Shown here one piece after another: positions 1 through 64,000 of a stretch of 64,000 nt of DNA. Source of the DNA: Deltaproteobacteria bacterium (GTDB lineage: Bacteria > Desulfobacterota > Deferrimicrobia > Deferrimicrobiales > Deferrimicrobiaceae); assembly GCA_050263095.1 (NCBI GenBank), contig JBLNEW010000071.1:30175-94174 (forward strand), given 5' to 3'. The notes beneath the pieces are model-generated. The model had not been told where the DNA came from. It did no database searches and was given only the letters and a program-made list of their open reading frames with translations. A program made the translations under genes and the position numbers. Positions within the stretch are counted from its first letter, which is position 1, and each line of letters starts with the position of its first letter.

Positions 1-1463
1 TTCCGCGCGGCCTTTACGAACAGCGACTCCACGTCAGGCCATGAAACGCCCGCGCCGCGCCCTTCGACGCGTATCTCGCCCAGCGGGAGGTCGCAGCGGT
101 AGACTGCCGCAAGCCTTCCTTCCGCGTCCGAGGGAAGCTTTCCGCGCGAGGCGTCCCCTCCCCCCGATACCCGGTATGAGAACGATCGCCTGATCTTTCC
201 GTAGGCGGCTTCCACGGCAACGACCGCCTCGCCCACGACGACGCGGAAGCGGACCCCTTCCGGCCGTATCGCTTCCATCTCCTTCCTGGCCCGGCGCGTG
301 ATCTCCGCGCGCCCCGCGCCTCCCACGCGGAACAGGAGGTCTCCGGGTGAAACGGGAAAGGGAACCGTCACAAAGAACCCGCGAGGGTCGGCCCGCATGG
401 AGAGAGCCGTAAACCCTTTTCCGGAGCCGTCGCTCTGGAACTGCACCCTGAGCCGGTCCCCGCGCGATACCCTCGCGTCCCCGGAAAGAAATGCCCACCC
501 GTCCCGCACTTCGCGTATCGCTCCAAGAGGCTCCCCCACGTTGCCGGTGCTTCCCCCCGCCACGACCTCGCCGGGCGACGCCCCTCCCGTAAGACCCCGC
601 GTCTCCTCCCGTCCCGCCACTTCCGAGAGTATCTTTCTTCCCTCGGCTACCCCCTCCGCGGGCTTCCCTTCGCGGATGCCGTCCAGTGCGATACGATAGG
701 CGGAGACCACGCCGGCGACGTACTCGGCGCTCCTCATGCGCCCCTCGATCTTGAACGCCGCAAATCCCAGCGGGACCAGCTCCGGCAGGATATCGATGAG
801 GGACAGGTCCCGGGTCGAGAATACTGCTTCCTCGCCCCCGCCGTGCCCGTAAAGACGACGGCACGGCTGTACGCACGCCCCGCGGTTTGCGGACCTGCCC
901 CCGAGATAGGAGGAAAAGAAGCACTTGCCCGAATAGGAATAACACATCGCCCCGTGCACGAATATCTCGACGGCGACCCGCGCCCTGGCCGCGATCTGCC
1001 GAACTTCGTCCAGGCGCAGGTGGCGCTCCAGGATCACCCGTTCGGCCCCGAGCCGCTCGAATTCCCCCGCCGCCGCGCACGAGGCGCAGCCGGCCTGCGT
1101 GCTGACGTGCAGGGAGATGCCGGGAAAGAACTCGCGCACGATTCGCATCAGTCCCAGGTCCTGCACTATGACCGCGTCCGGGAGGAGGTGGGACGCCTGG
1201 TGCAGCAGCGCGATCGCCTCGGGGAGGTCGGCTTCGGTAAGGACGGTGTTCATCGCCAGGTAGACGCGAACCCCGTGCCGCCGGGCGTGCGGGAGCACCC
1301 GGCACAGTTCCTCCAGCGTGAAATTATCCGCCCGCTCGCGCGCGCTGAACTTCTGCAGGCCGAGGTAGACGGCGTCCGCCCCGGCGGAAACCGCCGCGAA
1401 ATAAGACTCGACCGAGCCCGCAGGGGCGAGGAGCTCGGGAAACGGCGGTTTGTCGGCTTTCAT
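1..1463 (-). CDS. Peptidase U32 family protein (N-terminal ~487 codons; C-terminus runs off the left edge)
   Basis: Absent from the ORF track because the frame stays open to position 1. My translation from ATG (complement of 1461-1463) reads MKADKPPFPELLAPAGSVESYFAAVSAGADAVYLGLQKFSARE...VHGAMCYSYSGKCFFSSYLGGRSANRGACVQPCRR. This is the barrel plus Cys-rich signature I associate with U32 (collagenase-like) proteins. Track ORFs 34..1305(-) and 843..1523(+) are off-frame artefacts. Confidence 0.8.
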   Translation of the reverse strand, partial: MKADKPPFPELLAPAGSVESYFAAVSAGADAVYLGLQKFSARERADNFTLEELCRVLPHARRHGVRVYLAMNTVLTEADLPEAIALLHQASHLLPDAVIVQDLGLMRIVREFFPGISLHVSTQAGCASCAAAGEFERLGAERVILERHLRLDEVRQIAARARVAVEIFVHGAMCYSYSGKCFFSSYLGGRSANRGACVQPCRRLYGHGGGEEAVFSTRDLSLIDILPELVPLGFAAFKIEGRMRSAEYVAGVVSAYRIALDGIREGKPAEGVAEGRKILSEVAGREETRGLTGGASPGEVVAGGSTGNVGEPLGAIREVRDGWAFLSGDARVSRGDRLRVQFQSDGSGKGFTALSMRADPRGFFVTVPFPVSPGDLLFRVGGAGRAEITRRARKEMEAIRPEGVRFRVVVGEAVVAVEAAYGKIRRSFSYRVSGGGDASRGKLPSDAEGRLAAVYRCDLPLGEIRVEGRGAGVSWPDVESLFVKAAR

Positions 1464-1524
1464 GCGATTCGGGCCTTCTCTTTCCGTAAACCCTTGCCGG
1501 ACCTGGGGAATATCCCTCTTTAAG

Positions 1525-1552
1525 TTGACAATAATAATACATCCGTTAGACT
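1525..1552 (+). promoter_or_regulatory. Sigma-70-like promoter upstream of lemA (TTGACA-16 nt-TAGACT)
   Basis: TTGACA at 1525-1530, a 16-nt AT-rich spacer, then TAGACT at 1547-1552. It lies about 50 nt upstream of the lemA ATG in the divergent spacer shared with the U32 gene. Confidence 0.35.
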
Positions 1553-1603
1553 GGCCGGGGAATAGCGGCGCGGGGGTAAAAATCAGGCATTGGAGATGTC
1601 TGC

Positions 1604-2152
1604 ATGAATTGGATTCCGGCAATCCTGGCGGTGGCGGTCGTGGCCTGGTTCGTGGGAACCTACAACCGGCTCGTCCGGCTGCGCAACCAGGTCCGGAACG
1701 CGTGGCACCAGATAGAGGTGCAGCTGAAGCGCCGGCACGACCTCATCCCAAACCTGGTGGAGATCGTCAAGGATTACATGTCCTACGAGCAGGAGACTCT
1801 CGCACGCGTCGTCGAGGCGCGCGGGGCCGCCGTCTCCGCGAGGGGGACGGCCGCCCAGGCCAAGGCGGAGAACGCGCTGACCGAATCGCTGAAAAGCCTC
1901 TTCGCCGTCGTGGAGAACTACCCCGATCTCAAGGCCAACACGAACGTGGCATCGCTTTCGGAGGAATTGACCACGACCGAAAACAAGATCTCGTTCGCGC
2001 GCCAGTACTACAACGACTCGGTGATGACATTCAACAACACGATACAGTCCATCCCCTCCAACCTCATCGCCTCGGTTTTCGACTTCGAACCCTCGGAATA
2101 CTTCGCCGCGGGGGAGGGAGAAAAGGCCGTCCCGAAGGCCGACCTCCGGTAA
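1604..2152 (+). CDS. lemA: LemA family protein
   Basis: N-terminal TM segment followed by YNRLVRLRNQVRNAWHQIEVQLKRRHDLIPNLVE, the typical LemA signature. Followed by an HtpX-type protease, which is the usual pairing. Confidence 0.9.
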   Translation: MNWIPAILAVAVVAWFVGTYNRLVRLRNQVRNAWHQIEVQLKRRHDLIPNLVEIVKDYMSYEQETLARVVEARGAAVSARGTAAQAKAENALTESLKSLFAVVENYPDLKANTNVASLSEELTTTENKISFARQYYNDSVMTFNNTIQSIPSNLIASVFDFEPSEYFAAGEGEKAVPKADLR

Positions 2153-2170
2153 TTCACTCGGAAGGCCGAG

Positions 2171-3205
2171 ATGGCAGACGCCGGACGCAGCTGCCCCAAA
2201 TGCGGGACGCCCAATCCCGCGGGCGCAGCCTACTGCAATCTCTGCCAGGAGCCGTTTGCGAAGAAGGGCGTCTCCTCCCCGCGCCGCGTGCCGATGATTC
2301 CATTCAACGAAGCCGCCGCGAGCAACGTCAGGATGTCGCGATTTCTATTTTTCCTGCTGTTCGCCGCTTTCTTCGGGCTCGGGGGAGTCATCGGGAAGGC
2401 GTACGGCAGCGTGGAGCTGGGGCTTTCCCTCGCCCTCATCCTGTACGCGATACTTGCCTCCGCCGCCTGGTTCAGCGGCGAGTCCATCGTCCTGTCAATC
2501 CATGACGCCAGGGAAGCCGATTCGGCGGAGCACCGGCAGCTCCTGAACGTGGTCGAAGAGATGAAGATCGCCGCAGGCCTGCCGATGCCGAAAGTCTACG
2601 TCATGCAATCGCAGGGAATGAACGCCTTCGCCGCGGGAAGGAAGCCGGACGAAGCTTCCATCGCCGTGACCACCGGCCTTCTTGCCGGGTTGAACCGCGA
2701 GGAGCTGCAGGGGGTTGTCGCCCATGAAATGGCCCACGTGAAAAGCAGGGACACCCTGTACAACATCTGCGCGGCCATTCTCGTCGGCGCCGTCGCCCTG
2801 CTTGCCGACATGTTCCTGCGGGATGCGTTTTTCTTCCGGGGAAGGGGACGAAGCGGGGGCGGGGGACGGGGGAACGCCGCCTTCATCCTTCTTGGAATCC
2901 TGTTCGCCCTTCTGGCCCCCCTGGCCTCCCGGCTGCTCCAGATGAGCATCTCCAGGCAGCGGGAATACCACGCCGACGCAGTCGGTGCGGAGTTCACGCG
3001 CAACCCGCTCGGGCTGGCTTCCGCGCTGGAAAAGATCTCGCGGGGAGGAGCGGGGGTGCCGGGCGAGAACAGGGGCACGCAGCACCTGTTCATCGTGAAC
3101 CCGCTTCGCGCGTTCCCGGCCGAATCTTCCGCCCTGATGTCCACGCACCCGCCGACCGGGCTTCGCATCCAAAGACTCAGGGCAATGGCGGGAGAAGGAG
3201 GCTAG
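2171..3205 (+). CDS. htpX: M48-family zinc metalloprotease (HtpX-like) with an N-terminal zinc-ribbon
   Basis: HEMAHV zinc motif, multiple TM segments and a C-terminal STHPP motif. The N-terminus has CPKCGTPNPAGAAYCNLC (CxxC...CxxC ribbon). Confidence 0.85.
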   Translation: MADAGRSCPKCGTPNPAGAAYCNLCQEPFAKKGVSSPRRVPMIPFNEAAASNVRMSRFLFFLLFAAFFGLGGVIGKAYGSVELGLSLALILYAILASAAWFSGESIVLSIHDAREADSAEHRQLLNVVEEMKIAAGLPMPKVYVMQSQGMNAFAAGRKPDEASIAVTTGLLAGLNREELQGVVAHEMAHVKSRDTLYNICAAILVGAVALLADMFLRDAFFFRGRGRSGGGGRGNAAFILLGILFALLAPLASRLLQMSISRQREYHADAVGAEFTRNPLGLASALEKISRGGAGVPGENRGTQHLFIVNPLRAFPAESSALMSTHPPTGLRIQRLRAMAGEGG

Positions 3206-3207
3206 AC

Positions 3208-3423
3208 ATGCCGCGTAACGTGACGATCTTCGGTAAGGACGGCTGACCGTACACCGCAAAGGCTCGTAGGGACTACGAGAAGGCCGGTGCGCAGGTGGCG
3301 TACAAGGATGTGGAGCATGACAAGGCGGCCATGGCCGAGATGACGTCCGTGACGCGGGGTCGCCGCGACGTGCCGGTGATCCTTGAGTCCGGGAAGGTCA
3401 CCGTCGGCTACGGGGGCAGCTGA
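3208..3423 (+). CDS. Glutaredoxin-like small redox protein with an in-frame UGA (candidate selenocysteine) at the active-site position
   Basis: Not in the ORF track. ATG at 3208, TGA at 3244-3246, terminal TGA at 3421-3423. Read-through translation: MPRNVTIFGKDG[U]PYTAKARRDYEKAGAQVAYKDVEHDKAAMAEMTSVTRGRRDVPVILESGKVTVGYGGS. The glutaredoxin/NrdH-like layout is continuous across the UGA, which sits where the first Cys of CPYC normally lies. A hairpin follows the UGA. Confidence 0.6.
3252..3289 (+). promoter_or_regulatory. SECIS-like stem-loop downstream of the in-frame UGA
   Basis: CACCG(3252-3256)/CGGUG(3285-3289) form a lower stem, followed by an internal loop. CUCGUAG(3263-3269)/CUACGAG(3273-3279) form a perfect 7-bp upper stem with apical loop GGA. 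The loop starts 23 nt after the UGA and begins with G, which is compatible with bacterial SECIS geometry as I recall it. Confidence 0.5.
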
Positions 3424-3580
3424 GCGGTCTGACAGGCGCGGCCGTGCGCCGCGCAAACCGGGAAGCCGGGCGGACGCGCCTCCTCCGCGGGGCGGCGCTG
3501 CCCCGGCAGGGTTGAACGCCCGGCTCCCGCCGTGATATTCTTGGCGCTGTCCCATCCACTATCGCCGGAGGAACCCATCG

Positions 3581-4060
3581 ATGAAATTCAGCGAAGATGC
3601 GCTGAAGTACCTGAACCTCGGGATCGAGTCCGAGATCGCGGCGTACGTCTTCTACAAGCGCGCCCGGAAGATGGTCAAGGACGAATCGCTCCAGCAGATT
3701 CTGGACAAGCTTGCCATGGACGAGAAGGGGCACTTCCTCATCCTGGAGGGCGAGTTCGACGAGAACGTGCGATCCGAATGCTGGGCCCCCTACAAGGACA
3801 TTCTCGGCAAGGAAGGGCTTCCCGACATAGACGAACTCGTCCAAGAAACCCACAGGGAACTGCTGGGCAAGATGGAGAAGCTCAAGGGCAAGAAGGACGT
3901 CCTCGAGCTTGCGCTCTCGCTGGAGAAGGAGGCGTTCGCGCTTTTCAGCGACGCCTCCTCCAGGTCGAAAAGCCCGGACGTGAAGAAGGTCTTCGACCAC
4001 CTCGCGGCGTTCGAGAAAGGCCACGTGCAAGTGATCGAGAAGGAGCTCTCCGCGCTTTAG
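3581..4060 (+). CDS. Ferritin-like diiron protein (rubrerythrin/erythrin family, without a rubredoxin domain)
   Basis: Two half-sites each have Glu plus ExxH (ESEIAAY...DEKGHFLILE and EKEAFALF...FEKGHVQVIE), typical of the rubrerythrin four-helix bundle. There is no C-terminal CxxC pair. Confidence 0.7.
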   Translation: MKFSEDALKYLNLGIESEIAAYVFYKRARKMVKDESLQQILDKLAMDEKGHFLILEGEFDENVRSECWAPYKDILGKEGLPDIDELVQETHRELLGKMEKLKGKKDVLELALSLEKEAFALFSDASSRSKSPDVKKVFDHLAAFEKGHVQVIEKELSAL

Positions 4061-4094
4061 CCGTAAGAACAACGTAAAGGAACGGCTCGGATTC

Positions 4095-4126
4095 AAAAAA
4101 AAGGGGGCGGCCTGGCGGCCGCCCCC
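4095..4126 (-). terminator. Rho-independent terminator after the FadL-like gene (probably bidirectional)
   Basis: GGGGGCGGCC(4103-4112)-TGGC-GGCCGCCCCC(4117-4126) is a 10-bp GC stem. The A8 run at 4095-4102 gives a U-tract on the minus-strand transcript. It lies between convergent genes. Confidence 0.6.
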
Positions 4127-4158
4127 GCTGCGTTTCCCTGGCTTGCGCCGGGCGGCGC

Positions 4159-5526
4159 CTAGAACTTGTACCCCACGTCGAAAGCAAGCAGGTGCGCGTC
4201 GCCCTCCCATGTGCCGTTGAAGCCGGTGCCGGCGGTGCCGGTCGGCGACGTGGCCGTCTGGTTGTTTACGGTCCGGTCCTTCTTGGCCACGTAGAAATAG
4301 GACCCGTCGAACGTCCAGTTCTTGTACTTGTATCCGGCTCCCAACATGTAATTCAGACGGTCGGCGTCGGGCAGCTCGGGCCCCATGGTATCGGCGGGGA
4401 CGGGCGAGGGATCATAGGCAAATCCCACGCGCAGGGCGAGCGGGTCGGTCACCTTGTACTGGGCGCCCAGCCGCAGCGTCGCAACGTCTTTCCATTTCTT
4501 GGGAGTCGTGGAGGTGCCCAGGGCGGCGCTCGGCCCGGCGCCTATCAGGACGGTGGGAAGCTCGATGCGAAGCTCGTTGAACGAGCTCCAGAAGGTCCAG
4601 TCGATATCCGCCTCCACGGTCAGCCGGTCCGTGAAGTTGCATGCGATCCCCAGCGCCGCGGTCGCAGGCATTCTGACGACCGTCGATCCTTTCCCGGAGA
4701 ACGCCGTGGCCCCTCCGAACGCCGCCTGGGAGAGGGAGGCTCCGCCAAGAGCCGCCCGGCCGGCGGTTGAAATGGAGGAGAGGTCGACGTCCCCGTCCTT
4801 CAGCTCCAGGGTGAACGGGCTCCGGTAGCTGAACCCTACCTTCACGTTCTTCGACGGCGTGAGCAGCAGGCCGGCGTTGTAACCCCAGGCGTCGCCGTCC
4901 GCCTCCAGGTCCAGGAGGTACAGATTGTTCGTCGGGGGGGTCGCGGTATTATCGCCGATGGCGAAATTCACGGGGGTCCTCGCCAATTTCGCCTTTCCCC
5001 ACATCCAGTCGATCCCAGCCCCCACCGACAGGAATTCGTTGACCTTCCAGGCCACGGTGGGGTTTACCACGACCGTCTGGAGGTCGATCTCGGTGATCTG
5101 GTTCCTGAATATGCTGGTAACGCGGTTCTCGTATTCCTGTCCCAATCCGAATGGAGTGAAAATTCCGACTCCGTAGGCGAACGTGGGCGATGCCTTCTTC
5201 GTTATGTAGGCGTTGGGAACGATGAAGGTCAGGTCCTTCTGCGTCTCGGAAACCGAAAGTCCGCCCGTAAGCGGCGTGGTGCCGGTGAAAGTAGCGCCGT
5301 TTTCCCAGATGAATGTTCCGCCGACCATCACGTTCGTACCCTCGAGCTGGACGATGCCCGCGGGATTGAAATAGATCGCGGAAGGGTCGTCCGCCTGCGC
5401 GGTGAAGGCGAACCCCATTCCCATCGCTTTGGCCCCGGCCTCCGGCAGCCGGAAACCCGCCGCCGTCGCAGTCGCGGCCGAAAACAGCAGGACCACCAGT
5501 ACGGCCAATCCTCTCGCGATTCTCAT
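4159..5526 (-). CDS. Outer-membrane transporter, FadL/OmpP1/TodX family
   Basis: Signal peptide, then the GFRLPEAGAKAMGMGFAFTAQADDPSAIYFNPAGI N-terminal hatch motif. The body is beta-strand rich and ends ...FDVGYKF (aromatic terminus). Confidence 0.8.
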   Translation of the reverse strand: MRIARGLAVLVVLLFSAATATAAGFRLPEAGAKAMGMGFAFTAQADDPSAIYFNPAGIVQLEGTNVMVGGTFIWENGATFTGTTPLTGGLSVSETQKDLTFIVPNAYITKKASPTFAYGVGIFTPFGLGQEYENRVTSIFRNQITEIDLQTVVVNPTVAWKVNEFLSVGAGIDWMWGKAKLARTPVNFAIGDNTATPPTNNLYLLDLEADGDAWGYNAGLLLTPSKNVKVGFSYRSPFTLELKDGDVDLSSISTAGRAALGGASLSQAAFGGATAFSGKGSTVVRMPATAALGIACNFTDRLTVEADIDWTFWSSFNELRIELPTVLIGAGPSAALGTSTTPKKWKDVATLRLGAQYKVTDPLALRVGFAYDPSPVPADTMGPELPDADRLNYMLGAGYKYKNWTFDGSYFYVAKKDRTVNNQTATSPTGTAGTGFNGTWEGDAHLLAFDVGYKF

Positions 5527-5628
5527 CCTCCCCCCTCCTTATTTTGCTGGCGGAGGACACTCCTCGACTTGAAACCCGAAATGGGAATGTCCCCCTAGAG
5601 AAATTGCTTTAACATACCGATTTACATA

Positions 5629-7761
5629 TCAGGGGGCAACAGAAATAACAGACCAAAACAATGAATAATATTCATTGTCTCCGGGGGGGATCAGGACGGG
5701 GAAAAGGAGCCGCAGGCAGACGCCCTGGTGTATTTTCTCCGCGCCGGCCTCGGAAAGCGAGGCCGTCTCCACGGGGTAGCGCAGGAGGGTGAATTCCCTG
5801 TCCGCCCTGGCCTTGACCTCCACGTTGCGCCATGCGTCCACGATCCGGAATTCGCGGAGAGCGGCGGTCAAGCCGCGCGAGGAGAGCGCCGCGTCCTGGC
5901 CGATCCCCTCATACCTCCGGTCCGGCCCGTTCCCCGAAAGGAAGTTCAGGTTCCACTCCGAGACGAACCGGGCGGAGACGGTTTCCTTCCCCCGGTTGGC
6001 CATGCGATATTGGACGACGAATCCTTCATCCCCCGCATTGATATCGAGGATTTTCTCCAGCTCCAGCTCGATTCCCGGACCCGAAAGCTGCAGCTGCTGC
6101 GAAAGGACGATGCGGGAGCCGCTGCGGGTGATCTCCGCCTTCGTTTCCTTTCCCGCGGTGGCGCACACCGGATGGACGGAGTCGTCGAGAATCCGCTCCG
6201 GCGGATCCTCCTGCAGGTACAGCGCCTCCCTGAAGGATGCCCGCTGCCGAGTATCGACCGAAAGCGCCGACAGCACGGACGGGTCCTTTAGGACGATGAT
6301 GTCGTGGATGCTGGTCGAGCCGTCGAACGTCCCGCCCCCCCTGCGGAGCTTGCCGTGATATCCCTCCTCCCGCCGGGTCAGCACGTGGCCGAGCGCCACG
6401 CCCCGCTGCGGGAGCGATATCTCCGTTACGGCGCCGCCGTCGTGAGCATGGACCAGGAGCGTCAAGGCGGGGGTCTTAAGGAGTACCTCGGTGCCGCCGT
6501 CGAGATCGATATCGCCCTTGATCCCTTCCGTCCAGCCCGTCCTGCCTGCGTGCAGAACCCGGTCCGAGGCTTCCTCGGCCTTGAGAAGGTTCCCGTAGGC
6601 CGCCTCGCGCAGGTGGTTCAGGTACAGGCCGCCGAAGACCCCGTGCCAGTAAACGTCGTTGCACTGGGCCCGGTACAGAAAATCACGACCGGCCGCCTCC
6701 CCGCTTTTGCGCGCGGCCTCTTCCACCCTTCCGCTCACCCACCACATCCGCTTGTGGAGCTGGTTCGCCTCCTCGTATTTGCGCAGGAAGTTCCTGAAGA
6801 ATCCGCCCTGCACGAACGGCTTCATCTCCGCCATCCTGCCGGCGCGGAATTCGTGGAGCATGTCTCCGAACCGGGCCGCCCTGCCCGGCGGAAGCGCCCA
6901 TTCTCCCATCTCCGTATACGAGCACGTGGGAAGGTAGATCCTTCCCCGCAGCGGCGCGCGGGCGGCGTACTCCCCGAATGTCATGGTCGTCAGCCAGTCG
7001 CGCCTGGCCCATATCCCCTCGAAGAAGCGGCGCAGCCATCCCTCATCGTAGACGCTTTTGCGCGTCCCGGGCCAGACGCCGAGCTTCTCGCCGTCGTCCG
7101 CAAAGATGGCGGCGGGATAAGGGACCTCCCTCGACGTCATGCGCTCTATGGCGCGCAGCGTCTCCTCCACGTCCCCGAACGGGATCAGATACCGGAGGAG
7201 CTCGCTCCCCGGGAAGACGCGCACCGAAAATCCGCCTGCCTCGGTGAGCCAGACGCCGTCAAGTTCTTCGGGTCCCAGCCCCGCCCGTATGAAATGGTAA
7301 TCGTCCAGGGGAAGGTACTTCACTCCCGACGCGGCGAGCGACGCCGCCAGGTCCGGCTCCCAGACCCGCTCGGCAAGCCAGGCCCCTTCCGGCTCCCTGC
7401 CGAAACAGGCCCGCACATTCTCCGACAGCGCGCGTATCTGTCCCAGCCGGTCGCGCTCGGGCAGGAGCGCGAGGATCGGCTCGTACATCCCGCCGCCGAG
7501 AATCTCGACCTGCCCGCGTGACACCATTTCCCTTAAGAGCCGCAGGACCTCCGGGCTGTTGTCGGCGATCCACCGGAGGAGAAAGCCGGAATAATGGAGG
7601 CTCAGCCTGATCCCCGGAAAGCGCTCGAGGGTCTCGAGGAACGGCAGGTAGGAGTTCCTGCAGGCATCCTCGAGCACGAAATCGAAGTTGCCGACCGGCT
7701 GGTGGTTATGAAGGCACAGGAGCAGCGTCCGGGTCGGAGCCGGACCGGAAGAAGAGAGCAC
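5629..7761 (-). CDS. Glycoside hydrolase family 57 protein (alpha-amylase / 4-alpha-glucanotransferase type)
   Basis: N-terminus LCLHNHQPVGNFDFVLEDA...LSLHYSGFLLRW...EILGGGMYEPILALLPERD matches my memory of the GH57 catalytic domain. The long C-terminal extension is typical of the DUF1925/1926-containing forms. Confidence 0.8.
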   Translation of the reverse strand: MLSSSGPAPTRTLLLCLHNHQPVGNFDFVLEDACRNSYLPFLETLERFPGIRLSLHYSGFLLRWIADNSPEVLRLLREMVSRGQVEILGGGMYEPILALLPERDRLGQIRALSENVRACFGREPEGAWLAERVWEPDLAASLAASGVKYLPLDDYHFIRAGLGPEELDGVWLTEAGGFSVRVFPGSELLRYLIPFGDVEETLRAIERMTSREVPYPAAIFADDGEKLGVWPGTRKSVYDEGWLRRFFEGIWARRDWLTTMTFGEYAARAPLRGRIYLPTCSYTEMGEWALPPGRAARFGDMLHEFRAGRMAEMKPFVQGGFFRNFLRKYEEANQLHKRMWWVSGRVEEAARKSGEAAGRDFLYRAQCNDVYWHGVFGGLYLNHLREAAYGNLLKAEEASDRVLHAGRTGWTEGIKGDIDLDGGTEVLLKTPALTLLVHAHDGGAVTEISLPQRGVALGHVLTRREEGYHGKLRRGGGTFDGSTSIHDIIVLKDPSVLSALSVDTRQRASFREALYLQEDPPERILDDSVHPVCATAGKETKAEITRSGSRIVLSQQLQLSGPGIELELEKILDINAGDEGFVVQYRMANRGKETVSARFVSEWNLNFLSGNGPDRRYEGIGQDAALSSRGLTAALREFRIVDAWRNVEVKARADREFTLLRYPVETASLSEAGAEKIHQGVCLRLLFPVLIPPGDNEYYSLFWSVISVAP

Positions 7762-7763
7762 GG

Positions 7764-8174
7764 TCAGTCATCCCCCTCCTGCGCGAACTCCGTAAGGACG
7801 CCGAACGTCGACTTCGGGTGGAGAAAACCGATCTTCATGCCGTGCACGCCCACCCTCGGGGTCTCGTCGATCAGCCGGGCACCCTTCTCCTTCGCCCTGG
7901 CGAGCGCGGCGGCCGCGTCCTCCACCTGGAAGCACAGGTGGTGTATCCCCTCCCCGTTCTTCTCGAGGAACTTCCCGACGGGGCCTTCCGGCGAGGTCGA
8001 TTCGATCACCTCGATCGTGCTCTCCCCGACGCGGAACACCGCCGCCCGGATCTTCTGGTCGGCCACTTCCTCGATGCCGGCCAGCTCGAGCCCCAGGACG
8101 TCGCGGTAAAAGGGGATGGCGTCGTCGAGCTTGCGTACCGCCACCCCTATATGCTGGATCTTGCGTATGGTCAA
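7764..8174 (-). CDS. mce: Methylmalonyl-CoA epimerase (VOC/glyoxalase fold)
   Basis: IQHIGVAVRKLDDAIPFYRDVLGLEL...GEGIHHLCFQVED...GMKIGFLHPKSTFGVLTEF is the classic epimerase pattern. Length 136 aa. Confidence 0.85.
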   Translation of the reverse strand: MTIRKIQHIGVAVRKLDDAIPFYRDVLGLELAGIEEVADQKIRAAVFRVGESTIEVIESTSPEGPVGKFLEKNGEGIHHLCFQVEDAAAALARAKEKGARLIDETPRVGVHGMKIGFLHPKSTFGVLTEFAQEGDD

Positions 8175-8214
8175 GCGCCGTACCCCCTTCCGACTTCTCT
8201 TCCATGGGCCCGTC

Positions 8215-9219
8215 CTATTTCATCAATACCAGGGGGCGCAGAATATCGTAGGCCAGGTATCCCGCAGCCGCCGAGGCGGGAATCGTCAGGATCCAGGCCC
8301 AGACTATCCGCACCCCTACCGTCCAGTTCACTTTCCTGTGGCCCTGGGAAAGCCCCACCCCGAGTATCGCGGAGGTTATGACGTGTGTCGTGCTGATGGG
8401 GATTCCCATCGCGGAAGCGGTGAGAATGACGCCCGCCGACGACGTCTCCGCGCAGAAGCCGTGGACGGGCTGCAGTTTGACGAAATCCGTTCCCACGGTC
8501 TTTATGATGCGCCACCCGCCCATCGCGGTCCCTGCGGCCATCGAAGCCGCGCAGGACAGGATCACCCAGGGAGGGATGTGGAAGGTCTGGATCGCCCCGT
8601 AAGATGCGAGCGCCAGCGTGATCACCCCCATCGATTTCTGGGCGTCGTTGGAGCCGTGCGAGAACGCCATGAATGCGGCCGAAACGATCTGGAGCTTCCG
8701 GAAGCCGCGGTTCAACGGGGAAGGATGGTATCCCCGGAACAGCCAGAAGATTCCCACCATGATGAGGAAGGCCGCCACCGTCCCCACCAGCGGGGATATG
8801 ACGATGGCGGCGAGGATCTTGGTTATTCCATCCCACTTGAGGACGCTCAATCCCCGGTCCGCGATCACCGCTCCGATGAGCCCGCCGATGATCGCGTGCG
8901 AGGAGGATGCCGGGATCCCGTAGCGCCATGTCAGGAGGTCCCAGAATATGGCGCCGGCCAGGGCGGAAAGGACGACGACCTGGGTCACCTGCGACGGATC
9001 GACGATCCCCTTGCCGATCGTCGCGGCGACGTGCGTCGAGACGAGCGCGCCGACGAAGTTCAGGCCCGCCGCCATGACGATCGCGTTCCGGATCGACAGG
9101 GCGCGGGTCGATATGCAGGTGGCGATCGCGTTGGCGGTGTCGTGGAACCCGTTGATGAAGTCGAACGCGAGCGCCGCGGTTATGACCAGCGCAAGAAGCG
9201 CGAACGAGCTCTCAGGCAT
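8215..9219 (-). CDS. pitA: Inorganic phosphate transporter, PiT family
   Basis: GFHDTANAIAT and the repeated GSNDAQK motifs, a polytopic membrane protein. Overlaps by 8 nt with the upstream DUF47 gene. Confidence 0.9.
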   Translation of the reverse strand: MPESSFALLALVITAALAFDFINGFHDTANAIATCISTRALSIRNAIVMAAGLNFVGALVSTHVAATIGKGIVDPSQVTQVVVLSALAGAIFWDLLTWRYGIPASSSHAIIGGLIGAVIADRGLSVLKWDGITKILAAIVISPLVGTVAAFLIMVGIFWLFRGYHPSPLNRGFRKLQIVSAAFMAFSHGSNDAQKSMGVITLALASYGAIQTFHIPPWVILSCAASMAAGTAMGGWRIIKTVGTDFVKLQPVHGFCAETSSAGVILTASAMGIPISTTHVITSAILGVGLSQGHRKVNWTVGVRIVWAWILTIPASAAAGYLAYDILRPLVLMK

Positions 9220-9829
9220 TCTTTAGCGCTACCCCTTCGAGCACGTTGGCGGCGTCCTCGCAGCGGTCGGTGGCGGTCTCCAGCGTCTCGTATATCTCTT
9301 TCCACTTCAAAATCGTAATGGGGTCCTTCTCGTGCTCGAACAGGTAGGCGATCGCGTCGCGGCAGACGCGGTCCGCCTCGTTCTCCAGCGAGTTGACTTC
9401 GACGCAGTGCTCGTAAACGCCGTCCATCTTCTTCCCCATGTGAGAGATGCCGCGATTGAGCTCCCGGACGGACTTGAGGATAAGGAACCCCAACTCCTTG
9501 GCCTGGGGGGTCGATTCGGTGATCTTGTAAAGGGTGATGCGCGTTGCCGCCGCGTGGATAAGGTCGATGATGTCGTCGAGCGACGAGGCGAGCGCCAGGA
9601 TGTCCTCGCGCTCGATGGGAGTGATGAAGGTCGTGTTCAATTTCTTGACGATGTCGTGGGTGATCGTGTCCCCCCGGTGCTCGACCTCCTCGATCTGCCG
9701 GGCTTTCTCCTTTACTTCATGGAAGTTGTCAAGCAGGTCCTTGAGGAGTTCGGCGCCGTCCTGGATGTTCTGCGACGCCTTTTCGAACTGGACGAAGAAT
9801 TCCTGGTCGGTCGGGAGAATCCGGAACAT
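9212..9829 (-). CDS. DUF47 / PhoU-like phosphate transport regulator associated with PiT
   Basis: MFRILPTDQEFFVQFEKASQNI... is an all-helical 205-aa protein. It is translationally coupled to the PiT gene, which is the conserved pairing. Confidence 0.85.
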   Translation of the reverse strand: MFRILPTDQEFFVQFEKASQNIQDGAELLKDLLDNFHEVKEKARQIEEVEHRGDTITHDIVKKLNTTFITPIEREDILALASSLDDIIDLIHAAATRITLYKITESTPQAKELGFLILKSVRELNRGISHMGKKMDGVYEHCVEVNSLENEADRVCRDAIAYLFEHEKDPITILKWKEIYETLETATDRCEDAANVLEGVALKNA

Positions 9830-9880
9830 GGAGCGACTCCTTCTGGTTTTGGGAAAGTGTCGGAAAAACGTTCTACGCGC

Positions 9881-10966
9881 TTATCGGCAAAGCTGCCCCG
9901 CGTGGATTTTCTGCCCGCCGTCCGCCAGCTCGGCAAGCTTGCGCTCCGCCGCGGCAACCAGGTCTTCGATTATCTCGCTCACTGGCTGGACCTTCCTGAC
10001 GAAGGCGACGCTCTGGCCCGCCATCAGCGAACCGTGTTCGATGTCCCCGTCCACCACGGCGCGACGCAGGGCGCCGACCCAGAACTCCTCGAGCCTGACC
10101 TGGGCCTCCTCGCGGGGAAGTTCGCCGGACTTGACCTTGTTCAGGAGATCGAACTGAAGGCGGTTGAAGTCCTTGGTCCCCTCGTTGACGATGGCGCGCA
10201 CCGGTATCGTGGGAAGCGACGCGTCGAACTGCGTGGTGGGCATGGCGTCCCGGGCCTGGGCCTTGATGAACGCCTCCTTGAATCGCGGGTGCGCCACGCA
10301 CTCGTCCGCAACGACGAAGCGGGTCCCAAGCTGCGCCCCCGCCGCGCCGAGCATAAGGTACTGCGCGATCATCTCCCCGGTCCCGATTCCTCCTGCGACG
10401 AAGATCGGGACCTCCGTGATGCTCAACAGAAATTCCTGCGCGAGCACGGAAGTTGCTACAGGTCCGATGTGGCCGCCCGCCTCGTTCCCCTCTATCACCA
10501 GGGCGTCCACTCCCTGCTTGATGAGGCGCCTGGCAAGGGACAAAACCGGAGCGAAGCAGATCAGCTTTGCCCCGGAAGCCTTCACCTGTTCGATGTCCTT
10601 TCCCGACGGGATGCTTCCCGCGAAAAAAACGAACGGCGCTTTCTCCCGGATCACCACCTCGATGTGGTCCCGGAAGCTGGGCGCCACGGTTATCAGGTTG
10701 ACCCCGAAGGGGAATTTCGTCTTGCGGCGGGTGGCCTCGATCTCCTTGGCCAGCATCGCCGGGGGCATGTTCCCCGCGGCGAGGACCCCGAATCCACCCT
10801 CGTTCGAAATGGCGGAAACGAGGTTGGACTCGGATACCCAGGTCATGGCGCCGCAGAGGATCGCGTGCCGGGTGCCGAGAAAATCGGTACCCCGCCTCCA
10901 AGCAGCCGGCAGATGTCTCAACTCCATCGATGATTCTCCCGCGGACAATTCGTACGAATATACCAT
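9881..10966 (-). CDS. Nitronate monooxygenase / FabK-like FMN oxidoreductase (NMO family)
   Basis: GAMTWVSESNLVSAISNEGGFGVLAAG, IEGNEAGGHIG and FVAGGIGTGE motifs. The true start may be the internal Met at 10927 (MELRHLP...). Confidence 0.8.
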   Translation of the reverse strand: MVYSYELSAGESSMELRHLPAAWRRGTDFLGTRHAILCGAMTWVSESNLVSAISNEGGFGVLAAGNMPPAMLAKEIEATRRKTKFPFGVNLITVAPSFRDHIEVVIREKAPFVFFAGSIPSGKDIEQVKASGAKLICFAPVLSLARRLIKQGVDALVIEGNEAGGHIGPVATSVLAQEFLLSITEVPIFVAGGIGTGEMIAQYLMLGAAGAQLGTRFVVADECVAHPRFKEAFIKAQARDAMPTTQFDASLPTIPVRAIVNEGTKDFNRLQFDLLNKVKSGELPREEAQVRLEEFWVGALRRAVVDGDIEHGSLMAGQSVAFVRKVQPVSEIIEDLVAAAERKLAELADGGQKIHAGQLCR

Positions 10967-11024
10967 AGGCGGCCGGCAAGGTGCCGTTAAAAGGAACCTC
11001 CGGCGTTTCCGGCAGTTCTTCTGC

Positions 11025-11030
11025 TATATT
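11025..11030 (+). promoter_or_regulatory. Candidate extended -10 (TGcTATATT) of a leaderless transcript
   Basis: TATATT is preceded by TGc and lies 7 nt upstream of the ATG at 11038. No Shine-Dalgarno sequence in between. Confidence 0.35.
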
Positions 11031-11037
11031 ATGCAGC

Positions 11038-12006
11038 ATGGTGCTGAGAAGCGAGCTGTACGACATCACCGTCGTCGGCGCCGGCCCGGTGGGGCTCTAT
11101 GCCGCCTATTACGCGGGCCTGCGGGATTGCAGGACCAAGCTCATCGAAATGTACCCCCAGGTGGGCGGCCGGCTCATTTCCATGTACCCGGAGAAGGAGA
11201 TATTCGACGTCGCCGGCCACCCGAAAATCGTCGCCGCCGACCTGGTGGGACTTCTCACGGAACAGGCGATGCAGTACAAGCCCACAGTCGTCCTGGACGA
11301 GCGGGTCACATGGCTCCGCGTTCTCGGTGAGCGCGTGATCGAACTGACGACGGTCAAGGGGATCCATTACACGCAGGCGGCCATAATCGCGGTGGGTTGC
11401 GGCGCCTTCGTCCCTCGCAAGCTGGACATACCGCACCTCATCGACCTGGAAGGGCGCGGGATCTACTACTACCTCAAGTCCTTCGAGGCGCTCCGCGGGA
11501 AGAAGGTGCTCATACTGGGGGGAGGGAACAGCGCGGTGGACTGGGCCCTGTCCCTGGACGGGATAGCCGCGGAGGTGACCCTTGCGCACCGGATGTACAA
11601 ATTCCAGGCCCACGAAGCCATGGTGGACAGGCTGCTCGCCTCCGGGGTCAATGTGAAGTTCCCGTACTTCACGCTAAAGGCCGTGATCGGGGAGGACCGG
11701 GTAACGGGCGCCGTGATCTGGAACGAGAGGAGCGGACTGGAGGAGGTTATCGCCGTGGACGCGATCATCCTCTCGATCGGGATGCTCACCAACCTGGAGC
11801 CGTTCCGCCAGTGGGGCCTGGACATAGTCGGAAGCGGAATCGCCGTCGCCCCCGACATGTCCACCAGCCTGCCCGGGGTGTACGCCGCGGGCGACATCGT
11901 CACCTATCCGGGGAAAATATTGCTGATCACCGCGGGATCGGGGGAGGCCGCCACGGCGGTCAACTCGGCAAAGGAATACATCATCGCCGGAGAGCTCGGT
12001 CGCTAG
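11038..12006 (+). CDS. Ferredoxin-NADP+ reductase, thioredoxin-reductase-like type (YumC-like)
   Basis: YDITVVGAGPVGLYAAYYAG, MYPEKEIFDVAGHP, VLILGGGNSAVDWA and GVYAAGDIVTYPGK motifs. I use the internal Met because the track start (10981, GTG) adds a non-conserved leader. Confidence 0.85.
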   Translation: MVLRSELYDITVVGAGPVGLYAAYYAGLRDCRTKLIEMYPQVGGRLISMYPEKEIFDVAGHPKIVAADLVGLLTEQAMQYKPTVVLDERVTWLRVLGERVIELTTVKGIHYTQAAIIAVGCGAFVPRKLDIPHLIDLEGRGIYYYLKSFEALRGKKVLILGGGNSAVDWALSLDGIAAEVTLAHRMYKFQAHEAMVDRLLASGVNVKFPYFTLKAVIGEDRVTGAVIWNERSGLEEVIAVDAIILSIGMLTNLEPFRQWGLDIVGSGIAVAPDMSTSLPGVYAAGDIVTYPGKILLITAGSGEAATAVNSAKEYIIAGELGR

Positions 12007-12050
12007 CACTGCTCGACGGCAAGCGTTCCCGTCGGAGCGGTCTCGCCTCC

Positions 12051-12221
12051 GGAGATCCCCCGTCGCGTTCCGCCTTCGGCTCCCCTGCACATCCGTCGTC
12101 CTTGCCCCTTGATGGCTTTCCAGTGGTCTGCCAGGTTTATCGGTATGCCAAGTCCCACCTTTACCGGATGGTGGGTTCCACTACGGACGGTTCCGCCTCG
12201 TCTCCTCGCGAGGGGGACTCC
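12051..12221. other. Unassigned helix-closed structured element (candidate ncRNA, or a MITE-like element with inverted termini)
   Basis: GGAGATCCCCCGTCGCG (12051-12067) pairs with CGCGAGGGGGACTCC (12207-12221), about 15 bp with one bulge. Internal hairpins seen on the minus-strand reading: CCCACC-10 nt-GGUGGG and CUUGGC...GCCAUCAAG. A loop CAUCCG is complementary to a downstream CGGAUG. It lies in the 266-nt spacer between convergent genes and has no credible ORF. Confidence 0.25.
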
Positions 12222-12271
12222 TGCGGCGGCCGCTCCGACCATACCGCTTGCACAGTGACGGAACCAGGGCA

Positions 12272-13108
12272 CTACCGATCCCTCGCTTCTGCCGTTGCTC
12301 GCCCGCGCCATGCCGCCCGCAGGGTCTCCGCCCTGTTCGAGAAGACACCGTCCGCGCCTGAGTCGACCAGGCGGATGAACGTTTCCGGATCGTCCACCGT
12401 GTATGGTATGAGCAATAGCCCCGCGGTCTTCACCTTCCCGATGCGCAGGGGGGAAAGCTTCCGGTAGTCAGGATGGATCAACGGCAAGGCATGCCGGATA
12501 CAGAAGGCGATGTCGGATGCGGAGGGGCGTCCCGTGACCAGCCCGCAGGGAAGATCGGGACGCAGCGAGCGGGCCGCCAGGCACTCTTCCCTCAAGCCGG
12601 AAGAAATAATCGCTTCCCCCGTGTATCCCGCGCTCCGAAGGACTCCGCAAACGGCGGCCGCTCCCCCCGGAGTCTTTACGTGAATGTTGATCGGAACCGT
12701 GCCGCGGACGACCTCAAGCACATCGGCGAGAAACGGCAAGGGCTCGCCGTTCTTCAGGATGACTTTTCGCAGGCTGGCCGAAGAGGTTGAAGCGACGGTC
12801 AAGTCCTCCCTGGCCGTGCGGCCCGTCCGCGCGTCGTGGAGCACGGCCGGCTGTCCGTCGGCCGAGAGCCTGACGTCCAACTCGATCATGTCGGCCCGAT
12901 CGGAAACGGCAAGGGCTATCGCGGCGATGGAGTTTTCCAGCGCGCGGTCGGACGCACCGCGATGCGCCGCAACCAGCGGCGAATCCCCCCGCCGTGTCTG
13001 GAGAATCGTCCCCACCGGACAAAGATACCCCAGGCGGGGCGGTCCCGTCCGCCTAATTCGAGAAAACGATTTTCGATTTTTCCCGCATCCGGCCGAGCGT
13101 CGCGTCAT
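12272..13108 (-). CDS. Glycerophosphodiester phosphodiesterase (GDPD family)
   Basis: VAAHRGASDRALENSIAAIALA...IELDVRLSADGQPAVLHD...GADGVFSN motifs. The annotated ATG overlaps the upstream PPIase gene by 56 nt, so the true start may be further in. Confidence 0.8.
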   Translation of the reverse strand: MTRRSAGCGKNRKSFSRIRRTGPPRLGYLCPVGTILQTRRGDSPLVAAHRGASDRALENSIAAIALAVSDRADMIELDVRLSADGQPAVLHDARTGRTAREDLTVASTSSASLRKVILKNGEPLPFLADVLEVVRGTVPINIHVKTPGGAAAVCGVLRSAGYTGEAIISSGLREECLAARSLRPDLPCGLVTGRPSASDIAFCIRHALPLIHPDYRKLSPLRIGKVKTAGLLLIPYTVDDPETFIRLVDSGADGVFSNRAETLRAAWRGRATAEARDR

Positions 13109-13916
13109 GGAGCTCTTCGGTCTTCCGCTTCCGCAACATCTCGATTATCTTTTCCCTTTCAGTGGCGAAAGTAACCTTCGGATCCACAGCTTTATCGACA
13201 AGCTTGATCACCCAGGACCGCTCGCCGGGTCCCTTGATGACATCGCTCACCTGGCCCGGCTCCAGGCGGTCGACGATTCCTTGCCATGATTCCGGAATCT
13301 GATTCCAGTACAGGTAACCGAGATCCCAGGGAGCCTTCATTCCCTTGGGCAAATTCGGGAATCGCCTCGAGGCCACCCTTTCGAACGACTTTCCGCTTTC
13401 AAGATCTTTATGATCTTCGGCCATCCGGGATTCATCGCCCTTGTAGAAAATCTGCCATACATGTAATTTCGTCGTTATCCTCTTGGAATTCTTCTCGAAA
13501 TATTCCTGGGCTTCCGAATCCGTCACGTTGACCTTGGTCCGGATATGTTCGCGATACAGACCCGACATCTCCTGCCGTTGAAAAGCCCTCAGTTGCGCCT
13601 CGGCCTCCTGTAGTTTCATGCGGTATCCCGGGTTTTTGTCGAGTCCCAGCTCGACTCCCTGCTGGTAGACGAGCTCGCTGCGAACGAGAGCCTGCAATAT
13701 GTTTCGTATCGCGTCGGGACTCACCGTGTCGCCGTGAGCGCCCCGCTTGAAAGCTTGCCGGACATCGTACTCGGTGATCGGCACTCCGTTCACCGTCGCC
13801 AGGACCTTGAACTTGCCATCGCCGTCCGTCATCCGATTCGCCTCCCGCTTCTCACCGCAGGATGCAAGCAGGGCCGCAAGCAATATCGCCGCCGGCAGAA
13901 CAATCGTCTTTTTCAA
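13053..13916 (-). CDS. Periplasmic/lipoprotein peptidyl-prolyl isomerase (parvulin / SurA-PrsA-like)
   Basis: Lipobox LLASCG, a SurA-like N-terminal chaperone segment (ATVNGVPITEYDV) and a PpiC-type segment (DLGYLYWNQIPESWQGIVDRLEPGQVSDVIKG). TTG start. Confidence 0.75.
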   Translation of the reverse strand: MKKTIVLPAAILLAALLASCGEKREANRMTDGDGKFKVLATVNGVPITEYDVRQAFKRGAHGDTVSPDAIRNILQALVRSELVYQQGVELGLDKNPGYRMKLQEAEAQLRAFQRQEMSGLYREHIRTKVNVTDSEAQEYFEKNSKRITTKLHVWQIFYKGDESRMAEDHKDLESGKSFERVASRRFPNLPKGMKAPWDLGYLYWNQIPESWQGIVDRLEPGQVSDVIKGPGERSWVIKLVDKAVDPKVTFATEREKIIEMLRKRKTEELHDATLGRMREKSKIVFSN

Positions 13917-13954
13917 TGTCGTTTTCTCCGGGGAATCAAGTTGGGAGCCTTAAA

Positions 13955-14012
13955 CGATCGGTCCGGATGAAGGAAGGGCGGCATTCGCATGCCGCCCTTC
14001 CTCGACCGATCG
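13955..14012 (-). terminator. Long GC hairpin terminator after the decaheme cytochrome gene
   Basis: GGAAGGGCGGCAT(13972-13984)-TCGC-ATGCCGCCCTTCC(13989-14001) is a 13-bp perfect stem. It is extended by CGATCGGTC(13955-13963)/GACCGATCG(14004-14012). On the minus-strand RNA it is followed by UUCAUCC. Confidence 0.55.
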
Positions 14013-14047
14013 GTACTTGCCGTTCCGCTACATTTTGCGACTTGCCA

Positions 14048-16876
14048 CTAGTGCAGGGGCGCGTGGCAGGCCTTGCAGGATTCCTGCTCGTCGCCGCTCC
14101 ACGGGGCAAGCGGCGTCGGATCGTAGGTCTGCGCTTTCATGTGGGCCGAAGCCGCATCGGAGTCGTGGCACCCCATGCAGGCCACGCGGTTGGGGTTGGT
14201 CTGCCACGAGCCGCTGGTCGTAGCCGCCGGGTGGCAGGACTCGCAGTTGCGGATGTTCATCGGGTACGTGATACGCCAGTTGCGCCCGAAGGCCGATGTC
14301 TCCTCGTGCGCTACCGTAATGGTCGGATAGTTCAAGGCCGACCCGTTATGGACCGCGTGCACCCGCTTGGAGATCGGGTGGCCGCCGCCGAAGGAGGCCG
14401 AGGAACCGCTCGGGTCCTGGGCGGAATTGTAGTCGTGGCAGCCGCCGCACTGGTCGACGGCCTGGGCGTTGAAGAGCTTGTTGTGGCGCGCAGGATCGAG
14501 CACGAAGCCCGTACCCGCGCCGCTCCAGTGGCAGGCGGTGCAGCCGTCCGCGATCGGCTTCTCCACGGCCTCCTGCTTGACCTGGAAGGTGGCGACGGCT
14601 ACGGAAGGCGCCCTGTAGTCGACGAACGGCGGCTCGGGAGGATTCCCGGGGCCGCGGCCTGCGTCGCCGAACTCGACGTTGATCACGTACGTTCCGGCAA
14701 CCAGGTCATCGACCGGGTCCAGGGTGTACTTGATCGCCGTCGGGTCGGTGAAATCCGCCTTGGGATCGGTAGCGTTAAGCGTGGTCCTTATACGGGCCTG
14801 GATGGAGCTTCCGGCCCTTTTCCATGCGCCGATGTCGGCGGCGGCGAACATGCCTGCCGGAGCGGCGACGATCTGGATGTTAGGCTGAGCGGTCCTCTCC
14901 TTGACCTTGAGCGTGTTGGTAGCGGTCAACTCCATTTTCGATATGCCGCGGCTGCGGATCGCCAGCTTGCCGGCGTTGGCATTGCCGGGGAGGGCTTCGT
15001 CCACGTAGGCTACGGCGCGGTGGCTGAACGCGGCGTTCGCGTTCAGCGCGGCAGCCGCCGATGCGGGGGTCAAGTTATTGTCGGCGGGCAGGGTGACGGT
15101 GATTGTGCCCGAAGCCAGCTCATCGGCGCCGAAGCCCTCGTATACGAATTCATTATTGTAGGTAAGCATCGACATGCCGGAGTCCACTTTCACGGTGAGT
15201 GCGCGGTTGGCCGCACTCAACGCGCTCAGATCCCACGGTCCGACGTTGTCGCTCGCCACCTTCGCCCGCGCGGCGTAGGTCAGGACCGGAATGCGCTGGG
15301 CGCGCGGTCCGGTCACATAGACGCTGGCGGCCCGGAAAAGGCCGTCCCTGGCCACGGTGCACGAGGTATCTTCGGAGCCGGCCACCGGGATGCATCCTTC
15401 CGCGGTGCCGTCCTCCACCACGGAGGACGGGGCGATGACGGCGCCGGTCACTTTATCCGTAAGCGCGATGCTGATGACCGGGCTCTCGCCGTCCACGAAG
15501 TACTTGCCGTTCGCGGGGGCGGAGGTCGTCAATGCGATGTTGAACTCGGACTTGTTGCGGATATCCTTGGCGGTCCAATCATGGGCTTCGGTGACGGATT
15601 TGCTGAAAACCGTTCCCGTAGGCACATGGCAAAAGGCGCAACCGCTGTCGCTTGTCGCAAGACCGCCGGCATGGTTCGTGCCGGCCGCCCAATCGATCGT
15701 GTCGTGGCAGGAACCGCAGGCCGCGCGCGAGGGGACGGTTTTCCAGTTGTCGGCGTTCGCGCCGCTGCCGGTGTGACAGGCCTGGCAGTTGGAAAGAACG
15801 GCCGGGAAGGCGGCCCCTCCCCAGGAAACGGCTCTCACCGAGTTGCCCCAGAGAATGTACTCGCCGTTGTCGGCGGTTTCGTCCGCGGCGGTATGCGGAT
15901 TGTCGTAATACTTGCCGTCTACCCCCGCAACGCTGGGAAGCTCGTTGCCGGCATGGATCTTGTGGATCATCACGGCCATTTCGATGCTTTCGCCGCTCTG
16001 GGCGTCATAGCTGTCCGGGCTGTGGCAGGCGACGCAGCCTTCCACCGTGACGCGGTCGCCACCGTGCCCCGCGAATTCGGGGCCATGGCACTTCTTGCAC
16101 GCCGCGGTCTCGACGATGTTGCGCGTCGCGGTGACGGCGGAGCCGTCCGGCACGAAATCGAAGTCGCCTTCGCCGGTCGGGCCGTTGTGGCCGCCCATGG
16201 TCACGATGACCCTGTGGGTCAGGTTGCGCTCGTACCCGATCAGCGCCCCTCCGTCCGGAAGCGCGGCCGTCGCCAGGTTCTTCTTGAAGGTGTAGGTGTA
16301 GCTACCGCCGCCGTTGTTTACGAGCGTGCCGTTCGCCGCGCCGGTGCCGCTGCTTTCGCGGTAGCCCTGATTTACCTTGTTCCCGGCCGGCATGGGGAAG
16401 GCGTTGCCCGCGGCGTCCTGTGTGCCGACCACCGTTTCGGTGCGCCAGAGGTAGGGGACCCACCTGTTGTAGCTGAAGGCGCCGCTCTTGGGCGACAGTT
16501 TGAAGATGCCGGCGCCGACGCTGGGGACCGTGGTGACCGCGACGCCGTCCTTCTCGACGGTGAAGTTTACGGTCACCACCCCGGCCGCATCCGCGGTCGC
16601 GCCGGTGACGGTGACGTCTACCAGGTACTTGTTGGCGGCCGCCAGTTCTTCGGCGGCCAAGGCGGTCTCGCCATGCTTGTCGGATATTTTGGCGGCTCCG
16701 GAAAGGCCCGGGGTGCCGGGGTCACCGCCCGCTCCGGGTGATCCGGGCGTACCCGGCGCGCCCGTGGCGCCGGTTGCGCCCGCCGGGCCCGCGGACCCGG
16801 TATCCCCGGAACAACCGCAGAACAGAAACGGTATCGTCAAGGTCAATGCAGCCAGCAGGACAACCAGCTTTTTCAT
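14048..16876 (-). CDS. Outer-surface decaheme c-type cytochrome lipoprotein, MtrC/OmcA family architecture
   Basis: Signal peptide with a Cys lipobox (LFCGC) and ten CxxCH motifs in two blocks of five. Block 1: CKKCH, CVACH, CQACH, CGSCH, CAFCH. Block 2: CTACH, CGGCH, CESCH, CMGCH, CKACH. Each block is preceded by a heme-free beta-rich domain. A Cys-X10-Cys pair (CIPVAGSEDTSC) lies in the second heme-free domain. The antisense 959-aa ORF 13862..16741(+) is an artefact. Confidence 0.85.
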   Translation of the reverse strand: MKKLVVLLAALTLTIPFLFCGCSGDTGSAGPAGATGATGAPGTPGSPGAGGDPGTPGLSGAAKISDKHGETALAAEELAAANKYLVDVTVTGATADAAGVVTVNFTVEKDGVAVTTVPSVGAGIFKLSPKSGAFSYNRWVPYLWRTETVVGTQDAAGNAFPMPAGNKVNQGYRESSGTGAANGTLVNNGGGSYTYTFKKNLATAALPDGGALIGYERNLTHRVIVTMGGHNGPTGEGDFDFVPDGSAVTATRNIVETAACKKCHGPEFAGHGGDRVTVEGCVACHSPDSYDAQSGESIEMAVMIHKIHAGNELPSVAGVDGKYYDNPHTAADETADNGEYILWGNSVRAVSWGGAAFPAVLSNCQACHTGSGANADNWKTVPSRAACGSCHDTIDWAAGTNHAGGLATSDSGCAFCHVPTGTVFSKSVTEAHDWTAKDIRNKSEFNIALTTSAPANGKYFVDGESPVISIALTDKVTGAVIAPSSVVEDGTAEGCIPVAGSEDTSCTVARDGLFRAASVYVTGPRAQRIPVLTYAARAKVASDNVGPWDLSALSAANRALTVKVDSGMSMLTYNNEFVYEGFGADELASGTITVTLPADNNLTPASAAAALNANAAFSHRAVAYVDEALPGNANAGKLAIRSRGISKMELTATNTLKVKERTAQPNIQIVAAPAGMFAAADIGAWKRAGSSIQARIRTTLNATDPKADFTDPTAIKYTLDPVDDLVAGTYVINVEFGDAGRGPGNPPEPPFVDYRAPSVAVATFQVKQEAVEKPIADGCTACHWSGAGTGFVLDPARHNKLFNAQAVDQCGGCHDYNSAQDPSGSSASFGGGHPISKRVHAVHNGSALNYPTITVAHEETSAFGRNWRITYPMNIRNCESCHPAATTSGSWQTNPNRVACMGCHDSDAASAHMKAQTYDPTPLAPWSGDEQESCKACHAPLH
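16691..16807 (-). repeat. Collagen-like Gly-X-Y repeat (13 uninterrupted triplets) encoded just after the cytochrome lipobox
   Basis: Residues 24-62 read GDT GSA GPA GAT GAT GAP GTP GSP GAG GDP GTP GLS GAA. Reading frame verified at both ends against the nucleotide sequence. Confidence 0.7.
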
Positions 16877-17098
16877 CGATCCCTCCTTGTCGGTACGTTG
16901 GGTGCGTTGAAGTCATCGCCATTGATGTCATTACCCCTGTACCCCGGCACCTCCTTTCGGTTGAGGTTATCCGATGAATCGCCCTTTTCCGCCTGTAATC
17001 AGCATCCATTCCGGCTCGAAGCCGGCCGGCCGCAACATGATTCGCCCCGTATGATGAAGATTTCTACAGCGGTCCCTGCTCAAAGCATATTCGTGTTG

Positions 17099-17121
17099 AT
17101 ATTGTATACTGCATACAATAT
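17099..17121. promoter_or_regulatory. Perfect 9-bp inverted repeat (ATATTGTAT-N5-ATACAATAT), candidate operator
   Basis: Located in the AT-rich divergent spacer between the decaheme cytochrome (-) and the lipid kinase (+). On the minus strand it overlaps a -10-like TACAAT. Confidence 0.35.
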
Positions 17122-17214
17122 ACACGCACACGGTATTAGAAATGGCGGTCTTCGTCAAGGAAATTATGGGATGGGGAGGATCGGTTGTCTGAATCCGTTA
17201 AGGGGTTTTTTTGC

Positions 17215-17220
17215 TAGAAT
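17215..17220 (+). promoter_or_regulatory. Candidate extended -10 (TGcTAGAAT) of a leaderless transcript
   Basis: TAGAAT is preceded by TGc and lies 8 nt upstream of the ATG at 17229. No Shine-Dalgarno sequence. Confidence 0.35.
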
Positions 17221-17228
17221 CGCGCCAT

Positions 17229-18098
17229 ATGCTCCGTGTCATCTACAACCCCGTCTCCGGCCCTAAAATCGTATCGAAGATCGACAGGATCCACGCCCTG
17301 CTCGCGGCGCGGGGGATCCGATTCGAGGCGGCGGATACCTCGGGCCCGGGCGACGCCGCGATGCTGGCGAGGGAGGCGGCCCACGCGGGAGCGGAGACGG
17401 TCATGGTGGTCGGCGGCGACGGGACGGTGAACGAGGCGGCCAACGGGCTTGCGGGGAGCCGGACGCGGCTGGCGGTCGTCCCGCACGGCACCGGGAACGT
17501 ATTCGCGCGCGAGGTCGGGCTCCCGGAGACGGTGGAGGGATGCCTCGATCTGCTGGAAAACGGCAGGACGATCGATGTCCCGCTGGCGCGGGCGGATGGC
17601 CGCTACTTCCTGCTGCTCGCTTCCGCGGGATTCGACGCCGAGGTAGTCGAGCGTATGAGCCACCGCCAGAAAAACGTCCTGGGGATCGGCGCATACGTGC
17701 TCGCCGGCATGCGGCACCTGCTTCGCTCCCAGCCCACGCTGTGGATCGAGTTCCCGGGCAGGGAGCGTATCGAGGCCCAGGCCGTAATCCTTTGCCGTGG
17801 GAAGAAATACGGCCTGGTGACCATGGCCCCCGGCGGGAACCTCGAAGGGGATGCCTTTCAGGTCGTCGCCCTGCTCAAGGCCGGACGGACGGCGATCCTT
17901 TTCTTCGCGCTTGACGCGCTTCGCGGCAGGCACGCATCTTCCCCGCACGTCCTCATGCGGGAAGCGCGGTCGGTGCTCGTGCGCTGCCGCGTTCCCTCCG
18001 CCGCGCAGGTCGACGGCGACTACCTGGGCCCTCTGCCGGTGCGCTTCGAAATGACCGATGCCGCGCTCCGGATCGTCGTTCCGCGGGAATACCGCTGA
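17229..18098 (+). CDS. Diacylglycerol-kinase-family lipid kinase (YegS/BmrU type)
   Basis: LRVIYNPVSG...VVGGDGTVNEAANGL...LAVVPHGTGNVFARE motifs. I use the ATG at 17229; the track start is a TTG at 17211. Confidence 0.85.
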   Translation: MLRVIYNPVSGPKIVSKIDRIHALLAARGIRFEAADTSGPGDAAMLAREAAHAGAETVMVVGGDGTVNEAANGLAGSRTRLAVVPHGTGNVFAREVGLPETVEGCLDLLENGRTIDVPLARADGRYFLLLASAGFDAEVVERMSHRQKNVLGIGAYVLAGMRHLLRSQPTLWIEFPGRERIEAQAVILCRGKKYGLVTMAPGGNLEGDAFQVVALLKAGRTAILFFALDALRGRHASSPHVLMREARSVLVRCRVPSAAQVDGDYLGPLPVRFEMTDAALRIVVPREYR

Positions 18099-18103
18099 TC
18101 GCA

Positions 18104-18505
18104 TCACATGGCCGCCTCGCCCGGAAGGCGATTTTCGCTGTAAAGCGGCGAGGATATAAGGAAGTCCGCCGTTCTATGGTTGCAGGCCGTAGGCACATCG
18201 TGGAGGACGGCAAGCCGAAGCAGCGCTTTCACGTCCACATCGTGGGGATGGGTGGACAGCGGATCCCAGAAGAAAATGAGCAGATCCACCTTCCCTTCCG
18301 CGATCATCGCTCCCACCTGGGCGTCGCCGCCTTCGGGTCCGTGCTTCAGGAGGTTGACGGACAGCCCCACGCGGGAGATTATCTCTTCCCCGGTCGACCG
18401 TGTCGCAAAAAGCTCCTCGTGCATCAGGGCATCCCGGTTGAAGTGGACCCACTCGATTATGTCCGACTTCTTTGCGTCGTGCGCGATCAGCGCGATCCTG
18501 TGCAT
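18104..18505 (-). CDS. mgsA: Methylglyoxal synthase
   Basis: IALIAHDAKKSDIIEW...LFATRSTG...GPEGGDAQVGAMIAEGKVDLLIFFWDPLSTHPHDVDVKALLRL is the canonical MgsA sequence pattern. Confidence 0.9.
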   Translation of the reverse strand: MHRIALIAHDAKKSDIIEWVHFNRDALMHEELFATRSTGEEIISRVGLSVNLLKHGPEGGDAQVGAMIAEGKVDLLIFFWDPLSTHPHDVDVKALLRLAVLHDVPTACNHRTADFLISSPLYSENRLPGEAAM

Positions 18506-18690
18506 CGATATTCCTCCGATATCCCTTTATTTTGTATGGATGGCCCCCGTACGGGGTCGGCATGCAACATATGCGCTGTCTACTGTGATGACCGCACCGG
18601 ATGAAAGGGAGCGCATCCGTTAAAAATTATTTCTGCAGGAAATTGAATATAATTAACCAGCCCCGAAGGGCGACGCCGGGGGGAACGCAT

Positions 18691-19380
18691 TTGACCCGCT
18701 CAATCCTGATCGTGGAGGACGAGAAGGAAATCAGGGATCTTTTGGCCCATTACCTGCGCAAGGAGGGATTCCATCCTCTGGTTGCCCGGGACGGCGAAGA
18801 GGGTTTTTCCAGGGCCCGATCGGATAAGCCGGACATGATACTTCTCGACATCCTCCTCCCGAAGATGGACGGGCTCGAACTCTTGAGGAAAATCCGCGCC
18901 GATCGGGATATCGCCCGGACACCGGTTGCGATGCTCACGGCGAAGGGGGACGAGACCGACAGGATCGTGGGCCTGGAGCTTGGCGCCGACGACTATATCC
19001 CCAAGCCGTTCAGCCCGCGCGAGGTCGTGGCCAGGATCAAGGCCATCCTGCGCCGCACCCGGAAGGAGGCGGAAGAAATCGATGAGAAGGTATTGGAGTA
19101 CGGCGGATTGCAGTTGGACGTCGCCCGCCACGAGGTCCGCTTCAAGGGCAAGGCCGTCTCGCTGACATCGAAGGAATTCCGCATCCTCCAGGCGCTCCTT
19201 TCCGCGCCGGGCCGGGTCCTCAGCCGGGAATCGATACTGAAAAAGGTGTGGGGAGAGGGAACGTACGTGATCGACCGCACCGTCGACGTCCACATCGCCA
19301 AGCTCCGCCAGAAGATACCGTTTCTTTCGGATGCGATCGAGACCGTCAAGGATGTCGGGTACAGGCTGCGGGAAGGCTAG
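18691..19380 (+). CDS. phoB: OmpR/PhoB-family response regulator
   Basis: Receiver domain (ILIVEDEKEIRDLL...DMILLDILLPKMDG...MLTAKG) plus a winged-helix domain (LTSKEFRILQALL...VDVHIAKLRQK). Directly upstream of phoR and pstSCAB-phoU. I place the start at the TTG at 18691; the track ATG at 18601 adds a non-homologous leader. Confidence 0.85.
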   Translation: MTRSILIVEDEKEIRDLLAHYLRKEGFHPLVARDGEEGFSRARSDKPDMILLDILLPKMDGLELLRKIRADRDIARTPVAMLTAKGDETDRIVGLELGADDYIPKPFSPREVVARIKAILRRTRKEAEEIDEKVLEYGGLQLDVARHEVRFKGKAVSLTSKEFRILQALLSAPGRVLSRESILKKVWGEGTYVIDRTVDVHIAKLRQKIPFLSDAIETVKDVGYRLREG

Positions 19381-19386
19381 CACCGG

Positions 19387-21168
19387 ATGCGTGCCCGGAT
19401 CTCCATCGCGACCAAGTTCTTCCTCACATATTTCGTGATCACCGGCGCGGCGCTGGCATTCGCGGGAATCGCGGGATACCTCCAGTTCCGGAAATACGCG
19501 GCGGACGAGGTCGACGGGAACCTCCAGCGGCAGGCGCGCCTCGTATCGGAAATATTCCGCCCCTTCCTTGATTCGCCGAATCCCGACCGGGCGAAGATCG
19601 CCAGGGAGGGCGATCGCGTAGGCAAGGACCTGGAAATACGGCTGACCATCATCCTCCCCGACGGAACGGTGGCGGCCGATTCGATTGTCGGGGCGTCCGG
19701 GCTCGCCGGGATGGAAAACCACGCGACCCGGCCCGAGGTCCAGGCGGCGCTTTCCGGCGAAACCGGCGTTTCCCTGCGCCGCAGCATCACGGTGAGGGAA
19801 GAGGAGCGGTACCTCGCGATCCCGATCCTCTCCGGCGGGCGCGTCGTCGGGGTCGCCCGGACCTCCATTCCGGTCACAATGCTTTCCATGCGGCTGCGCC
19901 GGATAGGCGTCATCACCTGGGGGACGGGGATCGCGGCGTTCCTGCTGATGCTCGCGGGCACCGCGATCCGGGCGAAGCACGTGACCGGTCCGCTCGAAGA
20001 AATGACTGCGGCGGCCCGGGAGCTGGCGTCCGGAAATTTCGGAAAGCGCGTCAACGTCAAGACGGGCGACGAGCTGGAAGAGCTGGGGGCGGCGCTGGAC
20101 CTGACTGCGTCCCGTCTCGAGCAGACCATCTCCCAGCTCGAGGCCGAGAAAGCGCGCCTTGCCACGCTCCTCGAGAACCTCGCCGAAGGGGTTGTCGTAA
20201 TCGCGGACAACCGGACTATACGGATGATGAACCGCGAAGCCGTCAAGATCCTCGGCGCGGCCGACGCGCCGGCCGAAGGACGCCCGGTCGCCGAAGCGAT
20301 CCGGCATCCGGAGGCGCTCGCGTTCATCGGCAGCTGCAGAAGGGGGGAAAATCCGCCTCCGAGAGAAGCGTTCATACCATCCCGTACGGGCGACAGGACG
20401 GTGCGGCTTGCCGGGACCACGGTCCGGTATGCGGCTTCACCCGGAACCGATCTTCTGCTTACCCTCCAGGACGTAACCGAGGAAAAACGCATGGCAAGGG
20501 TGAAGAGCGACTTCGTCTCCAACGCGTCCCACGAGCTGCGAACCCCCCTGACGAACATCCGGGGCTACCTGGAAGCGATGGAGGATGCGTTAAAGGAGGG
20601 AGCCCCTGTCGATCCTTCCTTTCTTTCGATCGCATGCGCGAACGCGTTACGGATGGATCGGCTTATCGAGGACCTGCTGGAACTCTCCCGGGCGGAATCG
20701 GGACAGTCGCCCCTGGAAATCGAAGAGATCCCTCTGCCGGCGTTTCTGGATCGCGTCGCCGTCCTCCACAGGCCTGCGGCCGAGCATGCGGGAAAAACCC
20801 TGACAGTTCATGGTGAAGACGCAACCCTTCGCGCGGATGTGCGCAAGCTGACGCTTGCCGTTTCGAACCTGCTGGACAACGCCGTCAAGTACGGAAGGGA
20901 GGACGGACGGATAATGCTGTCCGGGAAAATGGCGGAAGGGACCTGCATCATCGAGGTCGCCGACGACGGTCCGGGGATCCCGCCGGAACACCTCCCCAGG
21001 ATCTTCGAGCGATTCTACCGGGTGGACCAGGGGAGGTCCCGCGACCTGGGGGGTACCGGCCTCGGTCTGTCCATCGCGAAGCACATCGTCGAGTCCCACC
21101 GTGGAACGATCAGGGCGGAAAGCCGCCTGGGAGTCGGCACCAGGTTCCTTATTCGTATCCCTTCGTAA
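19387..21168 (+). CDS. phoR: Phosphate-regulon sensor histidine kinase (TM-HAMP-PAS-HisKA-HATPase)
   Basis: H-box SNASHELRTPLT, N-box LLDNAVKYG and G-boxes DDGPGIP/GGTGLGLSI. Two TM segments flank a periplasmic loop. Confidence 0.85.
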   Translation: MRARISIATKFFLTYFVITGAALAFAGIAGYLQFRKYAADEVDGNLQRQARLVSEIFRPFLDSPNPDRAKIAREGDRVGKDLEIRLTIILPDGTVAADSIVGASGLAGMENHATRPEVQAALSGETGVSLRRSITVREEERYLAIPILSGGRVVGVARTSIPVTMLSMRLRRIGVITWGTGIAAFLLMLAGTAIRAKHVTGPLEEMTAAARELASGNFGKRVNVKTGDELEELGAALDLTASRLEQTISQLEAEKARLATLLENLAEGVVVIADNRTIRMMNREAVKILGAADAPAEGRPVAEAIRHPEALAFIGSCRRGENPPPREAFIPSRTGDRTVRLAGTTVRYAASPGTDLLLTLQDVTEEKRMARVKSDFVSNASHELRTPLTNIRGYLEAMEDALKEGAPVDPSFLSIACANALRMDRLIEDLLELSRAESGQSPLEIEEIPLPAFLDRVAVLHRPAAEHAGKTLTVHGEDATLRADVRKLTLAVSNLLDNAVKYGREDGRIMLSGKMAEGTCIIEVADDGPGIPPEHLPRIFERFYRVDQGRSRDLGGTGLGLSIAKHIVESHRGTIRAESRLGVGTRFLIRIPS

Positions 21169-21185
21169 TCGCAGAATAAATTTTC

Positions 21186-21202
21186 TTAACACGAACTTAA
21201 CG
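21186..21202 (+). promoter_or_regulatory. Pho-box-like direct repeat (TTAACA-N5-TTAACG)
   Basis: Two hexamers with an 11-bp period lie about 80 nt upstream of the pstS ATG. They resemble TT(A/T/C)ACA PhoP/PhoB half-sites. Confidence 0.45.
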
Positions 21203-21281
21203 CATCCCTCACCTCACCTTGATATACATTCCGGAGAATTCCTCCATTATCTTCGGACAAACGAGAAGGAGGATCGGCAGG

Positions 21282-22337
21282 ATGAGAAAAGGGATCGAAA
21301 GCCGGATCGTTATCGCCCTGGCCGTACTGGCTATCGCGTGGGCGCTGCCTTCGGCGGCGGCAAACCAGCTTACGATAACAGGCGCCGGGGCAACCTTCCC
21401 CTATCCGCTGTATTCCAAGTGGTTCTACGAGTATTCCAACTCCCACCCCGGCCTCAAATTCAATTACCAGTCGATCGGTTCCGGCGGCGGAGTCAAGCAG
21501 ATCACCGCGGGAACCGTCGACTTCGGCGCCAGCGACGCCCCCATGAACGAGGATGAGCTTGCCAAGCTTCCCGGCCCCATCTTCCACATACCCACGGCAA
21601 TCGGCGCGGTGGCGGTCGTCTACAATCTTCAGGGGGTCGGAAGCGGCCTCAAGCTTTCCCAGGATGTCCTTGTCGACATCTACTTCGGGAAAATCACGAG
21701 GTGGAACGATCCGCGGATCGTTTCCCTGAATCCCGGCGTCAAACTTCCGGGGACGAACATCGTGGTCGCCCACCGGTCGGACGGCTCCGGGACCACGGAC
21801 ATCTTCACCAATTATCTTTCCGCCGTCAGCACCGAATGGAGAGCGAAAATCGGAAGGGGGAAATCGGTCAACTGGCCCGTCGGCCTCGGGGGAAAAGGCA
21901 ACGAGGGCGTCGCGGGGGTGGTCAAGCAGACCCCCGGCGCAATCGGATACGTCGAGCTTGCCTACGCCATGCAAAACAAGATGACGGCGGCAGCCCTTCG
22001 GAACAAGGATGGTAATTTCGTGCTTCCGACGCTCGATTCGACCTCCGCCGCGGCGGCCGGAGCGGCGAAAACCATGCCCGCGGATTTCAGGTTGACCCTG
22101 GTCGACGCCCCGGGGAAGGATTCGTACGGAATCTGCGGCCTGACCTGGCTTCTCGTCTACAAGAACCAGCGGGACGAGGCGAAGGGAAGGGCGATCGTGT
22201 CCTTCCTCAAATGGGCGATCCGCGACGGCCAGAAGATGAACGCACCGCTGCTCTACGCCCCGATCCCGAAGCCGGTCGTGGAAATGGTCGACAAGACGAT
22301 TCGACAGATCAACTTCAAGGGGAAGAGCCTCTATTAA
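21282..22337 (+). CDS. pstS: Phosphate ABC transporter substrate-binding protein
   Basis: Signal peptide, then ITGAGATFPYPLYSKWF...YQSIGSGGG...FGASDAPM motifs. I use the ATG at 21282, which is preceded by GAAGGAGG. Confidence 0.9.
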   Translation: MRKGIESRIVIALAVLAIAWALPSAAANQLTITGAGATFPYPLYSKWFYEYSNSHPGLKFNYQSIGSGGGVKQITAGTVDFGASDAPMNEDELAKLPGPIFHIPTAIGAVAVVYNLQGVGSGLKLSQDVLVDIYFGKITRWNDPRIVSLNPGVKLPGTNIVVAHRSDGSGTTDIFTNYLSAVSTEWRAKIGRGKSVNWPVGLGGKGNEGVAGVVKQTPGAIGYVELAYAMQNKMTAAALRNKDGNFVLPTLDSTSAAAAGAAKTMPADFRLTLVDAPGKDSYGICGLTWLLVYKNQRDEAKGRAIVSFLKWAIRDGQKMNAPLLYAPIPKPVVEMVDKTIRQINFKGKSLY

Positions 22338-22430
22338 AGGCGCGGGCTCTTTCGCGGCATGCCGTAAAGGGGGGATATCCCCCCTTTTTCATCTTCGATC
22401 TTCACTGCCGGGTGAGGAGGGTTCGCCCGC

Positions 22431-23363
22431 ATGATCCGCAAGGCCTGGGACAACCCGAAAGACATACTCTTCGAAAAGACCACCGCCCTGTTCGCATTCG
22501 GCGTCCTGTTCCTTGCCGTCCTGCTGTTCGCCATCCTGGTGCGGGAATCGCTGCCGGCGATCCGGAAATTCGGCGCGTCGTTCCTCGTGACGAAAACGTG
22601 GGACCCGGTGGCGGAGAATTTCGGTGCGCTCACGTTCGTCTACGGAACCATCGTCTCCTCCTTCATCGCGCTGCTGCTCGCGGTCCCGCTGGCCGTGGGG
22701 TCCGCGATCTTCATCAACGAGTTCGCGCCGGAATGGATGAAGACGCCGGTGGCGTTCCTCTCCGAGCTTCTTGCGGCGATACCGAGCGTCATCTACGGGC
22801 TCTGGGGGATCTTCGTCCTGGTCCCGGTGCTGCGGGACATCCTGATGAATCCGGTCGCGAAATACCTCGGCTGGATCCCCCTATTCAAGGGACCGGTCTA
22901 CGGGCCCAGCATGCTGGCCGCGGGCGTTCTGCTGTCGATCATGATCATCCCCTTCATTCTCTCGGTCAGCCGGGAGGTCCTCGCCACCGTCCCTCGGATC
23001 CAGAAAGAGGCCGTCCTCTCGCTGGGGGGGACCCATTGGGAGATGATCCGGATCGTCATCGGCCAGCACTGCATTCCCGGGATATTCGGAGCCACGATCC
23101 TCGGACTGGGGAGGGCGCTCGGGGAAACGATGGCGGTCACCATGGTGATCGGGAACCGGCCCGACATCATACTGTCGATCTTCCAGCCCGGATACTCCAT
23201 GGCCGCGGTGATCGCCAACGAGTTCACCGAGGCGACCGGCGACCTGTACCTGTCGGCGCTGGTGGAGATCGGCCTGGTTCTGTTCCTGTTGACGTTCGTC
23301 GTGAACCTGGCGGCGAAGTGGATCTTGAAGACCATGGTGTCCCGCGCCTCCAGGGGGATATGA
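22431..23363 (+). CDS. pstC: Phosphate ABC transporter permease PstC
   Basis: Polytopic membrane protein with the EAVLSLGGTHWEMI (EAA-loop) motif. Gene order pstS-C-A-B. Confidence 0.9.
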   Translation: MIRKAWDNPKDILFEKTTALFAFGVLFLAVLLFAILVRESLPAIRKFGASFLVTKTWDPVAENFGALTFVYGTIVSSFIALLLAVPLAVGSAIFINEFAPEWMKTPVAFLSELLAAIPSVIYGLWGIFVLVPVLRDILMNPVAKYLGWIPLFKGPVYGPSMLAAGVLLSIMIIPFILSVSREVLATVPRIQKEAVLSLGGTHWEMIRIVIGQHCIPGIFGATILGLGRALGETMAVTMVIGNRPDIILSIFQPGYSMAAVIANEFTEATGDLYLSALVEIGLVLFLLTFVVNLAAKWILKTMVSRASRGI

Positions 23364-23367
23364 GGAT

Positions 23368-24204
23368 ATGGACACGATCGCATATCGCCGCCGGGCCGCC
23401 GACAGGGCATCCAGGGCGCTGTTCGCCCTTTCCGCCCTGCTGGTGATCCTGCCCCTCTTTCTCATCTTCTTCGACCTCCTCTGGAAGGGGGCAAGGGAGC
23501 TCAAGTGGTCGCTTCTGACAGACCTCCCCCATCCGGTCGGCGAGCCTGGAGGTGGGATAGCGAACGGCATCCTTGGAACGCTTACGATCGCGGGACTCGC
23601 CATGGCGGGGGGCATCCCCCTTGCCGTCATGAGCGGCATATACCTCGCCGAGTACGGCAGGGGGAAATTCGCGGCCACCGTGCGGTTCGCGGTTGATACG
23701 CTTTCCGGCGTGCCTTCCATCATCATGGGAATCTTCGGATACGTCCTGTGGGTCCTCCCCATGAAGCGGTTCTCGGCATGGGCGGGCGCGGCCGCGCTGG
23801 CCATGATATTCATTCCCGTCGTGGTCCGGACGACGGAGGAGATGCTGCGGACGGTCCCGCAATCGGTGCGGGAGGCGGCGCTGGCGCTCGGGATCGAGCG
23901 ATGGAAGACGACGCTCTTCATTACGGTCCGGACCGCCACGGCGGGCATCGTCACCGGCATCCTGCTGGCGATGGCGCGGATCGTCGGCGAGACCGCCCCG
24001 CTTCTGTTCACCGCCCTGGGAAACCAGTTCTGGCAGGCGGGGCTCGACCAGCCGATCGCCGCGGTCCCGCTCCAGGTGTTCAATTACGCGATCTCCCCGT
24101 ACGACGACTGGCACGACAAGGCATGGGCCGGCGCGGTCGTCCTGATCGGGATGGTCCTGATCATCAGCGCCGGGGCGCGGTACTTCACGAGAGTGCGAAA
24201 ATAG
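23368..24204 (+). CDS. pstA: Phosphate ABC transporter permease PstA
   Basis: [16 protein letters not shown]-loop, six TM segments, operon position. Confidence 0.9.
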
Positions 24205-24220
24205 GAGGAAGGGATCGGCG

Positions 24221-24982
24221 ATGGAAAACGCATTGAAAGTGAAAGAGCTCTGCGCATGGTTCGGGGACCACCAGGTGCTGAAAAACATCACGATGGACGT
24301 ACGCAGGAACTCCGTCACTTCGGTCATGGGCCCCTCGGGATGCGGCAAGAGCACATTCATACGCTGCCTGAACAGGATGCACGACCTGACTCCCGGTTTT
24401 CGGGTCTCCGGGGACGTCATCTTCGATGGACGGAACATATACTCCGAGAAGATCGACCCGGTGCTCCTGCGGCGGAAAGTCGGCATGGTCTTCCAGCAGC
24501 CCAATCCGTTCCCCAGGATGACCGCGTTCGAAAACGTCGCCGTGGGGCTGAAATTCAACGGGAAGAAACGCACACGCTCCGAGATGGCCGACGTGGTGGA
24601 GAAGTCGCTGCGGATGGCCGCGCTCTGGGAGGAGCTGAAGGACCACCTGGACCGGCCGGGGGCCAGCCTCTCGGGCGGGCAGCAGCAGAGGCTGTGCATC
24701 GCGCGGGCGCTCGCCGTCGAACCGGAGGTCCTTCTGATGGACGAGCCCTGTTCCGCATTGGACCCGGTGTCTACAGCCAAGATCGAGGAGCTGATCGAGG
24801 ACCTGAGCGACAAATACTCGATCGTTGTCGTCACCCATAACATGCAGCAGGCCGGACGGATCTCCGATTACGTCGCGTTCTTCCTGATGGGCGACCTGAT
24901 CGAGATGGACAAGGCGGCCAAAATCTTCACGAACCCTTCGGACAAGCGGACCGAGGAGTACATAACCGGACGGTTCGGATAA
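24221..24982 (+). CDS. pstB: Phosphate ABC transporter ATP-binding protein
   Basis: Walker [10 protein letters not shown], signature LSGGQQQRL and Walker B LLMDEP, with PstB-typical flanks. Confidence 0.95.
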
Positions 24983-25003
24983 CATTACTGCCAAGGAGCG
25001 GAA

Positions 25004-25666
25004 ATGAAGAAACATTACCGGGAAGAGCTGGGGAACCTGCGGGAGACGGTCTTGCGGATGGGCGGGCTGATCGAGCAGATGACCCACAGGGCCATCCAGG
25101 CGCTGGTCGAGCGGAAAATAGAGATGCTCGCCGAGGTAAAGGCTATGGAGATCCAGGTCAACCAGCTGCATATCGACATCGACGAGATCTGCCTGGAGAT
25201 GATCGCGCTGCGCCAGCCCACCGCCGCGGACCTCCGGTTCATCGCCGCCGCCATGAAGATAAACACGGACATGGAGAGGATCGGCGACCAGGCGATCAAC
25301 GTCACGGAGCGGGCGGAGCACCTCCTTACGGTTCCCCCCGTCAAGCCGCTGATAGATATCCCGCGGATGGCCGACATCGCAAAGGAGATGCTGCGGGACG
25401 CCCTCGACGCCTTCGTTAACGGGAACGACGAACTGGCATATAACACGATCAAGAAGGACGACCTTGTGGACCAGCTCAAGGACCAGGTCTTCCGGGAGCT
25501 CCTGACCTACATGATGGCCGATCCGACGACCATCCCCCGTGCGCTGGACCTGATCCTGGTCTCCCGGCACCTGGAGCGGATCGCCGACCACGCTACAAAC
25601 ATATGCGAGGACGTGATCTTCATGGTCAAGGGAAAAGACGTCCGCCACAAGGGGCCGCTGGCATGA
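25004..25666 (+). CDS. phoU: Phosphate signalling complex protein PhoU
   Basis: Two PhoU repeats with ERIGDQAINV and ERIADHATNICE motifs. Confidence 0.9.
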   Translation: MKKHYREELGNLRETVLRMGGLIEQMTHRAIQALVERKIEMLAEVKAMEIQVNQLHIDIDEICLEMIALRQPTAADLRFIAAAMKINTDMERIGDQAINVTERAEHLLTVPPVKPLIDIPRMADIAKEMLRDALDAFVNGNDELAYNTIKKDDLVDQLKDQVFRELLTYMMADPTTIPRALDLILVSRHLERIADHATNICEDVIFMVKGKDVRHKGPLA

Positions 25667-25748
25667 CGAGAATTTAGATTTTCATCGGGCGCTTCCTCGC
25701 ATTAATATGTAGGTTCCCGAACCGAAATTCGCAACGCGGAGGTTTTCA

Positions 25749-26753
25749 ATGCGCTACCTGATTCTCGGAAGCGGTCCCGCCGGGATCGCCGCAGCCAAGT
25801 CGGTCCGGAACATGGAGAAGGACGCGGATGTCGTCCTCGCCACCGAAGAGTTCGTCGCGCCGTATCTCCGGCCCTGCCTTCCCGACCTCATCTCCGGGGA
25901 GATGGAGCCCACAGCGATCGCGGATCCGCAGGCGAAAAATCTCGCCGCCGAAAAGATAGAGGTCCGTCAAGGAAAGCGCGCAAAGCGGATCGACGCCGCC
26001 AGGAACAGGATCGCCTTTTCCGACGGGACGGAGGAGACGTACAACTTCCTCCTGATCGCCACCGGGGGGCGGCCGATCCTTCCGCTCGCCTTGATGGGCA
26101 ACGTCGGCTCTTTTCTCATGCTGAACTCCTTCGGGGACGCGCTGCGCATCCGCGCGCGCGCGATGCGCACCGACATCACCGTGGTTTACGGGCCCGGGTA
26201 CCTGGGGATAGAGGCGGCCCGCTCCCTGCGCAAGCTGGGCCAGCAGGTGATCTGGGTCAACCCCGGCCTGCCCAGGTTCGGCAACCCGATCTCGGGCGAG
26301 GTCGAGGCGAAGATAACGGACCAGTTGCGCAAGAAGGGCGTGCAGATCAAGGAAGGGACCGATATCGCCGACGTGATCGATCTGGACGGGAAGACGTTCG
26401 TCGTCTACACGACCGGCGGCGAGGAGATCCGCTGCCAGACCATCGTCGCCGCGACGGAGCGGCTCCCCTCCGTCGGGTTCCTCGAGGGCAGCGGCGTAAA
26501 GGTGGGAACCGGCATCCTGGTTGACGAGTACCTGCGGACCAACGTCTCCAACATATTCGCGGCGGGCGACTGCGCGGAGGTGTTCGACATCAACCGGCGG
26601 GAGAGCCGCATCAACTTCGGATGGCGCAGCGCCCTCAAGCAGGGACAGCTGGCCGGGGAAAACATGGCCGGCGGCGGCAAGCTGTACATCCGGAACACGC
26701 AGGACTACTTCGGGCTGCTCTACGGAACGTCGCTCCTGGAGCGCACCCGGTGA
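25749..26753 (+). CDS. FAD/NAD(P)-dependent pyridine-nucleotide-disulfide-family oxidoreductase (two-domain, short form)
   Basis: YLILGSGPAGIAAA (FAD GxGxxG), a second Rossmann motif VVYGPGYLGIEAA and FAAGDCAE. It lacks the C-terminal dimerisation domain. It may act as a rubredoxin/ferredoxin reductase given the nearby Rd/FprA genes (inference). Confidence 0.7.
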   Translation: MRYLILGSGPAGIAAAKSVRNMEKDADVVLATEEFVAPYLRPCLPDLISGEMEPTAIADPQAKNLAAEKIEVRQGKRAKRIDAARNRIAFSDGTEETYNFLLIATGGRPILPLALMGNVGSFLMLNSFGDALRIRARAMRTDITVVYGPGYLGIEAARSLRKLGQQVIWVNPGLPRFGNPISGEVEAKITDQLRKKGVQIKEGTDIADVIDLDGKTFVVYTTGGEEIRCQTIVAATERLPSVGFLEGSGVKVGTGILVDEYLRTNVSNIFAAGDCAEVFDINRRESRINFGWRSALKQGQLAGENMAGGGKLYIRNTQDYFGLLYGTSLLERTR

Positions 26754-26816
26754 CCGTTCCCCCGGGCTGCGCCGCAGCCTCGTGCAACGCGCGCGTTTAA
26801 CGGAAGCCGGTGCGCG

Positions 26817-27038
26817 TTACGGCCCGGTGTCGATCGCGGGATCGTACGGGCGCGCCTCGCCGGTCGGAACCGGCCACTCTCCGACCGTGAAGCGGAATCC
26901 GCATGATGGGCAGACGAGAATCACCGAGAGGAAGCGCCCCTTCCTCCTGAACGAGACGTGGAACCCCCGTCCCGCACCGCACCGCGGGCAATCGGAAAGT
27001 TCATCCCCGACCCGGACGCTTTCGGGAGCATCGCTCAA
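26817..27038 (-). CDS. Small zinc-ribbon protein (73 aa), translationally coupled to cobO
   Basis: The TTG start (27036-27038) overlaps the cobO TGA stop (27035-27037) as TTGA. Sequence: MSDAPESVRVGDELSDCPRCGAGRGFHVSFRRKGRFLSVILVCPSCGFRFTVGEWPV... (CPRC...CPSC). It is nested in the artefactual 341-aa track ORF 26817..27842. Confidence 0.4.
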   Translation of the reverse strand: MSDAPESVRVGDELSDCPRCGAGRGFHVSFRRKGRFLSVILVCPSCGFRFTVGEWPVPTGEARPYDPAIDTGP

Positions 27039-27604
27039 TAATCGATGCCTTTCTCGGCCTCGATCCCGAGGTCGAAAGGGTGCTTGATGTTCCGCATCTC
27101 CGTGACCAGGTGCGCGCGCCGGATGACTTCTTCGTGCGCGTGGCGCCCGGAAAGGATCAGGTGGACGGACTGCGGCTTCGCCTCGATGAGCGAGATCACG
27201 TCGTCCACGGGGATAAGCCGGAGATGCAGCGCGACGTTTATCTCGTCCAGGATGACGATGTCGTACTTTCCCGAGAGCATCTTTTCGCGCGCCGCCGCAA
27301 GCGCCTCCGCCGCGGCCCTGGAATGCGTCGAGAAGTCCAGCGTGTCGCCCATGATGCCGACGAATCCTTTCCCCATGGGGATCAGCTCGAACTCGGGCGC
27401 AAGCCGCTTCGCGCCGTCCAGCTCGCCGTAGTGCAGCGAGCCTTTTATGAACTGTATCATGACGACGCGCATGCCGTATCCTATCGCGCGCACCGCCATC
27501 CCGAGACACGACGTCGTCTTTCCTTTTCCTTCTCCCGTAAGTACAAGAACCAGCCCATTGCGTGGCTTGTCGGGAATACGCGATTTCTCGAGGCGCAACG
27601 GCAT
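27035..27604 (-). CDS. cobO: Cob(I)yrinic acid a,c-diamide adenosyltransferase
   Basis: GEGKGKTTSCLGMAVRAIGYGMRVVMIQFIKG...ILDEINVAL...LILSGRHA is the canonical CobO/BtuR pattern. Confidence 0.9.
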   Translation of the reverse strand: MPLRLEKSRIPDKPRNGLVLVLTGEGKGKTTSCLGMAVRAIGYGMRVVMIQFIKGSLHYGELDGAKRLAPEFELIPMGKGFVGIMGDTLDFSTHSRAAAEALAAAREKMLSGKYDIVILDEINVALHLRLIPVDDVISLIEAKPQSVHLILSGRHAHEEVIRRAHLVTEMRNIKHPFDLGIEAEKGIDY

Positions 27605-27756
27605 CGGGGTCTCCCGGGGAAACGTGGTTGTGTGTAAGTGCCTTCCGGTCCTGCGTTTTTAAGATGTAGTAAAACATTTTCCGTTTCCGGCGTATTCTAT
27701 TACTTGGGGAAGGTAGGTCCTGATAACGATAACGCCCGCGCGGCGGGGAGGGTCCG

Positions 27757-27939
27757 ATGACCGAGCTTAAAAATCGCTGCCTGGTGTGCGGCAAGCCTGA
27801 CCCCGGTGAGGACAGCATCTGCCCGGTTTGCAAGGCGCTCATCCGCGGAGAGGCGCTCGAACATCAGAAGCAGATAAAGAAGGACGCAGACCGCGAGCTC
27901 CACAAGGAAGGGTCCGACCCGATCAAGCCGAAGAAATGA
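27757..27939 (+). CDS. Small zinc-ribbon protein (60 aa), hypothetical
   Basis: MTELKNRCLVCGKPDPGEDSICPVCKALI... followed by a Lys/Glu-rich tail. GGGAGGG lies upstream of the ATG. Confidence 0.45.
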   Translation: MTELKNRCLVCGKPDPGEDSICPVCKALIRGEALEHQKQIKKDADRELHKEGSDPIKPKK

Positions 27940-27984
27940 TCCGGGCCCGCTTCGTCAAGGCCTGTACGGGAAGGGAACGCCTCC

Positions 27985-29184
27985 CTATCCCCCGTGGACG
28001 ATTTCCGCAAACTTCCTGCCGAATTCGACGCATGCCGCCAGGTCCGCCTCGGAGGGGGACATCCGCACCCTGACAGGATCGGGCGAGACCTTGAGGCGCA
28101 TGGACGTCAGGATGTCCTGGACGGTCTTGATCGCCTCGCCGCTCCAGCCGTAGGACCCGAAAACCGACGCGGGCTTCCCCTTTACGTTCAGGACAACCAG
28201 GTTGGCGATAAGCTGAAGTATCGGCTGCGGGACGTTGCTGTTGAGGGTGGAGGTCCCGATGAGGAATCCGGCCGACACCTCGAACTCGTCAATTATCTTT
28301 TCCATCGGGACTTCGACGGAGTTCATGAGGACAGGAGTCAGCCCGCCCGCGCTCACGCCCTCCGCGACCTTTGCCGCCATCGCCGCCGTGTTTCCGTACG
28401 CGGAGGCGTAAACGATAGCCACCCTCTTTTCCTTCACCCGTGACAGGATGGAAGCCTTCTCCTCGTACCAGTCGATGTACGACTGGGGGTCCTTCCGCAG
28501 GATCGGCCCGTGCGAAGGCGCGATCATGGAGACCGGAAAGCTTTTGAGCCGCTCGCATGCCTTCAGGACGTACTCCTTGTACGGGCGCATTATGGTGCTG
28601 TAGTAGAATTCGAACGCCTTCCTGGCGACGGACGGGTCCGGAAGCTCGTCGTTGTAGAATTCCGGGCTGGAATAATGGGCGCCGAGGAAATCGCACGGAA
28701 ACAGGATCCGGTCCTCGACGAGGTAGGTGAGTATGGTGTCGGGCCAGTGGAGAAACGGCGCGTTTATGAACCTTAGCGTCTTCCCTCCCAGGGGCAGTTC
28801 CAGGTCGTCGCCGACGATCCGGTAAGGGAATCCGGCGTTTACGATGTTGTCTACGAACGTCTTCGCCGAACGGGACAGCAGAACGTTCACGCGGGGGTGG
28901 CGCTCCAGCAGGTCGACCAGCGCGCCGGCATGGTCGGGCTCGGAGTGGTTGATCACGACGTAATCGAGCTTCTCGACCGGGAGGAATTCGGAGATGTTGC
29001 GGAAAAGCTCCTGCGCGAAGGGGCGCTTGACGCAGTCGATAAGGGCGGTTTTCTCGGTCCCGCAGACCAGGTAGGAGTTGTAGGTCGTCCCGTATTCCGT
29101 GGGAATGACGATGTCGAAGACCGCCAGTCCGGGGTCCTTCGCTCCCACCCAGTGAACGTTCGGCGCAATGGTCACCGTCGGCAC
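27985..29184 (-). CDS. fprA: Flavodiiron protein (FprA / rubredoxin:oxygen oxidoreductase type)
   Basis: Metallo-beta-lactamase-like diiron domain (VINHSEPDHAGAL) plus a flavodoxin domain (VAIVYASAYGNT). I moved the start to the GTG at 29182-29184, which is preceded by GAGGAG. The track start at 29232 would overlap the rubredoxin gene. Confidence 0.85.
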   Translation of the reverse strand: MPTVTIAPNVHWVGAKDPGLAVFDIVIPTEYGTTYNSYLVCGTEKTALIDCVKRPFAQELFRNISEFLPVEKLDYVVINHSEPDHAGALVDLLERHPRVNVLLSRSAKTFVDNIVNAGFPYRIVGDDLELPLGGKTLRFINAPFLHWPDTILTYLVEDRILFPCDFLGAHYSSPEFYNDELPDPSVARKAFEFYYSTIMRPYKEYVLKACERLKSFPVSMIAPSHGPILRKDPQSYIDWYEEKASILSRVKEKRVAIVYASAYGNTAAMAAKVAEGVSAGGLTPVLMNSVEVPMEKIIDEFEVSAGFLIGTSTLNSNVPQPILQLIANLVVLNVKGKPASVFGSYGWSGEAIKTVQDILTSMRLKVSPDPVRVRMSPSEADLAACVEFGRKFAEIVHGG

Positions 29185-29189
29185 GGGGG

Positions 29190-29354
29190 CTACTCCTCTA
29201 TCCTCTCGAATTCGTCCTTTCCGGCGCTGCACAGCGGGCAGACCCAGTCGTCGGGTATGCTCTCGAACGGCGTCCCCGGCTCCACACCGTTATCGGGGTC
29301 CCCCTCGGCGGGATCGTAAATGTAGTTGCACACGATGCATCTCCACTTCTGCAT
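29190..29354 (-). CDS. rub: Rubredoxin (54 aa; below the ORF-track size cut-off)
   Basis: Codon-by-codon translation: [54 protein letters not shown]. It has the canonical CxxC...CPxCG rubredoxin motifs. GGAGG lies upstream of the ATG. Confidence 0.85.
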
Positions 29355-29389
29355 TGGGGCCTCCTGCCAGGGTCGGGACGAACGGAAAA

Positions 29390-29419
29390 ATTATATCGCC
29401 CGCCGCTCACGGACCGCAA
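29390..29419 (-). promoter_or_regulatory. Sigma-70-like promoter for rubredoxin-fprA (TTGCGG-18 nt-TATAAT on the minus strand)
   Basis: The reverse complement of 29390-29395 is TATAAT and of 29414-29419 is TTGCGG. It lies about 35 nt upstream of the rubredoxin ATG. Confidence 0.35.
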
Positions 29420-29463
29420 GACCGCCCCGCCGGCGGCAGCGGCCGCCCTCCCGCCGCGGAAGA

Positions 29464-29574
29464 TCATTGGATCTGCACGAATTTTTCCCTGGGAGCGCCG
29501 CAGACGGGGCAGGTGTCGGGCGGCTCTTCCGCCACGTGGATGTATCCGCATACGGTGCATTTCCATTTCTTCAT
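29464..29574 (-). CDS. Mini-rubredoxin (36 aa), rubrerythrin-C-terminal-domain type
   Basis: Translation: MKKWKCTVCGYIHVAEEPPDTCPVCGAPREKFVQIQ. It has two CxxCG knuckles with the spacing seen in the rubredoxin-like domain of rubrerythrins. Not in the ORF track because of its size. Confidence 0.6.
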   Translation of the reverse strand: MKKWKCTVCGYIHVAEEPPDTCPVCGAPREKFVQIQ

Positions 29575-29658
29575 CTGGCGCAACCCCCGGCGCGATTTCC
29601 CGTCCTTATATCACAATCCGGAATGGCCAGAAAGGAGCAGGGGAAGGAGCTCAACGTT

Positions 29659-29664
29659 TATAAT
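29659..29664 (+). promoter_or_regulatory. Candidate -10 (TATAAT) of a (near-)leaderless transcript
   Basis: Perfect TATAAT 9 nt upstream of the ATG at 29674. Confidence 0.3.
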
Positions 29665-29673
29665 GGAGTCGTC

Positions 29674-30192
29674 ATGATCGGGGAAGCCAGGAGGGTCGCG
29701 GACGGCCCCTACATAGCCGTGGACGTGGAGACCACCGGCATCGACGCCGCCGACGGGCACCGGGTCTGCGAGGTCGCGCTGCTCAAGTTCCTGCGCGGCG
29801 ACGTGATCGATTCGCTCGTGTCGCTCGTAAATCCCATGCGCCCGATATCTCCGGGGGCGTCGGCGATCAACGGGATCACCGACCTGATGGTGGCCGGGGC
29901 GCCGTGCTTCTGCGACCTCTTCCCCGGTATTCTTGCATTCATCGAGAACGACGTTCTCGTCTTCCACAACGCCCCGTTCGACCTCTCGTTCCTCCGGGCG
30001 GAAGCCCGAATCGCAGGCGGGGAATGGCCGGGGAACCCGTTCGTAGACACGCTCCTGCTGGCGCGCCGCACCGGCCGTTTCCGGAGCAACTCCCTTTCCT
30101 CGATATGCCGGGAACTGGGAATAGGGGCCGGATTCCACCGCGCCGAGGCGGACGCATATGCCGCCGGGAAACTCCTGCTGCATCTGAAATGA
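29674..30192 (+). CDS. DEDDh 3'-5' exonuclease (DnaQ/epsilon-like, stand-alone)
   Basis: Exo I YIAVDVETTG, Exo II LVFHNAPFDLSFL and Exo III HRAEADAYAAGKLL. The upstream part of track ORF 29326..30192 is antisense to the mini-rubredoxin and is not used. Confidence 0.8.
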   Translation: MIGEARRVADGPYIAVDVETTGIDAADGHRVCEVALLKFLRGDVIDSLVSLVNPMRPISPGASAINGITDLMVAGAPCFCDLFPGILAFIENDVLVFHNAPFDLSFLRAEARIAGGEWPGNPFVDTLLLARRTGRFRSNSLSSICRELGIGAGFHRAEADAYAAGKLLLHLK

Positions 30193-30205
30193 TACGGGGG
30201 CTGGA

Positions 30206-31327
30206 TTACCTGTCCGACTTTTTCCTTTTCGCGAGATCCTTGCGACGTACCCCCCGCGCGAGGAGAGCGAGCAGCTCCTCCCGGCGGTCGTACAGCCTGC
30301 CGTGCGCGCGTTTTTTCGCGCGGGACAGCACGTACGCCGTCAGCAGCGGCATGGCCACCGTCGAATCCAGGTAGCAGACAACGCTGTCCGGCAGGCGCTC
30401 GGGGTCGACCTTCCCCCAGGACACGGCTTCGGAAGGGGTGGCACCCGAGAGCCCTCCGGTGTCGGGCCTGGCGTCCGTTATCTGGAGGAAATAGTCGTGC
30501 CCCTTGTCCGCGATACCCAGGACTTCCTGAATCTGCGGCTCGGTCTGGAGCGCGAAGTTCTTCGGGGATCCTCCTCCGAAGATCCAGACCGCGCTCTTCC
30601 CCCTGTTTCTCTTGGCCGCGTAGACGATCGCGGCGGTCTCGTTCACGTCGGCCGAGACGTCGATCTTGGCCCCCCTGCCGAACAGGCGCATTGCCGCCAC
30701 GTTCATGCCGATGGACGAGTCGCCCGGGGAGGACGTGTAGACCGGAACGCCGTACCGGTGCGCGGCCGAAAGGACGCTCACCTCGCCCAAACCCAGCGCC
30801 TTTTCCCGCTCCGCCAGGTACCGTCCGAGGCGATAATGAAATTCCGCCGTGCCCATCTCCGCCTGGAACTCCTCCGCGTCGAGCACCATGCGGAAGAAGG
30901 AGTCCGTGTCGAGGAGGACATGGTAATCGAACAGGATGTCGTAGATGCGGACGACACCCTCGTCCCTGAGGACCCGGTCGTCGAGGAAGGGCGATCCTGC
31001 ATGCATCCTCATGCCCAGCCCGAAATGCGCGTCGTGGTAAAGGTTGGCGCCGGTCGACACGATCCAGTCGACGAAGCCCGCCTTGATCAGCGGCACCACG
31101 CAGGAGACGCCGAGGCCCGCCGGCGTGAGGGCGCCCGACAGCGAAAGCCCCACGGTGACCCCCGGGCGCAGCATCTTTTCCGCGAGCAGCCGCGCCCCTT
31201 CCCTGAGCCTTCCGGCGTTGTAGGCGAGGAAGAACCGGTCGATCATGTCCGCGGCCCGCACACCTCCCGGGACAGGAGGGGGAAGTATCCTTTTCCCCCG
31301 GAGGAAACGCGACCCCCGTTTCTTCAT
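30206..31327 (-). CDS. Deoxyhypusine synthase family protein (bacterial DHS-like / homospermidine-synthase-like)
   Basis: [13 protein letters not shown]...[14 protein letters not shown]...[14 protein letters not shown]...GGGSPKNF motifs. I use the ATG at 31327, which is preceded by GGAAGGAAG; the track start is a TTG at 31348. Confidence 0.8.
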
Positions 31328-31397
31328 GCTTCCTTCCGCCTCCCGCAAATGCCGGTTCCCCTCGTGAAGATCGACCGCATTATATCTCCTTCCACGC

Positions 31398-31403
31398 TAT
31401 AAT
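31398..31403 (+). promoter_or_regulatory. Candidate -10 (TATAAT) of a leaderless transcript
   Basis: Perfect TATAAT 6 nt upstream of the ATG at 31410. No Shine-Dalgarno sequence. Confidence 0.35.
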
Positions 31404-31409
31404 TGGCGC

Positions 31410-33029
31410 ATGAACCGCGGCCCTTCCCCTGAAAAAGCGGAGCTGTCCGCAATCTACGAAGTGGGGAAAATCCTTACTTCAACGGAGAACCTCCCGCGCG
31501 CGCTCGGGACCTCCCTCAGGACCCTCCAGAGCTTCCTGGGGTTCGACCGCGCGGCGATCCATCTCCCGGACGCCGCCACAAGGGAGCTCCGGATGGAGGT
31601 GGCCGCCGGCTACACGGCGGAGGAGCGCGGCCGGGCCCGCTACGTGTGGGGCGAGGGAATCGTCGGGAAGACGATGAAATCCGGGGGGCCGATCGCGATC
31701 CCGGACGTCCGGAAGGAGCCTTCGTTCCTGGACAAGACGCGCGCGCACGGGAGAACGCAGGATGAAAGCCTTTCGTACATCTCCGTTCCCTTGAAGATCG
31801 GCGCCGAGGTGCTGGGGGTGCTGACCGCGGAGCGGATCGGAAGGACCGGAACCCAGGCGCTGGAGGCGGACGCCCGCACCCTGATGGTCATCGGGTGCCT
31901 GATAGGCCAGGCGCTCAAGCTCCACGCGGCGATCGACCGGCTGCACGAGGAATTCCAGCGGCAGCGGCAGGAGTTCGAGAAGACGATACGCAAGACGTAC
32001 CGGATCGAGAACATCGTAGGACAGAGCAAGCGCATGCAGGAGGTTTTCGCTTCGGTGACCAGCGTCGCCCCTTCCCGCGCGACGGTGCTGCTGCGCGGGG
32101 AAAGCGGCACCGGCAAGGAGAGGATCGCGCGGGCGATCCACCTCGCGGGCTCGCGCGCCGACCAGCCCTTCGTCACGGTCAACTGCGCCGCGCTTCCCGA
32201 GACCTTGCTCGAATCGGAGCTTTTCGGCCACAAGAGAGGGGCCTTCACCGGGGCCATCGAGGAAAGGAAAGGAAGGTTCGAGCAGGCCTCCGGCGGAACG
32301 ATCTTCCTGGACGAGGTCGGCGACATACCGGTCCCCACGCAGGTCAAGCTGCTCCGAGTCCTGCAGGAGCGGAAGTTCGAGCGGCTCGGCGAGAACAGGA
32401 CCATATCCGTGGACGTGCGGATCATCGCCGCCACGAACGCCGACCTGGAGATGATGGTGGAGGATGGCCGCTTCCGGGAGGACCTTTTCTATCGCCTTAA
32501 CGTGATTCCGATATACCTGCCCCCCTTGAGGGACCGCCGCGAGGATGTCATACCCTTGACCGAGTATTTCCTGGACCGGTTCAACAAGGAGCACGGAAAA
32601 AACGTATCTTTCTCGCCCGAGGTCCTCGACCTGCTGCTCGAGTACCGGTGGCCGGGGAACGTCCGGGAGCTCGAGAACCTCGTCGAGCGCGCCGTCGTAA
32701 TGGCGAAGTCGCCCGTAGTCCACATACCCGACCTCCCCCGGCCGGTCCGGACGTTCTCGCCGCAGGAGCCCGACGCCGCGCTCCCCGCGTCCGGCGGGAC
32801 GCCGGCGGCACCCCCCGCAACGCCCGCAAAGGCCGCCGGACAGGCGCCCAGGGCCGAGTACCTGCGTGCGATGGAGCGGGAAGAGCTTCGGCGCGCGCTG
32901 GAAGGTACGGGATGGGTGATAGCCCGCGCGGCGCGCGTGCTCGGCTGGACCCCCCGCCAGGTCGCCTACAAGATGAAAAAGCACTCCCTTTCCTCCCCTT
33001 GGAAAACAAAAGCAGAGGGTCGTTCTTGA
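31410..33029 (+). CDS. Sigma-54-dependent transcriptional activator with an N-terminal GAF domain (NifA/Fis-family layout)
   Basis: GAF-like N-terminus, an AAA+ core (LLRGESGTGKE, GAFTGA-type HKRGAFTGA, ESELFGH) and a C-terminal HTH (AARVLGWTPRQVAYKMKKH). Confidence 0.9.
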   Translation: MNRGPSPEKAELSAIYEVGKILTSTENLPRALGTSLRTLQSFLGFDRAAIHLPDAATRELRMEVAAGYTAEERGRARYVWGEGIVGKTMKSGGPIAIPDVRKEPSFLDKTRAHGRTQDESLSYISVPLKIGAEVLGVLTAERIGRTGTQALEADARTLMVIGCLIGQALKLHAAIDRLHEEFQRQRQEFEKTIRKTYRIENIVGQSKRMQEVFASVTSVAPSRATVLLRGESGTGKERIARAIHLAGSRADQPFVTVNCAALPETLLESELFGHKRGAFTGAIEERKGRFEQASGGTIFLDEVGDIPVPTQVKLLRVLQERKFERLGENRTISVDVRIIAATNADLEMMVEDGRFREDLFYRLNVIPIYLPPLRDRREDVIPLTEYFLDRFNKEHGKNVSFSPEVLDLLLEYRWPGNVRELENLVERAVVMAKSPVVHIPDLPRPVRTFSPQEPDAALPASGGTPAAPPATPAKAAGQAPRAEYLRAMEREELRRALEGTGWVIARAARVLGWTPRQVAYKMKKHSLSSPWKTKAEGRS

Positions 33030-33104
33030 ACTTTTTTATCCTGCTCCTTCCTTATCGGAAAACCTGAAAATGTCCCGCCTGTAATACGCTGGCCCGGCCA
33101 CAAT

Positions 33105-33120
33105 TGTTGATAACACTACA
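33105..33120 (+). promoter_or_regulatory. TGT-N10-ACA element (NifA-type upstream activator sequence candidate)
   Basis: TGTTGATAACACTACA lies about 125 nt upstream of the sigma-54 promoter and is embedded in an AT-rich palindromic context (ACAATTGT). Confidence 0.35.
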
Positions 33121-33232
33121 ATAATGTCCTGAGTCGAAGCGGGAGGGCCGGCCCTCCCGCGCTTTCCCCGAGCGCGATTTTCTCCAATCCATTCAAGTGC
33201 TCACAGGCGATGCGCAGCCTTGGATATGCGCA

Positions 33233-33248
33233 TGGCACGTCTCCTGCT
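33233..33248 (+). promoter_or_regulatory. Sigma-54 (-24/-12) promoter
   Basis: TGGCACGTCTCCTGCT: the GG at 33234-33235 and the GC at 33246-33247 are 12 nt apart, matching TGGCACG-N4-TTGC(A/T) at all but one position. It lies about 40 nt upstream of the AGGAGG-ATG at 33289. Confidence 0.65.
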
Positions 33249-33288
33249 CTTCCCTCCGCCGAAACCAATTTTCTCCACGAAGGAGGCA

Positions 33289-34104
33289 ATGATGAGAACC
33301 ACGACTCGACTCCGCACCATCAGCCGCATGGCATTCGCGGCGGTTCTGATGTGCGTCGTCTCCGCCGGACCGGCCATGGCGACGCCGTCCACGATCGTCT
33401 GGATCCCGTCCGTGGACATCCAGCCGTACAAGACGGTACATCTGACATACGATTCCTACCTCCGTGCAAGGGAGAACCCCGACGGCACCCGGTCCGGCGC
33501 AATCGTCGACCTGGGCCTGACCGGCGGCGTCCTGCCGTTCCAGAAGATCCAGGCCGAGGTCGGTTTCGACCTGATCGATCAGCCCGGAGACGCCGGCAAG
33601 TACCCGCTCTTTTTCAACGCGAAGGTCGGCACGCCCGAGGACGCCTGGTTCAAGGGCTCGCCCGCCGTCGCGGTGGGCGGCTACAACTTCGGGACGAAAA
33701 GCGGCGACCTCCGTAAGGGAGACCCGGCGGCCACAAACCAGAACATAGTCTACGCGATCGCGGGAAAGACCCTTCCCGTCATCGGGCGTCTCGAGGCAGG
33801 CTACTTCGTGGGGAACAAGAAGGTCCTCGTGAACTTCGCCGAAACCGATGGCGCCGGCAACTTCAAGTCCGACGAGAAGGGGATCCTCCTTTCCTGGGAT
33901 CGAACGATCTCAGAGATCTCGGACAAGCTCTGGGCCGGCGTCGACTACCAGGGCAGCGATTCGGGGATCGGCGCCTTCAACTTCGGCGTCTCCTGGGCCT
34001 TCGCCAAGAATGTGAGCGTCATTTTCGGCTACGACATCTACAACGAGAAGAAGTCGGGTGGCGAGAACACCTACACCGTCCAGCTCGACATCAATTTCCC
34101 GTAA
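33289..34104 (+). CDS. Putative outer-membrane beta-barrel (porin-like) protein co-transcribed with amtB
   Basis: Start at the ATG preceded by AGGAGG. Signal peptide (...VVSAGPAMA), alternating beta-strand pattern rich in Gly/aromatics, and a terminus ...YTVQLDINFP. I did not recognise a named family. Confidence 0.5.
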   Translation: MMRTTTRLRTISRMAFAAVLMCVVSAGPAMATPSTIVWIPSVDIQPYKTVHLTYDSYLRARENPDGTRSGAIVDLGLTGGVLPFQKIQAEVGFDLIDQPGDAGKYPLFFNAKVGTPEDAWFKGSPAVAVGGYNFGTKSGDLRKGDPAATNQNIVYAIAGKTLPVIGRLEAGYFVGNKKVLVNFAETDGAGNFKSDEKGILLSWDRTISEISDKLWAGVDYQGSDSGIGAFNFGVSWAFAKNVSVIFGYDIYNEKKSGGENTYTVQLDINFP

Positions 34105-34336
34105 CACCCATTTCCATGTCCCGCCCAGGTCCGTATTTTTGGCCAGGCTCCGTCGCGAGGCGGTGGAGACGGGCGTGGATACAAGGCGCGCGAACTTCGG
34201 GCGACGCAGCCGTAGTCGACACTACGGCGAGGAGAACGAAGGAGCGCAACGCGGTAGACATGCCCGTATCCGCCGACGCAGCAGGAGGCCGGCGGGAAAT
34301 ACGGGCCAAGGGCGGGCGTGAAGAAGGAGAAAGACG

Positions 34337-36212
<1,876 letters not shown>

Positions 36213-36223
36213 ATGGAACGCAG

Positions 36224-36269
36224 GGAAGACCGGCAGCCGCTTCATCCTTCCGGCGGCGGCCGGTCTTCC
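36224..36269 (+). terminator. Long GC hairpin after glnK
   Basis: GGAAGACCGGC(36224-36234) pairs with GCCGGTCTTCC(36259-36269). An inner GCCGC/GCGGC pairing is also possible. The U-tract is weak (CUCGCG). Confidence 0.45.
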
Positions 36270-36295
36270 TCGCGCCGCGTCCTTAATGAATCCCC

Positions 36296-37555
36296 ATGAC
36301 CCCCCCGGATCGGATCGCCGCGGGTCTCGCCCTGCCGCTCTGGTCGGTCCTGCCCTTCCTCGGGCTTCTTTTCTCCATGGCGCTCCTCCCCCTTTTCGCC
36401 TCCCGGTTCTGGGCACGGCATTTCGGGAAGGTTAGCGCAGCGTTCGGCGTCCCGGTTGCGGCCTGGTTTTTCTTTTTTGCCCCGGGCGAGCTGATTCACA
36501 CCGCTTTCGAGTATCTCTCCTTCCTGGTCCTGTTGTTCAGCCTCTTCACGATCTCGGGTGGAATTCTGCTCCGCGGCACCCTCCGGGGGACGCCGGCGGT
36601 GAATTGCGGATTTCTGGCAGCCGGGGCGGCGCTCTCGAACATACTGGGAACGACCGGCGCGTCGATGCTCCTCATCCGGCCGCTCCTTCGCGCCAACTCG
36701 GGAAGGACTGGGTCGACGCGGATCTACGTCTTCTTCATCTTCGTGGTGGCCAATATCGGGGGAGCGCTCACTCCCGTCGGCGACCCGCCGCTCTTCCTCG
36801 GCTTCCTCAAAGGAGTGCCGTTCTTCTGGACGACCCGCAACCTGTGGAGTTGCTGGCTTGCCGCCGCGGGGATGGTCATCGGGATCTATTACCTCCTCGA
36901 CCGATGGGGCGCCCGGCCGGAGGGCGAGGCCGGGAGCGCGGAGGCGGGAGGCTCATCGGAAAGAGTTCCGCTTACCGTGGCGGGGAAGCGAAATCTCCTT
37001 CTTCTGGCAGTGGTCATCGCCGCCGTCTTCCTGCCGACACCGCTCCGGGAAACGGCGATGTTGACGGCAACGGCGCTCTCCATGTGGAAGACTCCGGCAT
37101 GGATCCGCCGGGATAACGGCTTCTCCTACCATCCGATCAAGGAGGTGGCGATCCTGTTCGCCGGGATCTTCGCGACAATGATCCCGGCGCTTCTGATCCT
37201 GCAATCCCACGGGGGCGAGCTGTGCATCACGGAACCCTGGCAATTCTTCTGGGCGTCGGGAACGCTCTCCAGTTTCCTGGACAACGCGCCCACGTACCTC
37301 ACCTTCCTCTCCCTGGCCCAAGGGCTGGGGGGATCCGCCGATATCGTAGGCGTTTCCGCTCCGATCCTGCGCGCCATCAGCGCCGGAGCGGTATTCATGG
37401 GAGCGGTCACCTACATCGGAAACGCGCCCAATTTCATGGTGAAGTCGATCGTGGAATCCTACGGCGTACCGATGCCCTCCTTTTTCGGTTATATGGGTTA
37501 TTCGTTCGCGGTCCTGCTCCCCGTCTTCGCTATCATCACCTGGATTTTTTTGTAG
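36296..37555 (+). CDS. ArsB/NhaD-superfamily permease (putative Na+/H+ antiporter or anion transporter)
   Basis: About 11-12 TM segments. The N-terminus LPLWSVLPFLGLLFSMALLPL...FWARHFGKV and the FLDNAPTYLTF motif resemble proteins usually annotated as sodium:proton antiporter. Confidence 0.65.
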   Translation: MTPPDRIAAGLALPLWSVLPFLGLLFSMALLPLFASRFWARHFGKVSAAFGVPVAAWFFFFAPGELIHTAFEYLSFLVLLFSLFTISGGILLRGTLRGTPAVNCGFLAAGAALSNILGTTGASMLLIRPLLRANSGRTGSTRIYVFFIFVVANIGGALTPVGDPPLFLGFLKGVPFFWTTRNLWSCWLAAAGMVIGIYYLLDRWGARPEGEAGSAEAGGSSERVPLTVAGKRNLLLLAVVIAAVFLPTPLRETAMLTATALSMWKTPAWIRRDNGFSYHPIKEVAILFAGIFATMIPALLILQSHGGELCITEPWQFFWASGTLSSFLDNAPTYLTFLSLAQGLGGSADIVGVSAPILRAISAGAVFMGAVTYIGNAPNFMVKSIVESYGVPMPSFFGYMGYSFAVLLPVFAIITWIFL

Positions 37556-37599
37556 GGAATCCCGCAACTGTTTTTTTAATCGTCCCGGTGCTCCTCCGC

Positions 37600-37605
37600 T
37601 ATACT
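37600..37605 (+). promoter_or_regulatory. Candidate -10 (TATACT) of a leaderless transcript
   Basis: TATACT lies 6 nt upstream of the lutA ATG at 37612. No Shine-Dalgarno sequence. Confidence 0.35.
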
Positions 37606-37611
37606 TGATGG

Positions 37612-38364
37612 ATGGCGTTGAAAGAGCCCATCCCCGTTTCCCTCTTCTTCACATGCCTGGTCGACGCATTTTATCCCCGCGTCGGATTCGCGACGGCCGC
37701 CGTCCTTGAAAGGTTCGGCGCGGACGTCAGGGTCCCCCTCTCGCAGACCTGCTGCGGCCAGCCGGCGTTCAATTCCGGCAATCGCAAGGAAGCGCGGAAG
37801 ATGGCGCGGAAGTTCCTCTCGTCGTTCGCCGGCGAGGGGTACATAGTCACCCCTTCAGGCTCCTGCGCCGCCATGGTCAAGAACGAATACCCTGTCCTCT
37901 TCCGGGACGAGCCGGGGATGCTGTCGCTGTCCCTTCTTGCCGGGGAACGGATCTACGAGCTGTCCCAGTTCCTCGTCGACGTGCTCGGCGTAACCGATCC
38001 GCGGTCGTCGTTCAAGGGGAAAGTCACCTACCACGATTCCTGCCACCTGCGGCGGGGGCTCGGCGTGACGGAAGCGCCGCGCAAGCTTCTGCGCGCCATC
38101 CCCGGAGTCACGCTGGTGGAGATGGAAGAGAGCGACCGGTGCTGCGGGTTCGGCGGAGTCTTCTCCGTCAAGTACCCGCACATCTCCTGCCGGATGGCGG
38201 ACGACAAGATCGAACGGATACTGGCGACGGGGGCGCCGATCGTCACCTCGGGGGACATAGGCTGCCTGATGAACATCGGCGGCATGATCTCCCGCTGCGG
38301 GTATCCGGTGCAGGCGGTACACCTGGCCGAGATCCTGGCCGGGGACGTGGAGGTGCCCGCCTGA
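37612..38364 (+). CDS. lutA: Lactate utilisation protein A ((Fe-S)-binding CCG-domain oxidoreductase)
   Basis: Two CCG motifs (CCGQPAFNSG, CCGFGGVF). Operon order lutA-B-C. Confidence 0.85.
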   Translation: MALKEPIPVSLFFTCLVDAFYPRVGFATAAVLERFGADVRVPLSQTCCGQPAFNSGNRKEARKMARKFLSSFAGEGYIVTPSGSCAAMVKNEYPVLFRDEPGMLSLSLLAGERIYELSQFLVDVLGVTDPRSSFKGKVTYHDSCHLRRGLGVTEAPRKLLRAIPGVTLVEMEESDRCCGFGGVFSVKYPHISCRMADDKIERILATGAPIVTSGDIGCLMNIGGMISRCGYPVQAVHLAEILAGDVEVPA

Positions 38365-39785
38365 TGGAGCCCAGGTCGCGATCCTTTTTCCGGAACTCCG
38401 AGAAGGCGCTGGCTGACGCTTCGCTGCAGGCCGCCATCTCCCGGACGACCGGAAAGTTCGTCGGCGCGCGGGCCGCCTCCATAGAGGCGTTCCCCGGGTT
38501 CGAGGAAGCGCGCCGCGAGGGCTCCCGGATAAAGAAGGAAACCCTCGACCGGCTCGACCGGTACCTCGCCCTCTTCATTTCGGAGGCGGAAAAACGGGGC
38601 GCCGTCGTGCACGTGGCGCGCGATGCGGGCGAAGCAAGGGAGATCGCGGCCGGGATCGCAAGGCAGGAAGGGGTGACCCTGGCGGTCAAATCCAAATCGA
38701 TGGTCGCCGAGGAGGTCGATCTGAACGGCGCCCTCGAGGCGGCAGGCGTGGAGGTCGTGGAATCGGACCTGGGCGAATTCATCATCCAGCTCGCCGGCGA
38801 ACCGCCCTCCCACCTCATAGCGCCCGCGGTACACAAGACGCGGGAGCAGGTCTCCAGGCTCTTCGAACAGAAGCTGGGAGAGCCGTACACGGACAACATC
38901 CAGGAGCTGGTGCGTATCGCGCGCAAGCATCTACGGGCGAAATTCCTGTCCGCCGGGATGGGCGTAAGCGGCGCGAACTTCCTGTGCGCCGACACCGGCT
39001 CCATAGTCATGGTGACCAACGAGGGGAACGGGAGAATGGGCACGGTTCTTCCGCGGGTCCACCTGGCCGTGGCGAGCATCGAGAAGGTCATACCGGGCCT
39101 CGCGGATTTGCCGGTTTTCCTTCGACTCCTCCCCCGCAGCGCGACCGGCCAGCCGATAACCACGTACGTTTCCGTGCTGACCGGCGTCAAGCGGCCCGAA
39201 GATCCCGAGGGACCCGAAAAACTCCACATCCTGCTCGTGGATAACGGCAGGACCGCGATTCTCCAGGGAAAATACCGGGATATCCTGAAGTGCATACGGT
39301 GCGGGGCTTGCCTGAACATATGCCCCGTATATCAGAGCGTGGGAGGCCATGCCTACGGCTGGACATATCCCGGCCCCATGGGCTCCGTGCTGACCCCGCT
39401 GCTCGCAGGGCTGGCCGAAGGGGCGGCCCTGCCCAACGCCAGCACCCTGTGCGGCGCGTGCGCCGAGGTGTGCCCGGTCGAAATCCCGCTTCCCAGGCTC
39501 CTTCTGGAACTGCGGGCGGACGAGCGGGACCAGGGGTTGAAAACACCGGAAGAGATACTCGGAATGAAAGGCTACGCGGCCGCGATGGGACGCGCAGGCG
39601 TCCTCGAGGCGCTGGAGCGGATCGCCGGAGTCGTGGGCCGGCTCATCTTCAAGGACGGGAAGGTTCCCTGGCTCCCCTTGAAATTCTCCGGATGGACCGA
39701 CAAGAGGGATTTTCCCGCCCCGGCCGCGCAGCCCTTCCGGAGGCTATGGAAGAAGCAGAGAGGAATACGCCCGTGGAGCCGCTAG
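38364..39785 (+). CDS. lutB: Lactate utilisation protein B (LUD domain plus 2x[4Fe-4S])
   Basis: The ATG overlaps the lutA TGA (ATGA). Motifs: CIRCGACLNICPVY, CGACAEVCPV and SHLIAPAVHK. The first 75 codons of track ORF 38139..39785 are an in-frame upstream extension that overlaps lutA in another frame. Confidence 0.85.
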   Translation: MEPRSRSFFRNSEKALADASLQAAISRTTGKFVGARAASIEAFPGFEEARREGSRIKKETLDRLDRYLALFISEAEKRGAVVHVARDAGEAREIAAGIARQEGVTLAVKSKSMVAEEVDLNGALEAAGVEVVESDLGEFIIQLAGEPPSHLIAPAVHKTREQVSRLFEQKLGEPYTDNIQELVRIARKHLRAKFLSAGMGVSGANFLCADTGSIVMVTNEGNGRMGTVLPRVHLAVASIEKVIPGLADLPVFLRLLPRSATGQPITTYVSVLTGVKRPEDPEGPEKLHILLVDNGRTAILQGKYRDILKCIRCGACLNICPVYQSVGGHAYGWTYPGPMGSVLTPLLAGLAEGAALPNASTLCGACAEVCPVEIPLPRLLLELRADERDQGLKTPEEILGMKGYAAAMGRAGVLEALERIAGVVGRLIFKDGKVPWLPLKFSGWTDKRDFPAPAAQPFRRLWKKQRGIRPWSR

Positions 39786-40420
39786 ACAGAAAATCGGAGC
39801 TGATCCGGCGGATCGCCGTGGCGTTGCGAGGACACGACGGCGCCAAAACCTCGTCCGGCAGGGCGGCAGGGCATGCGGAATCATGCACACAGGCGGACGC
39901 GATCGCGCTGTTCCGGGACCGGTTCGAAGCCAACGGCGGCAATTTCATCGAAGGCCCCTCCCCGGAGGCGATCCTCCCCGCGCTCGGCGAAGCGCTCCGC
40001 CTTTCGGGAGTGGCCGGCCTGTTCTTCCCGGAAGACGACGCGGGCGCCCGCCAGGTGGCGGAGGCACTCGTTCCGTTCGGCCCGTTCACCCTGGTCTCTC
40101 CCGCCGAAGCCCTGCAGCCGTCCCCGCCGCAAACGGCGGGTTTTCAGACCGCGGATTACGCCGTCGCGGAGACCGGTTCGATCGTCCAGACAAGCCTGGG
40201 GGGGAAAACGCTTCTGCCCGGGCTGCTGGCCGACGTTCACGTCGCGCTTGTCTCCCGGGCGGCGTTCGTGGACCGGATGAACGATTGCATGGCGGCGCTG
40301 GCGAATGCCCCACCCCGCAACATTTCAATTCTCTCCGGGCCCAGCCGGACCGCCGACATCGAGCAGACCTTGACCATCGGCGCGCACGGCCCCAGGAAAA
40401 TGATCGCGGTGCTCATCTAG
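39746..40420 (+). CDS. lutC: Lactate utilisation protein C (LUD/DUF162)
   Basis: ADYAVAETGSIV...SGPSRTADIEQTL motifs. Start chosen at the ATG at 39746; an alternative GTG lies at 39773. Confidence 0.8.
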   Translation: MEEAERNTPVEPLDRKSELIRRIAVALRGHDGAKTSSGRAAGHAESCTQADAIALFRDRFEANGGNFIEGPSPEAILPALGEALRLSGVAGLFFPEDDAGARQVAEALVPFGPFTLVSPAEALQPSPPQTAGFQTADYAVAETGSIVQTSLGGKTLLPGLLADVHVALVSRAAFVDRMNDCMAALANAPPRNISILSGPSRTADIEQTLTIGAHGPRKMIAVLI

Positions 40421-40528
40421 TCTTGCCGGCCCATCGCCCTCAGGAAAAACAGCCAGCCGGAGATGGTGAAGCCGGAAGCCGAAACGGGGCCGCCCGTCGC
40501 AAGAGCCCGGCGTCCGCTCAACACCCTT

Positions 40529-40939
40529 CTATGGCTTTGAGCCGGATGGGCCGCGAACCTTCGTCAGGTAGTTTATGATCTCGACGGCTTCCTTGTCGGT
40601 TATGGGGCACCCGTTGACCTGCCGCATCCGCTTCACGGTCGCGGTCCATCCGCTGCGGCTCTTGGTCCTGGAGAGGGAGCGATCGAGGTCGTGGCACACC
40701 GAGCATTTCTCCTCGAACAGGGCCTTGCCCTTGCCGCCTTTGGCGTCGGCTGCCGGGGCGGCTGCGACCCCGCCGTGGTGATCGTCCCGATGCCCGCCCT
40801 CGGTAACGTCATCCGCACCGCGCCTGGCTACCTGAGTGGAAGCTATCTGCCCGGCTTCCGCGGCCCATCCCGCAATCAGAAATGCCGCAAGAACGGCAAC
40901 TCCTGCGATAACTGCGAATAAACTCTTTCTTCCTTCCAT
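40529..40939 (-). CDS. Membrane-anchored monoheme cytochrome c with a His-rich linker
   Basis: The ATG at 40939 is preceded by GGAGG. TM anchor, EGGHRDDHHGG, then ALFEEKCSVCHDLDRS...GWTATVKRM...ITDKEAVEIINYL. Paralog of the upstream gene. Confidence 0.6.
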   Translation of the reverse strand: MEGRKSLFAVIAGVAVLAAFLIAGWAAEAGQIASTQVARRGADDVTEGGHRDDHHGGVAAAPAADAKGGKGKALFEEKCSVCHDLDRSLSRTKSRSGWTATVKRMRQVNGCPITDKEAVEIINYLTKVRGPSGSKP

Positions 40940-40961
40940 TGCCGCCTCCGCGCCTAATGGG

Positions 40962-41276
40962 TTACTTGGCACCGTGTTCCGAAGCGAGGAACTCGACTAT
41001 CTTGGCCGCGTCCGCGTCGGAGATCCAGTCCGCCTTCTTGCCCTGCATGTCCTTCACGATCGAGATCCACTTTTCCTTGTTCTCCTTGCGCACGGTCGCT
41101 CGGTCGAGGCCGTGGCAGACGCCGCACTTCTGCTCGAACAGCGCCTTTCCCTCTGCCGCAGCGGATACCGCCGGAGGCGGCGCCGCAGGCTTGGGGGGCT
41201 CTGATTTGGCGCAACCCAGAGCAAAAACCGCAAGGGACAGGACGATCGCGGACGCAATGCCTGAGCGGATAAGCAT
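40962..41276 (-). CDS. Lipoprotein monoheme cytochrome c
   Basis: Lipobox FALGC and a Pro/Ala linker, then ALFEQKCGVCHGLDRA...KWISIVKDM...ISDADAAKIVEFL. One CxxCH motif. Confidence 0.65.
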   Translation of the reverse strand: MLIRSGIASAIVLSLAVFALGCAKSEPPKPAAPPPAVSAAAEGKALFEQKCGVCHGLDRATVRKENKEKWISIVKDMQGKKADWISDADAAKIVEFLASEHGAK

Positions 41277-41352
41277 CTGGAAAATCCTCCTTGGAGAAGC
41301 AAAATTTGCCTTATCTTACCCCCCCCTTCCGAGGTACACAACTGTTTCCGTG

Positions 41353-41358
41353 TATAAT
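41353..41358 (+). promoter_or_regulatory. Candidate -10 (TATAAT) of a leaderless transcript
   Basis: TGTATAAT lies 8 nt upstream of the ATG at 41367. Confidence 0.35.
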
Positions 41359-41366
41359 CGGTGGAC

Positions 41367-41564
41367 ATGATACTCGTACGCATCCCTCAGAAGAATAAAG
41401 AGATTGAAGTCCCCGGCCCAAGGATGGTCGCGGATATCCTGGCTGCGGCGGGGATCCGCCCCACAACCGTAATCGTCACGCAGGGTAAGAGGCTGCTGAC
41501 CCGGGACCAGCGCGTCGCGGACGGAGAAACGATCGACATCCTGTCCGTCGTGTCGGGCGGGTAG
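41367..41564 (+). CDS. ThiS/MoaD-family sulfur-carrier protein (TtuB-like), C-terminal Gly-Gly
   Basis: 65 aa with a beta-grasp pattern, ending ...DILSVVSGG. Immediately upstream of the TtuA-like gene. The track start is a GTG at 41361. Confidence 0.75.
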   Translation: MILVRIPQKNKEIEVPGPRMVADILAAAGIRPTTVIVTQGKRLLTRDQRVADGETIDILSVVSGG

Positions 41565-41569
41565 CTTCC

Positions 41570-42505
41570 GTGAAGTGCAAAAGATGCCGGAAAACCGAGG
41601 CCGCGGTCGAACTGCCGAGCCACAACTCCGCGTTTTGCCCCGATTGCTTCTTCCTGTTCTTCCGAAGGCAGGTCACGGAAGGAATCAGGAAGCCCTCCCT
41701 CCTGTCCTCCGATGACCGGGTGCTCGTCTGCGTATCGGGCGGGAAAGACAGCCTGGTGTTGTGGGACATCCTGATGGAACTCGGGTATCGTACGGAAGGG
41801 CTCCACATAAACCTGGGAATCGATGGGTACTCCTCCCGATCCCTCGAGAAGGTGACGGCCTACGCGGCCGCCCGCGGGAAGGTACCGATCGTGGTGGACC
41901 TGCATGCGGAGGGGATCCCTATCCCGGAGGCGGCCAAGCGGACGCAAAAGGAGGAATGTTCGGTCTGCGGCACGGTGAAACGATACTTCTTCAACCGTGT
42001 CGCCGCCCGGTCGGGATTCACGGTCGTCGCAACGGGGCACAACCTCGACGACGAGGCTGCGCGATTGCTCGGCAACCTGCTCCACTGGGACCGGGAACGC
42101 CTTTCACGCCAGAACCCGCTGCTCCCCGAAGGACCGGAGGGGCTCGTACGGAAGGTCAAGCCGCTGTGGCGCGTAAGCGAGATGGAGACCGCCTCCTACG
42201 GCTTTCTTAAAGGCATCGATTACGTTACCGAAGAGTGCCCTTTGAGCCTCGACGCCACCTCGCTCGTGTACAAGGAGGCCCTCTCGCTGATCGAGGAGGA
42301 GATGCCGGGAACGCGCCGCCGTTTCTACCAGGGCTTTCTCCAACAGGGCCATGGCGACCCCGCAGCGACAGGCGCCGCCGGCGTAACGGATGGGAAGACG
42401 CCCGGGAATTGCGTCGCCTGCGGGGCGCCTGCGTACACGGAAACATGCGGCTACTGCCGCATGAAGGAACGCGTTAACAAGGCACGGGGACGTAAACGTC
42501 CATGA
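41570..42505 (+). CDS. ttuA: PP-loop ATPase tRNA 2-thiolation protein (TtuA/NcsA family)
   Basis: N-terminal zinc finger CKRC...CPDC, PP-loop VCVSGGKDS, Fe-S/catalytic Cys CSVCG and a C-terminal zinc finger CVACG...CGYC. Confidence 0.8.
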   Translation: MKCKRCRKTEAAVELPSHNSAFCPDCFFLFFRRQVTEGIRKPSLLSSDDRVLVCVSGGKDSLVLWDILMELGYRTEGLHINLGIDGYSSRSLEKVTAYAAARGKVPIVVDLHAEGIPIPEAAKRTQKEECSVCGTVKRYFFNRVAARSGFTVVATGHNLDDEAARLLGNLLHWDRERLSRQNPLLPEGPEGLVRKVKPLWRVSEMETASYGFLKGIDYVTEECPLSLDATSLVYKEALSLIEEEMPGTRRRFYQGFLQQGHGDPAATGAAGVTDGKTPGNCVACGAPAYTETCGYCRMKERVNKARGRKRP

Positions 42506-42521
42506 TTCCAGGGAGCGGAAG

Positions 42522-43313
42522 ATGAGCGGACGCAATCCCAGGGGGCCGTTGCAGCCGGGCGAGGAAGTCATCCTGATCGACCCCAAGGGGGAGGAACATC
42601 TTTTCGCGCTGACGCCGGGTAAGCCCTTCGGAACGCACCGGGGAAACATCCTTCACGACGACATCATCGGCAAGCCGGACGGGAGCCGCGTATGGACGGC
42701 CCGCGGGGCCGAGTACCGCGTCTTCCGGCCAACCTTCAACCAGTTCATCCTCAACCTCAAGCGGCACGCCCAGATAATTTACCCCAAGGACATCGGGCCC
42801 ATCCTGCTGTGGGCGGACATTTTCCCGGGCGCGACGGTGCTGGAAGCAGGGATCGGCTGGGGAGCGCTGTCGATAAAGCTGCTGGAAGCGGTAGGGCAGG
42901 CGGGGAGGCTCGTTTCCTACGAGGTGCGCGATGACTTCGCGGAGAGCGGGAAGAAGACGGTAATCCGATTCCTCGGGGAGTGCCCGAACCTGGAGATAAA
43001 GGTGCGCGACATTTACGAGGGGATCGAGGAAAAGGATGTTGACCGGATCGTCCTCGATCTGCCCGAGCCGTGGCGCGTCGTTCCGCATGTCCCGGAAGCG
43101 CTGGCGCCCGGAGGCATTGTTCTTTCCTACCTTCCTTCCACACTGCAGGTAAAACAGATGGTCGACGCGCTGGTCGCTCAGGGCTCCTTCACGGAGCCCG
43201 AGGTCTTCGAGGTAATCCACCGCCCCTGGCACGTCAAGGGGCAATCCGTCCGCCCCGTCCAGTGGATGTTCTCGCACTCGGCCTTCATCGTAGTCGGCAG
43301 AAAAATCACTTGA
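42522..43313 (+). CDS. trmI: tRNA (adenine58-N1)-methyltransferase (TrmI/Gcd14 family)
   Basis: IIYPKDIGPILLWADIFPGATVLEAGIGWGALS (SAM motif I), VDRIVLDLPEPW. Confidence 0.85.
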   Translation: MSGRNPRGPLQPGEEVILIDPKGEEHLFALTPGKPFGTHRGNILHDDIIGKPDGSRVWTARGAEYRVFRPTFNQFILNLKRHAQIIYPKDIGPILLWADIFPGATVLEAGIGWGALSIKLLEAVGQAGRLVSYEVRDDFAESGKKTVIRFLGECPNLEIKVRDIYEGIEEKDVDRIVLDLPEPWRVVPHVPEALAPGGIVLSYLPSTLQVKQMVDALVAQGSFTEPEVFEVIHRPWHVKGQSVRPVQWMFSHSAFIVVGRKIT

Positions 43314-43351
43314 GCCCAGGGACGCGCCTGAACTTCAAGAACGTCCATTAC

Positions 43352-43774
43352 TTAATCTTCTTCGGCGCGTCTCCTGTTTCTTCTCTCGTTCGGGTCCGCT
43401 TTTCTATCCTGTCTCACCCGCGCGGATTTCTTCCTGCTCGAGTATACGTTCACTCTGTCCTCATCTTCATGGGCTTTCATCTCGACGGGGGGGGGACCGG
43501 CGACGGAAGCGGCACCGTACGCGGTCGGGGTGGGCGGGAGAGCGGTTGCAGCCGCGGGCGCGGCATTGTCGGTCCCGGTGGGCTTCACAGGCTGGGGCGC
43601 CGGCGCTTTGCTCGATGCGGGAATTTCAACGGCGGGCCCGGCCGGAAGCGGTGCGTTCTCCGTCGAAGGATCGCCGGTCCTATCGGAGGGCGAGAAGTAG
43701 AGGTATGAGCCGTAGGCGATCAGAAAAAAGGATGCGCATCCCGCCATCGATGCGTACAACGTCTCTCTTTTCAT
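43352..43774 (-). CDS. Hypothetical membrane-anchored Pro/Ala-rich protein with a basic C-terminus
   Basis: Start moved to the internal ATG at 43774 to avoid overlapping the epimerase gene. One TM segment (FFLIAYGSYLYF), a low-complexity P/A region and the tail RKKSARVRQDRKADPNERRNRRRAEED. No family recognised. Confidence 0.4.
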   Translation of the reverse strand: MKRETLYASMAGCASFFLIAYGSYLYFSPSDRTGDPSTENAPLPAGPAVEIPASSKAPAPQPVKPTGTDNAAPAAATALPPTPTAYGAASVAGPPPVEMKAHEDEDRVNVYSSRKKSARVRQDRKADPNERRNRRRAEED

Positions 43775-43793
43775 TGCGGCTCCTGGCGCCGAC

Positions 43794-44744
43794 CTATCGA
43801 CCGACGCCCCGGAAGTGGTCGAAAGTGCGGGAGAGGCCGGCCGAAAAGGCGACCTTCGGCGAATACCCGAGCCGGCTCTGCGCCATGGAGATGTCGGCAA
43901 GGGAATCGCGAACGTCGCCGGGCCGTGGAGGCTCGAATTTCGGGGGCACCCGCCGCGCCGCCAGCCCGTAAACGGATTCAAGGATATCCAGCAGCGAAAT
44001 CCTCTCCCCGCAAGCGATATTATACACCTTGCCGCACACCGTCCGGGGAGCGCGGCAGGCGCAAAGGTTGGCCTCCACCACGTTGTCTATGTATGTGAAA
44101 TCCCGGGTCTGGAGGCCGTCCCCGTACACGGTCGGCTCAATGCCGGAAAGCACGCACGCTATGAACCGCGGTATTACCGCCGCGTACGTCGACGTCGGGT
44201 CCTGGCGGGGGCCGAACACGTTGAAGTAGCGGAGCGACACAGTCTCCAGGCCGTAAACTTCGTGGAAGATCCGCATGTAGTGCTCGCCCGCCAGCTTTTG
44301 CGCGGCGTAGGGGCTCTTCGGATTGGGCGTCATCGATTCCCGCTTGGGAAGCTCGGGCGTGTCCCCGTAGGCGGAGGAGGAGGCTGCGAATACGACTCGA
44401 CGGACACCGGCGTCACGGGCCGCGATCAGCATGTTGACCGTGCCCCCCACGTTGATGTCGTTCGTGAGGGCGGGGTCCGCCACCGAGCGGGGGACCGACG
44501 GCAGCGCGCCCTGATGGAGGACGTACTCGACCCCTTCCGCCGCCTTGCGCACGGCCGCCATGTCCCGAAGATCGCCTTCGATAAGTTCGAACGCCCCGCC
44601 GAACTTTTCGGCAAACCCTGCAAGGTTCGCGCGCTTGCCCGTCAGGAAGTTGTCCAGAACGCGCACCCGGTTCCCGGCGGATAAAAGGGATTCGGCAAGG
44701 TTCGATCCGATGAATCCGGCCCCGCCGGTTACAAGGTAGGACAT
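43794..44744 (-). CDS. NAD-dependent NDP-sugar 4-epimerase (WbpP/TviC-like SDR)
   Basis: [14 protein letters not shown] and the YAAQK catalytic YxxxK. Paired with a TviB/WbpO-like dehydrogenase upstream. Confidence 0.85.
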   Translation of the reverse strand: MSYLVTGGAGFIGSNLAESLLSAGNRVRVLDNFLTGKRANLAGFAEKFGGAFELIEGDLRDMAAVRKAAEGVEYVLHQGALPSVPRSVADPALTNDINVGGTVNMLIAARDAGVRRVVFAASSSAYGDTPELPKRESMTPNPKSPYAAQKLAGEHYMRIFHEVYGLETVSLRYFNVFGPRQDPTSTYAAVIPRFIACVLSGIEPTVYGDGLQTRDFTYIDNVVEANLCACRAPRTVCGKVYNIACGERISLLDILESVYGLAARRVPPKFEPPRPGDVRDSLADISMAQSRLGYSPKVAFSAGLSRTFDHFRGVGR

Positions 44745-44756
44745 CCGCCCTCCGGC

Positions 44757-46115
44757 TCAGAGTTTTATGACTTTGCCGCCGTTGCGTCCCTTGAGGGCGT
44801 TGCGGGTGTCGACCACCACCCTGGATTCGCGTGCGACCAGCTTGTAATCGAACAGATCGTGGTCGGTCACGAGAACGACGCAGTCGGCCTTTCGCAGCGC
44901 CGCCGCCGAAAACTTCTCCGCCTTCAGCCTGATCCCGTGCTCGGCCAGCACCGGGACGTACGGGTCGCAATAGGAAAGCTTCGCCCCCTTTTTCGACAGC
45001 AGCTGCAGTATGTCCAGCGCCGGAGACTCCCGCACGTCGCTGATGTTCTTCTTGTACGCAACGCCAAGGACAAGGATCCTGGCGCCGTTGACCGATTTCC
45101 TGAACCGGTTGAGCGCATCGCCGACCTTGCCGACGACGAAATGGGGCATCTGCCCGTTTATAACGCCCGCGAGCTCGATGAAGCGCGCTTCGAACCCGAA
45201 CTGCTTCGCCTTCCACGACAGGTAGAACGGGTCCAGCGGGATGCAGTGCCCGCCGATGCCCGGGCCCGGATAGAACGGCATGAATCCGAACGGCTTGGTC
45301 TTGGCTGCGTCGATCACTTCCCAGACGTCTATCCCCATGCGGTCGCACATGAGCGCGATCTCGTTTACCAGTCCTATGTTCACCGAGCGGAACGTATTCT
45401 CGAGGAGCTTGACCGTCTCCGCCACGGTGGCGCAGGAAACGGGATGGACGTTTTCGAGCACGCCGTCGTACAGCGCCGCGGCCACCTTTGAGCACCTCGG
45501 CGTAACGCCTCCCACCACCTTCGGTATGTTCTTCGTCGTGTACATGGAGTTACCGGGATCGACGCGCTCCGGCGAGAAGGCCAGGAAGATGTCCCGCCCG
45601 ACCTTGAGGCCGTCCTTCTCGAACATCGGAGCGAGCACCTCCACGGTGGTCCCCGGGTATGTGGTGCTCTCAAGGACGATCAGCATGTTCTTGTGGATGT
45701 ACTTCGCAACCTGCTCGGCGGCGTTCACGATGTAGGACAGGTCGGGATCCTTCGTCTTGCGCAACGGCGTGGGGACGCAGATGTTGACGGTGTCCGCCTC
45801 GGCCAACGCCGAGAAATCGGAGGTCGCCCGCAGCAGACCGGCTGCCACGGCGTCCCGGATCGCATCGGATGGAATATCGCCGATATAGGACTTTCCAGCG
45901 CGAAGTTGCCTGACCTTCGATCCGTCCACGTCGATGCCGATCACCTGAATGCCTGCGCCGGCATATTCCACGGCCAGCGGCAGCCCCACGTACCCCAGTC
46001 CGATCACGGCGGCCGTGAAGTTTTTCCGCTTCAGCCTGGCTAAAAGGTCGCCATGTTCTTCCGCTCCGGGCATCGCCTGGAAACCTCCTCGCATGAATCT
46101 AGGGAAAAAACCCAC
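44757..46115 (-). CDS. UDP-N-acetyl-hexosamine 6-dehydrogenase (nucleotide-sugar dehydrogenase, WbpO/TviB/WecC-like)
   Basis: AVIGLGYVGLPLA, GPGIGGHCIPLDP (catalytic Cys) and VLGVAYKKN motifs. The start could be the internal Met (MPGAEEH...). Confidence 0.85.
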   Translation of the reverse strand: MGFFPRFMRGGFQAMPGAEEHGDLLARLKRKNFTAAVIGLGYVGLPLAVEYAGAGIQVIGIDVDGSKVRQLRAGKSYIGDIPSDAIRDAVAAGLLRATSDFSALAEADTVNICVPTPLRKTKDPDLSYIVNAAEQVAKYIHKNMLIVLESTTYPGTTVEVLAPMFEKDGLKVGRDIFLAFSPERVDPGNSMYTTKNIPKVVGGVTPRCSKVAAALYDGVLENVHPVSCATVAETVKLLENTFRSVNIGLVNEIALMCDRMGIDVWEVIDAAKTKPFGFMPFYPGPGIGGHCIPLDPFYLSWKAKQFGFEARFIELAGVINGQMPHFVVGKVGDALNRFRKSVNGARILVLGVAYKKNISDVRESPALDILQLLSKKGAKLSYCDPYVPVLAEHGIRLKAEKFSAAALRKADCVVLVTDHDLFDYKLVARESRVVVDTRNALKGRNGGKVIKL

Positions 46116-46169
46116 CGAAACGGGACGACCCGGATCCCCGTGGGCACATTTATATGAATGTATCGGATG

Positions 46170-47144
46170 CTAAGCGGATTTCAACTTCTTTATCTCGGAA
46201 ATCATCTCGGGAACGGCCTTGAACAGGTCGGCCACCAGCCCGTAGTCGGCCACCTGGAAGATCGGCGCCTCCTCGTCCTTGTTGATCGCCACGATCACCT
46301 TGCTGTCCTTCATCCCCGCGAGATGCTGAATGGCCCCGGATATCCCCAGCGCGATGTACAGCTCGGGCGCCACGATCTTTCCGGTCTGCCCCACCTGCCA
46401 GTCGTTTGGCGCCCACCCGGCGTCCACCGCCGCGCGCGAGGCGCCGATCGCCGCGTGGAACAGGTCGGCCAGTTCCTCCACCATCTTGAAGTTCTCCTGC
46501 GCCTTGATGCCGCGTCCCGCCGAAACGATCACGCTTGCATCGGTGAGTTCGGGGCGCTCGGACTTTGTCTCCTGCCGGGAAACGAAAGCGCTGCCTCCCG
46601 CTTCCGCGGATACGGACACCTTCTCCACCGGGGCCTTTGCGCCGGCCGCCGGCGCCGGGTCGAAAGCCGTCTGCCGCACGGTGAACAGCAGAGGGCTCCC
46701 GGACATTTCAACCGTCGCGATCGCGTTGCCCGCATACATCGGGCGCATGACGCGAAGCTTGTCTCCGTCCTTCGAAAGGCCGACGATGTCGCTGGCAAGC
46801 GGGGCGTCGAGCAGGCCGGACAGGCGCGGCATGAAATCCTTGCCGAACGTCGACGCCGGGGCGAACACGGCGCCGTATCCCTTTTCCTTGACCACCCCGG
46901 CCACCGCAGGCGCATGTGTCACCGCGAGGTATTTCGCGAATGCCGCGCCCTCGCCCAGGAGCACCTTGCGAACGCCGCAGGCCGCCACCGTGTCAGCCAC
47001 CGCGCCGGCGTCGTCTCCCAGGACCAGCGCGTCGACCTCGCCTCCGGCAAGGCCGGCGTAGGCCTTCGCCGCGGTTATCGTCGCCAGGGTCGTTTTCCTG
47101 AAGACGCCTTCCTGGTGCTCGGCCACCACAAGTATGTCCGCCAT
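46170..47144 (-). CDS. etfA: Electron transfer flavoprotein alpha subunit
   Basis: MADILVVAEH... and the FAD-binding C-terminus IVSAGRG...VGQTGKIVAPELYIALGISGAIQH. Start at the ATG at 47144, preceded by GGGGAGG. Confidence 0.9.
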   Translation of the reverse strand: MADILVVAEHQEGVFRKTTLATITAAKAYAGLAGGEVDALVLGDDAGAVADTVAACGVRKVLLGEGAAFAKYLAVTHAPAVAGVVKEKGYGAVFAPASTFGKDFMPRLSGLLDAPLASDIVGLSKDGDKLRVMRPMYAGNAIATVEMSGSPLLFTVRQTAFDPAPAAGAKAPVEKVSVSAEAGGSAFVSRQETKSERPELTDASVIVSAGRGIKAQENFKMVEELADLFHAAIGASRAAVDAGWAPNDWQVGQTGKIVAPELYIALGISGAIQHLAGMKDSKVIVAINKDEEAPIFQVADYGLVADLFKAVPEMISEIKKLKSA

Positions 47145-47233
47145 CCCGTTTATCCTCCCCCATGAATAACTTAAAGGCCCGGGAACGTTCCCCAACTTTC
47201 GGATTCAACGTTAAAAACGTCCCCGGGGTAAAG

Positions 47234-47986
47234 TTACAGGACCTTCGCCTCGTTTTTCAGCTTGGCCACCAGCTCGGCGACGTCGGCCACCTTCCTCCCG
47301 CCGGCCCGCTCCTTGGGCGGCGCAAGAGAAAGCAGCCGTACCTTCGGCGCGGCGTCGACCCCCAGCGAAGCGGCGGGGACTACCTTCATCTCCTTCTTCT
47401 TCGCTTTCATGATCCCGGGGAGCGACGCGTAGCGGGGCTCGTTCAGCCGAAGATCGGTCGTCACCACGCAGGGAAGCGTCACCTCGATCGTCTCCAGTCC
47501 GCCGTCCACCTCCCGTGTGACGTGCGCCTTCTTGCTGTCTGACACGAATTCCACCTTCGAGGCGAACGTCGCCTGGGGCCAGGAAAGCAGCGCCGCGAGG
47601 ATCTGCCCCACCTGGTTGCTGTCGTCGTCGACCGCCTGCTTCCCCATCAGAACCAGGTCGGGCTTCTCCTGCCCGACTATCCTGGCCATGTGCTTGGCCA
47701 CGGCGAGGCAGTCCAGCCCTTTATCCGCCTCCACCAGAATCGCCCGGTCCGCGCCCATCGCCAGCGCGGTGCGCACCTGCTGCTCGCCCTCCCTGGGCCC
47801 GACCGTGAGGACCGCCACCTCGCCGCCCTGCTTCTCCTTGATCCGCAGCGCTTCCTCCACGGCTATCTCGCAGAACGGGTTGATGACCATCTTGATGTTA
47901 TCCAGGTTGATCCCGCTGCCGTCCGGCCTGATCTTCACCTTCTCGTCCGGATTGGGGACGGGCTTGATCGCCACCAGAATCTTCAC
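47234..47986 (-). CDS. etfB: Electron transfer flavoprotein beta subunit
   Basis: MKILVAIKPVPNPDEKVKI...NPFCEIAVEEALR...LVLMGKQAVDDDSNQVG. Confidence 0.9.
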   Translation of the reverse strand: MKILVAIKPVPNPDEKVKIRPDGSGINLDNIKMVINPFCEIAVEEALRIKEKQGGEVAVLTVGPREGEQQVRTALAMGADRAILVEADKGLDCLAVAKHMARIVGQEKPDLVLMGKQAVDDDSNQVGQILAALLSWPQATFASKVEFVSDSKKAHVTREVDGGLETIEVTLPCVVTTDLRLNEPRYASLPGIMKAKKKEMKVVPAASLGVDAAPKVRLLSLAPPKERAGGRKVADVAELVAKLKNEAKVL

Positions 47987-48078
47987 GCCGCACCTCCGCG
48001 GTGATTGAGTCCGAAGGTTTTTAAAAACATGGGGATGATACCGGATCGCGCCGGATGAATCAATATAATAATGAATGG

Positions 48079-48456
48079 CTATTCAGTAAGCAGAAAAGGG
48101 AGCAGGAGCGGGACGAAAACCGAGAACAGGGCGCCGGCCCCGCCGCCGGCGGCGTCCGCGATCCAGTCGAAAAATTCCGTCGATCGCCCGGGGATCCAGT
48201 GCTGGTGGGCCTCGTCCACGGCGCCGACAAAAGCCGTGAAGAGCAGGGCAACCAGGGCCGCCCTGCCAGGCGGACTGCCGGAGGCTCTGCGCCACAAGGC
48301 GCAGAGGAAACCCATGACGCCGTAGAAGCAGAAGTGCGCGATCTTGTCGGCGTAAGGCAGCGGGACATCCACCCGCGTGTGGGGAACGGATGTCAACAGA
48401 AAGGTGAAAGCCACCCAGATGAACAGCAGCGCCAGGTATGTCCTTCTACGGATCAT
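48079..48456 (-). CDS. VanZ-like family membrane protein
   Basis: Four TM segments with DKIAHFCFYG and VDEAHQHWIPGRSTEFFDWIAD motifs. Confidence 0.75.
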   Translation of the reverse strand: MIRRRTYLALLFIWVAFTFLLTSVPHTRVDVPLPYADKIAHFCFYGVMGFLCALWRRASGSPPGRAALVALLFTAFVGAVDEAHQHWIPGRSTEFFDWIADAAGGGAGALFSVFVPLLLPFLLTE

Positions 48457-48495
48457 GAGTCGAGGGGGGTAAAGTTTCTTGAGGCGCCCTTGTTT

Positions 48496-49530
48496 TCAGA
48501 CGCGGCCCTGTCGGGAATACCACTGTTCGTAGAACTTCAGGTATTCGCCGGATTGCACGGAGCGCATCCATTCCCGGTTCTCCAGGTACCATCGGACGGT
48601 CTCCCGAAGTCCCTCCTCGAAGGGGACCTTCGGGGCGACGCCGAGTTCCCTGCGCACCTTCGAATCGTCGATCGCGTACCTGCGGTCGTGCCCGGGGCGG
48701 TCGGCGACGAACTTCATGAGCGACTCCGGTTTCCCGAGAAACGACAACAGCAGTTTGGTGATCTCTATGTTGGTCCGCTCGTTCCCTCCCCCGATGTTGT
48801 AGATCTCCCCGGGCCGGCCGCCCAGCAGCACCGCATCGATCGCCCGGGAATGGTCGTCCACGTGAATCCAGTCGCGCACGTTCATCCCGTCGCCGTATAC
48901 CGGCACCGGCTTGTTCTCCCGCAGGATGGAGATAAAGAAAGGAATGAGCTTCTCGGGGAACTGGAACGGCCCGTAATTGTTCGAGCAGCGGGTGACTATG
49001 GCCGGAACTCCATACGTCTTGAACCAGGAGCGGGCAAGGAGGTCCCCCGCCGTCTTGCTGGCCGCGTAGGGGGAATTGGGGCGAAGCGGCGATTCCTCGG
49101 TGAATTTTCCCTGCGGGCCAAGCGATCCGTAAACCTCGTCGGTGGATATCTGAACGTAGCGCCCGATCCCCTGCCGGCGCGCCTCCTCCAGAAGAACCTG
49201 GGTGCCCAAAACATTGGTCCTGAGGAACAGGGAGGGATCGTCTATGCTGCGGTCGACATGGGTCTCCGCGGCGAAGTTGACGATCGCGTCGGGGCGCTCG
49301 GCGGCGACGATCTCGCCGATGCGCGCGCTGTCGCAGATATCGGCCCGGACGAAGCCGTAGCGGTCGTCTCCCTCCAGGTCCTTCAGGTTCGCCAGGTTAC
49401 CCGCATACGTGAGCTTGTCGACGTTTACGATCCGCCAGTCTTCATGGGCGCCCAGCATGTACCTTATGAAGTTGGAACCGATGAAGCCCGCCCCGCCCGC
49501 GACGAGAAGTTTGACTCCGTTCTCCCTCAT
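48496..49530 (-). CDS. rfbB: dTDP-glucose 4,6-dehydratase
   Basis: LLVAGGAGFIGSNFIRY, DKLTYAGNLANL, STDEVYG and YAASKTAGD motifs. Confidence 0.9.
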   Translation of the reverse strand: MRENGVKLLVAGGAGFIGSNFIRYMLGAHEDWRIVNVDKLTYAGNLANLKDLEGDDRYGFVRADICDSARIGEIVAAERPDAIVNFAAETHVDRSIDDPSLFLRTNVLGTQVLLEEARRQGIGRYVQISTDEVYGSLGPQGKFTEESPLRPNSPYAASKTAGDLLARSWFKTYGVPAIVTRCSNNYGPFQFPEKLIPFFISILRENKPVPVYGDGMNVRDWIHVDDHSRAIDAVLLGGRPGEIYNIGGGNERTNIEITKLLLSFLGKPESLMKFVADRPGHDRRYAIDDSKVRRELGVAPKVPFEEGLRETVRWYLENREWMRSVQSGEYLKFYEQWYSRQGRV

Positions 49531-49982
49531 CCGTCTTTCCGGTCCCAGGAGTAAGGGATGTCGTTCACGTGCGGATCCACACGATGCTCGTCCGGCTCTT
49601 TATAGTTGTATGGCTCCGTGGGCACGTTGATGAGCAGCGCCTCCTCCGTTCCGATCGCCTTGAATCCGTGGTAGACGAGCGGGGGGATCCGGAGCAGGAC
49701 AGGCCGATGCTCGCCCATGAAGAACTCGTTCACCTCCCCCTTCGTCGGGGAGCCGTCCCGTGAATCGTAAAGCGCCACTTTCATCATCCCCTTTACCACG
49801 CAGAAATGATCGGTCTGCACCTTGTGGTAGTGCCATGCCTTTACAACGCCCGGAAAGCCCGTCGTGAGATACACCTGGCCGAATTTCCGGAATATTTCGT
49901 CGTCCGCCCGCAGGATCTCCATCAAGCGGCCGCGCTCGTCCGGGATAACCTTGAGCTGCTTGACCACGACGCCGTCGATCAT
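49527..49982 (-). CDS. RmlC-like cupin (short dTDP-4-dehydrorhamnose 3,5-epimerase-like, SpsL type)
   Basis: IPDERGRLMEIL...KAWHYHKVQTDHFCVVKG...PPLVYHGF. 151 aa, overlapping rfbB by 4 nt. The exact activity (epimerase versus ketoisomerase) cannot be told from the sequence alone. Confidence 0.7.
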   Translation of the reverse strand: MIDGVVVKQLKVIPDERGRLMEILRADDEIFRKFGQVYLTTGFPGVVKAWHYHKVQTDHFCVVKGMMKVALYDSRDGSPTKGEVNEFFMGEHRPVLLRIPPLVYHGFKAIGTEEALLINVPTEPYNYKEPDEHRVDPHVNDIPYSWDRKDG

Positions 49983-50102
49983 CTCTCACCGTCCCCCGTC
50001 TGCGTTGATGCGTGCGCACGATTTCCCCCTGAACGCATCATGCATGCTCCCAGGCGGCATCAACGCCAGGATCGATAATTTCATGAACGTCCCCGTCGAA
50101 AA

Positions 50103-51452
50103 TTACGGTGCGGATGCGTGGGATTCGACCGCCTTGCGTCCCACGGAGTGATACTGGAACCCGCGCTCCTTCATCTTTTTCGCATCGTAGACGTTGCGGC
50201 CGTCGAAGATGACCGGCTGCCGCATCAGGTTCTTCATAAGTCCGAAGTCGGGCTTGCGGAATTCGTTCCACTCGGTTACCAGGACGAGGGCATCGGCACC
50301 CTGGAGCGCGCCGTAGCAGGATTCGGCATACTCCAGCCGCTCCCCGTAACGCTGCCTCGCCCCTTCCATGGCCTCCGGGTCGAATACGACGACCGACGCC
50401 TTGGCCTTCAGCAGCTCGTCGATGATGTAAAATACCGGGGCCTCCCGGGTATCGTCCGTGTTCGGCTTGAACGCGATACCCCACACCGCCACTCGCAGCC
50501 CGTCCAGCTTCCCCTTGAAGTGCGCTTCCATCTTCCGGTAAAACTTCTTTCTCTGCTCCTGGTTGATATCCTCGACCGACTGAAGGATCGAAAGCGGCGT
50601 TCCCGCATCCGCGGCGCTCTTCAACAGCGCCTTTACGTCCTTGGGAAGACAGGATCCGCCGTACCCGAGGCCCGGGAACAGGAACTTGCTGCCTATGCGC
50701 GAATCCGAGCCTATGCCCTGCCGGACCTTGTCGATGTCGGCTCCCACCGCTTCGCAGAAGCTCGCAAGGTCGTTCATGTAGGAAATCTTCATGGCAAGGA
50801 AGGCGTTTGCCGAATACTTGGTCACTTCGGCGCTCTTTTCGTCCATGACTATGACCGGGTTGCCCGCCGGGATGAACGGTTCATAGAGGTCCTGCAGGAT
50901 GGCGACCGCCCTCTCGCTCCGGCTGCCGATCACCACGCGCTCGGGGCGCAGGAAATCCTCGACCGCATATCCCTCCCTCAGGAACTCGGGATTGGACACC
51001 ACGTCGAACTCGATTTTCGCGTCCGTGTGCCTGCGGATCGCCGCGTCGACCTTCTCGCTGGTCCCCACCGGCACGGTGCTCTTGTCGACGATCACCTTGT
51101 ACCCGGTGGCCACTTTGCCCGCAAGGATCTTCCCGATCCCGTCGGCCACCTGCAGGACGTATTTCAGGTCCGCCGACCCATCCTCCCCCGGCGGGGTCGG
51201 AAGGCAAAGGAACACGACTTCCGACTGCAGGACCGCCTCCTCCAGGTTGGACGAAAACTTTATCCTGCCCTTCTTCAGGTTCCGAAGGTATATTTCCTCG
51301 AGCCCCGGTTCGTATATCGTCACGTGGCCCGACGCCAGTTTCCCGACTATATCCGGATTATTGTCCACGCAGTGCACACCATTCCCCCGCTCCGCCAGGC
51401 ACACGCCCGTAACCAGCCCGACATAACCGGTCCCGATAATGGCAACGTTCAT
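50103..51452 (-). CDS. ugd: UDP-glucose 6-dehydrogenase
   Basis: MNVAIIGTGYVGLVTG, GLGYGGSCLPKD (catalytic Cys) and VWGIAFKPNTDD motifs. Start moved to the ATG at 51452; the track start at 51641 adds 63 non-homologous residues. Confidence 0.9.
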   Translation of the reverse strand: MNVAIIGTGYVGLVTGVCLAERGNGVHCVDNNPDIVGKLASGHVTIYEPGLEEIYLRNLKKGRIKFSSNLEEAVLQSEVVFLCLPTPPGEDGSADLKYVLQVADGIGKILAGKVATGYKVIVDKSTVPVGTSEKVDAAIRRHTDAKIEFDVVSNPEFLREGYAVEDFLRPERVVIGSRSERAVAILQDLYEPFIPAGNPVIVMDEKSAEVTKYSANAFLAMKISYMNDLASFCEAVGADIDKVRQGIGSDSRIGSKFLFPGLGYGGSCLPKDVKALLKSAADAGTPLSILQSVEDINQEQRKKFYRKMEAHFKGKLDGLRVAVWGIAFKPNTDDTREAPVFYIIDELLKAKASVVVFDPEAMEGARQRYGERLEYAESCYGALQGADALVLVTEWNEFRKPDFGLMKNLMRQPVIFDGRNVYDAKKMKERGFQYHSVGRKAVESHASAP

Positions 51453-51625
51453 CTGTCCATCTCCGTCTTGGAGGATTTCGAACCCTGGCCCCGAACCGGC
51501 CGCAATGCGAACGAATACTTCCAGCCTGATTATATACATACAGGAATCGTCCCGCCCTGGGAATACCGTTGCTCGCGGGGTTATGGTTAAATATCCGGGC
51601 GGCCGAAAGTTCCGGGGGGCGTTTC

Positions 51626-52447
51626 TTGAAAATTCGGACATGGGCTATCGCCTGCGTGCCGGCGGTAATGATCATCGCCGGTGACGCGTTCGGGCAGCAG
51701 ATACGAGTGTCGGTGAAAGGCGAGGTCTCGCAACCAGGCGAATACGCTGTGCGAAAGGGGGACCGGCTCTCTTCCCTTCTAGAGCGGGCGGGAGGTTTCA
51801 CCGACAACGCATGGATGGACGGAGCGGCGATTTCCCGGCAATCGGCACGATCACAAGCGGAAGCGCGTCTCCGGGACCTGGTATCAATGATCGAGCGCAA
51901 GATTTTCGCCGCGCACGGGGAGGAAGCCCGGAAGCGGGAATTCCTGCTGAAGTTATCGGAGCTTGCGCCGATCGGGTCGATCCCGGTCCGGCTTGCCCAT
52001 CCCCGCCTGCTCAAGGGAAGCGATGGCGACATTCCTCTCGAGGACGGCGATTCGCTTCTGGTGCGGTCGAAGAAAGACCTTGTAGCGGTCATCGGCGCAG
52101 TCAAGGCGCCCCGCACCTTTTCCCCTTTCTCTTCGAAAACGGACCCCGGAATCTACGTTCGGGAAGCAGGAGGATACGCGGAGGACGCGGATCGGAAGCA
52201 CGCCTACCTGGTCAAGGCGGACGGCACGGCGACTCCCCTCTTCCGTGAATGGATACGCTGGAACGCGGGCAAGTCCCGATGGGAGATCCCCTCCTTCAGC
52301 GAGCCCTCGCCGCAGGTCGATCCCGGGGACACGATCGTGGTCCCGCGAAAACCGGCCCGCTCATCCTGGGCGCGCAATATCGACGGCCTCCCTCGGCTTC
52401 TGTTGGAAATCCATGTCCTGACCGGCGTCCGGATCGACCCTCCGTGA
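51626..52447 (+). CDS. Periplasmic SLBB/beta-grasp polysaccharide-export protein (GfcC/YjbG-like)
   Basis: The TTG start gives the signal peptide MKIRTWAIACVPAVMIIAGDAFG. There are two SLBB-like units (VSVKGEVSQPGEYAVRKGDRLSSLLERAGG; VAVIGAVKAPRTF...). No Wza-type Poly_export N-domain or C-terminal helix. Coupled (GTGA) to a YjbH/GfcD-like gene. Confidence 0.6.
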   Translation: MKIRTWAIACVPAVMIIAGDAFGQQIRVSVKGEVSQPGEYAVRKGDRLSSLLERAGGFTDNAWMDGAAISRQSARSQAEARLRDLVSMIERKIFAAHGEEARKREFLLKLSELAPIGSIPVRLAHPRLLKGSDGDIPLEDGDSLLVRSKKDLVAVIGAVKAPRTFSPFSSKTDPGIYVREAGGYAEDADRKHAYLVKADGTATPLFREWIRWNAGKSRWEIPSFSEPSPQVDPGDTIVVPRKPARSSWARNIDGLPRLLLEIHVLTGVRIDPP

Positions 52448-54525
52448 GCCGGACCTTTACCGAAAAAACGCCTGGTCGGGCGCTCCCGCTCCTCCTTGCG
52501 TGTGTTTTATGCCTTGGCGCGCACCCCTGCTTCGCAGACGACGAGCCGTTCACCTTCCCGTCAAACCTGGGCCTGACCGGCCTTCTGGAGACCCCGACCG
52601 CCCGCGTGTTGAAGGAAAACAGGTACCGCCTTGGAGCGAGCCAGGCGCACCCATACCGGACTTATTTCGGCGCCGTCGGGATATTCCCGCGCGTTGAGGT
52701 AAACGGCAGGATCACTGAAGTCCTCGACGTTCCGATCCCGGAAGATCCCTCCAATGAAAAGAGTTTCAAGGACAAGGCGATCGACATCAAGCTTCAGCTC
52801 GTCCCCGAGGGGAAATACGCGCCCGCACTGGCCCTGGCTATTCTGGACCCTCACGGCACGCGGCTGTACACGTCGCAGGCGATCGTCGCCAGCAAGCAGG
52901 TCTACCCTTTCGATTTCACCATCGGGATAGGCAACGGACGCTACGGCAAAAGGGCGCTGCCCGCCCAGGGGGAGGGATTCGGGCTGGAGCTCTTCACGAA
53001 ACCCGGGCAATGGTGGAAGGACGCCCAGCCCTTCGGGGGGATCCAGTTCGCGCCTTCGGAGAAGTTCGCCCTCCTGGCCGAATACAGCCCCATCCTGTAC
53101 CACAAGCAGACAAGCGACCTTGCGCAGCCCAAATATTTCAATACGCCGGTGCCGTCCCGCCTGAACTTCGGCGTGAGATGGAAGCCGGCCCGCTGGGCGG
53201 AGATCGACGCAAGCTGGCAGAGGGGCAACCAGTTCGCGGTCGGCGCATCGGTTGCATTCGACATCGGAAGGCCGCTGGTACCGATATACGATCCCCCGTA
53301 CCGCGAGCCTGCTTCAATTAGCAGGGAGCCGACATATGACCGGATCACCGAAGCCCTGCGACAGTCCGGCTTCAGCGACATCGGGGTGAATGCCGACGGC
53401 CTCACCCTGTTCGTCGAGGCCCAGAACGACACCTACTTCTTCACGCCCCGGGCCATCGAAGTCATCCTGGATGTAATATCGGACCTCATACCCAGGAACG
53501 TCGACTACGTACGCATTCTTATAAAGGAAGACGGCATCCCCCAGGTGGAGTTCGCAGCGACCGTGAGCGGAATAGCCGACCTCCGGGCCGGAAGAGTCCC
53601 GCCGCACAGCCTGTTCGAGGCATCGCCGTTCAGGACGGAAAACAGCAGGACCTACGTCAAGGATACCTCTTACAGGCGCTGGTATTCGTACGGCGCCAAG
53701 CCCTCCCTGGAGACCTTTTTGAACGACCCGTCCGGATACGTGAAATTCCGCTTCGGTCTGCTCGGCTGGCTTCACGCCTACCCGTGGAAGGGGGGAACGG
53801 CGATTCTCGGCCTGGAGGGGTACCCGGTCAACACCGCCTCGCTTTCCACGGTCCCCCTTTCCATCCCGGTGAGGAGCGACATCGCCGCATACAAAAAGGA
53901 GAAAGCGACCCTTGGAAGATTGATCTTCGAGCAGATGCTCAAGACAGAAGACCCGGTCTACGGAAGGATTTCGGCGGGACTGCTCGAGGTCGAGTACGCC
54001 GGCGTCGATGGAGAAGCTGCAATGCCGTTTTTCCGCGGGCGCATCCTCGCGGGCGTAAGCGGCAGCGCCGTCAGGAAACGAGACCCGGGAGACCCATTCA
54101 AGCTCATCGGTGACGGGAATTTCCACACCGCCTTCCTCAACGCGCGGCTGAACCTGCCGGAATACAACGTCCACGTCGACGTAAAGGGGGGAAGATTCCT
54201 GGCAGGGGACATGGGGGCCAGGGTCTCCGTATCGAAGTTCGTAAATGGCGTGGTCCTTTCAGCCTGGTACAGCTTCACCGACACCTCGAAATTCAACGAT
54301 TCCTTCAACAACGGATACCACGACAAGGGGATTTCGGTCGACATCCCGATCCGGCTCTTCACGGGGCACGATTCCAAAACCAGTTACCGTTACGCGCTGT
54401 CGCCGTGGACAAGGGATGTGGCGCAGGACGTCGACCACTACCGGACGCTGTTCGACTTGATAGGCAGGAACGCCGGGGTTTGCCTTGACAAGGACAGGGA
54501 AAGTCTGTATAAATCCAGAAGGTAA
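52444..54525 (+). CDS. YjbH/GfcD-family outer-membrane exopolysaccharide protein
   Basis: The GTG start overlaps the upstream stop. Signal peptide, then FPSNLGLTGLLETPTARVLKENRYRLGAS, the YjbH N-terminal signature as I recall it. Large beta-rich body. Confidence 0.75.
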   Translation: MSRTFTEKTPGRALPLLLACVLCLGAHPCFADDEPFTFPSNLGLTGLLETPTARVLKENRYRLGASQAHPYRTYFGAVGIFPRVEVNGRITEVLDVPIPEDPSNEKSFKDKAIDIKLQLVPEGKYAPALALAILDPHGTRLYTSQAIVASKQVYPFDFTIGIGNGRYGKRALPAQGEGFGLELFTKPGQWWKDAQPFGGIQFAPSEKFALLAEYSPILYHKQTSDLAQPKYFNTPVPSRLNFGVRWKPARWAEIDASWQRGNQFAVGASVAFDIGRPLVPIYDPPYREPASISREPTYDRITEALRQSGFSDIGVNADGLTLFVEAQNDTYFFTPRAIEVILDVISDLIPRNVDYVRILIKEDGIPQVEFAATVSGIADLRAGRVPPHSLFEASPFRTENSRTYVKDTSYRRWYSYGAKPSLETFLNDPSGYVKFRFGLLGWLHAYPWKGGTAILGLEGYPVNTASLSTVPLSIPVRSDIAAYKKEKATLGRLIFEQMLKTEDPVYGRISAGLLEVEYAGVDGEAAMPFFRGRILAGVSGSAVRKRDPGDPFKLIGDGNFHTAFLNARLNLPEYNVHVDVKGGRFLAGDMGARVSVSKFVNGVVLSAWYSFTDTSKFNDSFNNGYHDKGISVDIPIRLFTGHDSKTSYRYALSPWTRDVAQDVDHYRTLFDLIGRNAGVCLDKDRESLYKSRR

Positions 54526-54550
54526 TTAAGCAAACCACAAGGAGATTAAA

Positions 54551-54904
54551 ATGAAGAACGGAGCAGGGAAAATCTCCTTGAGAAACATCGTTTCCGCTTT
54601 TACTATCGCCACCTTCCTGATCGCTGCGCAAGGTGCCGTAATGAGCGCATTTGCCGCCGATGACTGGCAGCTTTGGCCCAAGGTAAAAAGCGTCGAGGCC
54701 GCGGGGCCTGCGAAGCCTGGAACGCCCGAAGCGGCAGGGGCGGCAAACGCCGGGGAAGCGGCCGGAAAAGCCGCGGCCGGCGGCGTATCCGCTGGAACGA
54801 TCGGGTGGGCGGCGGCGATCGGAGCCGGCATTATCGCGGCAGGAATCGCCATAGGAAGCGGAGGGAACGGGGGAACCACGTCGGCTCCGGCCTGCCAGCA
54901 ATAA
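54551..54904 (+). CDS. Small secreted Ala/Gly-rich protein with a C-terminal glycine-zipper segment
   Basis: Signal peptide (...VMSAFA|ADD), a low-complexity A/G/P region and GTIGWAAAIGAGIIAAGIAIGSGG, ending ...SAPACQQ. It occupies the position of small YjbE/GfcA-type proteins, but I saw no sequence similarity to them. Confidence 0.45.
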   Translation: MKNGAGKISLRNIVSAFTIATFLIAAQGAVMSAFAADDWQLWPKVKSVEAAGPAKPGTPEAAGAANAGEAAGKAAAGGVSAGTIGWAAAIGAGIIAAGIAIGSGGNGGTTSAPACQQ

Positions 54905-54991
54905 CGGACGTTCCAAACGCGTTCCGGTCACCCATGCAGTAACAGGAATTCTTTTCTGCGCACATACCTCCCGGTCATCTGCGCGGCGCTT

Positions 54992-55450
54992 TTGATTGCC
55001 GTCCCGCACCCGCTTCTCCACTCAGGCGAATCCGACCAAGCCTTGGGGGAAATCCTCCTTTCCGCGGAATCGATATTCAAGGCGATGAAAAACAGGGATT
55101 TCCCTGGAATATGGTCTGTCCTCTCCGAAGCGTCCCGCAGCTCCATCATCCGCGAAACGTCCGCATCGATCATCCGGTCCGGCGGAAAGGAAGTCGCAAC
55201 GGAAGATCTGCGGAAGGATTTCGTCGAGGGCGGCCCAGTCGCAACCGATTACTGGAACGGATTCCTGGAACACTTCGATCCGGACCTGGCCCTCGAACAG
55301 AGCAAGTGGGAAAAAGGATCGATCGGCGGCGAACGCGCGGAGATCCGCCTGACCTACAGGAATGCGGAAAGGCCGGCGCTGCTGCTGATGTTCCGGGAAA
55401 AGGGCGCATGGAAAGTCGGGCTGATCGAAACGTTCGGAGCGAGGAAGTGA
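54992..55450 (+). CDS. Hypothetical protein
   Basis: 152 aa from the TTG, no family recognised. The frame is open upstream to 54905 and encodes a signal-peptide-like LRTYLPVICAALLIAVPHPLL, but only a CTG (54956) is available as a start. Export status is therefore unclear. Confidence 0.4.
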   Translation: MIAVPHPLLHSGESDQALGEILLSAESIFKAMKNRDFPGIWSVLSEASRSSIIRETSASIIRSGGKEVATEDLRKDFVEGGPVATDYWNGFLEHFDPDLALEQSKWEKGSIGGERAEIRLTYRNAERPALLLMFREKGAWKVGLIETFGARK

Positions 55451-55505
55451 GAAGCCATCGTGTCCCGGGGTCGAGAAGTCCTGGAACTTCCCCGGTCAAG
55501 TAACT

Positions 55506-57509
55506 TCAGTGGATTGATTTGGAGGGCGGCGGAGACAGGACTGAGGAGGAGGAAATGTCCTCGGCGGGCAAATCGATCCCGTGGAACTCGTAATGCGGGG
55601 TATAACCCTTGACCAGCACCTTCAGCTGGCGGACGACGCCCGACCGGTCTCCCTTGATCGCCAACTCGACGAGAAGGTTCAGCTGGCTGATCCATTCCTT
55701 TGAAACCTGTGGATCTCCGATCATCTTCATCACCTTGGGGTGCGAGGTGCGGATGACGTCCTCCCCCTCGACCACCAGCTCTTCATGCAGTTTTTCACCC
55801 GGGCGCAACCCCGTATAGACTATCTCCGCGTCGACGCCCAGTTCCTTTCCCGAAAGACGTATCATGTTCGCGGCGAGGTCCACGATCCGTACAGGCTCTC
55901 CCATGTCAAGGACGAATACTTCTCCCCCCTGTCCCATCGAACCGGCCTGCATGATAAGGCCCGCGGCTTCCGGGATCAGCATGAAATAGCGCGAAGCGGC
56001 GGGGTGCGTGACGGTGAGCTTGCCCGTGGTTTCCAGCTGCCTGCGGAAGATCGGTATGACGCTTCCCACGCTGTCCAGCACGTTCCCGAAGCGCACGGAT
56101 ACGAACGTGGTCTCTTTCCCTCCCCCGTTCATGTTCTGGACTATCAGCTCGGCAACCCGCTTGGTGGCGCCCATGACATTGGTCGGCCTCACGGCCTTGT
56201 CCGTGGACACAAGGACGAACCGTTCCACTCCGCATTCGGCCGCCGCTTCCGCCACGACCCGGGTGCCAAGGACGTTATTTTTCACTGCCTCGACCGGATG
56301 CGCCTCCATGATAGGGACGTGCTTGTAGGCGGCCGCGTGGTAGATGACGGTGGGCAGGTGTTCCGCGAGAATCTCCTGCACGCGTCGCCGGTCGCGAACG
56401 TCTCCGATCACCGGCACGAGAGAAAGATCAGGATATTCCGCCCGCATCTCGTGTTCCAGGTCGAACAGTGCGCTCTCGGCGATCTCGAACATTACGAGCT
56501 TCACGGGGGACAACCTCGCCACCTGCCGGCAAAGCTCCGACCCGATCGACCCCGCGGCGCCGGTCACCATGACCGTGTGCCCCGTGATGTCGCGGCGAAG
56601 CAATCCCGCATCGAGGGCGACCGGCTCGCGCCCCAGAAGGTCCTTAAGGTCCACGTTGCGCAGCGATTTGACGCTCACCTTGCCGTCGATCAGCTCTCCC
56701 ACTCCCGGAAGGATTCGGAACCTGGCGGGAATCGTCCGGCAGTGCTCCACGATGTGGCGCACCACCGACGGGGGCGCCGACGGGATTGCGATTATGATCT
56801 CGTCGACTTCGTACTTGCGACTTATCTCCTCTATCTGCCCATGTCCACCCAGGACGCGAAGCCCATGGATCCGCGTTCCGATCTTGGCCTTGTCGTCGTC
56901 GACGAAGCCCACCTCGATCATTCCGAGAGACGGATTCTCCCGGATCTCCCGCGCGATCATCTGTCCCGCGGCGCCCGCCCCGACGATCAGCACCTGCCTG
57001 TCGGTAACACGGCGCCTGCGCCCGAACGTCTCCCTGCCCACGCGAATCGCGAAGCGGCCGGCAAGCACCAGCATCAGCACGATCCCCCAGTCCAGGAGGT
57101 AAATCGAGCGCGGGATATGGAACGGACCCCAGATGAGATGGACCGCTACCGCGAACAGCGCGGAGCCCAGCGAGCAGCCGGCGGCTATGGGGAGGACGTC
57201 GCGGATCGAAACGTACCGCCACCAGCCGCTGAACAGGCCGAACACCACGAAACCCAGGGACTTCGAAAGCAGCAGGACGGGAATCGTCTGGACGATCACC
57301 GGCATGTACTGCAGGGGTATGCTGAAATCGAACCGGATGTAGTATGCAAGGATGTTTGCCGATATGAATATCGCCATGTGGATCGTGAACTTGACGATCC
57401 CGCGGAAACGCATCGCCGCGTCCAGGGGTCCCGAGATGAACCTGAAGGCAAAATCCCTAAGACTTGAATAATATTTATTATTCGTTAACGGTTCCATCGG
57501 GGAGCTCAT
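55506..57509 (-). CDS. Membrane-bound NDP-sugar 4,6-dehydratase (CapD/WbpM/PglF family)
   Basis: Four N-terminal TM segments and two Rossmann folds (LIVGAGAAGQ; VMVTGAAGSIGSEL). The YAATKRVAE-type catalytic region is present as MGATKRVAE. Confidence 0.9.
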   Translation of the reverse strand: MSSPMEPLTNNKYYSSLRDFAFRFISGPLDAAMRFRGIVKFTIHMAIFISANILAYYIRFDFSIPLQYMPVIVQTIPVLLLSKSLGFVVFGLFSGWWRYVSIRDVLPIAAGCSLGSALFAVAVHLIWGPFHIPRSIYLLDWGIVLMLVLAGRFAIRVGRETFGRRRRVTDRQVLIVGAGAAGQMIAREIRENPSLGMIEVGFVDDDKAKIGTRIHGLRVLGGHGQIEEISRKYEVDEIIIAIPSAPPSVVRHIVEHCRTIPARFRILPGVGELIDGKVSVKSLRNVDLKDLLGREPVALDAGLLRRDITGHTVMVTGAAGSIGSELCRQVARLSPVKLVMFEIAESALFDLEHEMRAEYPDLSLVPVIGDVRDRRRVQEILAEHLPTVIYHAAAYKHVPIMEAHPVEAVKNNVLGTRVVAEAAAECGVERFVLVSTDKAVRPTNVMGATKRVAELIVQNMNGGGKETTFVSVRFGNVLDSVGSVIPIFRRQLETTGKLTVTHPAASRYFMLIPEAAGLIMQAGSMGQGGEVFVLDMGEPVRIVDLAANMIRLSGKELGVDAEIVYTGLRPGEKLHEELVVEGEDVIRTSHPKVMKMIGDPQVSKEWISQLNLLVELAIKGDRSGVVRQLKVLVKGYTPHYEFHGIDLPAEDISSSSVLSPPPSKSIH

Positions 57510-57554
57510 TTGGGATTATCGGCCTTTCCTCATGATTTCTTTAGATCTTAATCC

Positions 57555-59081
57555 TCACCGGCCGGAATTGCCCTGCAATGAAAAGGTCGTTGCCTGATAT
57601 GCGATGGCGATCCAGGCCGATAAGTTTTCGTTTTTGGAGCCGGGGATGCCTCTCTCGTCTGCAACGCGGTCAAAGGTCGAGTGAGCTTCCGCTCTCCATG
57701 AGTCGGCAAGCCACCCCGTAAGGCCCGCCGACAAGCGGGTGCGGCGCTCCCCCGGGAAGCCGATCGACGGCCGGATCCCGCTTTCGTGCAGGATCCGCTC
57801 GTAGGAAACCTCCACGAAGGTCGACGGCAGGATGAAGTAACGTGACTGCACGAACCAATCTCGGGAGCCGCCCCCCATTGGATGGCCCATGACGTCGCCC
57901 CTGTACTGATGGGGGTACGCGCCATGGCTGTACCAGTTGGCCGTCCTGGCGTGCCCGCTGTAGTTGTCCGCATACTCGGCGCGCAGGTCGACGCGCGAGC
58001 TCCCCAGGATCCGCGGGAAGTACACTCCAAAGATGTTCCCCCACTGCGAGGGCCATGGAAATCCTGTGGAAAGCAGGCGATTGTCCCCCTCGCCGGCCCT
58101 GTCCCAGTAGACCTGAAATGGCTGGCGGCGGATCGGCAGGGTCAACGTTATGTCGTAACCGGCCAGCGTATTGCTGCGGTCGGAGGGATCGTTGTTCCCA
58201 CCGTAGGTTGTAAAAAATTCCGATATTCCGTTGCTGCGGCCGTCGCCGCCGAAGTGCAGGACCCGGGAGAGACCGAGCTCCAGCCAGGCCTTCGGACGGG
58301 CGGCCAACCGCGTGCCGACCAGCATGGACCGCGAAAATTGCTGTTTCTTCTCCATCCGGGCGGCGAAGACGTCGTACTGCACATTCCCCAGGAAAGAGAA
58401 CCAGCCGGCGAGAGGGATAGGCTCGGGATTGCGGATGCGGACGCCGGGGTAGGGCGCGGCGTTGTTGGTAAGGATCAGCGCGCCGTTCCGGCCGGGGCCG
58501 TACCACGTCGAGATCCTCCCCGCCTGGACGGAGGCGTATTTATATCCCGCCTCGATGTGGGTGTCCAGGAGCCGGTTCCCCTCGTCGTCTCCCTCTCCCC
58601 GGAAGAATGCCGCGCGAAGCTGGGCCGACACGTTGGCCGTCGATTCCTCGCGCGCCGATATCGCCGCAAGCCCCCCCCAACCTTCGGGCGTGGGGATTCC
58701 CTCGTTGTTGGGTGGAAGGAATCGTGAATTGGAGCGTGAAACGGCCGCCGTAAAGCGCCCCATGGACTTCGGGGCGGTGTACGATATCAGCCAGTGCAGG
58801 AATTCCCCGTCGAATCCGCCGGGCGGAGACTGCCGCGATGCGGCCTCCACGGCGGCACGCACCGCCTGGATCGAGTACGGCCGGGTGTTGGCGAGGAACC
58901 CGGGCAGGTATCCCATGGCGTTAAGCTTGTCGATCGCCGCGTAGATCTCGGGCTCGTCATTCAGGAAAAGGTCTGCCCCGCTCGCAGGCACGGCTGTCGC
59001 CAGCGAGATGAGGACGACGATTACCTTGATTCGGGTCGCGTTTTTCAATATTCCCTTTTCGGGCCAGGAGTAAACTTTCAA
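57555..59081 (-). CDS. wzi: Capsule assembly Wzi-family outer-membrane protein
   Basis: Signal peptide and the N-terminal helical bundle motif IYAAIDKLNAMGYLPGFLANTRPYSIQAVRAAV, then a beta-barrel body. This matches my memory of the Caps_assemb_Wzi family. Confidence 0.7.
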   Translation of the reverse strand: MKVYSWPEKGILKNATRIKVIVVLISLATAVPASGADLFLNDEPEIYAAIDKLNAMGYLPGFLANTRPYSIQAVRAAVEAASRQSPPGGFDGEFLHWLISYTAPKSMGRFTAAVSRSNSRFLPPNNEGIPTPEGWGGLAAISAREESTANVSAQLRAAFFRGEGDDEGNRLLDTHIEAGYKYASVQAGRISTWYGPGRNGALILTNNAAPYPGVRIRNPEPIPLAGWFSFLGNVQYDVFAARMEKKQQFSRSMLVGTRLAARPKAWLELGLSRVLHFGGDGRSNGISEFFTTYGGNNDPSDRSNTLAGYDITLTLPIRRQPFQVYWDRAGEGDNRLLSTGFPWPSQWGNIFGVYFPRILGSSRVDLRAEYADNYSGHARTANWYSHGAYPHQYRGDVMGHPMGGGSRDWFVQSRYFILPSTFVEVSYERILHESGIRPSIGFPGERRTRLSAGLTGWLADSWRAEAHSTFDRVADERGIPGSKNENLSAWIAIAYQATTFSLQGNSGR

Positions 59082-59097
59082 CGCCCCCGACGATCGT

Positions 59098-59589
59098 CTA
59101 CCCTTCGAGCGCGTCTTTTTTCAGTATCACGCGGAAGCTCGACACGGCTTCCAGCAGGAGCACCACTCTTTCGCGGTCCGGGAGAGCCTCCAGGAAAATC
59201 GCATCCAGCCCGGCAAACGGGCCCTCCCCGATCTTTATCTTTTCGCCCGATTTCCACTCGACCGCCGGCTTGACCAGCTTGACGATTCCCGATTCGTCCA
59301 TGCGGTTGCGGACCGCTTCGACGATCTCCGTGTCCACCTCCTGCGGGTCGGGGCCGAAGGATACCACGCGCGCCACGCCGCGGGTGTACCGTACGGTGCG
59401 AAGCTTCTCGACGGCGAAACGGACAAAAAGATAGGTGGGAAAAAGCGGCCGTACGTCGAACCTGTTTTTCCCCCTGACCTTCTTCAGTATTTTCGGATAG
59501 ATCGTCTCGAAGCCGGCTTCGGTGAGTCGCGTGTAAATGCGGGATTCGTTTAATGGCTTGGTTTTTACGAGGTACCACTTCGGAACCAT
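59098..59589 (-). CDS. NusG-paralog transcription antiterminator (RfaH/UpxY/LoaP-like)
   Basis: NGN domain (KWYLVKTKPLNESRIYTRL...RPLFPTYLFVRF) plus a KOW-like C-terminus (GEKIKIGEGPFAGLDAIF). Embedded in the glycan operon. Confidence 0.8.
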   Translation of the reverse strand: MVPKWYLVKTKPLNESRIYTRLTEAGFETIYPKILKKVRGKNRFDVRPLFPTYLFVRFAVEKLRTVRYTRGVARVVSFGPDPQEVDTEIVEAVRNRMDESGIVKLVKPAVEWKSGEKIKIGEGPFAGLDAIFLEALPDRERVVLLLEAVSSFRVILKKDALEG

Positions 59590-59783
59590 TCATGGACTCC
59601 CGCATGCACGAGGCCACGACGGCCCATCAGGATCCCCCCGGATTCCCCAGCTCTGATGAGACTCGTGTCTTATCGCAAGTGTATGCCGATTTTATCCTAA
59701 ATGCTTACCGTGCGCAATAAACCTTAATCCCAGTTTAGCGCCTCGAAGGGAGCGCCGCGGGCGATAGCGGCTCATTTGCCTCC

Positions 59784-61706
59784 CTATTTCTGCCCGCGAA
59801 AGTAATCGATGGTGCGGGAAAGGCCGTCCCGGACCGCGACCTTGGGCTCCCATCCGAGCTTTTCCTTGGCCAGCGAGATGTCCGGCCGGCGGCGGACCGG
59901 ATCGTCCTGCGGCAGGGGGCGGTAGACTATCTCGGAGGAGGACCCTGCAAGCTCCCTGATCATTAGCGCAAGCTCGCTGATGGTGTTTTCGGCGGGATTG
60001 CCCAGGTTCACCGGGCCCACCATCTCGTCCTGGTCCATCATCGCGATCATTGCGGTGACCAGATCGTCCACATAGCAGAAGGAGCGCGTCTGCTCGCCCG
60101 TACCGTAAAGCGTTATCGGCTGGTTTTGAAGCGCCTGGAGTATGAAGTTGGAGACGACCCTGCCGTCGTTGGGGTGCATCCTCGGACCGTATGTGTTGAA
60201 TATGCGGATCACTCGGATCTGCAGGTTGTGCTGACGGTAATAGTCGAAAAAGAGCGTCTCGGCGCAACGCTTGCCCTCGTCGTAGCAGTTGCCGCAAAAT
60301 GCGGCCCGCCCGTGGCGGCGCACGCAGATTACGTGATTCTTGACGTCCACGCAGTAGACTTTGCCCGCGTATCGAATCCGTTCCGGCTCCACCAGGTTCG
60401 CCTCGGCCGGCGGCCGGAGGTTGACGCGGTAGAGATCGCGGCCGGGCGTGAGCGATTTCGACGCCGCGTACCCGCACCGCAGCGCCAGCTCCTGCACGTC
60501 ATCGGCGAGACGCTCCGACTTGGTCCAGTAGCACACACTGTCGCCGCGCCGGGATCCGTCGCCGAGGATGAGGGCATCGAGCAGGATCGTCGATTGACGG
60601 CGCGAGAGGCCGAGGAGCTCGCGCGGGATGTACTTGTCGCCCGCCTTGCCGAGCGGCGCAAGTATTTCGGCGAGCTGCTTGCTGCAGATGCGGAGCTGAT
60701 GGTCGTCGGAGGTGAAAAAGTTGAATCCGAGGCGCTTAAGGCAGCCGATCATCCGGTCCCGGCCGTCGCCCTCCGCCTGCGCGATGAGAACGTTGTAGTC
60801 CGCAACATCGTAATCGCGGCCGCTCACTTCGCGCACCCTGCGCCGGACGTGGACACAGCCTTCCGATATGTAATAACCGAGGAATTCCAGCCAGTCGTCC
60901 ATCCGGATGCGCGTCTTTCGGACTTTTGCATCGCGCGGCGGCGCGTCCAGGTCGAACCATTCGACCTCCTCGCCCCCAAAGGCGGCACCGGTCGGGACTC
61001 GCCATCCATTCCAGTAACGCGGCTCGTCCGCGCGCAGGAACCGCATCTTGCCCGTCTTGCCGCGCACGTACATGCGGTGGTCGGGGGTAACCGCGAAATC
61101 GAACTTGGAGTTGGCAAAGCGCAGCAGCTCGCCCACATACGGGTAAGCGATGATTTCATCGGGGATGTGGTACTCGACCTCGCCGTTCCCGGTCAAGGTT
61201 GCGACCGCCGTGCCCGGCTGCAGCGCAGGGAATGCTATCCAGCCCTGTTCGGTGAGGATCTCCGTCTCGGCGTCGTAGCATGCACGCGGGCCGATCGGGT
61301 TGACGTTCCCCCAGTAGCTCTCCTTCTGCGGGTGCTCCGACGGGTCGCCGTAGACTTCCGAGGTCGAGGCCTGCAGGATCTTCACCTTGAGCCGCTTGGC
61401 CAATCCCAGCATGTTGATGGCGCCGTGAACGTTGGTCTTCGTGGTCTGCACGGGGTCGAACTGGTAGTGGACGGGGGAGGCGGGACAGGCGAGGTTGTAG
61501 ATCTCGTCGACCTCCACGTAGAGCGGCCAGGTTATGTCGTGGCGCATGAACTCGAACATGTGGTTGTCCATCAGGTGGAGAATGTTCTGCCTGCGCGAGG
61601 TGAAGAAGTTGTCGACGCACATGACCTCGACACCACGCGCGAGAAGCCGTTCGCAAAGGTGAGTGCCGATGAAGCCCGCCCCGCCTGTAACAAGGATACG
61701 TTTCAT
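59784..61706 (-). CDS. UDP-glucuronate decarboxylase (UDP-xylose synthase) precursor carrying an intein
   Basis: Exteins: [21 protein letters not shown]...STSEVYGDP...NPIGPRA | [20 protein letters not shown]...[10 protein letters not shown]...EPKV. Together they give about 309 aa of typical UXS/SDR sequence, interrupted by a 331-aa insert. Confidence 0.9.
60288..61280 (-). mobile_element. Intein with a LAGLIDADG homing-endonuclease domain (331 aa)
   Basis: Cys1 ([10 protein letters not shown]), TxxH block (TPDH), two dodecapeptide motifs ([14 protein letters not shown]; [12 protein letters not shown]) and a block-F-like [14 protein letters not shown]. It ends ...AFCGN followed by a +1 Cys. 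Boundaries verified at nucleotide level: TGCTAC at 61280 downward; AAC|TGC at 60288-60290 and 60285-60287. Confidence 0.85.
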
Positions 61707-62677
61707 TTGAGGGCGCTCTCCCTTCGCGCATTTTCATACCAATCGATCGTCCTGCGCAGTCCTTCCTCGAAGGAAGTCCGCGCGACGAAACCGAACTCTT
61801 CTTTCGCGCGGGCCGTGTCCAGGAAGCGGCGCGGCTGCCCGTCGGGCCTGGCGAGGTCGCGCACGATCCTGCCCTCGAATCCCGTCAGCCGGCGAATCAG
61901 CTCGATCAGGTCGTTGATTGCGATCTCCCGCCCCGCGCCTATGTTGACCGGCTCGGGCTTGTCGTACCGCTCCGTCGCCAGGACGATACCTTCGGCGGCA
62001 TCGTCCACGTAAAGGAATTCCCTCGAGACCGGAACCCCCTGATGGAAGCCGCTGCCCCAGACCTCGACCTGCGCCGCTCCGGAGTCTCTCGCGTCCACGA
62101 ACTTCCGGATGAGGGCCGGGATTACATGGGATTTCTCCGGCTCGAAGAAATGGTCCCCCGGACCGTACAGGTTGACCGGCAGGAGATGGACCACGCCGAA
62201 GCCGTACTCGTCCCGGTACGCCCGGCCCATCACCAACAGCATCTTCTTGGCGATGCCGTAGGGGGCGTTGGTCGCCTCGGGATACCCTTCCCAGAGATCG
62301 TCTTCCTTGAATGGAATCCGCGGCGGCCGGAAGGGGTAAGCGCACACCGTGCCGATCTGGACGAACTTCCTGACTCCGGCCTTTCGGGCCTCCTCCATGA
62401 GATGGATTCCCATTGTCGCATTGTCGAAGAACAGGGCGCCGGGATGGGCGCGGTTCCAGCCGATCCCGCCCGCATTGGCCGCGAGGTGGATGACGATTTC
62501 ATGCCCCGCAACCGCCCTTGCGCATGCCTCCTGCAGCCGCAGGTCGCATTCGGCCGACCGCGGTATGGAGATGTCCTCCCGCCGGGCACCCCGCTCGACG
62601 AGCCGGCGTACGACCGGATCCCCGAGGAACCCCGACCCGCCGGTGACCAGGATCTTTTTCCCCTCGAAGAAACCCAT
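61703..62677 (-). CDS. fcl: GDP-L-fucose synthase (GDP-4-keto-6-deoxymannose 3,5-epimerase/4-reductase)
   Basis: [12 protein letters not shown], the YGIAKKM catalytic motif and NLYGPGDHF. Directly downstream of gmd, overlapping the UXS start by 4 nt. Confidence 0.9.
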
Positions 62678-62680
62678 CGA

Positions 62681-63721
62681 TTACAGCCTGGAGCCGACCG
62701 GGATGCCCTTGGCGGCCAGAGCCTTGCGCCCCTCGCCCGGGGACGTCAGGCCCGCGTCCTCCATGTCGGCGTCGACCATGATGCGCACCAGTTCCCTGAA
62801 TGCGACCTTCGGCTCCCACCCAAGGAGCTTCCGCGCCTTCGAGGCGTCGGCTATCAGGTTCTCGACCTCCGTCGGCCGGAAATATTTCTTGTCGATCCTT
62901 ACGTGCCGCTTCCAGTCCAATCCCGCGTAGGCGAACGCCTCTTCCACGAAATCCCGAACCGAGTTGGACTGCCCCGTGCCGACGACGAAATCGTCTCCGC
63001 CGTCGTGCTGGAGGATGCGCCACATGGCCTCGACGTACTCGAACGCGAAGCCCCAGTCGCGCCTGGCGTCGAGGTTTCCGAGGAAAAGCTCCTCCTGCTT
63101 CCCCGCCTTGATGGCGGCGATGGCCCGGGTGATCTTGCGCGTCACGAAAGTCTCCCCCCGCCGCGGCGACTCGTGGTTGAAGAGTATTCCGTTGCTGGTG
63201 AACATGCCGTACGCTTCGCGATAATTGACCGACATCCAGTAGGAATACACTTTTGCCGCCCCGTAGGGGGAACGCGGGTAGAAGGGGGTCTTCTCGCTCT
63301 GCGGCGGCGGCGAGGCGCCGAACATTTCGCTCGAAGAAGCCTGGTAGTACCTGGCCTTGACTCCGGCCCTTCGCACCGATTCGAGGATCCGGGTCGTTCC
63401 GAGGCCGGTGATGTCGCCGGTATACTCCGGGATATCGAAGGAGACCCGGACGTGGCTTTGCGCCCCCAGGTGGTAGATTTCGTCCGGCTGGACGTTATAG
63501 ATGAGGTTCGTAAGCTGTCCCGAATCGGAGAGGTCTCCGTAGTGCAGGAACATGCGTGCGCCTGGCAAGTGAGGGTCCACGTAAATGTGCCCGAGCCGCC
63601 CGGTGTTGAAGGTGGAGGCCCGGCGTATCAACCCGTGGACCTCGTAGCCCTTAGCCAGCAGCAGCTCGACGAGATACGAGCCGTCCTGGCCGGTGATCCC
63701 GGTGAGAAGCGCCTTCGGCAT
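62681..63721 (-). CDS. gmd: GDP-mannose 4,6-dehydratase
   Basis: [53 protein letters not shown] and [17 protein letters not shown]. Confidence 0.95.
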
Positions 63722-63783
63722 GACGGTATCCTCTAAAATACCTTATATTAGGGACGTCAGTGCATTCTAATCGGGTATCGGGT

Positions 63784-63789
63784 GATAAT
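63784..63789 (+). promoter_or_regulatory. Candidate -10 (GATAAT) of a leaderless transcript
   Basis: GATAAT lies 6 nt upstream of the ATG at 63796. No Shine-Dalgarno sequence. Confidence 0.3.
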
Positions 63790-63795
63790 TCAACG

Positions 63796-64000
63796 ATGGA
63801 CCCGGTCGCGCTGCTTCAGGAATATATAAGGATAGACACTTCAAACCCTCCCGGCGATTGCCGGGCCGCGGCAGGCCTGCTGTGCAGGGTCCTCGTCGAA
63901 AACGGCCTGGCGCCCGTCACGTTCGGCGCCCGTCCCGAGAAACCCAACGTCCTGTGCCACGTCGGGGGGACCGGGGAGCCTGCGCTCGTCCTCATACACC
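63796..64000 (+). CDS. M20-family metallopeptidase/deacylase (ArgE/DapE/ACY1-like), N-terminal fragment running off the right edge
   Basis: My translation reads MDPVALLQEYIRIDTSNPPGDCRAAAGLLCRVLVENGLAPVTFGARPEKPNVLCHVGGTGEPALVLIH..., the typical M20 N-terminus. Not in the track because it is open at the window end. Confidence 0.7.
   Translation, partial: MDPVALLQEYIRIDTSNPPGDCRAAAGLLCRVLVENGLAPVTFGARPEKPNVLCHVGGTGEPALVLIH

Follow-up and report, generated by a model that had tools for sequence, protein, structure and literature searches.

An interrupted UDP-glucuronate decarboxylase gene

A sugar-nucleotide enzyme carries a 331-residue insert that ends one residue short of its catalytic tyrosine. 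What is the insert doing there, and how could such an enzyme ever become active? The question arises from an open reading frame (ORF) in the window, by which we mean the whole stretch of 64,000 nucleotides of DNA that was analysed. The ORF is unbroken, with 4 nt of overlap between its start and the stop of the fcl-like gene upstream, and it encodes a 640-aa, 72.8-kDa precursor composed of the N-extein of a UDP-glucuronate decarboxylase (UXS), an intein and the UXS C-extein. The intein corresponds to precursor residues 143–473 (37.6 kDa). A first-pass annotation of this DNA had described a 640-aa ORF with a 331-aa insert at 60288–61280. We reproduced its coordinates and lengths exactly, and all of the intein motifs that it had named (a Cys1 block, TPDH, two LAGLIDADG motifs, a block F and the ending ...FCGN/C) could be found in the translation. 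The features are as follows, with a slash marking a splice junction or insertion point here and throughout.

59784..61706, minus strand: precursor ORF (UXS plus intein), from the ORF and its translation
61281..61706, minus strand: N-extein, aa 1–142, with Rossmann GxxGxxG and Thr115/Ser116/Glu117 of UXS; last residues ...NPIGPRA
60288..61280, minus strand: intein, 331 aa, with a LAGLIDADG endonuclease domain nested in a Hint splicing domain
61239..61280, minus strand: N-terminal splicing block at the intein start; Cys1 is the N-terminal nucleophile
61065..61094, minus strand: block with Thr65-x-x-His68 (TPDH); position B:12 is Met70, not Trp
60411..60920, minus strand: LAGLIDADG homing-endonuclease domain, intein residues ~121–290, from Pfam LAGLIDADG_3, I-DmoI fold matches and dN/dS
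60855..60893, minus strand: LAGLIDADG motif 1 (LGYYISEG), residues 130–142; acidic catalytic residue Glu140
60552..60584, minus strand: LAGLIDADG motif 2 (LILGDGS), residues 233–243; acidic catalytic residue Asp241
60309..60365, minus strand: block F, residues 306–324; F:4 is Cys310, replacing the usual Asp; block F histidine His316; Arg321-Arg322 nearly invariant
60288..60305, minus strand: block G, AAFCGN; penultimate Gly330, terminal Asn331
59784..60287, minus strand: C-extein, aa 474–640 plus stop; starts with Cys+1 and contains the UXS arginine (GRVVSNF)
60285..60287, minus strand: Cys+1, followed by the catalytic Tyr-Asp-Glu-Gly-Lys at 60270..60284
61271..61280, minus strand: 10-nt direct repeat TGCTACGACG, copy 1, at the 5′ end of the intein
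60278..60287: 10-nt direct repeat TGCTACGACG, copy 2, at the start of the C-extein

Removal of the insert leaves a 309-aa protein that gives a gap-free, end-to-end alignment with human UXS1 (4gll, E 3.6e-126), and the residues spanning the GPRA/CYDEGKR junction are identical between the spliced window protein and the human enzyme. The active-site residues of human UXS1 are Thr118, Ser119, Glu120, Tyr147, Lys151 and Arg277 (PMC3438964). All six are kept, as Thr115, Ser116, Glu117, Tyr144, Lys148 and Arg185 in spliced numbering, and the host protein is accordingly predicted to be a UDP-glucuronate decarboxylase/UDP-xylose synthase of the extended SDR type. The insertion point claimed at first pass, directly next to the catalytic Tyr in the YxxxK motif of the SDR, is supported as well. 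Moreover, alignment with intein-less UXS sequences shows an exact CYDEGK junction in the intein-free orthologues, with no homologous structural insertion at this point. Base composition puts no mark of foreign origin on the intein, whose GC content is 64% compared with 60–61% for the exteins, with a GC3 of 0.82 compared with 0.82–0.87.

Identification of the insert by profile and fold

Searches with the single sequence were weak, and identification required a family profile and a structure model. Against PDB sequences, the intein on its own returned noise-level matches only. In Pfam and NCBIfam scans, LAGLIDADG_3 was found above its cutoff (38.4 bits against 22.5), and the Hint domain was matched weakly by Hint_2 (18.7 bits, under the 28.4 cutoff and over the first 31 residues only), alongside low-scoring matches to models of intein-containing DnaB and GyrA. 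Strong matches came from the family profile and the fold. Searched against PDB sequences, the intein-family profile recovered PI-PkoII (1.3e-22) and TliVMA (2.3e-20), and it also matches Hint-only inteins, with VMA, RecA and NrdHF inteins among the matches. An AlphaFold (AF2) model of the intein has a pLDDT of 95.5; using Foldseek, this model matched TliVMA, PhoVMA, PI-PkoII, PI-SceI and PI-PfuI at E values of 2e-17 to 1e-10, and I-DmoI at about 1e-6 to 1e-7. TliVMA/PhoVMA (7qsu, 7qss, 7qst), PI-PkoII (2cw7), PI-PfuI (1dq3) and PI-SceI (1vde) share with it the same Hint fold with a nested LAGLIDADG domain (TM about 0.6–0.68). However, identity to these solved endonuclease inteins, which are archaeal or, for PI-SceI, from yeast, is just 10–19%, and the window intein is smaller.

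The insert is thus an exact in-frame insertion with a modelled Hint fold, which are the marks of a Hint-domain intein. Its endonuclease is predicted to be of the single-chain, two-motif LAGLIDADG type, with two acidic residues and an I-DmoI-like modelled fold. Sequence, profile, fold and comparative evidence all support the first-pass description of a full-length class-1-type LAGLIDADG intein. We consider it highly probable that the insert is a functional, mobile class-1-type intein with a LAGLIDADG homing endonuclease in the UXS gene. It probably splices and probably homes.

Distribution, empty alleles and mobility

At least 28 species-level genomes, spanning two domains and at least five phyla, have the same UXS site occupied. 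These are Deltaproteobacteria-labelled MAGs, many cyanobacteria, Acidobacteria, CPR bacteria and archaea, and the intein is also found at this site in the viral contigs L044 and L047. The site is not rare. Nor is the insert a product of chance, as it recurs at this junction in 28 independent species genomes and a syntenic intein-free allele exists. In P0012/L126 the intein has decayed, residues 1–159 having been lost by an in-frame deletion. A 588-aa ‘Gmd’ call beside the decayed intein in L126 was considered as a second intein host and rejected, being merely an over-extended ORF call.

Two inteins are present per UXS gene in Prochloron (P0036, L028) and in L017. The entries ‘Ter Ndse-1/-2’ of the former InBase registry, from Trichodesmium erythraeum, are presumably two inteins in a cyanobacterial NDP-sugar epimerase/dehydratase and, if so, this pair would fit the two-intein UXS genes. 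No Trichodesmium protein was recovered in homologue searches, including one seeded with a cyanobacterial copy, and a literature search for the Ter Ndse inteins found no mention of them. Searching the literature for inteins in UXS or NDP-sugar epimerases likewise found no paper on the UXS insertion site, and the co-mentions in PMC2853384, PMC3542560 and PMC5371798 proved coincidental.

The syntenic intein-free allele (L043, GCA_040960215.1) shares 95% amino-acid and 90% nucleotide identity with the window exteins, and its junction is identical to theirs at the DNA level (empty-site sequence around the insertion point, 5′-AACCCGATCGGCCCGCGGGCG/TGCTACGACGAGGGGAAGCGTTGC). Among relatives of this bacterium, those with an intein-free UXS bear the label Candidatus Deferrimicrobiaceae and those with the intein the label Deltaproteobacteria. 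Across phyla, the identity of the intein (66–73%) is greater than that of the exteins (54–70%), and this higher conservation of the intein than of its host indicates horizontal spread. Conversely, when L022 is compared with the window, the exteins are 89/80% identical and the intein just 61%. For most close comparisons, the intein has diverged less at synonymous sites than have the exteins on either side. No clear co-conversion tract was found near the site in a per-60-nt identity profile of the window exteins against the empty allele.

These data bear on whether the intein still splices yet is no longer mobile, its nuclease being inactive and the element inherited only vertically, awaiting decay. 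We regard this as unlikely, though far from negligible. Many LAGLIDADG inteins carry dead nucleases, and the P0012/L126 deletion shows that decay does happen in this lineage. Moreover, the first 10 nt of the intein are the same as the first 10 nt of the C-extein, and thus a large part of the presumed target's 3′ half survives in the occupied allele at its N-extein/intein junction, where an active nuclease would be potentially dangerous to its own allele. Against this, both acidic catalytic residues are present and are 97–98% conserved in the family, a near relative has an empty site, and both the discordance between intein and host relatedness and the mostly lower synonymous divergence of the intein argue for mobility. 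Compared with four relatives, dN/dS is 0.10–0.125 for the intein and 0.07–0.11 for the endonuclease domain, with 0.08–0.13 for the exteins; the low endonuclease value also speaks against a dead nuclease, although purifying selection on this domain could mirror a structural need for splicing and not nuclease activity. We favour a mobile, functional intein.

Genomic setting of the host enzyme

Pfam matches assign the UXS gene to a polysaccharide cluster that also contains UDP-glucose dehydrogenase, gmd, fcl-like, Wzi and YjbH genes. Three of its neighbours are listed below.

62681..63721, minus strand: GDP-mannose 4,6-dehydratase, upstream in the same cluster
61703..62677, minus strand: GDP-fucose-synthase-like SDR (fcl-like), upstream in the same cluster
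50103..51641, minus strand: UDP-glucose dehydrogenase, which would supply UDP-glucuronate, the UXS substrate

Between the UDP-glucose dehydrogenase and UXS genes lie polysaccharide genes of NusG-like, Wzi, CapD/PglF-like and YjbH types. Among the 54 further ORFs predicted in the window, Pfam scans identified no transposase, integrase or phage family, with 3 ORFs lacking any match, and the window holds no tRNA genes and no Rfam matches, introns included. Across the 54 other ORFs in Pfam, the tRNA search and Rfam, the statement thus holds that the window shows no mobile-element signature but the intein. As the catalytic centre would be split in the precursor, which is expected to be inactive until spliced, we can reasonably infer that xylose supply would depend on splicing. 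Evidence for regulated splicing was not found in this analysis.

Splicing residues, clade and class

Residue conservation was computed over 118 full-length relatives of the intein. Cys1 is present in every one (118/118, 100%), as are His68 and a Ser, Cys or Thr at +1 (both 100%), whilst Thr65 (99%), Glu140 (97%), Asp241 (98%), Gly330 (98%) and Asn331 (99%) are nearly so. Textbook class 1 inteins have a penultimate His and an Asp in block F. The window intein has the class 1 Cys1, the Thr65-Pro-Asp-His68 block and Asn331 with Cys+1; at the position of the penultimate His (G:6), a feature that is typical of class 1 and not obligatory, it has Gly330. Block F:4 is Cys in 94% of the relatives, as in the window intein, and Asp in ~6%. 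His316 is present in the window intein and several relatives differ there, carrying for example VPSG, VPNG or VPKG. With a Cys at F:4 and the penultimate His missing, the catalytic details may depart from textbook class 1.

The penultimate Gly had been noted at first pass, correctly, and taken for a variant that may affect Asn cyclisation. It is neither a defect nor an oddity of one copy, since it is conserved in 98% of the clade and since the RDF intein of mycobacteriophage Bethlehem, itself a member of this clade, shows complete splicing with a penultimate Gly, G316H being slower (Kelley et al. 2016, PMC5050341). Cloned in E. coli, the endonuclease of that intein proved toxic, and the version recovered bore an inactivating mutation (PMC5050341). 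The inteins of Bethlehem RDF (a phosphoesterase) and of the Alice gp3 nucleotidyltransferase (cluster C) align end-to-end with the window intein at 22% and 27% identity, respectively, and like it have Cys1, a LAGLIDADG endonuclease, an F:4 Cys (VWC in Bethlehem, IVC in Alice) and a ...GN end. They differ in carrying Ser or Thr at +1 where the window intein has Cys, and in residing in phage genomes and DNA-metabolism hosts whereas the window intein resides in a cellular sugar-nucleotide enzyme. Another metabolic host outside replication, an archaeal UDP-glucose dehydrogenase, appears in intein host listings within Novikova et al. (2016, PMC4760082); this is also a sugar-nucleotide/envelope enzyme, although the enzyme, fold and site differ from those of UXS, and the main-text tables of that paper do not include the UXS/extended-SDR site. 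The Gly-Asn clade as a whole numbers more than 5,700 cluster representatives at E<=1e-10, and its members occupy at least 60 unrelated host sites. Within this very large family, rich in viral members, the window intein is unremarkable.

Could the intein instead be a domesticated switch, in which conditional splicing, by a disulfide or metal via Cys1, Cys+1, Cys329 or Cys310, controls UDP-xylose and exopolysaccharide composition post-translationally? The intein does occupy the active site of an enzyme that stands at the entry to a pathway and is encoded in a polysaccharide cluster, has four cysteines at or near its splice junctions and matches the host gene in its low dN/dS, and passages in PMC6195587 and PMC7360933 document redox- or metal-conditional splicing for other inteins. 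However, nothing in this list is specific to regulation. Active-site insertion is normal for selfish inteins, closely related genomes do without the intein, and the same residues are kept at the 60 or more unrelated host sites and are thus family traits and no adaptation to UXS. We therefore think a switch improbable. The same small probability attaches to the compound proposal that the intein gates UDP-xylose supply by reversible disulfides and that the whole Cys-F:4/Gly-Asn clade uses a non-textbook catalytic arrangement.

More doubtful still is class-3-like splicing, with the block F Cys310 and not Cys1 forming the branched thioester. In class 3 inteins, position 1 typically carries no nucleophile, whereas Cys1 is invariant in this clade. 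The rest of the WCT triplet is absent, B:12 being Met70 with no Trp in any of the 118 members and G:5 being Cys329, with Cys or Ser and not Thr in the family, and the members with Asp at F:4 (~6%) lack the Cys itself. On these grounds a class 3 mechanism was rejected. An F:4 Cys is indeed the class 3 nucleophile (PMC5050341) and is conserved in 94% of the clade; yet Kelley et al. treated the Bethlehem RDF relative as a class 1 phage intein without the penultimate His (PMC5050341).

Finally, that the insert is no intein at all, and rather a permanent structural domain or an assembly or annotation artefact in an SDR, is already effectively refuted: the weak Pfam Hint match and the public annotation of homologues merely as ‘UDP-glucuronate decarboxylase’ or ‘GDP-mannose 4,6-dehydratase’ stand against high-confidence matches to Hint and LAGLIDADG folds, nucleophiles at both junctions, an insertion that is exact relative to intein-free orthologues and recurrence in 28 independently assembled genomes, and a 331-aa domain one residue before the catalytic Tyr would be hard to square with activity.

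Proposed splicing and homing pathway

For the functional, mobile intein that we favour, we propose the following pathway. The 72.8-kDa precursor would be made with its SDR active site split, Thr/Ser/Glu residing on the N-extein and Tyr/Lys/Arg on the C-extein. Cys1 would carry out an N-S acyl shift and the N-extein would then pass to Cys+1 through trans-thioesterification. Asn331 would cyclise without a penultimate His, probably helped by His316 and/or the invariant Arg321-Arg322. A final S-N shift would restore the native ...GPRA-CYDEGK... sequence, yielding an active UXS of 35.3 kDa together with the excised 37.6-kDa intein. The endonuclease of the free intein may then cut intein-free uxs alleles at the conserved GPRACYDEGKR-coding sequence, and repair of the cut allele would copy the intein in (homing). 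Viruses carrying uxs are plausible vectors between phyla.

Significance

The intein is real and well preserved, of a kind already known, and its site is occupied in dozens of public genomes. No concept is changed by it, the expected mechanism being standard protein splicing and homing. Its interest lies in being a clean intein outside the usual replication and repair hosts, one that interrupts a sugar-nucleotide enzyme at its catalytic centre. Annotation pipelines currently give the 640-aa precursors plain dehydratase or decarboxylase labels, and truncation by gene callers is common. To engineers, the Gly-Asn clade offers a large and so far little-characterised set of inteins that tolerate Cys, Ser or Thr at +1. 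Moreover, syntenic occupied and empty alleles, bacterial, archaeal and viral copies and a decayed copy together provide a natural test set for homing across phyla and for splicing without a penultimate His.

Host gene and insertion point

The UXS (UDP-glucuronate decarboxylase, UDP-xylose synthase) reading frame is open throughout, and the position and length that the first-pass annotation gave for its insert were reproduced exactly:

59784..61706, minus strand: UXS precursor ORF, uninterrupted, 640 residues
60288..61280, minus strand: intein, precursor residues 143-473 (331 aa), ending AAFCGN

In-silico excision of the insert yields a 309-aa protein that aligns end to end and without gaps with human UDP-xylose synthase (hUXS1; 4gll/2b69, E 3.6e-126), as the claimed collinearity with ordinary UXS on either side implies, and a 14-residue stretch spanning the excised junction is identical to that of the human enzyme. 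Pfam Epimerase and GDP_Man_Dehyd halves flank the insert on each side. The hUXS1 active site comprises Thr118/Tyr147/Lys151 together with Ser119, Glu120 and Arg277 (Eixelsberger et al. 2012, PMC3438964), and 6/6 of these residues are kept in the window UXS (Thr115, Ser116, Glu117, Tyr144, Lys148 and Arg185 in spliced numbering). The insertion point lies between Ala142 and Cys143, one residue ahead of the catalytic Tyr and thus at the YxxxK motif, where it had been placed; Thr/Ser/Glu are therefore parted from Tyr/Lys/Arg. The top-scoring match to the spliced UXS was P0103, a 427-aa ENA protein whose UXS core is partly duplicated internally (PASPVHYQ...RIFNTY occurs twice), which may reflect tandem duplication or a chimeric assembly.

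Identity of the insert

The insert matched Pfam LAGLIDADG_3 at 38.4 bits, above the cutoff of 22.5, and Hint_2 at 18.7 bits, below the cutoff of 28.4 in a single-sequence search. A direct single-sequence search of PDB sequences gave noise-level matches, although homologues are otherwise abundant. An AlphaFold model built from an alignment of 45 homologues had a mean pLDDT of 95.5 and a pTM of 0.92. Its top PDB structural matches were endonuclease-containing inteins, namely TliVMA (2e-17), PhoVMA, PI-PkoII (2cw7), PI-SceI and PI-PfuI, and its central domain matched the LAGLIDADG enzyme I-DmoI. The profile of the same alignment, using sequence alone, recovered PI-PkoII (1.3e-22) and TliVMA (2.3e-20), and also a split NrdHF intein and the RecA mini-intein. 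Both fold and family profile match known inteins, so the Hint-domain similarity whose absence would have spoken against the first reading is present. In base composition the intein is indistinguishable from the host gene. In kind, the insert is a standard endonuclease-bearing intein.

Splicing residues and class

Residue conservation was scored in 118 full-length relatives from genomes and viral contigs. The hallmarks noted at first pass (Cys1, TxxH, two LAGLIDADG motifs, terminal Asn, +1 Cys) are all present. Conservation is as follows: Cys1 and His68 in 100%, Thr65 and Asn331 in 99%, and the LAGLIDADG acidic residues Glu140 and Asp241 in 97% and 98%, respectively, whilst the +1 residue is always Ser, Cys or Thr. 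This is the conservation that would be expected of a splicing-competent intein and, for the acidic residues, of an active nuclease. Moreover, the penultimate residue is Gly in 98% of the relatives, block F position 4 is Cys in 94% and otherwise Asp, and the Arg321-Arg322 pair is nearly invariant. Judged by this alignment, penultimate Gly, block F Cys and Arg-Arg are clade-wide departures from the class 1 textbook and not lesions of the window copy. The class 3 'WCT' signature was absent from the 118 relatives, B:12 being Met and never Trp, G:5 Cys or Ser, and Cys1 invariant.

The first-pass annotation had raised the concern that the penultimate Gly may impair Asn cyclisation. The RDF intein of mycobacteriophage Bethlehem offers a precedent against this: its penultimate residue is likewise Gly, its splicing goes to completion and the G316H substitution slows it, and a block F His is able to replace the role of the penultimate His (Kelley et al. 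2016, PMC5050341). Both the Bethlehem RDF intein (317 aa, ending ...TGN|S, block F VWC) and that of phage Alice gp3 (ending ...HGN|T) align end to end with the window intein.

Occupied and empty sites

When one genome per prokaryotic species was scanned, the intein turned up at the exact UXS junction (xRx|C...GN|CYDEGK/CYDEAK/CYDESK) in 28 genomes. Same-site inteins of 85-90% identity occur in four MAGs labelled Deltaproteobacteria or simply 'bacterium'. Many filamentous cyanobacteria are occupied, the isolates Microcoleus sp. LEGE 07076 and Phormidium sp. CCY1219 among them, as are a Pyrinomonadaceae acidobacterium, one genome each of Nomurabacteria (CPR) and Woesearchaeota, and one unclassified archaeal MAG. 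Viral uxs genes carry clade inteins at the same site (L044:3001-3963, on the 209-kb IMGVR_UViG_3300035208_003026, L047 and L048), with the junction GPRS|C...GN|CYDEGKR, their inteins being 44% and 33% identical to the window's. Viruses of this kind, with a UXS of their own, could act as vectors between phyla.

Intein-free UXS proteins labelled Candidatus Deferrimicrobiaceae are up to 95% identical to the window exteins. One intein-free uxs lies in the window's gene order (gmd, fcl-like, uxs, NusG-like, Wzi, CapD-like, then YjbH), and its neighbours are 80-94% identical to window proteins. The empty-site DNA reads ...GGCCCGCGGGCG|TGCTACGACGAGGGG..., and the window exteins agree with it to the left and right of the insertion point, as expected of the clean insertion first proposed.

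Several alleles depart from this pattern. In P0012 (L126:5001-6455, ENA ERZ25039602 contig_42287) intein residues 1-159 are deleted in frame and GPRA runs straight into DYNILIAQ..., a loss that takes away Cys1, block B and LAGLIDADG motif 1. Such an intein is unable to splice, and a 172-aa remnant would stay at the active site; the allele is either decaying or an assembly artefact. The UXS of Prochloron sp. SP5CPC1 (P0036) has a second, unrelated intein downstream, after ...RIFN and beginning SLTGD; in loci L028 and L017 a second downstream intein is seen only as a C-extein of about 600 aa. The first intein of P0036, L017 and L019 ends in Gln rather than Asn (...CGQ|CYDEGK).

Mobility

Between the window and the cyanobacterial and acidobacterial copies, intein identity is 66-73% and that of the exteins only 54-70%. 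Conversely, L022 (CAZTFC010000056.1) has exteins 89%/80% identical to the window's and an intein only 61% identical (intein dN/dS 0.33), which suggests that a different intein lineage entered this site independently or displaced the previous one. The intein closest to the window's is that of L004 (90%); its host allele (91/81%) is less similar to the window's exteins than the empty allele is (95%). On these identities, intein and host relatedness disagree. In comparisons with four close relatives, the intein had a dN/dS of 0.10-0.125, its endonuclease domain one of 0.07-0.11 and the exteins one of 0.08-0.13. Intein dS versus L004, L001 and L002 (0.44-0.71) is below that of both flanking exteins (0.63-1.16); versus L003 it is lower than the C-extein only. 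Lower intein dS would fit an intein ancestry more recent than that of the host gene. Taken together, the occupied, viral and empty sites, the discordance and the selection indicate a functional element that appears to move between alleles and lineages.

The intein and the C-extein begin with the same 10 nt:

61271..61280 and 60278..60287, minus strand: exact direct repeat TGCTACGACG, coding Cys-Tyr-Asp (intein start and C-extein start)

CYD is the conserved start of the intein clade in unrelated hosts, and therefore the repeat may reflect microhomology-assisted capture of the UXS site. The occupied allele thus retains +1..+10 of the presumed target at the N-extein/intein junction. By C-extein tripeptide, 3/21 distinct Cys+1 sites among the sampled relatives begin 'CY'.

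Genomic surroundings

50103..51641: UDP-glucose dehydrogenase, clustered with Wzi, YjbH, CapD-like, gmd and fcl-like genes

This cluster fits a UDP-Glc -> UDP-GlcA -> UDP-Xyl branch feeding exopolysaccharide or capsule. Among the remaining 54 predicted ORFs of the window, Pfam detected no transposase, integrase or phage family, and the window has no tRNA genes and no Rfam matches; therefore the statement that the intein is its sole mobile-element signature holds at that depth. Two UDP-glucose/GDP-mannose dehydrogenase paralogues lie <7 kb apart (44757..46115 and 50103..51641), one of them with an epimerase (43794..44744) and a pair of ETF alpha/beta genes (46170..47986) as neighbours. No Pfam family matches three further predicted ORFs whose GC3 resembles that of coding sequence (33220..34104, plus strand; 39881..40240, minus strand; 54992..55450, plus strand). 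The ORF at 14048..16876 (minus strand) encodes an MtrC/OmcA-type multihaem cytochrome of the outer membrane (942 aa), a hint that the host organism may transfer electrons extracellularly.

Proposed mechanism

Our analysis established anatomy, fold, exact junction, residue conservation, selection, presence/absence polymorphism and discordant relatedness. Following the established class 1 pathway, splicing would proceed by an N-S shift at Cys1, trans-thioesterification by Cys+1, cyclisation of Asn331 with no penultimate His (His316 and/or Arg321-Arg322 probably assist), and an S-N shift rejoining GPRA-CYDEGK. The 72.8-kDa precursor would give a 35.3-kDa UXS and a 37.6-kDa intein, and unspliced precursor would be inactive because its active site is split. 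The free intein would cleave intein-free uxs alleles at the conserved stretch that encodes GPRACYDEGKR. Regulated splicing of the precursor seems improbable.

Novelty and the wider clade

Enzymes of envelope or sugar-nucleotide pathways are already on record as intein hosts, archaeal UDP-glucose dehydrogenase among them (Novikova et al. 2016, PMC4760082). Our literature search found no paper pairing inteins with UXS or extended-SDR sugar enzymes, and the homologues' public annotations make no mention of an intein. The former InBase registry probably included a pair of 'Ndse' inteins from a Trichodesmium NDP-sugar epimerase, which the two-intein UXS genes of Prochloron and L017 would fit. The UXS host and site are unusual, not unique. 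The window copy is a complete example with useful natural controls, and would be no surprise to a specialist in intein biology.

The clade is very large: when 1.84 billion cluster representatives were searched exhaustively, 5,707 proteins matched at E<=1e-10 and 864 at E<=1e-30. IMG/VR holds >557 relatives, and 162 GenBank phage records contain one. P0037 (541 aa, JGI metagenome), another extended-SDR protein, carries a related intein at a site of its own (...VKLG|CYDDKTEVLT...); therefore the clade has invaded SDR sugar enzymes on more than one occasion. The sampled relatives occupy at least 60 distinct insertion sites. By Pfam labels or source names the host proteins include ThyX, GTP cyclohydrolase I, MCM, the RNA polymerase beta subunit, ribonucleotide reductase and dCTP and dCMP deaminases; by flanking motifs alone, viral contigs add DNA polymerase B, terminase, anaerobic ribonucleotide reductase and a papain-like peptidase. 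Given these many sites, varied hosts and numerous viral copies, UXS simply adds to the targets of an intein lineage that is promiscuous and associated with viruses.
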